Source of the DNA: an uncultured Alphaproteobacteria bacterium
Lineage (GTDB): Bacteria; Pseudomonadota; Alphaproteobacteria; Micropepsales; Micropepsaceae
Assembly (NCBI GenBank): GCA_963825895.1
Contig: CAWGUP010000002.1
Coordinates: forward strand, 532,564-564,563
Length of the DNA stretch: 32,000 bases
Direction of reading: 5' to 3'
Shown here: piece by piece, positions 1 through 32,000 of the stretch
Numbering within the stretch: position 1 is the stretch's first letter
How the letters are laid out: each line of letters starts with the position of its first letter
Made by a program: the position numbers and the translations under genes
The notes under the pieces: generated by a model
The model's input: the letters and a program-made list of their open reading frames with translations, nothing else
Told to the model about the DNA's origin: nothing
Database searches by the model: none

Positions 1-313
1 GTGAAATCAAAATCCGTTCGGGCGAGAAACCCTCGGTGATGTCGGGGGCTTCCTCGAACATCGCGTAGGACAGACGCTGCTGGCGCTTGGCCAGAAGGTT
101 GCCCGCGATCGCGAACAGATAACCCTGCACATTGTCGATGGGTGCACTCGAGCCGCGGGTATGCATGGCGAGGAACACGTCCTGGACCAGATCTTCGGCT
201 TCGGCAGCACCCACCCGGCGCAGGAAATAGCGCTTCAGACCGGGGCCGTATTGGGCCATCCATGCCTGGAGGTCTTCTTCTCCTAGACCGCTATGTTCGA
301 CCCCCGATGTCAT
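1..313 (-). CDS. ECF-type RNA polymerase sigma factor, N-terminal part only (gene runs off the left edge of the window)
   Basis: This ORF is missing from the supplied track because it has no stop inside the window. The reverse-strand ATG at 313 opens a frame that stays open to position 1: MTSGVEHSGLGEEDLQAWMAQYGPGLKRYFLRRVGAAEAEDLVQDVFLAMHTRG...VQGYLFAIAGNLLAKRQQ. The strings AEDLVQDVFL and YLFxIAxNLL resemble sigma-70 region 2 signatures of group IV (ECF) sigma factors. Confidence 0.6.
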   Translation of the reverse strand, partial: MTSGVEHSGLGEEDLQAWMAQYGPGLKRYFLRRVGAAEAEDLVQDVFLAMHTRGSSAPIDNVQGYLFAIAGNLLAKRQQRLSYAMFEEAPDITEGFSPERILIS

Positions 314-503
314 TTTCCGAAAACCTCGAAAGGCATGGCCCGGCGGCCACAAACCTATGGTCCCGATGACTAGGAGGCTCTTTTTCGGAAATGATGCACC
401 CCTTGCGCACAAGAACGTGAAGAATTTTCGCAGGTCGCGTCCTTGAAGGGGTGGGAAGCAGGACTTATCCCTTCAACAGCAGATATATAAGTGGGACATA
501 TTC

Positions 504-2354
504 ATGCTCGACCGCCGGTCCGCCCTTCTGTCCGGCGCCGCTGCAGGAGCGCTTGCCATCGCCACAATTCCGCCGGCCCTGGCCGCGCTGCCCCAATCTG
601 AAGCTGCAAAGATGAACAGACTGTTCGATGCATTCATCGACGCCGATCTTGATCGTTCGCCCCAGATGGTCACTCAGCTTGGTCTCGACAAAGGTGCGCG
701 CGCCAGCGCCAAGAGCAAGCTCGACCGGCTTTCGCTCGCAGCGATCGCAGGCGATAAACGCCGCACCGCCGATCAATTAAAAGCACTCGAAACGATCAAT
801 CGCGCGCAACTCTCTGGCATGGATGGGGTGAACTACGATGTCGTTCACTATTCCCTCAAGACCGCCGATGCCGCGTATCGCCGTTATGATTTCGGTGCGG
901 CCAGTTCGGGCGAGGGTTCGCCGCAGGGCGCTGGCGTGCCCTATGTCATGACCCAATTCAACGGCGCTTACCAGTCGGTGCCAGATTTCCTCGACAGCCA
1001 GCACAGCATCGAGACCAAAGAAGACGCCGACGCTTATCTGGCGCGCCTTGAAGACTTCGCAGGCCTGCTGGACCAGGAATCCGAAGCCTCGCGTCACGAC
1101 GCAGGCCTTGGCGTCATTGCGCCCGACTTTATCCTGAAGCGCACACTCGATTTGATGACAAAGTTGCGCGCGCCCGCGCCGGAATACGCAATCCTCGCCA
1201 CGTCGGTTGGCCGGCGCGCCAAAGAGAAAAATATCGCGGGCGATTACGGTGCACGGGCTGCCCATCTTGTGGCAGACAAGATATACCCGGCACTCGATCG
1301 ACAGAGGACTCTGCTCAAAAGCTTCCAGCCCAAAGCCGTTCACGATGCCGGGGTTTGGCGGCTGAAGGACGGCGATCAATATTATGCCGATTCGCTCACC
1401 TATTGGGCGACGACCGATAAAACGCCGAACGAAATTCACGAGGCTGGCCTTAATCTCGTGGCCGATTTCACCGCCCGTATCGGCACGATCATGAGGTCCC
1501 ATGCCCTGACAAAAGGCACGGTCGGAGAACGGCTGCGCGCAATGTATGACGACCCGAAATTCCGCTATCCCAACACCGATGAAGGCAAGGAAAAACTCAT
1601 CGCCGACCTAAACGTGAAGGTGCGCCAGGTGCGCACCAAGCTGCCGCAATATTTCGGTGTGCTGCCGAAGGCCGATGTCACTATCAAGCGGGTGCCGAAA
1701 TATATCGAGGAAGGCCAGGCTGGTGGCTATTACCAGCCCTCCTCGCTCGACGGTTCGCGACCTGGCTTCTATTACATCAATTTGCGCAACACCGCCGAAG
1801 TGCCGAGCTGGACATTGCCCACACTCACCTATCACGAGAGCATCCCAGGCCATCACCTGCAAGGCAGCATCCAACAGGAAGCGAACCTCCCGCTGATCCG
1901 CAAGATCTCGTTTTTTTCGGCCTATCTCGAAGGCTGGGCGCTTTATGCCGAGCAACTTGCCGACGAGATGGGACTTTATGAAAACGATCCGTTCGGCAGG
2001 ATCGGCTACATGCACGATGCGATGTTCCGCGGCGTACGGCTCGTCATCGACACAGGAATACACGCCAAACGCTGGAGCCGCGAACAAGCCGTCAAATATT
2101 ATGTCGATGCGCTGGGCGATCCTGAAGCAGCGGCCGTCACCGAAGTCGAGCGCTATTGCGTGTGGCCGGGCCAGGCGTGTTCCTACATGCTAGGCAAACT
2201 CGAATTTCTAAGCCTCCGGGACAAGGCAAAAAAAGCCTTAGGATCGCACTTCAACATTCGCGATTATCACGACGCGGTGCTGCTGTGCGGCGCCACGCCA
2301 CTGGCTACGCTCGATACGGTGGTCGGCAACTATATCAAAGCCAAGAGAGCATAG
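504..2354 (+). CDS. DUF885-family protein with a Tat-type signal peptide (exported, metallopeptidase-like)
   Basis: 616-aa ORF with an ATG start. The N-terminus MLDRRSALLSGAAAGALAIATIPPALA has a twin-arginine motif and an AxA cleavage site. The HESIPGHHLQ motif and overall length are typical of DUF885 proteins. Confidence 0.85.
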   Translation: MLDRRSALLSGAAAGALAIATIPPALAALPQSEAAKMNRLFDAFIDADLDRSPQMVTQLGLDKGARASAKSKLDRLSLAAIAGDKRRTADQLKALETINRAQLSGMDGVNYDVVHYSLKTADAAYRRYDFGAASSGEGSPQGAGVPYVMTQFNGAYQSVPDFLDSQHSIETKEDADAYLARLEDFAGLLDQESEASRHDAGLGVIAPDFILKRTLDLMTKLRAPAPEYAILATSVGRRAKEKNIAGDYGARAAHLVADKIYPALDRQRTLLKSFQPKAVHDAGVWRLKDGDQYYADSLTYWATTDKTPNEIHEAGLNLVADFTARIGTIMRSHALTKGTVGERLRAMYDDPKFRYPNTDEGKEKLIADLNVKVRQVRTKLPQYFGVLPKADVTIKRVPKYIEEGQAGGYYQPSSLDGSRPGFYYINLRNTAEVPSWTLPTLTYHESIPGHHLQGSIQQEANLPLIRKISFFSAYLEGWALYAEQLADEMGLYENDPFGRIGYMHDAMFRGVRLVIDTGIHAKRWSREQAVKYYVDALGDPEAAAVTEVERYCVWPGQACSYMLGKLEFLSLRDKAKKALGSHFNIRDYHDAVLLCGATPLATLDTVVGNYIKAKRA

Positions 2355-2530
2355 ACCATTTTTTGTTTCGGCTGAATCGTCAAGCCATTCATTTATTCTG
2401 CCACCACCCGCTTATGCGTGCGACCCACTTGTCTTTATTCGAGCAAACAAAATTGGATCCCGCCACCGCGCCAAAGACGAGAACAAAGGATGACAGCGCA
2501 GTGTTTGACCGCTATTGAACGTAAAATGCT

Positions 2531-3682
2531 CTAGCGCGCGGCCAAGGCCTGCTCGAGATCGGCTATTAGATCGCCAACCTCTTCGATACCGGTGGAAAGC
2601 CGCAGCAGATCGCGCGGACAAAGGCTGGTGGTATCCTCGACCGAGGCGCGGTGTTCGACCAGGCTTTCCACACCGCCAAGCGATGTCGCACGTTTCCAGA
2701 TGCGCACCTCGGCGGCGGCCGCAATGGCCGCGCTCTCACCAGCCTTGACGCGGATCGACAGCATGGCGCCGAACCCGCCTCTCATCTGCCGCGCCGCCAC
2801 CACGTGGCCCGGAAAGTCCGGTAGGCCCGGATAGAGAACTTCGGCTATCGCGGGATGGCCGTGGAAATGTTCGGCCACGGCGCGCGCATTGGCAGCGGCG
2901 GTGCGCACGCGAGGAAACAATGTGCGCATACCGCGCTGGATCAACCACGCCTCGAAGGCTCCCGGTATGCCGCCCAACTGTACGCGCAAGGTTTTGAGAC
3001 GCGCCCAATGTTCGTCGTCCACGCGCGTGACAAGTGCGCCCGCCACCAGATCGGAATGTCCATTGAGATATTTCGTCGCCGAATGCATCACAATATCGGC
3101 ACCCAATTCGAGGGGCCGGGTGAACACCGGCGTCGCCACAGTCGAATCCACCGCCAGCTTCGCGCCCGCCTTGCGCGCGATCTCGGCGGCGCCCACCAGA
3201 TCGGTGATCGTCCACAGCGGATTGGCCGGCGTTTCTACCCAAATCAGTTTCGTCCTGCCCGGCCGCGCTGCGCGCGCGATGGCACCGGTGTCGGCCATAT
3301 CGACGAACTCGACATCGAGGCCCCAGCCGCGCGCAAAGGTCATGAGCCAGTGGCGCAACGACCAGTACATGATCTTGGGCGCGATCACGTGATCGCCTGG
3401 TGCCAAGCTCTGAAACACCGCCGTCGCTGCCGCCATGCCAGAGGAAAACAGCATCGCGTCAGCACCCGCCTCCAACGCGGCCAGCAGCGCCTCGGCTTGA
3501 TCGTAAGTCGGATTGTCGGCGCGCGCATAATTGCGGCCTGAACGATACTGATTGTCTTTGTCGCGTTCGAAAGTAGAGGAAACATGGATTGGCGGCGAGA
3601 TCGCGCGCGTTGTTTCATCCACCCAGCCCAACCCCTGTGCGGCAAGCGTTGCGGCGTTCAGCGATTGCAGTTTGTCGATCAT
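2531..3682 (-). CDS. PLP-dependent transsulfuration enzyme (cystathionine gamma-synthase / beta-lyase / gamma-lyase family)
   Basis: 383-aa ORF. It carries the Cys/Met-metabolism PLP signature around the Schiff-base lysine (HSATKYLNGHSDLVAG). N-terminal PPIHVSSTF and SGMAA motifs are also present. I cannot assign the exact specificity (MetB, MetC or MetZ) from sequence by eye. Confidence 0.9.
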   Translation of the reverse strand: MIDKLQSLNAATLAAQGLGWVDETTRAISPPIHVSSTFERDKDNQYRSGRNYARADNPTYDQAEALLAALEAGADAMLFSSGMAAATAVFQSLAPGDHVIAPKIMYWSLRHWLMTFARGWGLDVEFVDMADTGAIARAARPGRTKLIWVETPANPLWTITDLVGAAEIARKAGAKLAVDSTVATPVFTRPLELGADIVMHSATKYLNGHSDLVAGALVTRVDDEHWARLKTLRVQLGGIPGAFEAWLIQRGMRTLFPRVRTAAANARAVAEHFHGHPAIAEVLYPGLPDFPGHVVAARQMRGGFGAMLSIRVKAGESAAIAAAAEVRIWKRATSLGGVESLVEHRASVEDTTSLCPRDLLRLSTGIEEVGDLIADLEQALAAR

Positions 3683-3732
3683 GGCGTTCTCCGAAGCGCA
3701 GCATTGCCGGTTACGATCCGCCGTTCAACGCA

Positions 3733-5340
3733 TCAGCCAATGCCGAGTTCGCTTCTGGCGAATTCGCCGGCCGCCTTGTAGTCCGCCTTGCCGTTTGGCG
3801 CGCGCAAGCAGATCGTGCTGACAAGTACCCGTTTGGGCGTTTTGTAATCGGCCAGCCGCGACCGGACGTGCTGACGCAGATCGGCTTCATCGAATTGATG
3901 CGACGGCGAAATGTGAACCACAGCGGTCACCGCCTGGCCCCAGCGTTCGTCCGGCACACCGATGACCAGCGCATCCTCTATTGCCGGATGGGTCTTGAGC
4001 GCTTCCTCGACCTCTTCGGGATAGACTTTCTCGCCAGCCGTGTTGATGCAGACGCTGCCGCGTCCGAGCAAGATCAGCGTGCCGTCCGCCTCGACCTTGC
4101 ACCAGTCGCCGGGCATCGCATAGCGCACGCCATCGATCGTGCGGAAGGTCTTGGCCGTCTTCTCCGGGTCCTTGTAATAGCCCACGGGAATGGGCGGACA
4201 TTGCGCGATCATGCCGGTCTTGCCCGAGCCGGGCACAACCGGGCGGTCGTGTTCGTCGAACACCTTGCAGCGTTCGCCGATCTGGAATTTCGCGGTCTGG
4301 ATTTCACCGTCCCTGGTCATCTGCGACGAACCGAGGCCAACGCTTTCCGAAGACCCAAAACTGTCCATCAACACCGCTTGCGGGATATGGCGTATAAGGC
4401 CGCGCTTGACCTCCACGCTCCACATCACGCCGGACGACACTATGTTCACGATGTTCGACAGATTGTATTTTCCAGGCGCTGCATCGAGTACCTGCAACAT
4501 TGGCTTAGCGAACGCATCGCCCACGATGACGACGGTGGCGACCTTGTTGCGGTCGACTTCGCGCCACAATTCCTCCGGATCGAAATGCGGACTTTGCATC
4601 GTGACCACGCAGCCCCCGCTCAGCATGGTCGCCATCGCCATCAACATGCCGGTGCCATGCATCAACGGGCATGCCGGCAACAGGCGCACGCCGGGCCCGG
4701 CGATCTTGATCGAGCCCACCAGCCCCTCCATGGTTTCGGGCACAGGTCCGAGGCGCCGAAGCGACGTCAGATGGGTTTCGCGCAGATCGTTGTGGGTCCA
4801 GATCACGCCCTTGGGCATTCCGGTCGTACCGCCCGTATAGATGAAGAATTCGTCGGTGGGCAAACGCTGTAGCCTCAGTGGCGAGCCATCACCTTCGTGC
4901 ACCAAGTCCTCAAACCGTTGCGCGAAAGAAGCAGGTTCGTCGTCGGTCACCTCGATGAAGGTCCGCACGTTGCCGAGGCGATCGCGAATCTGGGCGATGA
5001 CATCGCGGAACTCTGCGCCATAGACGACCGTCTGCGCATCGGAATTGTCGAAGATGTAAAACACTTCGTCGGGCTTGTAGCGGTAGTTGACGTTCACATG
5101 GGTCAGCCGCGCCTTGAAGCATGCCGCCATCAGTTCGCAATATTCGGGGCGGTTGCGCATGTAGAATGCGACCTTATCGCCCGGTGTCGCACCGCGTGCG
5201 ATCAGCGCACGCCCCAGATTGTTCGAACGCCTCGAAGTCTCGGCCCATGTGAGGGTGCGCGAACCATGAATGAAGGCGGGCGCCTCGCCGGGCAGAACCG
5301 GTTCGATAGCGTCCAGAATGTCACCGAAATTCCAAGGCAT
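3733..5340 (-). CDS. Acyl-CoA synthetase (AMP-dependent synthetase/ligase family)
   Basis: 535-aa ORF. The AMP-binding motif IYTGGTTGMPKGV is present. The C-terminal GDWCKVEADGTLILLGR and YKTPKRV motifs are characteristic of adenylate-forming acyl-CoA ligases. Confidence 0.9.
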   Translation of the reverse strand: MPWNFGDILDAIEPVLPGEAPAFIHGSRTLTWAETSRRSNNLGRALIARGATPGDKVAFYMRNRPEYCELMAACFKARLTHVNVNYRYKPDEVFYIFDNSDAQTVVYGAEFRDVIAQIRDRLGNVRTFIEVTDDEPASFAQRFEDLVHEGDGSPLRLQRLPTDEFFIYTGGTTGMPKGVIWTHNDLRETHLTSLRRLGPVPETMEGLVGSIKIAGPGVRLLPACPLMHGTGMLMAMATMLSGGCVVTMQSPHFDPEELWREVDRNKVATVVIVGDAFAKPMLQVLDAAPGKYNLSNIVNIVSSGVMWSVEVKRGLIRHIPQAVLMDSFGSSESVGLGSSQMTRDGEIQTAKFQIGERCKVFDEHDRPVVPGSGKTGMIAQCPPIPVGYYKDPEKTAKTFRTIDGVRYAMPGDWCKVEADGTLILLGRGSVCINTAGEKVYPEEVEEALKTHPAIEDALVIGVPDERWGQAVTAVVHISPSHQFDEADLRQHVRSRLADYKTPKRVLVSTICLRAPNGKADYKAAGEFARSELGIG

Positions 5341-5426
5341 TTCCCAACCCGGATTGTTTTGATGTTTGTGTCCGCATTTCGCGCTGGCCGTACCGCAAAA
5401 TCAACCGGATCGTGGTTAAACGCACG

Positions 5427-5458
5427 AAAAGCCGGCGGCGCCTGCGCCACCGACTTTT
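5427..5458 (-). terminator. Rho-independent terminator candidate downstream of the PRC-barrel gene (symmetric, could act on both strands)
   Basis: The minus strand reads AAAA-GTCGGTGGCG-CAGG-CGCCGCCGGC-TTTT. This is a 10-bp GC-rich stem (two G:U pairs) with a 4-nt loop and a T-run. It lies about 20 nt after the stop codon at 5478-5480. Confidence 0.5.
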
Positions 5459-5477
5459 CGAATCGATTTTACTGACA

Positions 5478-5840
5478 CTACTCCCAGTAGTGGGGCGTCT
5501 CATAATAATCGTAAGTCCGCGTTCTCAGATCGCTGTCCGCCCGCGTCACATCTTCCAGCCGCGCAGTAGGGGCTTTTTCGAGTACATCCTTGGACAGCGG
5601 CACGATATAGCCGCCCTTATCGGGATTATAATCGAGCACCGACCACGGAATGGGGTGATATTTCTCACCCATGCCGAGGACGCCGCCGAAGCCGAGCACG
5701 GCAAACATAATATTGTTCGACATCTTATCGAGCACGACATCTTCGACATGGCCGATCTTGTCGCCGGACGTGTTGTAGACCGCGGTTCCCTTCACCTTGG
5801 AAGAAAGTATCGCGCGCGTATGACCGCTTGGTGTGGGCAT
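5478..5840 (-). CDS. PRC-barrel domain protein
   Basis: 120-aa ORF. The sequence SSKVKGTAVYNTSGDKIGHVEDVVLDKMSNNIMFAVLGFGGVLGMGEKYHPIPWSVLDY matches the PRC-barrel pattern (G.xV.xxxGxxIGxVxDvvid...g.v.yaVl.fGGflG.g.k..piPw..l). A GGAAG Shine-Dalgarno sits 7 nt before the ATG. Confidence 0.85.
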   Translation of the reverse strand: MPTPSGHTRAILSSKVKGTAVYNTSGDKIGHVEDVVLDKMSNNIMFAVLGFGGVLGMGEKYHPIPWSVLDYNPDKGGYIVPLSKDVLEKAPTARLEDVTRADSDLRTRTYDYYETPHYWE

Positions 5841-5870
5841 GGTGGAGCTTCCTTGTGGTTACAGGAGCCT

Positions 5871-5895
5871 AACTGCCCAACGCCGCAATTGTTCC
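5871..5895 (-). promoter_or_regulatory. EcfG-type (general stress response) promoter candidate for the PRC-barrel gene
   Basis: The minus strand reads GGAAC-N16-AGTT (GGAAC aattgcggcgttgggc AGTT). It sits 30 nt upstream of the ATG at 5840, inside the 62-bp gap after the ligase stop. The alphaproteobacterial EcfG consensus is GGAAC-N16/17-cGTT. Confidence 0.4.
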
Positions 5896-5902
5896 GATAA
5901 AA

Positions 5903-7525
5903 TCAGACGTTTGCATCTATCCGTTCCAGCATGTGTTCTAACGTCCGCAATTCATCGGCTTCGCGCGCCGGCTTGTCCCAGCGCAACCGATTGATACGTG
6001 GGAACCGCATAGCAACGCCGGATTTGTGCCGCGTGGAACGCTGCAGGCCTTCAAAGGCGATTTCCATGACAAGGCCGAAATCGCGATCAGCCCGAACGGA
6101 ACGAACAGGCCCGAAGCGTTCCGTCGTGTTGTCGCGCACGAATTTGTCGAGTTGCTTGAGTTCATCGTCGGTAAAGCCGAAATAGGCTTTGCCCACCGGC
6201 GTCAACGCATACTTGCCGTCCTCATCTTCGCGCCAAACCCCGAACGTGTAGTCCGAATAAAAACTCGACCGCTTGCCGTGGCCGCGCTGGGCATACATCA
6301 GCACCGCGTCGATCAGGAACGGGTCGCGCTTCCATTTGAACCACGGCCCCTTGGGGCGCCCGGCTTCGTAGATAGAATCCCAGCGTTTCAGCATCACCCC
6401 CTCGGCGGATTGCGGGTCGCCGGCGGGCGGAGCAGCACGCAGCTGACGCAATTCGTCCCAGGTCCCGAACAGCAGCAACGGCGAAAGGTCGATACGGGAC
6501 GAGGCGGCCTTCTCGACAAACAATTCCAAACGCGCACGGCGCTGTTTGAATGGCAGATGGCGGATGTCCTTATCGCCATCGAGCAACAAATCATAGGCGC
6601 GGATGGCGGCGGGATATCGGGACATCAGCTTTGTATCCGCGGTCTTGCGATTGAGCCTTTGCTGCAAATCGCCGAACGGCGCGACCCTGCCCTTGCGCAT
6701 GACCAGGAGTTCCCCGTCGAGCACGCCCTCGAACGTCATCGCCTCCAAGATGTCTGGAAAAGAATGCGAAATGTCGTCGGCGGTGCGCGTGTAGAGACAA
6801 CGCTTGCCGCGCTCGTTCACGGCCTGCACCCGGATGCCATCCCATTTCCATTCAGCGGCGTAATCGGCGGGATCAAGCCGAACCAAATCGCTGTGCTCAT
6901 CGATGGCTTGTGCCAGCATGACCGGGCGGAACCGGCCCGGCGCATCGGGCGAGGGCCTTTCGCTGCGCTTTTCGAGCCACGCAAACAAATCTTCGTAAGG
7001 TGGCGACTGCGCGTGCCAGATTTCCTCCACTTGCGTTATGGGCACGCCGCCCATAGCGGCAGCGGCCTGTTTCGCCAGCCGAGCAGAAACGCCAACGCGC
7101 AAACCACCGGTGACAAGTTTCAAAAGCGCCCAACGTTCATTGGCATCGAGCGCATCAAGCCAGCCCTCCAAAAGCGCCTGGACCTGCGAACGCGATGCCG
7201 TGCGCAGTGCTTCGATTACCTCGGAGAATTCGGGTTTCCGATTGGCGCCGTGCTTCGCCGGCCAGATGAGCGCGACTGTTTCGGCAAGATCCCCGACATA
7301 GTCGTAAGAAAGGCGAAACAGTTGCGGATCATAGCGTGCTTCGACCGCCTTGCGGATGAACGCGGGCTTGGCCTGCGAAAACGACAGCGCGCCGGTCAGC
7401 GCAGCCAGCGCCCAGCCACGTTCGGGATCGGGTGCTTCGCGCAAATAATCGCGTATCAGGACCAGCTTGGCGTTGCGCGAGGGCGTAAACGAAAGTCGAT
7501 CCAGAAGATTTGCAAACGCGCGCAT
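5903..7525 (-). CDS. ATP-dependent DNA ligase of the ligase-associated DNA damage response type (usually annotated 'cisplatin damage response ATP-dependent DNA ligase')
   Basis: 540-aa ORF. Adenylation motif I is present with the catalytic lysine (AEWKWDGIRVQ). The OB-fold-like C-terminus, the length, and translational coupling to the beta-CASP exonuclease upstream are typical of this ligase family. Confidence 0.9.
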   Translation of the reverse strand: MRAFANLLDRLSFTPSRNAKLVLIRDYLREAPDPERGWALAALTGALSFSQAKPAFIRKAVEARYDPQLFRLSYDYVGDLAETVALIWPAKHGANRKPEFSEVIEALRTASRSQVQALLEGWLDALDANERWALLKLVTGGLRVGVSARLAKQAAAAMGGVPITQVEEIWHAQSPPYEDLFAWLEKRSERPSPDAPGRFRPVMLAQAIDEHSDLVRLDPADYAAEWKWDGIRVQAVNERGKRCLYTRTADDISHSFPDILEAMTFEGVLDGELLVMRKGRVAPFGDLQQRLNRKTADTKLMSRYPAAIRAYDLLLDGDKDIRHLPFKQRRARLELFVEKAASSRIDLSPLLLFGTWDELRQLRAAPPAGDPQSAEGVMLKRWDSIYEAGRPKGPWFKWKRDPFLIDAVLMYAQRGHGKRSSFYSDYTFGVWREDEDGKYALTPVGKAYFGFTDDELKQLDKFVRDNTTERFGPVRSVRADRDFGLVMEIAFEGLQRSTRHKSGVAMRFPRINRLRWDKPAREADELRTLEHMLERIDANV

Positions 7526-8535
7526 TAGGCTTCTTCTTCGTCATCATAGCCCACGAGCGAAAGGGCACGCGCGCCAACGCCTTCCAGCTCCGCCCAACGC
7601 AACAGGGCTTGCTCTTCGCCATGGGTGACCCAAAGCTCACAAGGCTGAAGTTGTTTCACCGTCATGGTGAGTTCGTCCCAATCGGCATGATCGGAAATAA
7701 CGAGCGGCAGTTCCACGCCGCGCTGGCGGGCACGCGCCCGCACGCTCATCCAGCCCGAGGCGAAGCCGGACAGCGGATCGGGAAAACGCCGCGCCCAGCG
7801 ATCTGCGATTGCAGACGGCGGCGCGATGATGATCGCGCCCTCGAAATCCTTTTTGCGTCCTGTCGTTGCGGGTGCAAGTGGGCCAAGCTCTATGCCGAAA
7901 GATTCATAGAGCGCGTTCAACCGCTGCATCGCACCATGCACATAGATGGTGCGGTCGTATCCGGCTTCGCGCAACAGACAGATGATGCGCTGGGCCTTGC
8001 CGAGCGCATAGGCGCCTACGAGATGGGCGCGTTGGGGAAACTGCGCCACCGATTTGAGCAGCTTGTGCATTTCGTCGTGGTCGTCGGGATGACGGAACAC
8101 GGGCAGGCCGAATGTCGCTTCCGACACGAATACATCGCAGGCAACAGGGACGAACGACGCGCAGGTGGGGTCGCGGCGACGCTTGTAATCGCCCGAGACG
8201 AGGATCCGGCAATCCTTCCAGTGCACAGCGGCTTGTGCTGATCCCAATATATGCCCCGCCGGGTGCAGCACGATCTCGACCCCGTTGTGCAGGGTAGGGG
8301 CGCCGTAGCTGGCAGCCTGGGTTTCGCCCGCAAAGCCCGTGCCATAACGCGCCTCCATGATGGCAAGAGTTTCGGCCGTCGCCAGCACCGCGCCATGGCC
8401 GGCGCGCGCGTGATCGGAATGGCCATGGGTGATGACGGCGCGCGCCACCGCCCGCACCGGGTCGATGTAGAAGTCTGCGGGCGGGCAATATAGTCCGGCC
8501 GGCGTTGGGCAGAGCAGCGTTTCAGGCTTTATCAT
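7525..8535 (-). CDS. Ligase-associated DNA damage response exonuclease (metallo-beta-lactamase / beta-CASP fold)
   Basis: The MBL motif ITHGHSDHARAGH (HxHxDH) is present. I placed the start at the internal ATG at 8535 (MIKPETLLCPTPAGLYCPPADFYIDP), which is the usual N-terminus of this family, rather than at the track start 8583. The stop TAA at 7525-7527 overlaps the ligase ATG at 7523-7525 (TAATG). Confidence 0.85.
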   Translation of the reverse strand: MIKPETLLCPTPAGLYCPPADFYIDPVRAVARAVITHGHSDHARAGHGAVLATAETLAIMEARYGTGFAGETQAASYGAPTLHNGVEIVLHPAGHILGSAQAAVHWKDCRILVSGDYKRRRDPTCASFVPVACDVFVSEATFGLPVFRHPDDHDEMHKLLKSVAQFPQRAHLVGAYALGKAQRIICLLREAGYDRTIYVHGAMQRLNALYESFGIELGPLAPATTGRKKDFEGAIIIAPPSAIADRWARRFPDPLSGFASGWMSVRARARQRGVELPLVISDHADWDELTMTVKQLQPCELWVTHGEEQALLRWAELEGVGARALSLVGYDDEEEA

Positions 8536-8642
8536 TTTGCCAATATGACCCTTGCCAGAACCTATCCCAAGACAAACGCCCAACGCGCTTGATCGCGGCG
8601 CGGAGCCGCTGCTTACATGGGCCGGGCGGATGGGACAGCTGG

Positions 8643-10508
8643 ATGCAACCGAGCGAAACGACCGAGAAGGAGGGGCCCCCCCGGCCCGCGCTGGTGCTGC
8701 GTTTTGGCATCAGCGGCCACCGCACACTGGGCGAGGAGGCGGGGCTGCGGGTGCACAAAGTGCTGACGGCACTGTTCACCGATGCACGTGACACGCTGGG
8801 GCACCTGCAATCGGGCCATCACCAGACCTTCTGCGGCAACGCTGCCGCCTTGCGGCTGATCTCGCCACTCGCCGAAGGCTCGGATCGACTTGCCGCGCAG
8901 GCAGCCCTCGATTGCGGTTTCGCGCTCGATTGCCCGCTTCCTTTCGCACGTGAACTCTACGAAGCCGATTTCAAGGCCGAGGCTTCGCGCAAGGCGTTCC
9001 ACCAATTGCTTGCCCGCGCGAAGAACGTATTCGAACTCGAGGAAACGCGCGGGGTCGACGACACCCGCGCCTACGAAGCCGTAGGTCTGATGACCTTACG
9101 CCAATGCGACATCCTGATCGCGGTTTGGAATGGGCTGCCCGCCGAAGGTCGCGGCGGCACCGCCGAGATCGTCTCGCACGCCATCGAGTCCAACATTCCG
9201 GTGATCTGGATCCATTCCGACAACAAGGACGCGCCGCCGAAATTGCTGCGTCCAGAGCCGCTTGGCTCGCGCGATCCATTGCAGATGCCGAGCGAAGAAC
9301 TGAGCGCTGAGGTGTTACGCGACTTGTTGTGCACGATGGTGTTGCCGCCGCATGATCCCAGCAAGCGAGTGCACAGGCCGCCCTCGAAGCGGTTGCGCGC
9401 CTATTGGGACGAGCGCCAGACCAAGTTCACTTTCTCCGTCTTCTATGCACTGTTGCAGATGATGCTGTTCGTGCGCTGGCCGCGCTTGGCTGATTTGCGC
9501 GTTCCAAACTATCTGGTGTCGGCCAACACACAATGGCGGACTTATTGGCAATTGCTGCCGCCGATTTCAGGCCCATCGCGCGAAAAGCTCGCCACTGTTT
9601 TGGAACCTGCCTTCGGTTGGGCCGATGGGCTGGCATCCTATTATGTGCGCGTTTATCGCAGCTCCTATGTGCTGAGTTTCGCGCTGGCGGCGGGCGCCGT
9701 ATTCGTGTCGCTGCTGGGTTTGTGGCACGGGGTGGCGCATAAGTGGTTGATAGTGATCGAATTGATCATGATGTGGAGCGTGGTCGTGATCGTATGGAAC
9801 GGCATGACGCGCAGTTGGCATGATCGCTGGATCGACTATCGCCATCTTGCCGAACTCCTGCGTCACATGCGGGTACTGACCTTGACCGGCTCGAGCACGT
9901 TCGAAATCCGCGATACGATACATAGCGAAGAAAGCAGTGGCGATTCGGGCGCGGCCTGGGTGAACTGGTATTATCGCGCCGTGGTGCGCGATATCGGCAT
10001 GGTGGGCGTGCGTGCCGACCCGGCCTATGCCGTCGCTGTGGCCCAACTCGTGCAGAAAACCGAATTGCGCGAACAGGTGCTTTATCATCGCGGCGTCGGC
10101 GAGGTTTCGCAGAAACTCGATCACAGGCTCGATAGGTGGGGCGTCATATTGTTCGGCCTGACTGCGGCTGTGTGCACCGTTTTCACTGGAGGCATATTTT
10201 TCCTCCACTGGAAATTCGAGAACTACGGAACGGCGGAAATCTTCTTTACCGCGCTCCTACCTGCCTTGGGGGCGGCGTTCTACGGCATCCGTGTGCAAGG
10301 TGAATTCGGGCGCATCGCCCAACGCGCAAGGCACATGGACGAACAGCTTTCGCAGGTTTCGGCAGCCCTGCGAAACGATCTGGCAAAGGGTGCGATGACG
10401 CTTTCGCGCGTGTCGTCGCTCACCGAAAGCGCGACCCACGCTATGGCGCTCGACGTCACCGACTGGCGTTTCGTATTCCGCGAAAAGCCACTTACATTGC
10501 CCACCTGA
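8643..10508 (+). CDS. SLOG-like (LOG/DprA-type Rossmannoid) nucleotide-sensor domain fused to two SLATT/DUF4231-like 2TM units; predicted membrane effector
   Basis: The start is set at the ATG at 8643 (MQPSETTEKEG...), clear of the divergent exonuclease gene. The N-terminal domain (about 8691-9215) has three matching elements:
- beta1 plus a Gly loop, LVLRFGISGHR;
- ISPLAEGSDRLAAQAAL, which resembles the DprA/SLOG pattern G.A.G.D..A...AL;
- DILIAVWNGLPAEGRGGTAEIVSHAIESNIPVIWI, which resembles the LOG pattern PGGxGTxEE.
TM pair 1 (about 9660-9803) is followed by WHDRWIDYRHLAELLRH. TM pair 2 (about 10137-10292) is followed by a long helix, GEFGRIAQRARHMDEQLSQV. A 2TM unit followed by a helix is the SLATT pattern. 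The domain call rests on motif recall, not on an HMM search. Confidence 0.65.
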   Translation: MQPSETTEKEGPPRPALVLRFGISGHRTLGEEAGLRVHKVLTALFTDARDTLGHLQSGHHQTFCGNAAALRLISPLAEGSDRLAAQAALDCGFALDCPLPFARELYEADFKAEASRKAFHQLLARAKNVFELEETRGVDDTRAYEAVGLMTLRQCDILIAVWNGLPAEGRGGTAEIVSHAIESNIPVIWIHSDNKDAPPKLLRPEPLGSRDPLQMPSEELSAEVLRDLLCTMVLPPHDPSKRVHRPPSKRLRAYWDERQTKFTFSVFYALLQMMLFVRWPRLADLRVPNYLVSANTQWRTYWQLLPPISGPSREKLATVLEPAFGWADGLASYYVRVYRSSYVLSFALAAGAVFVSLLGLWHGVAHKWLIVIELIMMWSVVVIVWNGMTRSWHDRWIDYRHLAELLRHMRVLTLTGSSTFEIRDTIHSEESSGDSGAAWVNWYYRAVVRDIGMVGVRADPAYAVAVAQLVQKTELREQVLYHRGVGEVSQKLDHRLDRWGVILFGLTAAVCTVFTGGIFFLHWKFENYGTAEIFFTALLPALGAAFYGIRVQGEFGRIAQRARHMDEQLSQVSAALRNDLAKGAMTLSRVSSLTESATHAMALDVTDWRFVFREKPLTLPT

Positions 10509-10510
10509 CC

Positions 10511-12508
10511 ATGCCGATCACGCTTTTCCGCTCCCGGGACTGGTTCGTCATCGCGCCGCTGGCGCTGGCCGGGCTGGTGCTCGGCTTCTGGGGCTTTGAG
10601 ATCTGTGCCGGGCGATGCCTTGTCACCTCGCCGCTGGGCGCCTTCGTCAAAACTGTCGGGCTCATCAAAGCCACAGGCAATTTCACGCTCGGCAAGGACC
10701 CGTGGCAGCTCGTCATCGCGCAATTTCTGTTGCCGCTGTCGGCGCTGGCCGGCGGCATTAAGCTGGTGCTGCAGAATCTACGCCGCGACATGCGCGTGGC
10801 CTTGGCGCGCAGTGCGCGCGGGCATGTGATCGTCTGCGGTCTGGGCGACACCGGTCGGCAGGTCGTCGAAAGCCTGCGCAACGAAGGCGAGCACGCCGTG
10901 GCCATCACGCTCGACAATGACAGCCCGAACGCTCTTGCCTGCGAAGCGCGCGGTGTGGCGATTCTCAAAGGCGATGCCGTACAGCCCAACATGCTGAAAC
11001 TCGCAGGCCTTGCCCACGCCAAAGCGCTGGTGCTCGCCTGCGGCTCGGACGGCACCAACATCGAGATCGGCCTGCGCGCGCGCGAATTCCTCGACAAGCT
11101 GCCAAAGCGCCGCGATCCACTCACGATCCTGCCTGAACTGCGCAACGAATGGCTCTACGACGAAGTGCTCACCCACCGCGCCGCAGCGCTGGGATCGCGC
11201 GTCGCAGAATTCCGCCTGTTCAATCTCAACGCCAACGCCGCGCGGCTACTGCTGCGCGCGCCAGCCTTCCGCGCACGCAGTGCGCCGGCCGATCGGCCGC
11301 ATCTTGCCATTGCCGGATTCGGACAAATGGCGTCCGAGCTTCTGTTGCAGGCCGCGCGCGACAATTTTGCGCTGCCCGGACAGCGGCTTTCGGTGTCGGC
11401 GCTGGACCAGCGCGGCGAGGAAAGCCTTGTCGCGTTCAAAACGCGGTTTCCCGAAATCGCCTCGATGATCGATATTTCCTGTGATGCCTGTTCTTTCGTC
11501 GCAGGAGACGCGAGCGCGTCAGCCGCGGTGGAAAAGTTTCTGGATAACGCCGATCTGCGCGCGGCCATCGTCACTCTGAAAGACGATGATGCGGCACTGC
11601 ACACCGCCATCGCGATGCGAAAGAGCCTGGACCGTAGCGCGCGCTACCGCGTGCCTGTGTTCGTACGGCTGCGCCAGCAACAGAAGCTGGGCGCCTTCAT
11701 GTCGCACATTGAGGGCGATTTGCTTCTGCCTGACCGGTTCTCGCCCTTTGGCAGTCTCGCCGAACTTACCCATCCCGACCGCTTGCTGGGGCAATCGCTT
11801 GATATCCTGGCGCGTGCCGCTCACGACAATTACTTAAAGGACGCACAACCGGGCCAGGCGTCCTCGGTGCCGTGGGAATTGTTGCCGGAGCGGTTCAAGC
11901 AATCCAATCGCGCCTTCACCGATCACATCCAAACCAAGCTCAATGCGCTCGGAATGCGGTTGATCGCGCTGCGCGGCCAACGCATCGCGTTCAGCGATTG
12001 GGAAATCGAAATGTTGGCGCAAATGGAACATTACCGCTGGTGCGTGGCGCAGCGTTCGGCGGGCTGGCGCTATGGGACAGTGCGCAACGACTATTTAAGA
12101 CAGCACCCGCTGCTGGTGGACTGGGCGGCTCTGCCGCAATCGGTCTGCCAGGCCAATCGCGAGATGGTGCGCGGCATTCCGGCCATCGTAGAAATGGCGG
12201 GCCAATCCATCCGCCGCGACCAAGTGTTGGTGGCGAACCCCGATACGCTGGCTGCCCTGGACGCGCTTTTGCCCAGCGAACATGCCGTCATCTTGGTGGA
12301 TGAGACGGATGCCGCCTCATGGGAGATCGCGCGCCAGGCCCATGAACGCTACGGCGCCACTATCCGCCTCGTCTGGCAGGAAGGCCGCCCGCCTCCCGCG
12401 ATCCCCGCCGGAGGCGCCAACATGGCGGGCGCAGTGGAAGGTTGGATCGACGCTGCGGAGCTGGCGTGTCACGAAAGCTCGCTTGCTCAAAGCAGCCGCC
12501 ACTTTTAA
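10511..12508 (+). CDS. Membrane protein: N-terminal 2TM module, TrkA_N/RCK-type NAD-binding Rossmann domain(s), and a RyR (ryanodine receptor repeat) domain
   Basis: 665-aa ORF. Its ATG lies 2 nt after the stop of the preceding gene.
- TM1 spans aa 11-33 and TM2 spans aa 66-88.
- The Rossmann motif GHVIVCGLGDTGRQVVESL ... VAILKGDA ... AKALVLAC matches TrkA_N.
- A second Rossmann-like start, HLAIAGFGQMASELL, follows.
- The RyR signature lies at about 11798-12205: LARAAHDNYLK...WELLPERFKQSNRAFTDHIQTKL and EIEMLAQMEHYRWCVAQRSAGWRYGTVRNDYLRQHPLLVDWAALPQSVCQANREMVRGIP. The family pattern is E.lA...H..W......GW.yG..rd...k.hP.lv.w..Lp...k..dr..v..ip. Confidence 0.8.
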   Translation: MPITLFRSRDWFVIAPLALAGLVLGFWGFEICAGRCLVTSPLGAFVKTVGLIKATGNFTLGKDPWQLVIAQFLLPLSALAGGIKLVLQNLRRDMRVALARSARGHVIVCGLGDTGRQVVESLRNEGEHAVAITLDNDSPNALACEARGVAILKGDAVQPNMLKLAGLAHAKALVLACGSDGTNIEIGLRAREFLDKLPKRRDPLTILPELRNEWLYDEVLTHRAAALGSRVAEFRLFNLNANAARLLLRAPAFRARSAPADRPHLAIAGFGQMASELLLQAARDNFALPGQRLSVSALDQRGEESLVAFKTRFPEIASMIDISCDACSFVAGDASASAAVEKFLDNADLRAAIVTLKDDDAALHTAIAMRKSLDRSARYRVPVFVRLRQQQKLGAFMSHIEGDLLLPDRFSPFGSLAELTHPDRLLGQSLDILARAAHDNYLKDAQPGQASSVPWELLPERFKQSNRAFTDHIQTKLNALGMRLIALRGQRIAFSDWEIEMLAQMEHYRWCVAQRSAGWRYGTVRNDYLRQHPLLVDWAALPQSVCQANREMVRGIPAIVEMAGQSIRRDQVLVANPDTLAALDALLPSEHAVILVDETDAASWEIARQAHERYGATIRLVWQEGRPPPAIPAGGANMAGAVEGWIDAAELACHESSLAQSSRHF

Positions 12509-12533
12509 CGTGGTGTCACGGGTTGGGGCACTC

Positions 12534-13745
12534 ATGGCGCACGACGTCTTTATTTCCTATTCGTCGAAAGACAAACCGGCGGCGGACGCGACCTGCGCTG
12601 TGCTGGAATCCAAGGGTATACGCTGCTGGATGGCGCCGCGCGACATCACGCCAGGCGCGGACTGGGGTGAATCCATCGTCGAAGCGATCCACGCATCGCG
12701 GGCGATGGTGCTGGTGTTTTCGTCAAACGCCAATCTCTCGCCGCAGATCAAGCGCGAGGTCGAACGCTCGGTCAACAAGGGTATCCCCGTCATTCCACTG
12801 CGCATCGAAAACGTGATGCCGGCAAAGTCACTGGAATACTTTCTCTCAACGCCGCATTGGCTCGATGCCTTTACCCCACCGCTCGAACATCATTTGAATT
12901 ATCTGGCCGACGTCATCCGCCACATCCTAGATGGCCAGCCCCCGCCCCCTCCACCGGTTCCGGTGCTTTCACCACTCCACGGCATCGACCGACGCGTGCT
13001 GATCGGCGGCGGCGTTGGCGGGCTCGTGGTGGTAGGCGTTCTGGGTTGGCTGCTGTTGGGACCGTCGACACCGCCCAGCTTCGTTGGCAAATGGACTGCG
13101 GAAAAAGTGGATGTCAACGCCGATACACCAAGCCCGTTCGGCATGTTCTCGATCAGTACCTTTTTCCGGGCCGCAGTGCAGGGGCAAAAACTCACCGGCA
13201 GTTTCGAAGTCGGCGATCTGGGTCAATATAAATATGTCGGGGCCGGAGACGATACCGGGACCGTGAAGGCGGATGGGCAGAATCGCATCATCATGACCTC
13301 CGACCTCACCCATGAAGCGACTGTTTTTACCTACATCGCGAGCAGTGCGGCGTCGTTTGGCGCCTATGCCGGCTCCCTGGGCGGCAAACCAACCGATGGA
13401 GCCATCGCGCTCAGTTCGTCTGGCGGCGCCCAATCCATGCTGGTCGGCACATCGACGGGCAACCCGGGCGAGGCGATCGGGCCCCTGGTCGGTCACTGGT
13501 ACACGAACACCCCGGCCAATCCTGCCATCGGCGCAGTGAAGACCTCGCTCGATATTGGCCATGATGGACGCTACCACTATCATTTCGAAATTGCCGAAAA
13601 CGGCATGTGGCAGGCCGCCGATGGAAAATGGACGCGCACGCCCCAAGGTGGCATCCCGACCTCGGGAACTTACAAATTTGACGGACGTGACAGTGTTACT
13701 TCCGCCGCCGCAAACGGCGTCACCGTGTGGAAACGCATCGATTAA
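12534..13745 (+). CDS. TIR-domain protein: cytoplasmic N-terminal TIR, Pro-rich linker, single TM helix, extracytoplasmic C-terminal domain of unknown fold
   Basis: The start is set at the ATG at 12534, 25 nt after the previous stop. The track ORF start at 12282 overlaps the upstream gene.
- TIR_2-type motifs are present: MAHDVFISYSSKDKPAADA..., CWMAPRDITPGADWGESIVEAI..SRAMVLVFSSNANLSPQIKREVERSV.KGIPVIPLR.
- The candidate catalytic Glu lies in IKREVE (codon 12756-12758).
- A PPPPPPPVP linker follows.
- The TM helix is VLIGGGVGGLVVVGVLGWLLLG (about 12996-13059).
- The C-terminal domain is about 225 aa and Gly/Thr/Ser-rich, with GKWT...GTYKF strings. Confidence 0.85.
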   Translation: MAHDVFISYSSKDKPAADATCAVLESKGIRCWMAPRDITPGADWGESIVEAIHASRAMVLVFSSNANLSPQIKREVERSVNKGIPVIPLRIENVMPAKSLEYFLSTPHWLDAFTPPLEHHLNYLADVIRHILDGQPPPPPPVPVLSPLHGIDRRVLIGGGVGGLVVVGVLGWLLLGPSTPPSFVGKWTAEKVDVNADTPSPFGMFSISTFFRAAVQGQKLTGSFEVGDLGQYKYVGAGDDTGTVKADGQNRIIMTSDLTHEATVFTYIASSAASFGAYAGSLGGKPTDGAIALSSSGGAQSMLVGTSTGNPGEAIGPLVGHWYTNTPANPAIGAVKTSLDIGHDGRYHYHFEIAENGMWQAADGKWTRTPQGGIPTSGTYKFDGRDSVTSAAANGVTVWKRID

Positions 13746-13837
13746 CGCCATCGCGAACAAGCTTTGGGGGTGACTTTGACTCAGAAACAACGTCAAATGG
13801 CGCCGTGACGGGGTGAGATTCACGAAAGCGAGACGTA

Positions 13838-14881
13838 ATGTCCGTTCGCCCCCGGTTGCTTGCGCTTGAAACTGCTGTTCCGCCTTATGTACTGCACCAA
13901 AAAGACGTCGCCGTCCGTGCTGCCAATCTGTTCCGCGGCCACAAGGACATCGACCGGCTGCTACCCGTATTCGAAAACACCGGAATCGAGAAGCGTTATT
14001 CCTGTGTGCCCATCGACTGGTATGTCGAGCCCCATGGTTGGAAAGATCGTACCCAGCTTTACCTCGAACATGCGCTCGCGCTGTTCGAGAAGATCACCAA
14101 CGACTGTCTGAAAGTAGCCTGCCTCCAGCGCGAAGACATCGGCGCGATCGTCGTGGTGTCCTCCACCGGCATTGCCACGCCGAGTCTCGATGCGTTGCTC
14201 ATGGAACGGATGCAGTTGCGGCGCGATATCGTGCGGCTGCCGATCTTTGGGCTTGGCTGTGCAGGCAGCGTGCTTGGGCTCGCGCGCGCATCAGCGCTTG
14301 CCCGCGCGATGCCGGGCACCAATGTTCTTTTCCTCGTGGTAGAGCTCTGCGCGCTCACTTTCCGCAAGGACGACGTCAGCAAGAGTAACATCGTGGCAAC
14401 CGCCCTGTTCGGCGACGGCGCGGCAGGCGCGATTCTTTCGACCGAGGGCAAAGGGGTGCAAATCGGCGCAACCGGTGAATACACGTGGCCCAATTCGCTC
14501 GACATTATGGGCTGGGAAATCGAGGAGGACGGATTGAAGGCGCGCTTCGCCACCTCCATTCCTTCGCTCGTCGCCAAAGATTTCCGCAGAATCGCCACCA
14601 GCTTTGCGCGCAAGAACGACATCGATCTGACAGACATCGACGCGTTTGCCTGCCATCCCGGCGGCGCGAAGGTGCTCGACGCGTTGGAAGATGCGCTGAC
14701 GCTTGCGCGCGGCGCGCTCGAAGACAGTCGTGCGGTGCTGCGCGACTATGGCAACATGTCGGCGGTAACCGCGATGTTCGTGCTGAAGCGTATCAACGAA
14801 CGCGAGCAGGCCGAGCGTTGCATGATGACAGCGTTGGGACCGGGTTTTTCTTGCGGCTTCGTGATGCTGGAGAGGCGATGA
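13838..14881 (+). CDS. Type III polyketide synthase (chalcone/stilbene synthase superfamily)
   Basis: 347-aa ORF. The active-site Cys context FGLGCAGSVLGL is present. His is present in FACHPGGAKVLDA. The C-terminal GPGFSCGF motif is also present. Length and N-terminus (LLALETAVPPYVLHQKDV) fit bacterial type III PKS. Confidence 0.9.
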   Translation: MSVRPRLLALETAVPPYVLHQKDVAVRAANLFRGHKDIDRLLPVFENTGIEKRYSCVPIDWYVEPHGWKDRTQLYLEHALALFEKITNDCLKVACLQREDIGAIVVVSSTGIATPSLDALLMERMQLRRDIVRLPIFGLGCAGSVLGLARASALARAMPGTNVLFLVVELCALTFRKDDVSKSNIVATALFGDGAAGAILSTEGKGVQIGATGEYTWPNSLDIMGWEIEEDGLKARFATSIPSLVAKDFRRIATSFARKNDIDLTDIDAFACHPGGAKVLDALEDALTLARGALEDSRAVLRDYGNMSAVTAMFVLKRINEREQAERCMMTALGPGFSCGFVMLERR

Positions 14882-15411
14882 GCGCAGCCTACGTTATCAT
14901 TGCGCTTGTCGCGCTTCAGCGACTGGCTGAATTGCCTTATGCCGCGCGCAACACCAAACGCCTACTTGCAAGTGGCGGCATCGAGGCAGGACGCGGCCAC
15001 TACCCGCTCTTCATCGTGTTGCACGCGGGCTGGCTCATCGCCATTATACTGGCGCTGCCGCCTGATCCACCAATCCGTTGGGCCATGCTTGGCGCCTATG
15101 TACTGCTCGAAATCCTGCGGGCCTGGGTTCTTGTGACGTTGGGACCCTATTGGACCACGCGCATCATCACGCTGCCCAATGCCGCGCTGGTCCAAACCGG
15201 ACCCTATCGCTATGTCCGCCACCCGAATTACTGGATCGTGGTTTTTGAGATCGCATTGCTACCGCTGGTGTTCGGCGAGATCGCTGTTGCAGTGGTCTTC
15301 AGCGTTCTGAACGCCGTACTTTTGTTTTGGCGCATTAGGATCGAGAACGCGGCGCTCGCGAACCGGCGGGCCCATCATGCATCGCCGGGCACACTTGTGA
15401 GATCAAGATGA
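14878..15411 (+). CDS. Isoprenylcysteine carboxyl methyltransferase (ICMT)-family membrane methyltransferase
   Basis: The ATG at 14878 overlaps the PKS stop (ATGA). The 177-aa polytopic protein is MSAAYVIIALVALQRLAELPYAARN... and carries the TGPYRYVRHPNYW motif (RHPxY) typical of ICMT/PEMT-type methyltransferases. The track ORF start at 14485 is an out-of-context extension. Confidence 0.85.
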   Translation: MSAAYVIIALVALQRLAELPYAARNTKRLLASGGIEAGRGHYPLFIVLHAGWLIAIILALPPDPPIRWAMLGAYVLLEILRAWVLVTLGPYWTTRIITLPNAALVQTGPYRYVRHPNYWIVVFEIALLPLVFGEIAVAVVFSVLNAVLLFWRIRIENAALANRRAHHASPGTLVRSR

Positions 15412-16463
15412 GCGATCGGAAGAAGGTCATGGCAGCGTTGCGCTATTCAGGACCGCTCCTGTTTCTTGGGTCGATTCCGATCCTGCACGCATGGGCGCCG
15501 GCAGCCCCCTTTGCGACGGTGATTTTGATATTGTCGGCGCTTGTGCTGGCGGAGCGTTTCTCCAAATCGCCCACCAACATGACACCGCAGGTCTCAACCG
15601 GGCATTTGCTTCCCGTTCTCTACATTCCTGCGCAACTGACGGTGACGCTTTGGGCCGCTCATCAGGTGACCGCGCCCGGCACAACGGCGTGGGAAATCGT
15701 AGCTCTTACGATTTCGGTGGGCGCTACGACTGGCATATTCGGCGTGCTGGCAGCCCACGAAATGGTGCACAATCCGTCCCGCACGAAACGTGCGCTGGGC
15801 AGGATCATGCTGAGCGCTATGACTTATCGGCATTTCGCCATTGCTCATGTTTACGGCCATCACCGCTGGGCCGGAACCGATCGCGATGCTTCCACCGCGC
15901 GGCGTGGCGAGAACTTCTATGCATTCTTCCTGCGCACGCTGGTGCAACAGGTCGCGATGGCCTTCGCGTTCGAAAGGCGCCGTTGCGCAAACAAATCCTT
16001 TCCTGTGCTGCGCAACCGCGTTTTGCACGATGGCGTCATCATGGTGGTAATCTATGGGGCGCTCTATGCCTTTTGGGGACCGATGGCTGCGATCTTCCTG
16101 GCACTGGAAAGCTTCGTCGGCATCTTCGTTCTGGAGGTCTTCAACTATGTTGCCCATTACGGGCTGATGCGCCAGCGCGCGCCTGACGGCACACTCGAAC
16201 CGATGACGCATCGCCACGCTTGGAACTCCAGCGCGCCTGCGGCAAATCTCCTGATTTTCAACATGGGCCGCCATAGCGATCACCACGCTCGTGCGGGTGC
16301 GATCTACGAAACGCTCAGATCGCTGGAGGGAGCGCCGGAGCTTCCCGGGAGTTATGCCGGAAGTATCCTAATGGCACTGGTCCCTCCACTGTGGCGCAAG
16401 GTGATGGATGGCGAACTCTCGCGCCTACAAGCACGGCCGCCGCAAATCGCCTATCCTGCTTGA
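15408..16463 (+). CDS. AlkB-like integral-membrane di-iron hydroxylase (alkane 1-monooxygenase / fatty-acid desaturase superfamily)
   Basis: The ATG at 15408 overlaps the preceding stop (ATGA). The His boxes HEMVHN, AHVYGHHRW, NYVAHYGL and GRHSDHHA match the AlkB pattern (HELxH, EHxxGHH, NYxEHYGL, HSDHH). At 351 aa it is somewhat shorter than classical AlkB. Confidence 0.85.
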   Translation: MSDRKKVMAALRYSGPLLFLGSIPILHAWAPAAPFATVILILSALVLAERFSKSPTNMTPQVSTGHLLPVLYIPAQLTVTLWAAHQVTAPGTTAWEIVALTISVGATTGIFGVLAAHEMVHNPSRTKRALGRIMLSAMTYRHFAIAHVYGHHRWAGTDRDASTARRGENFYAFFLRTLVQQVAMAFAFERRRCANKSFPVLRNRVLHDGVIMVVIYGALYAFWGPMAAIFLALESFVGIFVLEVFNYVAHYGLMRQRAPDGTLEPMTHRHAWNSSAPAANLLIFNMGRHSDHHARAGAIYETLRSLEGAPELPGSYAGSILMALVPPLWRKVMDGELSRLQARPPQIAYPA

Positions 16464-16532
16464 AACACTGGAGACGATTCGATCCCGCCCGCATCAACAG
16501 CCAGCCCCTCTTTCACCACTTGGCTCGGCTTT

Positions 16533-18020
16533 GTGGTGATGTGCGTGGGTATGTTCATGGCGATCCTCGACATTCAGGTGGTGGCGAGTTCCCTGCCGAA
16601 CATGGCCGAGGCGCTTAACATTCCCGAAGACAAGCTGAGTTGGATACAAACAAGTTATCTCATCGCGGAGATCATCGCGATCCCACTTACCGGTTTTCTC
16701 ACTCGCGCGCTGGGCGTGCGCTGGTTATACGCAGGCTCTACGCTGGCCTTCACCCTGGCCAGCATTGGCTGCGCGATGAGCAGCGATTTCACCAGCCTTA
16801 TTGTCTTGCGCACGATCCAGGGCTTTTGCGGCGGCGCACTGATTCCCACCGTCTTCACCACGATCTTCGTGGTGTTCGAAGGCAAACGTGAGGCGCTCGC
16901 CACAACCATTGCCGGCAGCTTCGCGATGATCGCGCCGACCTTAGGACCTGCGCTCGGCGGCTGGTTGACCGAAACCTATTCCTGGCATGCAATTTTCCTC
17001 ATCAACGTCGCGCCTGGCCTTGTGGTCGGCGCAACCGTAGCTGCCATCGTGCGGGTCGGAGAGCCCAACTGGAAATTGCTCAAACGCATCGACTACGTCA
17101 CCGTCATCCTTGCCGCGGTCTTTCTGGCCAGTCTCGAACTCGCGCTGAAACAAGGCCCCAAACGGCATTGGGGAGGCGAATACGTCGCTGTTCTACTTGC
17201 AATCTGCGCGGTCTCCGGCATCGCCGCTGTGCAGCAATGCCTTGTGCGCAAAGAGCCCTTCGTCAATCTGCGCCGCTTCCGCGACCGCTCCTTTACCGCC
17301 GGTTGCATCCTGAGTTTTGTGCTGGGCTTAGGTCTTTTCAGCGCCACCTATATGACGCCGATCTTCCTGGGTTTCGTGCGCGGCCATTCCGCGCTCGACA
17401 TCGGCAAGATCATGGTTGTGGCCGGCGCGGCACAATTGCTTGCTGCCCCCGTTGCTGCGTTCCTCGAAACCCGCATCGACGCACGCAAGCTTGCCTTCGT
17501 GGGTTACGCGCTGTTCGCGGCAGGGTTGATCGCCAACGGCTTCCAGACGCCGCGTTGGGACTTCGGGGAATTCTTCTTCCCACAAGTGTTGCGCGGCGTG
17601 GCGATCATGTTCTGTCTTCTGCCGTCCACGCGGCTGGCGCTCGACGGTTGGCCCAAGGATCAGCTTTCGGATGCGAGCGCGCTGTTCAATCTGATGCGCA
17701 ACTTGGGTGGCGCCATCGGTATCGCGCTGGTGGATACGGTGGTCGAACAGCGTACGCCCAGCCATGCCGCCCATCTCGCAACACTGCTTCAGGCGGGCAG
17801 CCGCACGGCTGCCCAATTCGTAGGCCTGCCACTGCGCTATTTCCACGACAAACCGCTTGGTCCAGTGGACGCGTTCACCAAATCCCTCGTCGAGCCTTTG
17901 GTGAAGAAGGCGGGCGCCACGCTATCGTTCAACGAGGCGTGGCTAATGATCGGCGCGCTGTTCGTGCTCGCACTGCTTGCGTTGCCGCTGGCCACGCGCA
18001 TACGCCCGCTGCGCCGCTAG
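16533..18020 (+). CDS. MFS transporter, DHA2 (EmrB/QacA-like, 14-TMS) family; start codon uncertain
   Basis: 495-aa ORF from the GTG at 16533. The sequence MFMAILDIQVVASSLPNMAEAL... matches the typical EmrB-type TM1 motif (FM..LD.tIVnvALP). Multiple hydrophobic segments run throughout. See the finding on the missing canonical start. Confidence 0.85.
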   Translation: MVMCVGMFMAILDIQVVASSLPNMAEALNIPEDKLSWIQTSYLIAEIIAIPLTGFLTRALGVRWLYAGSTLAFTLASIGCAMSSDFTSLIVLRTIQGFCGGALIPTVFTTIFVVFEGKREALATTIAGSFAMIAPTLGPALGGWLTETYSWHAIFLINVAPGLVVGATVAAIVRVGEPNWKLLKRIDYVTVILAAVFLASLELALKQGPKRHWGGEYVAVLLAICAVSGIAAVQQCLVRKEPFVNLRRFRDRSFTAGCILSFVLGLGLFSATYMTPIFLGFVRGHSALDIGKIMVVAGAAQLLAAPVAAFLETRIDARKLAFVGYALFAAGLIANGFQTPRWDFGEFFFPQVLRGVAIMFCLLPSTRLALDGWPKDQLSDASALFNLMRNLGGAIGIALVDTVVEQRTPSHAAHLATLLQAGSRTAAQFVGLPLRYFHDKPLGPVDAFTKSLVEPLVKKAGATLSFNEAWLMIGALFVLALLALPLATRIRPLRR

Positions 18021-18403
18021 AAAATCCATTCAATGGCGTCCAGCTTTGCGCTATCCTCAACACCCCAGGCGAGCCGTGTGTGAATGGTGTGGTGATCTGC
18101 GGCAGTCTGAGAAAAGACCCCTTCAACCGCAAAGCCTTGCGCACGGCAAGCGAATTGGCGCCAGCGGGTATGACGTTTGACACTTACAACCAGATGGCCA
18201 GCATCCCTGCCTTATAATGACGATGTGCGCGAAAGAGACCATCGGACGGCAACGCTAGATCTGCCGCGAAGTATCGAGCACGCCAACGCACATCATCTGC
18301 GCCAGATATCCGTCTCTCTCACGGTGTTCCGGCCAATCAGCCAGAAGTGATGATCCCGGCAGCTTGCTTGCCATCTGGGAAGTTGGACGAAGAAACCGAG
18401 CGC

Positions 18404-19366
18404 CTAACCGGTCGTACCAAATTTCGGCGTACCTTCCGCTGCGCGGGCCTCAATGCGCCGTGTCATCCACGCAACGGCGCGATCCAGAACCTGATCGCCC
18501 TTCTGCCAGTGCAGCAGCAGGTGCGGGCCATCGTCGAACAGCGCCCATTCCTTCTTGCCGCCAAGTCGTTGATGCATAGTCCAAATACAGGCCTTGCGCA
18601 GAATATCATCGCGCGAGCCCACCATAGTGAGCGCAGGAATATGCACGCGATCAGCCAGTTCGACCGAACTGTTGGCAAGCTTGACGAGGCCAAACAGCAT
18701 GTCAGGCCGCACGCCGCGCAGGACCATCGGATCAAAGAGAAGACGAAGCGCTGCCGCGGGAGTCAGATCGCCCCCGCTCAGCCGTTCGAACACGATTTCG
18801 GATTCAGGCGCGAGGAACTGGACGATCCGCGCGATCCAGCTTGCGATCATGCGGCGAAACGTCGAAGCCAACGCACCGGGCGCGGCCAAAATCAATCCGT
18901 CGGCAACAAGGTTTTCCCGCGCTGCCGCCTGAATGGCCATGGCTCCGCCCATGCTTTCGCCGATAACGAAGACGGGTAACGCTGTGCCCACGCGTTCACG
19001 CAGCATGGAAAGAGCTTCGGCGACGTCCTTGGCCATGCGCTTCTTGCCACGCCAGCGGCCGCGTTTGGCCGTGGCACCGAAGCCGCGCTGATCATAGGCA
19101 AGGGCCGTAAAGCCCAGCCGCGCAAGCCTGGGGCCGATCTCATCGAACGAACCGGAATAATCGCATGCACCGTGAAGCAACAGAACTGCGCCCTTGGCAT
19201 GGTCCTGCGCAGCCCAGAAACGGTAAGGCAATTGCGCACCGTCCGACGCCAGCATCGTGCCGCACAATACGCGACAATCGAGTGCGGCAAGCGACCAGCG
19301 CATGTCGCTCACACGCGCTTTCCACGGTGTAAAACGGCGAAACGCCAATCGGAACGCGCCGCCCAT
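18404..19366 (-). CDS. Alpha/beta hydrolase (lysophospholipase / monoacylglycerol-lipase-like)
   Basis: The nucleophile elbow VIGESMGG (GxSxG) is present, together with LLLHGACDYSGSF and YDQRGFG motifs. The start is uncertain. The track start at 19417 is TTG. In-frame ATGs lie at 19366, 19303 and 19255. I list 19366 because an AAGGG lies 7 nt upstream. Confidence 0.8.
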   Translation of the reverse strand: MGGAFRLAFRRFTPWKARVSDMRWSLAALDCRVLCGTMLASDGAQLPYRFWAAQDHAKGAVLLLHGACDYSGSFDEIGPRLARLGFTALAYDQRGFGATAKRGRWRGKKRMAKDVAEALSMLRERVGTALPVFVIGESMGGAMAIQAAARENLVADGLILAAPGALASTFRRMIASWIARIVQFLAPESEIVFERLSGGDLTPAAALRLLFDPMVLRGVRPDMLFGLVKLANSSVELADRVHIPALTMVGSRDDILRKACIWTMHQRLGGKKEWALFDDGPHLLLHWQKGDQVLDRAVAWMTRRIEARAAEGTPKFGTTG

Positions 19367-19431
19367 AAATGACCCTTGGGAGTTCGTACGCGATTTCAAA
19401 CGTACGCGCGCCACCAAAGTTCCCGCACGCC

Positions 19432-19460
19432 AAAACGGCCACGCAGTCTCCTGCGCAGCC
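19432..19460 (-). terminator. Rho-independent terminator candidate after the small hydrophilic protein gene
   Basis: The minus strand reads GGCTGCGCAG-GAGA-CTGCGTGGCC followed by GTTTTGG. The 10-bp stem has a 2-nt internal mismatch and a GNRA-like loop. It lies about 20 nt downstream of the stop at 19482. Confidence 0.45.
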
Positions 19461-19481
19461 GTTTCAAGACCTTGGTCAAAG

Positions 19482-19703
19482 TCAGTGTCTGGCCTTCGCC
19501 TTGCCTTTTTCCTCAGCGGCGCGCAGCTCTGCGCCTTCTGGGCCTTCGATCGCTTTTTCGGCAGCCTTGGCGTATTTCGAAATCTTCGACTTTTTCTCGG
19601 AGATAAATTTTTCCGTACGCTTGTCGTAGTCGCGCGCTGCCTCGTAATTTCCTTCGCCGTGGACCTTGTCCTGCGAAGACTTGTTCTTGTCAGGGGTACT
19701 CAT
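19482..19703 (-). CDS. Small hydrophilic Lys/Glu-rich protein (73 aa), conserved-hypothetical type, probably stress-associated
   Basis: The protein is MSTPDKNKSSQDKVHGEGNYEAARDYDKRTEKFISEKKSKISKYAKAAEKAIEGPEGAELRAAEEKGKAKARH. An AGGAG Shine-Dalgarno lies 6 nt before the ATG. The gene starts 16 nt downstream of the DUF1328 gene, so the two are probably co-transcribed. Confidence 0.6.
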   Translation of the reverse strand: MSTPDKNKSSQDKVHGEGNYEAARDYDKRTEKFISEKKSKISKYAKAAEKAIEGPEGAELRAAEEKGKAKARH

Positions 19704-19719
19704 GTTTTGCTCCTGCGGT

Positions 19720-19899
19720 TTAGGGGCTCGTCAACCGTCGCGCTGCGGCAAGTCCCATGACCAGCAGCACGATGAAGATTGCCAGGAAGATGAAGAACAG
19801 GAATTTCGCGATTGCAATAGACGCACCCGCAAGGGTCGTGAAACCCAAAACGCCGGCGATCAGCCCAATCACCAGAAATACCAAAGCCCATCTCAACAT
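19720..19899 (-). CDS. DUF1328 / UPF0391 (YtjA-like) small membrane protein, 59 aa
   Basis: This ORF is below the 60-aa cut-off of the track. Translating the minus strand from the ATG at 19899 gives [59 protein letters not shown]. The N-terminal MLRWAL.FL.[10 protein letters not shown]...ag.a..iAk.lF pattern is the DUF1328 signature. Confidence 0.75.
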
Positions 19900-19926
19900 G
19901 ACGCGTACTCCATAGGTTGGCCAAGC

Positions 19927-19952
19927 AACGCGAGCGGACCGGCGAAAGTTCC
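19927..19952 (-). promoter_or_regulatory. EcfG-type general stress promoter candidate for the DUF1328 / small-protein operon
   Basis: The minus strand reads GGAAC-tttcgccggtccgctcg-CGTT. This is an exact match to GGAAC-N17-CGTT. The -10 element lies 27 nt upstream of the ATG at 19899. Confidence 0.55.
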
Positions 19953-19965
19953 GCGACCAGTGTTC

Positions 19966-19990
19966 GGAACCTTTGACGTCGAGCCCTGTT
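19966..19990 (+). promoter_or_regulatory. EcfG-type general stress promoter candidate for the DUF3309 / LigD-Pol operon
   Basis: The plus strand reads GGAAC-ctttgacgtcgagccc-TGTT (GGAAC-N16-tGTT). It lies 35 nt upstream of the ATG at 20025 and back-to-back with the promoter at 19927-19952. Confidence 0.45.
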
Positions 19991-20024
19991 ACCTCTGCGA
20001 TCCAGGCAAACGGGGATTTCGATC

Positions 20025-20177
20025 ATGTCGCTATTACTTCTTATTATTATCGTGATTTTGGTGCTCGGCGCGCTGCCTTCGTGGCCTTACAGCCGCAGTT
20101 GGGGCTATGGTCCCTCAGGCGGGTTGGGATTGATCCTTGTCATCATTCTCATCCTCGTTTTGATGGGCCGCATCTAG
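20025..20177 (+). CDS. DUF3309-family small membrane protein, 50 aa
   Basis: This ORF is below the track cut-off. The protein is MSLLLLIIIVILVLGALPSWPYSRSWGYGPSGGLGLILVIILILVLMGRI*. It has two hydrophobic helices flanking the WPYSR.WGY.PSGG core that I recall as the DUF3309 signature. Confidence 0.7.
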   Translation: MSLLLLIIIVILVLGALPSWPYSRSWGYGPSGGLGLILVIILILVLMGRI

Positions 20178-20191
20178 CGGCTTGCCTTTCG

Positions 20192-21109
20192 ATGGGGCCG
20201 ACGAAAGACAACAACTTCCGCGTGGCCGGTATCATCATCAGCCACCCCGAAAAGGAGTTGTGGCCGGCCGACAGGGGCCATCCCGCCGTCACCAAAGCCG
20301 ACCTTGCGACCTATTATAAATTGGCCGCCCCGCGCATCCTGCCCTTCACCGCGGGCCGCCCGCTTTCGCTTGTGCGCGCGCCAGAGGGCATCGATGGCCA
20401 ACGCTTCTTCCAGCGCCACGCGATGGAAGGGATGCAAGCCACCGGCAAGATCAATGTCGCGGGCGAAAAAAAGCCGTTCCTCGAAGTCCATACTGAAAAA
20501 GGATTGGTCGAGCTCGCCCAGGCTGCAAGTCTCGAACTTCATCCCTGGGGCTGCAAGAAAGCCGATCCCGAAACGCCCGCAATGCTGATCTTCGATCTCG
20601 ATCCAGCGCCCGATGTGCAATTCGACCAAACAATCGAGGCCGCCAAAGCCATGCGCGCGAAACTTATAGCGTGCGGCCTGACGCCGTTCGTCAAGACAAC
20701 CGGCGGCAAAGGTCTACATGTTGCGGCCGCCATTAAGCGCAGTTCGCGCACCTCCCCGACTTGGCCCGATGCAAAATCGTTTGCACGCGATATCTGCGCG
20801 GCACTGGAACGCGACGACCCGGCGCACTACACCACCAATATGTCGAAGAAGAAGCGCGACGGAAAAATCTTCCTCGACTATTTGCGCAACGACCGGATGG
20901 CGACCGCCGTAGCTCCCTGGTCACCGCGCGCCCGTCCGCACGCAACAATTGCCGTCCCGCTTTCCTGGGGGCAGCTAAAGCGCGGCCTGGATCCGCAGAG
21001 TTTCACCCTTGCCGATGGAAAGAGGCTGCTCGGTCGCACCGATCCATGGAAGGATTTCGAAAAGAGCGCGGGGGCGCTCGACGCAGCGCACAGCAAGCTC
21101 AAGGGTTAG
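20192..21109 (+). CDS. ligD: Stand-alone LigD polymerase/primase domain protein (NHEJ PolDom, AEP superfamily)
   Basis: The start is set at the ATG at 20192. The track ORF start at 19973 overlaps the DUF3309 gene. Matching motifs are ISHPEKELWP...TKADLATYYKLAAPRILPFTAGRPLSLVRAPEGI, LIFDLDP, FVKTTGGKGLHV and IFLDYLRNDRMATAVAPWSPRAR. No ligase or phosphoesterase domain is attached (305 aa). Confidence 0.9.
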   Translation: MGPTKDNNFRVAGIIISHPEKELWPADRGHPAVTKADLATYYKLAAPRILPFTAGRPLSLVRAPEGIDGQRFFQRHAMEGMQATGKINVAGEKKPFLEVHTEKGLVELAQAASLELHPWGCKKADPETPAMLIFDLDPAPDVQFDQTIEAAKAMRAKLIACGLTPFVKTTGGKGLHVAAAIKRSSRTSPTWPDAKSFARDICAALERDDPAHYTTNMSKKKRDGKIFLDYLRNDRMATAVAPWSPRARPHATIAVPLSWGQLKRGLDPQSFTLADGKRLLGRTDPWKDFEKSAGALDAAHSKLKG

Positions 21110-21993
21110 CTAGCGCCTTTGTGCTTGGCCTTGCGCGCGGGTGCGCTGGTTTTGTGCCTCAGGCTTTTCTGCAATGCCGCCATCAGGTCGATGACGTTGG
21201 TGTCTTGCGGTGCGGGAGCGCTGACGAGCTTCTCGCCCTTCTCCTTGCGGCGGATCAATTCGCGCAGAGCGGTCTCGTAGCGGTCCTTGAAATCCTTGGG
21301 CTCGAATGGGCCTTCCTTCTGCTCGATGATCTTCTCAGCGATGTCTATCATCCGCTTGTCAGCTTTGGCGTCGGAGATATCGCGGAAAGCCTGCAACGGA
21401 TCGAGTACCTCGTCGTGCATCCTGAGCGTATAGGCGATGAGACCCTTGCCGCGCGGCTCGATCGCCATCAACCGTTCGCGCGTGTGCATCACCACGCGGC
21501 CAAGCGCGATGCGGTCGGCGCTTTTCATAGCTTCGCGGATCACGGTATAGGCGTCGCTTCCGGATTCGTCGTCGGGCACCAGAAAGTACGGATCGTTCCA
21601 ATAAAGGCGGTCGATGGTGGAGGCATCCACGAACCGCTCGATGTCAAGAGTGTGGGTGGTTTCGAGCTTCACTTCATCTAATTCCGCGTCCGTCACGATC
21701 ACGTATTCGTCCTTGGCGACCTCGTAGCCCTTCACCAAATCAGAACGCTCCACCGGCCCCGCATCGGGATCGGTGGGGATCATGCGGATGCGATTGTTGG
21801 TCTCGGGATTGAGCAAGTGAAATGAAATATCGCTGGCGCGGGTGGTCGCGTTGATGAGCGCCACCGGACAACTCACAAGCGACAAGCGCAGATGGCCCTG
21901 CCAGGCCGGCCGTCCACCACGGCGATGAGGAGGCGCGTTGTCGTTGGCGCTGGGTTTGGACTTTGCGGGTTTGCGTTTGCGGTGGGCGGCCAT
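21106..21993 (-). CDS. ku: Ku protein (bacterial non-homologous end joining)
   Basis: Ku-core motifs are WQGHLRLSLVSCPVALINAT and DRLYWNDPYFLVPD. A Lys-rich C-terminal tail is present. I prefer the second ATG at 21993 because GGAGGA lies 5 nt upstream of it, whereas the first ATG at 21999 abuts the SD. An unusual basic N-terminal extension (AAHRKRKPAKSKPS) is present. The stop overlaps the LigD-Pol stop (convergent, 21106-21109). Confidence 0.9.
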   Translation of the reverse strand: MAAHRKRKPAKSKPSANDNAPPHRRGGRPAWQGHLRLSLVSCPVALINATTRASDISFHLLNPETNNRIRMIPTDPDAGPVERSDLVKGYEVAKDEYVIVTDAELDEVKLETTHTLDIERFVDASTIDRLYWNDPYFLVPDDESGSDAYTVIREAMKSADRIALGRVVMHTRERLMAIEPRGKGLIAYTLRMHDEVLDPLQAFRDISDAKADKRMIDIAEKIIEQKEGPFEPKDFKDRYETALRELIRRKEKGEKLVSAPAPQDTNVIDLMAALQKSLRHKTSAPARKAKHKGAS

Positions 21994-22056
21994 CTGCATC
22001 CTCCAAAGACGGCAATCCAGCCGTGCGACGCAGCCAGCTGGGTCTTTCAGGGATTC

Positions 22057-22082
22057 AACTGCAAGCCCGCTGTATTGGTTCC
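22057..22082 (-). promoter_or_regulatory. EcfG-type general stress promoter candidate for ku
   Basis: The minus strand reads GGAAC-caatacagcgggcttgc-AGTT (GGAAC-N17-aGTT). It lies immediately after the pgi stop at 22084 and about 60 nt upstream of the ku start. Confidence 0.4.
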
Positions 22083-22083
22083 G

Positions 22084-23775
22084 TCAACGCAGCGCATCTT
22101 CGAGTGCCGCGCCAAGCGTCTTAAGGCCGCTTTCTAGATCGTCGAGATGCAGCCGCAACGCACGCCGCCCGCGTTCGCAGAGTACCGAGAAATCGCCGAT
22201 GGCTTGGGCCTGTTCGACCACGCCAAAGCTGATCTTGCGTCCAGGCACCGGCAAATCGTGCGCGGGATTGGCGGTGAGTGTCAGGAAAATGCCACTGTTG
22301 GGGCCGCCCTTGTAAGCCTGCCCCGTCGAATGCAGGAAGCGCGGCCCGAATTCCGCGCAAGTGGCGACACCAAGCGCATTGCGCAATTTTGTGCGCATCG
22401 CTCGAAGCTGCGCCGCATGGAATTGCGACCGCTCGATGAACCCCAACAGACCGATATAATCTCCCGCCCGCGCCTGCTTGAAATGCGCCCGCAAGCAATC
22501 GGCCAAGGTCTTGCAGCCCTCCAGCGCTTTCGCGTCATCGCCATAAAGCGCCATTGCGTCGAAGCGGCGGATGGGATCGCCGACGGGCAATTTGCCGGAT
22601 TTTTCATATTCATCGGTCAATTCGCGCGACTTGACCTTGCTGGCTTCTACATCAGGCTGATTGAACGGATTGATCCCGAGCACGGCGCCGGCAACTGCCG
22701 TTGCGATTTCGCTGAGAAAAAACAGTTCGCCCAACTCATAACGATCCTGAAGTGTCAGGCGCAAAACGGGCTGCATCGCCTGTTCGAGCGCAGCCAATGC
22801 AAGCGGCTCGGCTTCGCCTGAGAGCGCGATATGCACAAAGACGCGATCCTTGCCATAAAACATAGGAGCCGCGAGCGGTTCGAGATCGACAGGGATCAGG
22901 CCCTTGCCGTTCTTGCCGGTCGATTCCGCGAAGAGCTGTTCAAGCCAGGCACCGACGGAGGCAAGTGAGGGCGATGTGGAAATCGTGACCTTGTCACGGC
23001 CATGCTTGGTGGCGAGCACGCCCAAAGCCAAACCCAGCATCGCACCGGGATTGGCGCTCAGCGGCTCAGTGCTCTTGCAGCGCGCCACCATCGCACTTGC
23101 CGATTGCAGCAAGCGCCCGACGTCAAGTCCCATCGCGGTCGCGGGCACCAGCCCGAACCGCGACAACACCGAGTAGCGTCCCCCGATGCTTGGCTCGCCA
23201 TAGAAGATATGGGCGAAGCCTTTTTCCTTCGCCTCTTTTTCCATGGACGAACCGGGATCGGTAACCGCAGCAAAGTGACGGCCGGCCTTTTCCGCCCCGA
23301 GGCGTTGGGTCAGCCGCGCGTAAAAATAATCCTTGAGAATATTGGGTTCGAGCGTGCTACCCGATTTTGAGGCTATGACAAACAGCGCGTGGTCGAGATC
23401 AAGCTTTGCCTCCAGCGTCGCGATCTGTTGGGGATCGGTGGAATCAAGCGCATACAGATTGGGCCAACCCTTTTGTTGCCCGAAACTTTCGGCAAGCACT
23501 TCCGCGCCAAGGCTCGATCCCCCCATACCGATGAGCACGACATCATGGATACCATCGCGCCGAACGGCGAACGCGAATTGCTTGAGCGACGGCAGATCGG
23601 TCTGTTCGCGCGCCACGATGTCGAGCCAGCCAAGCCATTTGTCTTCGTCAGCCCCAGTCCAGAGAGATTTGTCCTTTGCCCAGAGCTTCTGGAACTTTGC
23701 CGTGTGCGACCATTCGGTCAACGCGGCGTTCACATCTGCCTCGCCGACACCCAGATTCAACTGCAATGCAATCAT
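22084..23775 (-). CDS. pgi: Glucose-6-phosphate isomerase (PGI family; resembles the PGI half of bifunctional transaldolase/PGI proteins)
   Basis: 563-aa ORF. The SIS/PGI motifs VVLIGMGGSSLGAEV and FVIASKSGSTLEPN are present, along with the N-terminal FQKLWAKDKSLWTG string. Confidence 0.9.
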   Translation of the reverse strand: MIALQLNLGVGEADVNAALTEWSHTAKFQKLWAKDKSLWTGADEDKWLGWLDIVAREQTDLPSLKQFAFAVRRDGIHDVVLIGMGGSSLGAEVLAESFGQQKGWPNLYALDSTDPQQIATLEAKLDLDHALFVIASKSGSTLEPNILKDYFYARLTQRLGAEKAGRHFAAVTDPGSSMEKEAKEKGFAHIFYGEPSIGGRYSVLSRFGLVPATAMGLDVGRLLQSASAMVARCKSTEPLSANPGAMLGLALGVLATKHGRDKVTISTSPSLASVGAWLEQLFAESTGKNGKGLIPVDLEPLAAPMFYGKDRVFVHIALSGEAEPLALAALEQAMQPVLRLTLQDRYELGELFFLSEIATAVAGAVLGINPFNQPDVEASKVKSRELTDEYEKSGKLPVGDPIRRFDAMALYGDDAKALEGCKTLADCLRAHFKQARAGDYIGLLGFIERSQFHAAQLRAMRTKLRNALGVATCAEFGPRFLHSTGQAYKGGPNSGIFLTLTANPAHDLPVPGRKISFGVVEQAQAIGDFSVLCERGRRALRLHLDDLESGLKTLGAALEDALR

Positions 23776-23850
23776 CTTGGCCTGCCAAAACGCCGGTTGC
23801 CCGCCTGCTATCGCACAACTGGACGCCGCTGCGAAGATGGAACTTTGGTC

Positions 23851-24987
23851 TTAATACTCCAGCAACGCAGCATAGCGGTCCCGATGGTAGGCGGTACTTC
23901 CGAAGGTGGCTTCGGCGGCGCGGGCGCGCTTCATGTAGAGGCCTGCATCATGGGCATCGGTCATGCCGATGCCGCCATGCATCTGCACCATCTCGTTGGA
24001 GACGAGGTGATACACTTCATTCGCCTTTGCTTTGGCGAGCGAAACAAGTTGCGGCACATCGTTTGCGCCGTTATCGATGGCTGCAAGTGCTGCCTCGACG
24101 CAGGATCGCGTCAACTCCAGATCGGTGAACATCTTGGCCGCGCGATGCTGCAGCGATTGGAAAGTGCCGATCGCCTGTCCGAATTGCACGCGTGTCTTGA
24201 GATACTCGAGCGTGATTTCAAACCCTTGCGTTGCGCTGCCAAGCATTTCGGCCGCCAACCCCGCACGCGCGCGGTCGAGCGTGGCTTCGAGGATGTCATA
24301 ACCCTGATCGGCGACACCAAGAACTGCGTCTACGCCGATTTCCACATTATCGAACGAGAGATTGGCCACGCCGCGGCTGTCCACGCTCTTTAGGTTCTGG
24401 CGCGCCAAGCCCTTCGCATTGCCGTCCACGAGAAACAGCGTGATTCCATTTGCGTCGCCAGGCTTGGCGCTCGTGCGCGCGGCCACCACGAGAAAATCCG
24501 CAGCACCACCATCAAGCACAAAAGTTTTTTTGCCGGAAAGTTTCCAGCCGTGGCCGGATTTCACCGCCTGCAGCGTGACTTTCGCCGGCGCATGATGCGC
24601 ACCTTCGTCAACGGCAAGTGCCGCAATCGCCTTGCCTGCGACGATCTTCGGCAGCCAGTTTTTCTTTTGCGCCGAGTTGGCACCGAGCAGAAGTGCGGTG
24701 GTGGCCGTCAGCGCAGTCGAGATCAGTGGCGAGGCCGTGAGTGTTCGGCCCGCTTCTTCAAGCACGAGCCCAAGCGTCAGATAACCAAGCCCCGATCCGC
24801 CAAATTCTTCCGCAATCAGAATGCCGGCCCAGCCCATTTCGGCCATTTCGGCCCAAGCGGAACGGTCAAACCGGTCTTGATTGTCGCTGTCACGCAATTT
24901 GCGAAACGCGGTTACCGGAGATCTCTCGCTCACCCAGGATTTCGCGGCGTCGCGCAACATCGTCTGTTCTTCGCTGAGGACAGTCAT
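23851..24987 (-). CDS. Acyl-CoA dehydrogenase
   Basis: The start is set at the ATG at 24987 (MTVLSEEQTMLRDAAKSWV). The ACAD N-terminal, middle beta and C-terminal helical regions are recognisable (e.g. GWAGILIAEEFGG, QSLQHRAAKM). The track start at 25110 overlaps the upstream gene. Confidence 0.9.
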   Translation of the reverse strand: MTVLSEEQTMLRDAAKSWVSERSPVTAFRKLRDSDNQDRFDRSAWAEMAEMGWAGILIAEEFGGSGLGYLTLGLVLEEAGRTLTASPLISTALTATTALLLGANSAQKKNWLPKIVAGKAIAALAVDEGAHHAPAKVTLQAVKSGHGWKLSGKKTFVLDGGAADFLVVAARTSAKPGDANGITLFLVDGNAKGLARQNLKSVDSRGVANLSFDNVEIGVDAVLGVADQGYDILEATLDRARAGLAAEMLGSATQGFEITLEYLKTRVQFGQAIGTFQSLQHRAAKMFTDLELTRSCVEAALAAIDNGANDVPQLVSLAKAKANEVYHLVSNEMVQMHGGIGMTDAHDAGLYMKRARAAEATFGSTAYHRDRYAALLEY

Positions 24988-25055
24988 CGTAATTCGCGCC
25001 CCGCGCTTATTGGTGATCGAGCAGGCCGAGCACGCGCTTGGCCACGACGTTGAGA

Positions 25056-26213
25056 TTAACTTCGCTGGTACCGCCCTCGATCGAATTGCCTTTCGAGCGC
25101 AGCCAACCATGCGTCGCCGCGATCTCCTGCGGCGTAGAATCCATCGCCTTCCCAGCCCAACCCCTGATGGCCCAGCGCTTCGACGAGCAATTCGCTCCTG
25201 TCCTGATTCACCTTCGCCGCCGCATATTTGACGATCGACACAGCAGGGCTCGGCCCCTTCTTCGCCTTTGCCTCTTCTTCCAGACGGCGCACGGTCAGCG
25301 CGAAGGCGCGCGCTTCCATCTTGTGCGCGGTGATGCGAGCACGCAGGTCGGCGTCGGCGAGTTTTCCGTTTTCTGTGCCGATGTGTTCCTTGGCGGCATG
25401 TTCGAGATCGTAACCGCCGCCTCCGCCAAAGCCTCCTGCGGAAATGTTCTGCCGTTCATATTGCAAAAGACGTTTTGCGATGTCCCAACCGCCGTTGAGT
25501 TTGCCCACGAGATTGGCCTTGGGCACCTTCACATCGGTGAAGAAGGTCTCGCAGAACGGTGAATTTCCCGAGATCAGCTTGATCGGACGCGCCTCGATGC
25601 CGGGCGTGGTCATGTCGAACAGAATGAAGGAAATGCCTTCGTGCTTCTTGGTCGTGTCGGTGCGCACGAGGCAGAAAATCCAGTCGGCGTAATTGGCGTA
25701 AGACGTCCAGATCTTCTGGCCGTTGATGAGGAAGTGATCGCCCTTGTCCTCACATTTGGTGCGAAGGCTCGCCAGATCAGAGCCCGCGCCCGGTTCGGAA
25801 TAACCCTGGCACCAGCGGATTTCGCCGCGCACGATCTTGGGCAGATGTTCGCGCTTCTGTTCTTGGGTAGCGTACTCAAGCAGCACTGGCCCCAGCATCC
25901 AGATGCCGAACGACATCAAGGGCGGGCGGGCCTTGATGCGCCCCAATTCCTGTTGCAGCACGCGCGCTTCTGCGGAGGAAAGACCGCCACCGCCATATTC
26001 TTTCGGCCAGACCGGCGCGGTCCATCCCTTGTCCGCCATGCGGTCGAGCCAGAGCTTGGCTTCGGGATTGGTCCATTTGGCGCGCCGTCCGCCCCAGATG
26101 GGGGAATCGCCGTCCTCGCCGATCGCCGAGGCGCCTGCCCCGCGCATCGAGGTCGGGCAATGGGTTTCTAGCCAGGCACGTGTATCGCTTCGGAAGGTCT
26201 CGAGATCGCTCAT
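25056..26213 (-). CDS. Acyl-CoA dehydrogenase
   Basis: The start is set at the ATG at 26213 (MSDLETFRSDTRAWLE), which is preceded by GGAGGA. The ACAD motif QGYSEPGAGSDLASLRT is present, as is WTSYANYADWIFCLVRTD. Confidence 0.9.
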   Translation of the reverse strand: MSDLETFRSDTRAWLETHCPTSMRGAGASAIGEDGDSPIWGGRRAKWTNPEAKLWLDRMADKGWTAPVWPKEYGGGGLSSAEARVLQQELGRIKARPPLMSFGIWMLGPVLLEYATQEQKREHLPKIVRGEIRWCQGYSEPGAGSDLASLRTKCEDKGDHFLINGQKIWTSYANYADWIFCLVRTDTTKKHEGISFILFDMTTPGIEARPIKLISGNSPFCETFFTDVKVPKANLVGKLNGGWDIAKRLLQYERQNISAGGFGGGGGYDLEHAAKEHIGTENGKLADADLRARITAHKMEARAFALTVRRLEEEAKAKKGPSPAVSIVKYAAAKVNQDRSELLVEALGHQGLGWEGDGFYAAGDRGDAWLAALERQFDRGRYQRS

Positions 26214-27221
26214 GGGTCGCATCCTCCGGCAGTGCTTGAATTCCTGGATTGGTCGTATTGTGGCGCGGCGGACGCGCACCCCGCAAGCACGCCCCAAAAC
26301 AAAAGACCGCGCTTTTCCGGGCGCTATTGGCTTGGTCGGCTTCGTGTCACCTGCGCAACATAGCGCTGGCCAAGCCGCCGATAGAGGCAAGACAGCTACC
26401 CCAAGCAGCTGAGACGCAGGTTCGGCACGCCCATCCCACCGCCATCCTTGCTTTTAGGACACATCGCTCAGCGTGATGTGTACCGCATTGACCACAATGT
26501 TTCGGCATCACTATGACGCCGTCGAGACTGAGAATGACGCAGTCGATCGACAGTGAAAGGATCAAGATCGGTCCGATCGAGAGCCCGTCAATGGTGGTCG
26601 AGCCCGCGGCGGACAGCGCCGGAATCATCCCGAGGCATCAACTCACGATTAGGCCGTCGTCGCGCCGATGCCCAAAGCATTCAGAATGTTGACGCCGAGA
26701 TTGTTGATTGCCGTGTTCGATGTCGCAAACTTTGCGCCTAGCGATTCTTCCAAACGTTCGAACTCGCAGTTGCCGCAACAACGCCGGTGGGAAATGATGT
26801 TGTCAAGCGCGATGTTCAACAACGAGGTGGTGTTGTTGCACGGTGAAAGCAAAACAGCTTCGCGGTAAGACGGGCTCCCATGGCAGCGGTCGCGGCGATA
26901 GGCACTTCGGCTGCTGGGCACGCCGCGTAAACCGCTGACAATGGCGATATGCAAGCACCTTGCGCATATCGTTGCCTCCGTTGGTTGTACCTGGCAAGGA
27001 ATACGGGACAAGAATGTACCGTTTTGGGTTCGCCGAACGTAAGCCCAGAATTCCTCGCAGAATCAACTATCTGTCGCTCTCATGCCGTTGTAAGTAACCT
27101 TTCCAGGAGATACATGCTCGACGCGTAAAGACTTTGCCGCGGCGAAAAATATGATAGCGAATTCCACTTGCCCAAATCCCCTGTCCACCTGGCAGTTGCC
27201 GTTCACTCCCAAAGACCGACC

Positions 27222-28373
27222 ATGATGACGGCCGACGCCCCGACCCTGCCCGATATCCAGATGACGCTGGCGCCGCTGGAGGATTTGGGGGCGCTGGAGC
27301 ATGACTGGCGCGATTTGCAAACGCGCGCCAACATCGACTTCTATATGTCCTGGGGGTGGATCGGCACGCTACTGAAACTATCCGGCCTCAAGCCCTTTGT
27401 CCTGCGCGCGACCGCAAGTGGCGCGACCGTGGCATTGGGATTGCTGCTGTTGAACCGGCAAACCCGGCACCGCTGGCTCAAATCGCGAAAGCTCTATTTG
27501 AACGAAACGGGCGAGTTTGCCATCGATATCCTCTTCATTGAGCACAATGGATTTTTATGCGACCGCTCCTATGGCGCGGTGCTTCCCATGCAATGCCTCC
27601 AATACGTCCTGTCGTCACCTGACGCGCGCCGCCAGCTCGGGCGTTGGGACGAATGGCGATTTGGCGGCGTCGGCGAAGATTACTTGAAGCTGCTGCAGGC
27701 GACGGGCCTTCGCATTCGCTATCATTCCGCCAAGCAGAGCGGCGTCGTAGACCTCGACGCATTGCGTAATAGCGGGCAGGACTATTTGGCGTCCCTCAGT
27801 TCCAACACGCGCTACCAAATACGGCGTGCACTGAAGCTCTATGGCGAGCGCGGTGAGGTCGCCTTGACCGCAGCCTCAACGGAAGCTGAGTTCTCGCAAT
27901 ATTTCCAGGGACTGATCGACCTGCACCAGACTTACTGGACCAGCCGCGGCGAGAAGGGCGCCTTCGGTTACAAATTCCTGCACGATTTCCATCGCGAAAT
28001 CGTGCTGCGGCACGGGCCCTTGGGTGAGGTCGAACTCTTGCGCATCATGGCCGGCGATTTCGTAATCGGCTATCTCTACAATTTCTCCTATTGCGGCCAG
28101 ATCGGCGCTTATCTTTCGGGCTTCAACTACGAAGAGGATTCAAAATTGAAGCCAGGCCTCGTCTCACACTATCTGGCCATCCAATATCACCTCACGCGCG
28201 CAGAACGCACTTACGACCTGCTGGCCGGCGACATGCAATACAAGCGCAGTCTCAGCATGGAGACGCCACCGCTGTACTGGCTCGATCTCCAGCAACCGCG
28301 CTACAAACTGCGCCTGGAGGACTTCGCCCGAACTGCTCGCAATCGTATCTTTCCCCGCCCGAAAAAAACCTGA
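27222..28373 (+). CDS. GNAT-fold acyltransferase of the FemAB/CelD(BcsL)-like (Acetyltransf_6) type; start uncertain
   Basis: The C-terminal half, LRIMAGDFVIGYLYNFSYCGQIGAYLSGFNYEEDSKLKPGLVSHYLAIQYHLTRAERTYDLLAGDMQYKRSLS, matches the pattern of CelD/FemAB-like GNAT proteins. The track start at 27168 is TTG. In-frame ATGs lie at 27222 and 27261. None has a clear SD. Confidence 0.65.
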   Translation: MMTADAPTLPDIQMTLAPLEDLGALEHDWRDLQTRANIDFYMSWGWIGTLLKLSGLKPFVLRATASGATVALGLLLLNRQTRHRWLKSRKLYLNETGEFAIDILFIEHNGFLCDRSYGAVLPMQCLQYVLSSPDARRQLGRWDEWRFGGVGEDYLKLLQATGLRIRYHSAKQSGVVDLDALRNSGQDYLASLSSNTRYQIRRALKLYGERGEVALTAASTEAEFSQYFQGLIDLHQTYWTSRGEKGAFGYKFLHDFHREIVLRHGPLGEVELLRIMAGDFVIGYLYNFSYCGQIGAYLSGFNYEEDSKLKPGLVSHYLAIQYHLTRAERTYDLLAGDMQYKRSLSMETPPLYWLDLQQPRYKLRLEDFARTARNRIFPRPKKT

Positions 28374-28997
28374 CCCACGCGACCAACGCGGTACTGTCAG
28401 TCGCGAAGCTGATAGTGGCGCGGGGCCCGGTAGAATTCTCGCCGTTGGGCTTGGGCGTATCACAGGCGTGATCGCCATGAGAAGAAGATCCCGCCGGTGG
28501 CCTCGATATTGATACAATCGGAAACATAGCCTGGCTACAACAGGTCGTGGGCTTCTCGGGCCAACGAATTCAGATCATCTTCGGTTGATCAAATGTGACG
28601 CTGTCTGGCGTTGCCGTTGCACCTTGTTTTTTTCGAAGGCGGCTACCAGGTGGAGATACTCAACGCTATTTCCGAATCCATTGCGATCTTACGCTCAGAG
28701 AGTACTGGATGCGTTGGTCGTTGCCCCATGACGATCCGCTGAGCATTTGCGTATACCGCGCGCAAACCGACACCGACGAAGAAGTTTGCTCCGCTGCCAG
28801 AAGACAATCCAGCGCCATGAAGCCGACGTTGCCAACAAACCAATGCTTAAGCAATAGGGTTTGGCCCTGAGGAATTCGGTTCGGGAATCCTCGCCAATTC
28901 TGGCGCGATCTCAATCAACTGGTCAAAAATTTATACCGAGATATTACATCGCGCAGCAGCTCAAAACATCATGCCGCTGCGCGATTTCTCTTCGACA

Positions 28998-29333
28998 TTA
29001 GTTTGCAGCTGTTCGAGTTGCCGGCAAGGCCGTTCCTGCCAACCTACTGACGTTTGGGGCGTCGATAGAGGCGATGGCGGAGCTTTCCGCATCTTTCACG
29101 CACTCATGCCACAGGCCGAACATCTTGAGATTGCCCAGCGCAGGTTGTGAGCCACAAGATTTGCGGGCTGCGGCGTCGATCCGGGACAGTAGCTCCTGTG
29201 CTCCTGCATCGTGATGTATATCCAAATCGGCATAATGGACGACCACCGACGATGCGTGATCTACAGGAGCCGCGTTCGCGGCACTTAACAGTCCAAATGG
29301 CGCCACAAGAGCGCATATAACCAATCGTTTCAT
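28998..29333 (-). CDS. UrcA-family secreted protein
   Basis: 111-aa ORF. The signal peptide is MKRLVICALVAPFGLLSAANA. It is followed by VVHYADLDIHHDAGAQELLSRIDAAARKSCG...C, which matches the UrcA pattern (V.y.DLdL....Ga..l..RI..AA..vCg). Confidence 0.75.
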   Translation of the reverse strand: MKRLVICALVAPFGLLSAANAAPVDHASSVVVHYADLDIHHDAGAQELLSRIDAAARKSCGSQPALGNLKMFGLWHECVKDAESSAIASIDAPNVSRLAGTALPATRTAAN

Positions 29334-29628
29334 CGTTTGTCCTTTTAGATCGCGAATCGAACAGCGGCGGAGCGGGAATGTTTATGAACGGCTCCTGCCC
29401 GTCATCACCAATTGCAGTGATGCCGTTAAAGCTTCGTTTCAACAGAGGAGCACGGCTGATATGTTAGAATTCACACTCTATGAAGTGATAAATTTACCAC
29501 GTATAATGCCAGAATAAGGGTTGTCATTACGGAAAATGCAACAGTCAAGAGTGCGTCAAAGAGCGCGCGCTCCGCGATATCATCGTATTCCATGATACTG
29601 CCTCGACAATGCTTGACTGGGGACAGGC

Positions 29629-30153
29629 TTGCTGGCGTTCGCTGCTATCGTGATTGACCACCAAGGCTGTGTCGTCGCAATGACTACGGCTGCTGAACAT
29701 ATTGTGAAAACAAGCGAATTCATTACCACCTGCCACGGTCGCGTCGAGGGCATCACGCACTACGATACCCTGAAGATCGATGACGCCATCGCGAAGTTCA
29801 TGGCAGATTGCTACGAGAACGGCCATTCGCACTCATTCACGCTCGTGGGGACCAGAGGCAATATCGCCAACATTCAGATATCGCCGCTGCTACGCTCAGG
29901 CAAGACGTTTGGCGGCGCTGTCGCTATCCTTGGCATAGAGCCGCTTGATACGTCGACCCGAGCGCTTAACAGGTTGACTGCGGCTGAGGCCGAAGTAGCG
30001 GTCGCGCTCATGTCGGGCGGTCGCGCGATGGAAATAGCGTGTCAGCGCAACGTATCCGTCGAGACCGTACGGACGCAGATCAAATCGATCTATTCGAAAT
30101 TCTCTGTGAAAGGCCACGTCGAGTTGATCGCGGCACTTCGGCGTGCGCGCTAA
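29629..30153 (+). CDS. LuxR-family helix-turn-helix transcriptional regulator (short; start uncertain)
   Basis: The C-terminal LuxR/GerE HTH is LTAAEAEVAVALMSGGRAMEIACQRNVSVETVRTQIKSIYSKFSV. The frame opens only after the TGA at 29614. Possible starts are the TTG at 29629 or the ATG at 29680, so the protein is at most 174 aa. Confidence 0.75.
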   Translation: MLAFAAIVIDHQGCVVAMTTAAEHIVKTSEFITTCHGRVEGITHYDTLKIDDAIAKFMADCYENGHSHSFTLVGTRGNIANIQISPLLRSGKTFGGAVAILGIEPLDTSTRALNRLTAAEAEVAVALMSGGRAMEIACQRNVSVETVRTQIKSIYSKFSVKGHVELIAALRRAR

Positions 30154-30220
30154 TCCTGGTTCTCAGGTCCGGATCGCAACAGCTCGGCCCAAAGCACCCG
30201 CCCCTGGGATCGGCGGCCCA

Positions 30221-31444
30221 TTACGGAAACCCAATGCTAATCGTGGCGAACGGACCATTGAAACCGAGATTTTCGATTTTGCGTGTCCATGCCGCCGTCC
30301 ATTGCACCAAAAAAGAAGTCGGCGCGATAGCCAAGACTAATCTTTGCGTTGGGCCATTTGAGCGAGATGCCCGCGAAGCCGCCCAGGTTGGGGACTGTCA
30401 CCGGCCGAGTCCGATCAAAAGCTCCGGGAACGGTATGATGCGGCGCGTAGGGGGCGTTAAGTGTCTTACCAAAAAAACCACCCGTAGCGTGTCCATAGTG
30501 TTCATCGTGACTAGGCGTGCCAACCGGTCAGGTTATAAGTTTTCACCGCCGTCTGATGATGCCCGCTTGCTTTCTGGCGCCCGAACAATACGGCAGCATT
30601 GGCCCCCCAATCGAATGTCAGTTCCGCGCTATCGGCATTGCCTACAACGGGAACCGATGCGTTCCACGCAAGTGAGGGCCCAATGCCATGGAAGCTGCGC
30701 TGCATCACAGCGTCAGCAGCATAATGGTGGAAGTGTGCTCCGCCATTATATTTGAAATTGGTAAATTCTGGTAAGGAGGTTATGGCAGCCGTCGGATATT
30801 GAAGGTCCGGCACACCGCTCAGATGAACGGTCGATTTCGAGGTGAATTGGACGAAGCGAACGCCCGCACTGATGACGGAAGAGCTTCCCGATCCGAACAT
30901 GCCAAGACCAACATCTTTCCCCGCCTGAAAGTCGAGAACGAGATGCGTCTCACTTCGGCTTGATTTGCCATTCGCGAACCGCACATATCTGCTTGGGTAA
31001 TAGGATCTTGTTGTAGTGGTAGATGCCGAAGATTGTAATATGGAGCGGGATGATGGCATTTTTCGTAAGGTGCTGCCGCTGTTGAGACGCCGCGGCGCGG
31101 CCGTAACGGACAGAAGCCGAGAAAACCCAATCGCTGTCATTGGGCGCGAGGGTGATTGTTCCCTCCTCGCCAAATGAGTTGGCTGGCGCATTCTGCACAT
31201 TCAACGCTGACGCAAGGCCAGGTTGTTCGAACGATGGCAAAAAAGCCGGACTGAATTGCTGCTGTGCGTTGCTCAAACGATCCAGTTGCCCGCCCAGCTC
31301 GATCCAGACCGTAGGCCGCTCTCCGTCCTCCGCTATTGCTGCCGAAGTTACGGAAATGTATGCCGTCAACGCGACGGCCGAAGCTGTGGCGAGCAATTGA
31401 CGGCGGAACATCCCGCTGTCGCAGCTATTGGTGAGTTCGCTCAT
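30221..31444 (-). pseudogene. Outer-membrane beta-barrel protein gene (Lpg1974-like porin family by my recollection), disrupted by at least three frameshifts
   Basis: A coherent OMP-like sequence can only be read by changing frame three times.
- Segment 1 starts at 31444 with a signal peptide (MFRRQLLATASAVALTAYISVTSAAIA...DSDWVFSASVRYGR).
- Segment 2 is in the second frame (...THLVLDFQAGKDVGLGMFGSGSSSVISAGVRFVQF...TFDWGANAAVLFGRQK...) and stops at 30511.
- Segment 3 is in the third frame (HDEHYGHATGGFFGKTLN...GGFAGISLKWPNAKISLGYRADFFFGAMDGG).
- Segment 4 returns to the first frame for the last 16 codons (NLGFNGPFATISIGFP*), ending at 30221. Confidence 0.6.
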
Positions 31445-31511
31445 TATATGTCCCCCTTCGTGAGTGCAGACCGATTTGCGGATAAAGGCGGTTGTGCCTT
31501 AGTCATGTGGT

Positions 31512-32000
31512 TCACCAATTCTTCGTGACACGGATGCCGATCAGCTTGGGATCGGTCAGGAACACATTGGTGGTCAATCCGCTATCGTCGCTGTTCAGGA
31601 AGTCTCCGGTAATGGCGGTGGTGTTAAACACGTTCTTGTCATAGAGCATCACTTGCCAACCGTTCTGGTTGGTGAAGATCAAAGTGAGATTCACGTTGGT
31701 ATAGCCGCGCAGCCGGTCATATGGATTGTCGTTAAACACACGCGCCCAGGAATAATCTTGCCAATAATAGTCGCCTCGCAGCGTTCCCGCCCAATCCGTC
31801 GTCAGCGGCATTGTATATTGCGCACCGAATGACACGGTGAAAGGCGGCGCATTGGGCAATTCGTTGCCGCTCAAATCCTTGTCGAAACCTTCGCCATTGT
31901 TGGGTGCAGGTCCGGCGCCGTTATTTGTCGCGGTGGGGCTGACAGGATCGAAGCCCGCATATGCCCGGGAGAGGTATCGGGCGTACAAAGTTGGTCCGTC
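31512..32000 (-). CDS. TonB-dependent receptor, C-terminal part (gene runs off the right edge of the window)
   Basis: The frame is open to the window edge. The C-terminal beta-barrel strands are ...RGDYYWQDYSWARVFNDNPYDRLRGYTNVNLTLIFTNQNGWQVMLYDKNVFN...LIGIRVTKNW*, with the terminal aromatic residue typical of TBDRs. Confidence 0.85.
   Translation of the reverse strand, partial: DGPTLYARYLSRAYAGFDPVSPTATNNGAGPAPNNGEGFDKDLSGNELPNAPPFTVSFGAQYTMPLTTDWAGTLRGDYYWQDYSWARVFNDNPYDRLRGYTNVNLTLIFTNQNGWQVMLYDKNVFNTTAITGDFLNSDDSGLTTNVFLTDPKLIGIRVTKNW

Follow-up and report, generated by a model that had tools for sequence, protein, structure and literature searches.

The question raised by this locus is whether three adjacent genes for membrane proteins form one nucleotide-signalling system and, if so, what its output might be. 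In the window, the whole stretch of 32,000 nt that was analysed, the three genes lie on the plus strand (Table 1), with alternative upstream starts at 8505 for gene 1 and 12282 for gene 3 in the ORF list; the product lengths in Table 1 follow the start codons chosen in the preliminary description of this DNA. The stop codon of gene 1 is separated from the start codon of gene 2 by 2 nt (TGAccATG at 10506-10513), and 25 nt lie between the TAA of gene 2 (12506-12508) and the ATG of gene 3 at 12534. Public assemblies contain called proteins identical to all three products, and the coordinates first given match these gene calls exactly. The search with gene 1 returned 7151 cluster-level relatives, 1182 of them at E<=1e-30. 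The three are real genes and not chance open reading frames. Upstream, on the minus strand, lie genes for a DNA ligase (5903-7525) and for an RMMBL exonuclease (7525-8583), so that the operon is indeed divergent from these two genes. The promoter match of Table 1 is only suggestive, since three such sites occur between the divergent genes compared to 1.5 expected. No tRNA was found in the window, and no mobile-element or defence genes were found among the 20 flanking ORFs scanned. The system is a chromosomal resident that is inherited vertically; its housekeeping neighbours and conserved synteny fit the suspicion, raised from the sequence, that it is not a mobile island.

Table 1. Features of the three-gene operon and its upstream region, in positions of the window.
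Feature	Position	Strand	Basis
Weak sigma-70-like promoter match, divergent intergenic region upstream of gene 1	8506..8535	+	9/12 hexamer matches
Gene 1, 621 aa: cytoplasmic SLOG-fold domain, SLATT 2TM unit, second 2TM helical unit	8643..10508	+	ORF, exact public gene call, AF2 pLDDT 93.6
SLOG-superfamily Rossmannoid domain, residues ~12-200	8676..9242	+	Foldseek, invariant columns
SLATT/DUF4231 unit, residues 325-423; TM1 343-361, TM2 369-387	9615..9911	+	Pfam PF14015, helix prediction
Second helical 2TM unit, residues 460-613; TM3 496-514, TM4 531-549	10020..10481	+	AF2 helices, TM prediction; no known family
Gene 2, 665 aa: GsuK-like channel-like protein with RyR R12 domain	10511..12508	+	Pfam TrkA_N and RyR, AF2 pLDDT 88.4, Foldseek
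2TM module with re-entrant helix: TM1 11-31, helix 41-53, Gly-rich loop 54-64, TM2 65-101	10541..10813	+	AF2, column conservation
Tandem RCK: RCK1/TrkA_N residues 106 to ~250, second Rossmann-like domain 264-420	10826..11770	+	Pfam, AF2, Foldseek
RyR Repeat12-type domain, residues ~429-566	11795..12208	+	Pfam, phmmer, conservation
C-terminal alpha/beta domain, residues 567-664	12209..12505	+	AF2 elements E566-574 through H648-664
Gene 3, 403 aa: single-pass membrane TIR protein	12534..13745	+	ORF, exact public gene call, Pfam TIR_2 E 6.4e-22
Cytoplasmic TIR domain, residues 1-135	12534..12938	+	Pfam
Transmembrane helix, residues ~155-176	12996..13061	+	Helix prediction; Pro-rich linker and DRR before it, cytoplasmic side
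Extracytoplasmic beta-rich domain, ~225 aa	13062..13742	+	Close relatives only

The preliminary description had placed transmembrane helices in all three products, and hydrophobic-helix prediction yielded four, two and one in genes 1, 2 and 3, respectively, which agrees with the secondary structure of the AF2 models; every motif that it quoted was present in the translations. Gene 3 was recovered as the TIR domain, single helix and extracytoplasmic domain that had been read from it. The candidate catalytic Glu of the TIR domain is E75 (codon 12756-12758), which is kept in 48 of the 51 TIR domains neighbouring gene 1 homologues, and the domain shares 61-69% identity with partner TIRs from three other phyla. 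A hydrophobic helix follows the TIR domain in 40 of the 51 partner proteins. The extracytoplasmic domain of gene 3 had no match in Pfam and gave tblastn matches at loci L004-L006 only, and at the same position the partner TIRs of other loci have TPR, BNR propeller, DUF4189 or FGE-sulfatase domains.

Gene 1 had been described as a SLOG-like domain fused to two SLATT-like units, and this architecture was upheld in part. When the N-terminal AF2 model was compared using Foldseek, it matched DprA (3uqz, 4ljk, 5mll), ShosA (8zva), the Moco carrier protein (2iz5) and the LOG-like TM1055 (1rcu), all at probability 1.0; since every one of these proteins is a member of the SLOG superfamily, the domain is, as modelled, a SLOG-superfamily fold. 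Its invariant loops are GxxGHR (22-27), LAEGxD (76-81), D156, W162 and GGT (171-173). The domain had no Pfam match of its own and no significant sequence match to curated SLOG families or ThsA, and homologues of gene 1 gave weak Pfam matches to Nuc_deoxyrib_tr, DprA, YAcAr and YpsA. The first 2TM unit matched DUF4231/SLATT (PF14015; E 2.6e-6, 28.3 bits, cutoff 24.7), while NCBIfam SLATT_1 scored 32.4 bits on gene 1, below its cutoff of 41. The second unit had no Pfam match and no detectable similarity to the first (hhalign probability 0.3%); only the first is recognisable as SLATT.

Gene 2 was confirmed by Pfam, AF2 and Foldseek as a 2TM module followed by TrkA_N/RCK and RyR domains. Pfam assigned TrkA_N to residues 106-196 (E 5.5e-19) and RyR to residues 499-566 (E 9e-11), and found no match in the C-terminal domain; the top Foldseek matches were the GsuK channel (4gx5/4gx0; E 8e-10), TrkA, MthK, BK and RyR3 R12. 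The tandem RCK region is built of alternating beta and alpha elements in the AF2 model and aligned in Foldseek to the double-RCK GsuK and TrkA. Gene 2 resembles GsuK in its 2TM module and tandem RCK but differs in its added RyR R12 domain and in its pore-like loop, from which TVGYG or any other K+ selectivity signature is absent by column conservation, so the 2TM module may be a membrane anchor only. Two cysteines of its outer loop, C32 and C36, are conserved. The RyR domain was related by phmmer to R12 of RyR1/2/3 and to the Bacteroides RyR-like proteins 3nrt and 6uag, and among 47 gene 2 homologues H507 and W510 never vary, while H532 is kept in 35. Phage RyR (PF02026) domains bind 2'/3'cADPR with nanomolar affinity, according to a 2026 preprint (PMC13232231), and one phage RyR-domain protein hydrolyses 2'/3'cADPR via an H75/D117 dyad (PMC13232231); phage RyR-domain proteins are also present in BFVD. 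The ligand-contact residues H-x2-W...H are retained in gene 2, and together with the binding by phage domains they strengthen the earlier suggestion that the RyR/RCK protein may be a second ligand-responsive component. At position 549, gene 2 has Asn, like 34 of the 47 homologues (Asp in 8), where the catalytic Asp of RyDEP, D117, would fall, judging from the spacing of the residues and from how gene 2 aligns to the Bacteroides RyR-like protein.

Linkage was examined in 80 species-level GTDB loci with gene 1 homologues, many of which are Sphingomonadales sharing synteny, so that the counts are not independent. A TIR gene was found within 5 kb at 46 of the 80 loci (58%) and was absent at 34, an adjacent gene 2 homologue was found at 19 (24%), both were found together at 11, and neither at 26, several of these being truncated contigs. 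The full trio is not obligatory. As compared to 5.4 per Mb at 5-10 kb, TIR genes reached 71 per Mb within 5 kb, a 13-fold enrichment, and none occurred in 426 kb of control sequence. At least seven different gene orders and partner architectures were seen, in Pseudomonadota, Acidobacteriota, Dadabacteria and Thermodesulfobacteriota. The presence of gene 2 was independent of the TIR gene (TIR at 11/19 loci with gene 2 and at 35/61 without), so the signal generator may be dispensable or encoded elsewhere, and look-ups centred on gene 2 found a gene 1 family member adjacent in four of four. Co-conservation of the trio did extend beyond close relatives: it is complete in Rhizomicrobium-like MAGs, where the flanks are also the same, and, in different gene orders, in Acidobacteriaceae and a Methylococcales MAG. 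In another genomic context, a 63%-identical gene 1 homologue is directly paired with a TIR protein of 403 aa. The TIR orthologue of Acidobacteriaceae (64% identity) carries, as a fusion, a copy of the gene 2 2TM module, and this copy shares 53-73% identity with the cognate gene 2. Other neighbours of gene 1/gene 2 homologues included nSTAND1 NTPases (L007, L010), patatin (L015, L052, L101) and a caspase/trypsin/WD40/AAA/TIR cluster (L001), and a Kir-like channel lies near the gene 1 homologue of L034.

We propose, with moderate confidence, a membrane-embedded NAD-derived-nucleotide circuit running from the TIR protein through a nucleotide to the SLOG-SLATT and RCK-RyR proteins; of the three, the TIR probably makes the signal and the other two probably sense it. 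Gene 3 would be receptor-like, with a variable periplasmic domain, one transmembrane helix and a cytoplasmic TIR predicted to be catalytically competent. An extracytoplasmic or envelope cue would cause the TIR to oligomerise and convert NAD+ to a signal derived from ADP-ribose, probably an isomer of cADPR. The signal would be bound in the cytoplasmic SLOG pocket of gene 1, and the SLATT-containing 4TM module would change state, which, by analogy with the ThsA SLOG domain and SLATT effectors, may raise membrane permeability or cause an ion leak. RyR R12 of gene 2 could be a second, non-hydrolytic receptor of the same signal, through which gene 2 may gate its own pore-like module or modulate gene 1. 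Counting against this circuit, two operons that pair a TIR with a 'SLOG and 4TM' effector of another family, which has been predicted beside TIRs, failed to protect E. coli (bioRxiv 10.64898/2025.12.03.692087).

Another reading, possible but doubtful, is that the operon is a new Thoeris type acting by abortive infection, with an envelope-sensing TIR, a SLOG-SLATT killing pore, and RCK-RyR as a host-encoded buffer or sponge for the signal that sets the activation threshold and prevents autoimmunity. TIR+SLATT is now known as the anti-phage type VII Thoeris, which uses a cADPR signal (bioRxiv 10.64898/2025.12.03.692087); phage RyR domains are signal sponges, N549 predicts binding without cleavage, and the nSTAND1, patatin and caspase-cluster neighbours are hallmarks of conflict systems, in other lineages. 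However, the window holds only housekeeping genes, without a defence island or mobile element, synteny in Rhizomicrobium-like MAGs and across Sphingomonadales points to vertical inheritance, PADLOC gave no match for genes 1 and 2, and full-length gene 1 was absent from 2.9 million viral contigs. A 2TM/tandem-RCK chassis would also be superfluous for a sponge, and the periplasmic sensor domains on the TIR are unlike the cytoplasmic ThsB of Thoeris.

It is rather improbable that the operon is a housekeeping module for ion homeostasis or envelope stress, in which gene 2 serves as a GsuK-like cation channel regulated by NAD(H)/ADP, gene 1 as a nucleotide-sensing membrane regulator, and the TIR as an optional upstream modulator or mere neighbour. 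The enrichment of TIR genes beside gene 1, which holds in several phyla and gene orders, the conserved catalytic Glu and the Acidobacteriaceae fusion to gene 2's own 2TM module all argue against this, although the link between genes 1 and 2 is tighter than that of either to the TIR, with 8 of 19 gene 2 loci lacking one. The RCK domains of GsuK bind NAD+/ADP (4gx1 and 4gx2 are among the Foldseek matches), and the chromosomal context, vertical inheritance and the Kir-like channel of L034 fit such a role, but the missing K+ filter does not, and patatin, STAND and caspase neighbours would be atypical for such genes. That the order is reversed, with the membrane TIR as an NAD+-depleting effector and SLOG-SLATT and/or RCK-RyR as upstream sensors or co-located membrane partners, is very unlikely: gene 3 does find its best PADLOC match in an effector-type SAVED-TIR (E 1.7e-8), ThsB-type models match it weakly, below their cutoffs, and effectors with TIR NADase activity are frequent in CBASS, Pycsar and pAgo systems, but each of SLOG, SLATT and RyR is documented or predicted to receive signals derived from ADPR, the variable periplasmic TIR domains resemble input modules, and the operon has no signal-generating enzyme besides the TIR.

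For the proposed circuit of one TIR generator and two nucleotide-sensing membrane proteins, our slight preference as to the output is a response to conflict or stress, be it abortive anti-phage defence or an envelope/ion stress response. The proposed circuit is related in logic to Thoeris, in which a TIR generator is joined to a SLOG receiver, the SLOG domain of ThsA being named as the 3'cADPR receptor in the introduction of a recent preprint (bioRxiv 10.64898/2025.12.03.692087). The preliminary description had considered the trio uncharacterised, which no longer applies to the TIR and SLATT pair and still applies to its channel-like partner. Overall, these results support the view that the operon is a candidate relative of Thoeris signalling, with a channel-like RCK-RyR partner that has not previously been described.

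The three genes of the operon, gene 1 (SLOG-SLATT), gene 2 (RCK-RyR) and gene 3 (membrane TIR), are packed on one strand as the preliminary description had proposed, and its start codons are retained in the table below. The junction of gene 1 and gene 2 reads TGAccATG at 10506-10513 (a 2-nt gap), the gene 2 stop codon TAA at 12506-12508 is followed by 25 nt and then by the gene 3 ATG, and public assemblies call exactly these three proteins. Terminator-like hairpins occurred at the background rate only, with none in either intergenic gap of the operon. The divergent orientation relative to the ligase/exonuclease genes was likewise correctly read, and so were the tRNA-free flanks, as no tRNA was found in the window. 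Defence genes were not found beside the operon, and the flanks are housekeeping in character: the 20 further window ORFs scanned were metabolic or DNA-repair genes (DUF885, Cys/Met PLP enzyme, AMP-binding, type III PKS, ICMT, desaturase, MFS, hydrolase, LigD Prim-Pol, Ku, PGI, acyl-CoA dehydrogenases, GNAT and LuxR). The nearest named relatives are Rhizomicrobium sp. MAGs. The ligase and exonuclease genes overlap at stop/start position 7525, and DNA end-joining functions are abundant in the window, with LigD/Ku lying 12 kb away from the ligase/exonuclease pair. The cluster downstream of gene 3 resembles a lipid operon of the alkylresorcinol or pyrone type; both it and the ligase/exonuclease pair also flank the trio, downstream and upstream respectively, in the three closest relatives (L004-L006).

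Genes of the operon and its flanks, with positions in the window
Feature	Position	Strand	Remarks
ATP-dependent DNA ligase (DNA_ligase_A_N/M/C)	5903-7525	-	upstream, divergent from operon
RMMBL metallo-beta-lactamase-fold exonuclease	7525-8583	-	upstream, divergent from operon
Gene 1	8643-10508	+	621 aa
Gene 2	10511-12508	+	665 aa
Gene 3	12534-13745	+	403 aa
Type III polyketide synthase (chalcone-synthase-like), ICMT-family methyltransferase, fatty-acid-desaturase-like protein, MFS transporter	13838-18020	+	
LigD primase-polymerase domain gene and Ku gene	19973-21999	+ (LigD), - (Ku)	convergent

The N-terminal 250 residues of gene 1 had no match in Pfam, and no curated SLOG family HMM in Pfam gave a significant match to either the window protein or 31 of its homologues; none of the SLOG families LSDAT, TPALS, STALD and LD_cluster matched the domain at E<=1. 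Weak Pfam matches among the 31 homologues were to Nuc_deoxyrib_tr (seven, best E 0.014), DprA (three), YAcAr (two) and YpsA (one), and a PDB profile search with the domain returned E values of 0.07-1 only, 0.07 being the best. An AF2 model built from 87 homologues (pLDDT 93.6, pTM 0.92) was then compared by Foldseek, and the N-terminal domain matched DprA (3uqz, 4ljk, 5mll), ShosA (8zva), Moco carrier protein (2iz5, 2iz7) and the LOG-like TM1055 (1rcu) with a probability of 1.0, at target-normalised TM-scores of 0.41-0.55. By its modelled fold, the domain is a SLOG-superfamily Rossmannoid that lies outside every curated SLOG family. The SLOG-like domain of the preliminary description was thus borne out by the model and the Foldseek matches, while the Pfam match expected for it was not obtained, and the suggested structural comparison with TRPM2 gave low Foldseek probabilities only (0.13-0.30 for TRPM2 and TRPM5). 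Residues G22, G25, R27, G79, D81, G171 and G172 are invariant among the 87 homologues (A77, D156 and W162 are also counted as invariant) and T173 is kept in at least 90% of them. These invariant residues map to loops lining the SLOG nucleotide pocket, and both the Gly-rich loop that follows strand 1 and the GGxGT-like loop are present. Since the position of the LOG catalytic Glu (GGTAE) varies among the homologues, ligand binding would be favoured over catalysis.

The membrane portion of gene 1 had been described as two SLATT-like 2TM units, of which the first held and the second did not. The DUF4231 family of Pfam, a member of the SLATT clan, matched residues 325-423 above its gathering cutoff (28.3 bits; cutoff 24.7), and NCBIfam SLATT_1 scored 32.4 bits on the matching stretch, which is under its cutoff of 41. 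Two TM hairpins were predicted (343-361 with 369-387, and 496-514 with 531-549), with positive charges on the cytoplasmic side, and the AF2 model has helices at 367-390 and 392-415, in keeping with a SLATT hairpin that cytoplasmic helices follow. Residues 455-621 had no HMM match in Pfam or NCBIfam, and an internal SLATT duplication was rejected, as hhalign of unit 1 against unit 2 gave a probability of 0.3%. Judged by sequence, only the first 2TM unit can be called SLATT. The gene 1 family is large, with 7151 clusters at 50% identity at E<=1e-3 and 1182 at E<=1e-30.

Gene 2 conformed to its earlier reading as a 2TM module followed by TrkA_N/RCK and RyR domains, with Pfam matches to TrkA_N at 106-196 (E 5.5e-19) and to RyR at 499-566 (42.3 bits, cutoff 27.4). 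In the AF2 model (pLDDT 88.4), TM1 (11-31) is followed by a re-entrant helix (41-53), a Gly-rich loop, TM2 (65-101), two Rossmann-type RCK domains, the helical RyR domain and a C-terminal alpha/beta domain. The best Foldseek matches were GsuK (E 8e-10, full-length chains included), TrkA, MthK, BK and human RyR3 Repeat12 (R12), and the matches in the viral structure library were a K+-channel protein of a phage and many phage proteins that carry RyR domains. Gene 2 therefore resembles GsuK, MthK and TrkA in having a 2TM module with a re-entrant helix ahead of cytoplasmic tandem RCK domains, but differs from GsuK and MthK in lacking a TVGYG-type filter and in carrying the added R12 and C-terminal alpha/beta domains. 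GsuK binds NAD+ and ADP. The pore-like loop of gene 2 has no TVGYG or GYG motif, its consensus being [GA]xGx[YF], and Pfam Ion_trans_2 did not match; with both the selectivity filter and Ion_trans_2 missing, a canonical K+ channel was ruled out. In the predicted periplasmic loop, C32 and C36 (window 10604-10618) are kept in 43/47 and 39/47 homologues, respectively, and could pair as a disulfide or belong to a metal or redox site.

A phmmer search with the RyR domain of gene 2 retrieved the R12 domains of RyR1/2/3 as well as 3nrt/6uag. In an alignment of 47 homologues, H507 and W510 are present in all 47 and H532 in 35, and position 549 is Asn in 34, as in the window protein (N549), and Asp in eight. 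It was recently reported that phage-encoded proteins with the RyR domain (PF02026) have nanomolar affinity for 2'/3'cADPR, that the phage protein RyDEP hydrolyses the signal via an H75/D117 dyad, that its ligand contacts are common to animal RyR R12, and that R12 is explicitly proposed as a candidate site for cADPR-type molecules on ryanodine receptors (Lopez Rivera et al. 2026, PMC13232231). The spacing of H507, W510, H532 and N549 (+3, +25 and +42) equals that of RyDEP H75, W78, H100 and D117, an equivalence that rests on this spacing and on alignment to the Bacteroides and RyR3 domains; N549 aligns with the Asp of a Bacteroides RyR-like protein and with the Asn of human RyR3 R12. Since N549 replaces the catalytic Asp, the domain would bind without cleaving: it is predicted to be a binder and not a hydrolase, and a RyDEP-type glycosidase is disfavoured. 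The likeness to RyDEP and animal R12 lies in the PF02026 fold with H-x2-W and the His at +25 kept, from which ligand binding is a prediction; RyDEP, however, is small, soluble and phage-encoded, whereas the RyR domain of gene 2 is host-encoded and sits in a 665-aa membrane protein. Host-encoded RCK-RyR proteins and TIR operons are not mentioned in PMC13232231, and our literature search returned no other paper that ties RyR domains to Thoeris.

Gene 3 matched TIR_2 in Pfam at residues 5-113 (E 6e-22), and its E75 occupies the catalytic-Glu position of the S-x5-E motif; this Glu is present in 48/51 TIR domains neighbouring gene 1 homologues (partner TIRs). A Pro-rich linker follows the TIR domain and leads to one TM helix (about 155-176) with DRR N-terminal to it, and then to a beta-rich domain of ~225 aa, which Pfam did not match and whose relatives are confined to the closest MAGs. 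The description of a TIR tethered by a single helix to an outer domain agrees with these results, and the C-terminal domain is predicted to lie in the periplasm, as the TIR must have access to NAD+ in the cytoplasm. The TIR of gene 3 (window 12534-12938) is 50-69% identical to TIRs of L004-L006, L009, L014, L025, L032, L037, L040 and L050, loci from Alphaproteobacteria, Acidobacteriota, Dadabacteria, Thermodesulfobacteriota and Methylococcales in which gene 1, next to the TIR, shows only 33-36% identity. Compared with gene 1, this type of TIR is either far more constrained or recently exchanged.

The trio recurs between the ligase/exonuclease and PKS operons in Rhizomicrobium-like MAGs whose gene 1 is 66-69% identical to that of the window, but since this reflects vertical inheritance, it is not independent evidence. 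In another context, a gene 1 homologue of 63% identity lacks gene 2 and has the gene for a 403-aa TIR protein directly after it. In a survey based on one genome per GTDB species, gene 1 had relatives in at least 547 species; 80 loci with a gene 1 29-37% identical were kept, and TIR and gene 2 homologues were counted by running profiles on six-frame translations of these loci. A TIR domain lay within 5 kb of the gene 1 homologue in 46/80 loci, a full-length gene 2 homologue adjoined it in 19 (in two more, a RyR-only ORF lay directly upstream), both TIR and gene 2 were near it in 11, and neither was found in 26, several of which are on truncated contigs. The neighbourhood of the trio recurs beyond its close relatives. 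The density of TIR domains was 71 per Mb within 5 kb of gene 1 versus 5.4 per Mb at 5-10 kb, and it was 0 in 426 kb of unrelated control loci. These counts overstate independence, because ~30 of the loci are Sphingomonadales with shared synteny.

At least seven distinct gene arrangements were present among the loci: gene 1-gene 2-TIR, the order of the window (Rhizomicrobium-like); gene 1-gene 2 and then one or two opposite-strand TIR genes (Acidobacteriaceae); gene 1-TIR-gene 2 (Methylococcales); two gene 1 paralogues followed by TIR-DUF4189 (Dadabacteria and Thermodesulfobacteriota); TIR-TM-TPR, a small ORF and gene 1 (Sphingomonadales); gene 1 followed by TIR-FGE-sulfatase (Marinicaulis); and a TIR-PNP fusion followed by gene 1 (Thermoanaerobaculia). 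In a Dadabacteria MAG (L009, 1860-6923) the tandem gene 1 paralogues are 617 and 594 aa long and precede a TIR-TM-DUF4189x2 protein, and a Thermodesulfobacteriota MAG (L014) has a nearly identical arrangement. The small Sphingomonadales ORF encodes 150-190 aa without a Pfam match (L053 9519-9977, L084 9377-9946 and others); at L053 it overlaps the start of gene 1 by 4 nt, it has no counterpart in the window, and it may be a further system component there. After the TIR genes of most Acidobacteriaceae loci lies a gene for a conserved protein of ~1300 aa, which Pfam did not match and whose N-terminus is signal-peptide-like (cluster c4; L012, 15380-19288).

When the look-ups were centred on gene 2, a member of the gene 1 family adjoined it in 4/4 cases, which represent three distinct contexts (33-44% identity), including that of Methylobacterium haplocladii; a patatin gene lay beside gene 2 in 2/4, and no TIR was found within 7 kb in any of the four. 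Together with the survey, these look-ups indicate that the link of gene 1 to gene 2 is tight and that the link to TIR is frequent but not obligatory. In the M. haplocladii isolate (L101/L102, 4787-10214) the gene 1 homologue is divergent from the gene 2 homologue, with an overlap of 10 nt between the gene 2 stop and a patatin phospholipase gene, after which comes a gene for a 1213-aa WD40 protein; this species could be a tractable organism for genetics. Neighbours at TIR-less loci included nSTAND1 NTPases, patatin and a Kir-like channel, and L001, with its TIR gene ~7 kb from gene 1, has a caspase/trypsin/WD40/AAA/TIR cluster. A TM helix follows the TIR domain in 40/51 partner TIR proteins. 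Two loci of Acidobacteriaceae (at L032, 4187-5128) encode a TIR with 64% identity to gene 3 that is joined in one protein with a copy of the gene 2 2TM module; this copy shares 53-73% identity with the cognate gene 2, and the fusion speaks for contact between the TIR and the RCK-RyR protein within the membrane. These observations establish the domain identities, topology, residue conservation and recurrent linkage of the trio. Direct fusion of TIR to gene 1 was not found among eight long family members, and carriage of gene 1 by phages or prophages was rejected, as only stand-alone SLOG-like fragments and no full-length gene 1 were found in IMG/VR. The 29 viral contigs concerned (L105-L133) match gene 1 residues ~70-190, the SLOG core, at 20-34% identity; these could be phage DprA-like or SLOG proteins, or possibly signal sponges.

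The Thoeris-like character suggested in the preliminary description has no counterpart in the curated models. No Thoeris model scored above threshold for the operon, PADLOC has no model matching gene 1 or gene 2, its ThsB-type models gave E values of 0.0035-0.05 for gene 3, and the Pfam ThsB_TIR (19.3 bits, under 21.2) and NCBIfam Thoeris type III ThcB4 models (11 bits, cutoff 220) stayed below their thresholds. The pairing itself is of the Thoeris type, in that a TIR with the catalytic Glu adjoins a SLOG-bearing membrane protein in one operon. Twenty-nine putative Thoeris types have been catalogued, among them type I with a SLOG receptor and type VII, in which a ThsB TIR is paired with the SLATT effector ThsH and the signal is canonical cADPR; two operons with a predicted 'SLOG and 4TM' effector were tested in E. 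coli and gave no defence (Yirmiya et al., bioRxiv 10.64898/2025.12.03.692087). The operon resembles type I ThsA (SIR2-SLOG)/ThsB in combining a putative TIR generator with a putative SLOG receptor on the effector; the output of ThsA is a SIR2 NADase, whereas gene 1 carries a SLATT membrane module, and gene 1 has no detectable sequence similarity to ThsA. It resembles type VII in that a TIR gene adjoins a SLATT membrane protein, with a proposed TIR-made, ADPR-derived signal acting on a membrane-breaching effector. However, ThsH is SLATT only as described (the comparison being by description), whereas gene 1, at ~620 aa, also has a SLOG domain and a further 2TM unit; the TIR protein of the operon sits in the membrane and has a predicted periplasmic domain, the third gene encodes an RCK-RyR protein, and there is no defence island. 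Two type VII TIR sequences scored only 14-20 bits against the partner-TIR profile. The 'SLOG and 4TM' or '4TM SLOG' effectors (Tables S1 and S2 of Yirmiya et al.) are alike in placing a TIR beside a SLOG domain fused to four TM helices. At one such locus (L088) the SLOG-4TM ORF (3829-5028, about 340-400 aa) precedes a soluble double-TIR protein (5035-6426), and gene 1 was rejected as a member of this group, since tblastn gave no match in L088 or in the comparison loci L087 and L089-L100. With the Nitrospira TIR from the same tables as query, the Nitrospira locus was not retrieved, and the one neighbourhood found was uninformative. TIR-SLATT neighbourhoods in phages have also been described, with SLATT predicted as an effector regulated by an ADPr derivative (Iyer et al. 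2022, PMC9503650).

Between gene 1 and TRPM2 the analogy is one of function, in that a nucleotide sensor of SLOG type is joined to a putative conductance module in the membrane, whereas the membrane domains are non-homologous. TRPM2 is an ADPR-gated cation channel with a SLOG-like MHR1/2 domain. Burroughs et al. reportedly predicted in 2015 nucleotide-centric conflict systems of SLOG, SLATT and TPALS, with SLATT as the 2TM partner of SMODS and SLOG, and SLOG families are said there to associate with TIR and PNP. A fusion of TIR_2 to PNP_UDP_1 (nucleoside phosphorylase) lies upstream of the gene 1 homologue in a Thermoanaerobaculia MAG (L072, 4035-6422), and this echoes the TIR/PNP-SLOG associations of those predictions. 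To our knowledge, an RCK-RyR partner was not part of them.

The best-supported reading, to which we give about an even chance, is a core membrane-embedded TIR-nucleotide circuit, whose chemistry, binding and output we infer as follows. Gene 3 would act as a receptor-like signal generator, gene 1 as a SLOG-gated SLATT effector, and gene 2 as a second receptor whose RyR domain may bind without cleavage (N549), on a GsuK-like chassis. A strict anti-phage system with gene 2 as a buffer is the strongest rival, although we consider it unlikely: the domain repertoire and several distant neighbourhoods are conflict-like, some distant loci having STAND, patatin or caspase neighbours, and the operon itself is not a typical defence island because it is chromosomal and vertically inherited. 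Rather improbable, in our estimate, is a resident second-messenger pathway in which an extracytoplasmic cue acts through the TM TIR to yield a cADPR-type nucleotide that gates the RCK/RyR channel directly, with a SLOG-SLATT conductance beside it. The cADPR-ryanodine receptor axis of animals would then have a parallel in prokaryotes, from which it may even have evolved, and R12 would be the nucleotide sensor. A homeostasis module in which the TIR is optional would accommodate the gene 2 look-ups, and the concentration of TIR domains close to gene 1 weighs on the other side, so that we find it more doubtful still. A reversed pathway order with the TIR as effector we regard as very improbable.

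In the membrane-embedded TIR-nucleotide circuit, the sensing of a TIR product by SLOG or SLATT is known logic; what is new is the ~620-aa SLOG-SLATT family, the receptor-like membrane TIRs and, above all, the host-encoded, channel-like RCK-RyR partner. The weight of the finding is tempered by the non-obligatory linkage, and the function of the circuit is one that we infer; should the model fail, the operon would still be a well-delimited, widely conserved trio of membrane proteins without an assigned function. If the model is true, bacterial TIR-nucleotide signalling would reach past mobile defence islands to vertically inherited membrane circuits with receptor-like TIRs, and a large family, whose full-length relatives make up at least 1182 clusters at 50% identity, would consist of SLOG-SLATT effectors. 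Gene 2 would then provide the first RyR R12 domain of a cell rather than a virus that sits on a channel-like chassis and is placed, in genetic terms, downstream of a TIR. A direct action of cADPR-type molecules on ryanodine receptors has long been debated. The RCK-RyR partner would give a bacterial parallel to this debated cADPR-RyR axis, and a three-gene bacterial system would open TIR-to-RyR coupling to simple genetics and biochemistry.

Follow-up and report, generated by a model that had tools for sequence, protein, structure and literature searches.

The window analysed here, by which we mean the whole stretch of 32,000 nucleotides, contains a three-gene operon encoding a SLOG-SLATT membrane protein, an RCK-RyR protein and a TIR protein, with gaps of 2 nt between the first and second genes and 25 nt between the second and third. 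The features of the three genes are listed in Table 1. The SLOG-SLATT reading frame runs from an ATG at 8643 to a stop codon at 10506-10508 and translates to a membrane protein of 621 aa, which is identical to an entry (P0001) in the public protein collection. A search of the collection returned 136 homologues, and the assigned start agrees with the N-terminus common to homologues of 619-621 aa. The start codon of the TIR gene at 12534 was also confirmed. A promoter and terminator scan at the locus gave counts close to those expected from shuffled sequence and was uninformative.

Table 1. Features of the SLOG-SLATT operon, with nucleotide positions in the window.
Feature	Position	Strand	Basis
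SLOG-SLATT gene (SLOG + DUF4231-type SLATT + SLATT_1-type SLATT)	8643..10508	+	ORF, homologues, AF2 model
Cytoplasmic SLOG domain of the YpsA clade (Rossmannoid fold), aa 16-202	8688..9248	+	DSSP, hhalign, Foldseek
G-I-S-G-H-R loop after strand 1 (family consensus GxTGHR)	8706..8723	+	Conservation, phage alignment
L-A-E-G-S-D motif (YpsA/DprA-type 'GxD' loop)	8868..8885	+	Conservation, phage alignment
D156, W-N/D-G turn and G-R-G-G-T loop (covers the Gly-rich loop)	9108..9161	+	Conservation
Structured connector between SLOG domain and first SLATT helix, aa 203-309	9249..9569	+	AF2
SLATT module 1 (DUF4231 type), aa 310-415: stalk helix, TM1 (9660-9716), TM2 (9738-9803), amphipathic WHxRWIDYRxLAExLR helix	9570..9887	+	Pfam, NCBIfam, hydropathy, DSSP
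Glu373, membrane-embedded acidic residue in TM2	9759..9761	+	E in 83/86 family members
SLATT module 2 (SLATT_1 type), aa 460-613: stalk helix with QxxYH, TM3 (10137-10202), TM4 (10233-10295), two C-terminal helices	10020..10481	+	Homologue Pfam matches, viral SLATT structures
RCK-RyR protein, 665 aa, GsuK/MthK-like: two TM helices and pore-helix-like segment, tandem RCK (TrkA_N) lobes, RyR Repeat12-type domain (~11798-12196), C-terminal alpha/beta domain	10511..12508	+	Pfam, AF2, Foldseek, PDB sequence matches
TIR gene: TIR_2 domain (~12534-12938), Pro-rich segment, TM helix (~12996-13064), ~220-aa extracytoplasmic domain	12534..13745	+	Pfam, hydropathy

The sequence-only reading of this DNA had described a 621-aa product with an N-terminal Rossmannoid domain and two TM hairpins, and the ORF, the hydropathy profile and the AlphaFold2 (AF2) model of the protein (pLDDT 93.2, pTM 0.92) all agree with it. 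DSSP assigns a beta/alpha alternation to aa 16-191 of the model at a pLDDT above 90. The Kyte-Doolittle profile shows four hydrophobic segments (aa ~340-362, 366-387, ~499-521 and 531-551), the first pair spanning aa ~340-387 (nt 9660-9803) and the second aa ~499-551 (nt 10137-10295), and the modelled helices confirm that they form hairpins. Hairpin 1 consists of helices 310-358 and 366-390 and is followed by a helix at 392-415, hairpin 2 consists of helices 460-520 and 525-553 and is followed by helices at 555-582 and 587-613, and the outer loop is short in both. The helix claimed to follow each hairpin is therefore present in the model, and the two motifs quoted for it were located as WHDRWIDYRHLAELLRH (aa 392-408, nt 9816-9866) after hairpin 1 and GEFGRIAQRARHMDEQLSQVSAAL (aa 553-576, nt 10299-10370) after hairpin 2. 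Read off the sequence, Arg and Lys are enriched at the N-terminal, inter-hairpin and C-terminal sides of the protein, a distribution that fits an in-out-in-out-in topology. Both ends of each SLATT hairpin are thus predicted to be cytoplasmic, with helices flanking the hairpins in the model. A sequence search of the PDB with the whole protein as query gave no match.

The N-domain can be assigned to the YpsA clade of SLOG domains. Pfam gives no direct match to the isolated N-domain of the window protein, so the assignment is built on family profiles and on the predicted fold. The family N-domain profile aligns with phage YpsA-type ORFs over 141 columns (hhalign, 99.8%, E 4.9e-28), these phage ORFs match Pfam YpsA (PF06908) above threshold at 1e-14 to 1e-15, and two of the 78 SLOG-SLATT family members match YAcAr. 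Structural matches at a Foldseek probability of 1.00 include DprA (3uqz/4ljk), the Moco-carrier protein MCP (2iz5), TM1055 (1rcu) and ShosA (8zva), as well as viral YspA/DUF2493/DprA-like proteins, and the earlier description of the domain as SLOG-like is borne out by both lines of evidence. The nucleotide-loop set GxTGHR, LAEGxD, D156, WDG and GGT is conserved throughout the family. Among the 86 aligned homologues, the loop after strand 1 retains G22, G25 and R27 in 85 members each and H26 in 76, and it aligns with the TGHRP of phage YpsA proteins; A77, G79 and D81 are invariant, and the LAEGSD motif to which they belong aligns with the phage SGMAxGxDQ; D156, G171 and G172 are likewise invariant, while W162 and T173 are each found in 85 of the 86.

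The sequence GRGGTAE (aa 169-175, nt 9147-9167) had been proposed as the equivalent of the PGGxGTxxE nucleotide-binding loop of the LOG family. The G-G-T part of this proposal stands, but the Glu does not, in that position 175 is variable (E in 30, Q in 27 and D in 12 of the 86) and position 176 is I or V. Membership of the LOG family proper, with its catalytic Glu, was ruled out on the basis of this variable position even though G171, G172 and T173 are kept. The same residues bear on the idea that the SLOG domain is a membrane-anchored nucleotide N-glycosidase or other signal-processing enzyme that makes or destroys the signal, with the SLATT part serving mainly as an anchor or exporter. LOG-clade SLOG domains are N-glycosidases, degradation of cADPr-type signals has been suggested for viral YpsA-like SLOG domains (PMC9503650), and the acidic and basic residues D81, D156, R27 and H26 are invariant or nearly so in the family. 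We nevertheless regard an enzymatic role as improbable, given that the position of the LOG catalytic Glu is not conserved, that the nearest relatives are YpsA/DprA-type binders rather than LOG enzymes, and that the membrane part, with its stalk helices and strongly conserved TM Glu, looks functional and not a mere anchor.

The SLOG domain is joined to the first SLATT helix by a segment that had been taken for a linker of about 140 aa. In the model, aa ~203-309 form an ordered block of short strands and four helices with pLDDT values of 87-97 and so are no flexible tether. The sequence of this connector shows low conservation in the SLOG-SLATT alignment. Beyond it, module 1 (aa 325-423) scores 28.3 bits with Pfam DUF4231 (PF14015), whose gathering score is 24.7, and its match to NCBIfam SLATT_1 (aa 324-419, E 7.4e-8) lies below NCBI's cutoff. 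DUF4231, which we take to belong to the SLATT clan of Pfam, is matched by 62 of 78 family members. Module 2 of the window protein itself has no direct Pfam match, so its assignment to SLATT_1 is built on family profiles and folds. Pfam SLATT_1 matches the equivalent region of aligned homologues with 27-36 bits against 26.3, including P0043 (465-586, 33.7 bits) as well as P0107, P0113 and P0119, and this family is matched in the module 2 region by 8 of the 78 members. Viral SLATT proteins also match the SLOG-SLATT model in Foldseek, for example M4QZF4 (TM 0.58, rmsd 3.2, the matched half being unreported). Significant profile matches to both SLOG and SLATT were therefore found; hairpin 1 is SLATT-like by its own match, and hairpin 2 is probably so by way of aligned homologues. 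In both modules the long stalk helices of the AF2 model reach from the cytoplasm into the membrane.

What is meant by a "duplicated" SLATT module needs to be qualified. There are two SLATT-type units, as had been claimed, but no similarity between them could be detected, a profile-profile comparison of modules 1 and 2 over 83 sequences giving a probability of 0.2% across 10 aligned columns (hhalign). A recent internal tandem duplication of a single SLATT unit would account for the plan that the two share, in which a stalk runs into a TM helix and a short loop on the outer side leads back through a second TM helix to an amphipathic helix, and for the fact that SLATT-family models recognise both. 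Against it are the result of the module comparison, the assignment of the units to different families (DUF4231 versus SLATT_1) and the conservation of the pair across thousands of clusters; a recent duplication is accordingly very improbable and was dropped. Since the module pair is kept across those thousands of clusters, any duplication, or any fusion of two different SLATT genes, must be ancient, and the two modules are, as judged from their profiles, an old heterologous pair.

The SLOG-SLATT architecture is not rare: the family that it defines numbers 5,423 cluster representatives at a threshold of E<=1e-30. The tandem pair of SLATT units, which the sequence-only reading had set against a usual single unit, is thus no oddity but the norm in a family of thousands of members. 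The 86 aligned homologues share 25-69% identity, with 11 columns of the alignment invariant and a further 33 nearly so, which shows that the window protein is not a chance ORF. Family members are annotated merely as "DUF4231 protein" or "hypothetical protein", and cultured carriers include Caballeronia sp. SBC2, on its plasmid pSBC2-4, and Methylobacterium haplocladii. In viral contigs we found the stand-alone SLOG domain and no SLATT-fused copy, and a literature search for DUF4231 together with TIR returned nothing.

The second gene of the operon encodes a protein that matches both TrkA_N (5.5e-19) and RyR (9.1e-11) in Pfam. For its AF2 model (pLDDT 90.9) Foldseek ranks the GsuK channel first, with TrkA, MthK and RyR3 R12 next, and a sequence search matches it to RyR R12 entries in the PDB with E values of 1e-12 to 3e-14. 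When examined as a candidate K+ channel, the protein has the fold and order of GsuK/MthK (AF2, Foldseek) and lacks the TVGYG filter, the corresponding region across the 59-member RCK-RyR alignment being (T/S)xGL(I/V)(R/K)GxG(N/S)(Y/F). Binding or cleavage of 2'/3'cADPR has been described for proteins with RyR domains (PMC13232231), and the ligand residues are kept in the window protein, H507 and W510 being present in 59/59 and H532 in 40/59 of the family. The position of the catalytic Asp of the phage protein RyDEP is occupied by Asn in 43/59 members, the window protein (position 549) included, and by Asp in 10, where RyDEP residues were mapped by way of the published numbering and a RyR1-chimera alignment rather than the RyDEP sequence itself. 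An identity as a RyDEP-type glycosidase was rejected on this evidence, and the substitution of Asn for the catalytic Asp suggests that the RCK-RyR protein binds its ligand rather than cleaving it. A literature search for RyR domains combined with RCK found nothing relevant.

The third gene encodes a protein with a TIR_2 domain (Pfam, 6.3e-22), which is also a weak match to ThsB_TIR, and with a single TM helix seen as a hydropathy peak. The protein contains an S-x5-E motif, SPQIKRE, that fits the pattern SxWCxxE, and its Glu presumably occupies the catalytic position of TIR NADases.

TIR genes of many different architectures are linked to the SLOG-SLATT family in genomes. A 21-sequence SLOG-SLATT alignment served to retrieve related loci. 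Of the 32 dereplicated loci flanked by at least 3 kb on either side, 19 carry a TIR gene no more than 3 kb away and 22 carry a TIR or RCK/RyR gene, with about 40% of these well-flanked loci having no TIR gene within that distance. Of 38 TIR genes nearby, 33 share the orientation of the SLOG-SLATT gene. Pfam verified the TIR_2 domain in TIR-TPR, SIR2-TIR and TIR-DUF4062 partners, the annotated order on the Caballeronia plasmid is DUF4231 protein, TIR protein and WD40 protein, and some distant family members are found near caspase, trypsin, AAA, WD40 or TIR genes. The same three genes as in the window occur at a further locus (L008) in another order and at 29% identity, and several family loci have an RCK-RyR gene directly downstream of the SLOG-SLATT gene.

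Several of these observations could also be explained by a physiological ion-signalling module in place of an immune effector. On this view the SLOG-SLATT protein would regulate the RCK-RyR channel-type protein as a partner, or belong to it as an auxiliary subunit, and the two would serve ion or envelope-stress homeostasis by responding to metabolites derived from NAD+, with the membrane TIR as an optional envelope sensor. When RCK-RyR homologues were sampled independently, a SLOG-SLATT family member adjoined in 3/3 loci, with divergent or convergent gene orientations and no TIR gene within 7 kb. The window neighbours (DNA ligase, MBL-fold nuclease, type III PKS, desaturase and MFS transporter) are housekeeping genes that are syntenic in relatives at 66-67% identity, neither the window locus nor its syntenic relative lies in a defence island, and no PADLOC (2023) model fits the SLOG-SLATT or the RCK-RyR protein. 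The TM helix and outward-facing domain of the TIR partner would also be in keeping with an envelope function. On the other hand, most family loci lack RCK-RyR and have conflict-type TIRs (TIR-TPR, SIR2-TIR, and TIR by WD40, caspase or AAA genes), and elsewhere the sole known role of SLATT domains is as conflict-system effectors. An ion-signalling role is therefore possible, but we think it somewhat unlikely.

We propose instead that the SLOG-SLATT protein is an inner-membrane receptor-effector which recognises a nucleotide made from NAD+ by the TIR protein and which alters membrane permeability, a reading to which we give a probability of about 0.6 and which fits the strong linkage to TIR genes. 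The membrane-anchored TIR protein, with its catalytic-Glu motif kept and its extracytoplasmic domain facing outward, would be triggered to convert NAD+ to an ADP-ribose-derived nucleotide such as a cADPR isomer or a relative thereof. This nucleotide would be bound by the SLOG pocket, in the manner of the SLOG domain of ThsA with 3'cADPR, and the ligand-induced change would be relayed by the rigid connector and the stalk helices to the membrane, where the four TM helices may then open or oligomerise. The membrane would be left leaky, as has been proposed for SLATT effectors in CBASS and in type VII Thoeris, and the leak could either depolarise the cell and arrest its growth or serve as an ion-flux signal. 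The RyR domain of the RCK-RyR protein probably also binds this signal, and the protein might provide a second gated conductance or buffer the signal.

TIR-made nucleotides are an immune language that bacteria share with plants and animals, and receptors and effectors for them are still being added. The SLOG-SLATT family joins in one chain the two parts that were each validated on their own in Thoeris type I and type VII, and it would offer a one-protein system for studying the coupling of a nucleotide pocket to a SLATT membrane module. The recurrent pairing with a host-encoded RyR-domain protein of channel type, coming months after phage RyR domains were shown to bind and cleave cADPR isomers, points to a host-side use of such domains and could offer a tractable model for the nucleotide gating of RyR-type domains. 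SLOG is also the fold that binds ADPR in TRPM2. A further and rather speculative step, which we consider doubtful, is that the operon represents a bacterial counterpart of the eukaryotic NAD+-messenger-to-cation-channel logic, in which a cADPR-type nucleotide made by the membrane TIR enzyme would directly gate two conductances, one by way of the RyR Repeat12-type domain on a GsuK-like channel and the other by way of the SLOG domain on a double-SLATT pore. If this were true, a prokaryotic TIR module would be either the ancestor or a parallel of the RyR and SLOG sensors found in animal Ca2+ channels, and the disputed link between cADPR and RyR would gain a simple and testable bacterial model.

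The SLATT families SLATT_1 to SLATT_5 and DUF4231, reportedly described by Burroughs et al. in 2015, resemble the modules described here in having a 2TM hairpin with flanking helices and in being tied to SLOG and to nucleotide-generating enzymes, whereas in the present family two different SLATT types are arranged in tandem in one polypeptide. Members of the YpsA/YspA/DprA clade have the same fold and the same TGHR, GxD, WDG and GGT loop motifs, but they are soluble (a cell-division regulator, DNA-processing proteins and phage proteins), while the SLOG domain of the SLOG-SLATT protein is fused to a membrane part. TIR-SLATT neighbourhoods and the sensing of cADPr by the YpsA clade have been described previously (PMC9503650).

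Among the known Thoeris systems, type I uses the SLOG domain of ThsA to sense 3'cADPR (bioRxiv 10.64898/2025.12.03.692087), and ThsA (SIR2-SLOG) is similar to the window protein in being TIR-adjacent and in having a SLOG receptor for a TIR-made nucleotide that controls a fused effector. The output of ThsA is a soluble SIR2 NADase, in contrast to the paired membrane SLATT hairpins considered here, and the ThsA-type PADLOC models gave no sequence match to the window protein. In type VII Thoeris the SLATT protein ThsH is the effector and canonical cADPR the signal (bioRxiv 10.64898/2025.12.03.692087). ThsH is likewise a TIR-adjacent SLATT membrane protein and is thought to oligomerise into a membrane-breaching assembly upon ligand binding. 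As described, it has no SLOG domain and its pockets are predicted to lie between SLATT protomers, whereas the SLOG-SLATT protein, compared here by description, combines a dedicated SLOG sensor with two different SLATT units in a single chain. The putative Thoeris effector termed "4TM SLOG", two systems of which were negative in E. coli (bioRxiv 10.64898/2025.12.03.692087, Tables S1, S2), also has a SLOG domain and four TM helices and is encoded beside a TIR gene. Identity with it was rejected, the relative that was compared (L011, 3892-5013, 373 aa), which lies beside a relative of its TIR, giving no tblastn match to the window protein and an hhalign probability of 0.2%. The TIR protein of the window differs from the cytosolic ThsB proteins in having an extracytoplasmic domain.

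The RCK-RyR protein resembles RyDEP and RyR Repeat12 in its conserved H, W and H ligand residues and GsuK in its two TM helices, pore-helix-like segment and tandem RCK lobes, but unlike RyDEP, which is a soluble phage evasion protein, it is host-encoded and membrane-bound and lies beside TIR and SLOG-SLATT genes. The SLOG-SLATT protein follows the Thoeris-like logic of SLOG plus SLATT, and its partnership with an RyR-domain channel-type protein is the more novel part of the system.

The 621-aa open reading frame begins with an ATG, and as public data hold one identical 621-aa protein and many homologues of 619-621 aa, its start codon is considered sound. All three peptides quoted in the sequence-only reading were recovered by translation at the positions it had assigned them, and the N-terminal Rossmannoid domain and two transmembrane (TM) hairpins that it described were confirmed by the reading frame, by hydropathy, which gives four hydrophobic segments in two pairs, and by a structure model that AlphaFold2 computed from 86 homologues (pLDDT 93.2, pTM 0.92). 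In this model a beta/alpha domain spans residues 16-191 and the helical hairpins residues 310-358/366-390 and 460-520/525-553, both starting with a long stalk helix that runs on into the membrane and both followed by amphipathic helices. The stretch of about 140 residues described as a linker, which joins the Rossmannoid domain to TM1, is modelled as an ordered connector and not as a loose tether (block pLDDT 87-97).

The assignment of these parts to SLOG and SLATT domains is supported by the family profile, by Foldseek and by DUF4231/SLATT_1 matches. A Pfam search with the N-domain of the window protein gave no direct match; its family profile aligned at 99.8% probability (E 4.9e-28) with stand-alone phage proteins that are Pfam YpsA-SLOG members. 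Foldseek returned DprA, the Moco-carrier protein, LOG-like TM1055 and ShosA at a probability of 1.00 and, in a viral library, YspA/cpYpsA-SLOG, DUF2493 and DprA-like proteins together with separate matches to proteins named SLATT. The pocket residues are almost invariant (GxTGHR, LAEGxD, D156, WDG, GGT). The Gly-rich loop had been equated with the LOG motif PGGxGTxxE, and this holds for the GGT but not for the Glu, which is not conserved in the family. Hence the N-domain is a YpsA/DprA-type SLOG rather than a LOG enzyme; that it nevertheless acts as an enzyme is a minor alternative, weighed beside this conserved pocket and variable Glu. On the window protein the sole Pfam match is DUF4231 at hairpin 1 (28.3 bits, cutoff 24.7), a stretch also matched by NCBIfam SLATT_1 (E 7e-8), while in the aligned homologues hairpin 2 exceeds the Pfam SLATT_1 threshold and hairpin 1 matches DUF4231; among 78 family members DUF4231 was matched in 62 and SLATT_1 in eight. 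Arg339 at the foot of TM1 is conserved in 86/86 sequences and Glu373 inside TM2 in 83/86. A recent duplication, as the word "duplicated" would imply if taken literally, would fit the presence of two SLATT-type units, but is a minor alternative as the modules show no resemblance at the profile level and are of different SLATT types, which argues for an old pairing.

A full-library profile search recovered 15,790 representatives at E≤1e-3, of which 5,423 reached E≤1e-30; the 150 top-ranked matches are all full-length (547-816 aa), and a metagenome scan confirmed at least 531 family loci. Because both searches find it widely, the tandem SLATT arrangement is the rule in a very large, mostly soil-borne family, whose members carry no source annotation beyond "DUF4231 domain-containing protein" or "hypothetical protein." In viral contigs the full-length protein was never found, only the stand-alone SLOG domain. 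These YpsA-like viral proteins (145-190 aa; contigs L094-L113) carry TGHRP, SGMAxGxDQ and DNCDLLxAVWDG..GGT and are close in profile to the family N-domain; phages might use them against systems of this kind, by binding the signal or breaking it down.

Only 2 nt separate the focal gene from the next one, which encodes a 665-aa TrkA_N and RyR (RCK-RyR) protein, and 25 nt beyond that comes a gene for a TIR_2 protein. Of 90 loci analyzed with local profile HMMs, 38 have a TIR gene no more than 3 kb from the focal gene, on the same strand in 33 of these. Dereplication at 90% identity with 3 kb required on both flanks left 32 loci, 19 with a TIR gene within 3 kb and 22 with a TIR or RCK/RyR gene. 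Pfam confirmed TIR_2 in TIR-TPR, SIR2-TIR and TIR-DUF4062 partners, and a Caballeronia plasmid is annotated in RefSeq with a DUF4231 protein followed by TIR and WD40 proteins. The three operon gene types recur at one locus (L008) in a different order and with only 29% identity. The window locus is surrounded by housekeeping genes whose synteny is kept in relatives, and thus is not in an obvious defense island.

Features of the window and of related loci (L numbers)
Feature	Location	Strand	Description
Ligase-associated repair pair	5903-8583	-	ATP-dependent DNA ligase (540 aa), MBL/RMMBL-fold nuclease (352 aa)
Focal gene	8643-10508	+	SLOG and two SLATT modules
Hydrophobic segments, first pair	9660-9803		hairpin 1
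Hydrophobic segments, second pair	10137-10295		hairpin 2
RCK-RyR protein	10511-12508	+	GsuK/MthK-like; 2 TM helices, tandem RCK lobes, RyR Repeat12-type domain
TIR_2 protein	12534-13745	+	Pro-rich segment, one TM helix, ~220-aa C-terminal domain
Genes directly downstream of TIR gene	13838-16463	+	type III polyketide synthase (chalcone-synthase-like), small membrane protein, fatty-acid desaturase-like gene
Tandem paralogues	L005 6220-9800		focal-family members of 590 and 599 aa, then TIR-DUF4189 gene
Small ORFs	L072 6474-7525; L083 6894-7966; L063 7486-7947		one or two between TIR and focal gene (TIR-TPR operons)
N-domain copy	L062 4207-4785	-	stand-alone, 193 aa, E 2e-43
Published "4TM SLOG" type locus	L011 3892-6969		373-aa SLOG+4TM gene, then 462-aa protein with C-terminal TIR domain

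The C-terminal domain of the window TIR protein has no Pfam match and presumably faces outward, which would be unusual compared with Thoeris-like TIR proteins; a relative in L005 has DUF4189 in its place. The small ORFs of the TIR-TPR operons encode about 155 and 185 aa, those in L072 and L083 both terminating in DPDIxNGGKG and the second having a C-terminal TM helix; a Pfam scan of the two from L072 gave no match. The N-domain copy in L062 neighbors a 794-aa TIR protein as well as two genes that contain RyR, so that the system is present there in a "split" form. The window repair pair is transcribed divergently from the operon, and the polyketide synthase and desaturase-like gene are also conserved in a syntenic relative (L001).

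In several family loci the gene directly downstream of the focal one is of RCK-RyR type, and three RCK-RyR homologue loci picked without regard to context (L114-L116) all adjoin a gene of the SLOG-double-SLATT family. The model of the window protein (pLDDT 90.9) runs from TM1 through a short pore-helix-like helix and TM2 into two RCK lobes, after which come the RyR-type domain and, at the C-terminus, an alpha/beta domain. For this model Foldseek ranks the full-length GsuK channel first, ahead of TrkA rings, MthK and human RyR3 Repeat12, and sequence searches find RyR Repeat12 at E 1e-12 to 3e-14; the TVGYG filter is absent, so that the protein is a putative channel by its fold. In phages, the RyR-domain proteins called RyDEP use H75, W78, H100 and D117 to bind or cleave 2'/3'cADPR (PMC13232231, 2026 preprint), and these residues correspond without indels to H507, W510, H532 and N549. 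Across 59 homologues H507 and W510 are invariant, whereas the catalytic Asp is retained in 10 and replaced by Asn in 43. With the first three residues kept and the Asp mostly replaced, we infer from these alignments that the domain is a binder rather than a glycosidase. A non-immune ion or envelope-signaling module, with the SLOG-SLATT protein as partner of the channel-type protein, would also fit this adjacency; set beside the TIR linkage, we consider it the main rival, though an unlikely one. The boldest reading, in which the operon would be the bacterial equivalent of channels gated by cADPR or ADPR, is similarly doubtful.

Given the established architecture, conserved pocket and TM residues, and TIR and RCK-RyR linkage of the focal gene, we propose, with a probability of roughly 0.6, that a TIR-made signal is sensed by SLOG and answered by a SLATT leak, with the RyR protein as partner. 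The TIR enzyme would convert NAD+ to an ADPR-derived nucleotide, which the SLOG pocket may bind by analogy with the binding of 3'cADPR by ThsA. The resulting change would be relayed to the four TM helices by way of the stalk helices and the rigid connector. By opening or by assembling, the TM helices might then create a leak, which is the action proposed for the SLATT effectors found in CBASS and type VII Thoeris, and the RyR-domain protein would respond to the same signal or buffer it.

The focal protein is distinct from the "4TM SLOG" candidate of a recent Thoeris survey (bioRxiv 10.64898/2025.12.03.692087), an unrelated 373-aa protein, and identity with it is rejected; downstream in L011, a locus of that type, a 179-aa ORF matches the family N-domain (hhalign 94.6%, E 7e-8). 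The Aravind group had earlier described both TIR-SLATT neighborhoods and the sensing of cADPr by SLOG domains of the YpsA clade (PMC9503650; PMC7159879), and the exact SLOG and double-SLATT architecture may already have been drawn in the 2015 founding SLATT paper. Our literature searches found no paper joining DUF4231 with TIR and nothing relevant on RyR domains with RCK. That a TIR operon includes a host-encoded channel-type partner with a RyR domain is a more novel lead than the focal gene itself, which by analogy would work like a merger of the sensor part of ThsA (SIR2-SLOG) with the effector part of ThsH (SLATT).
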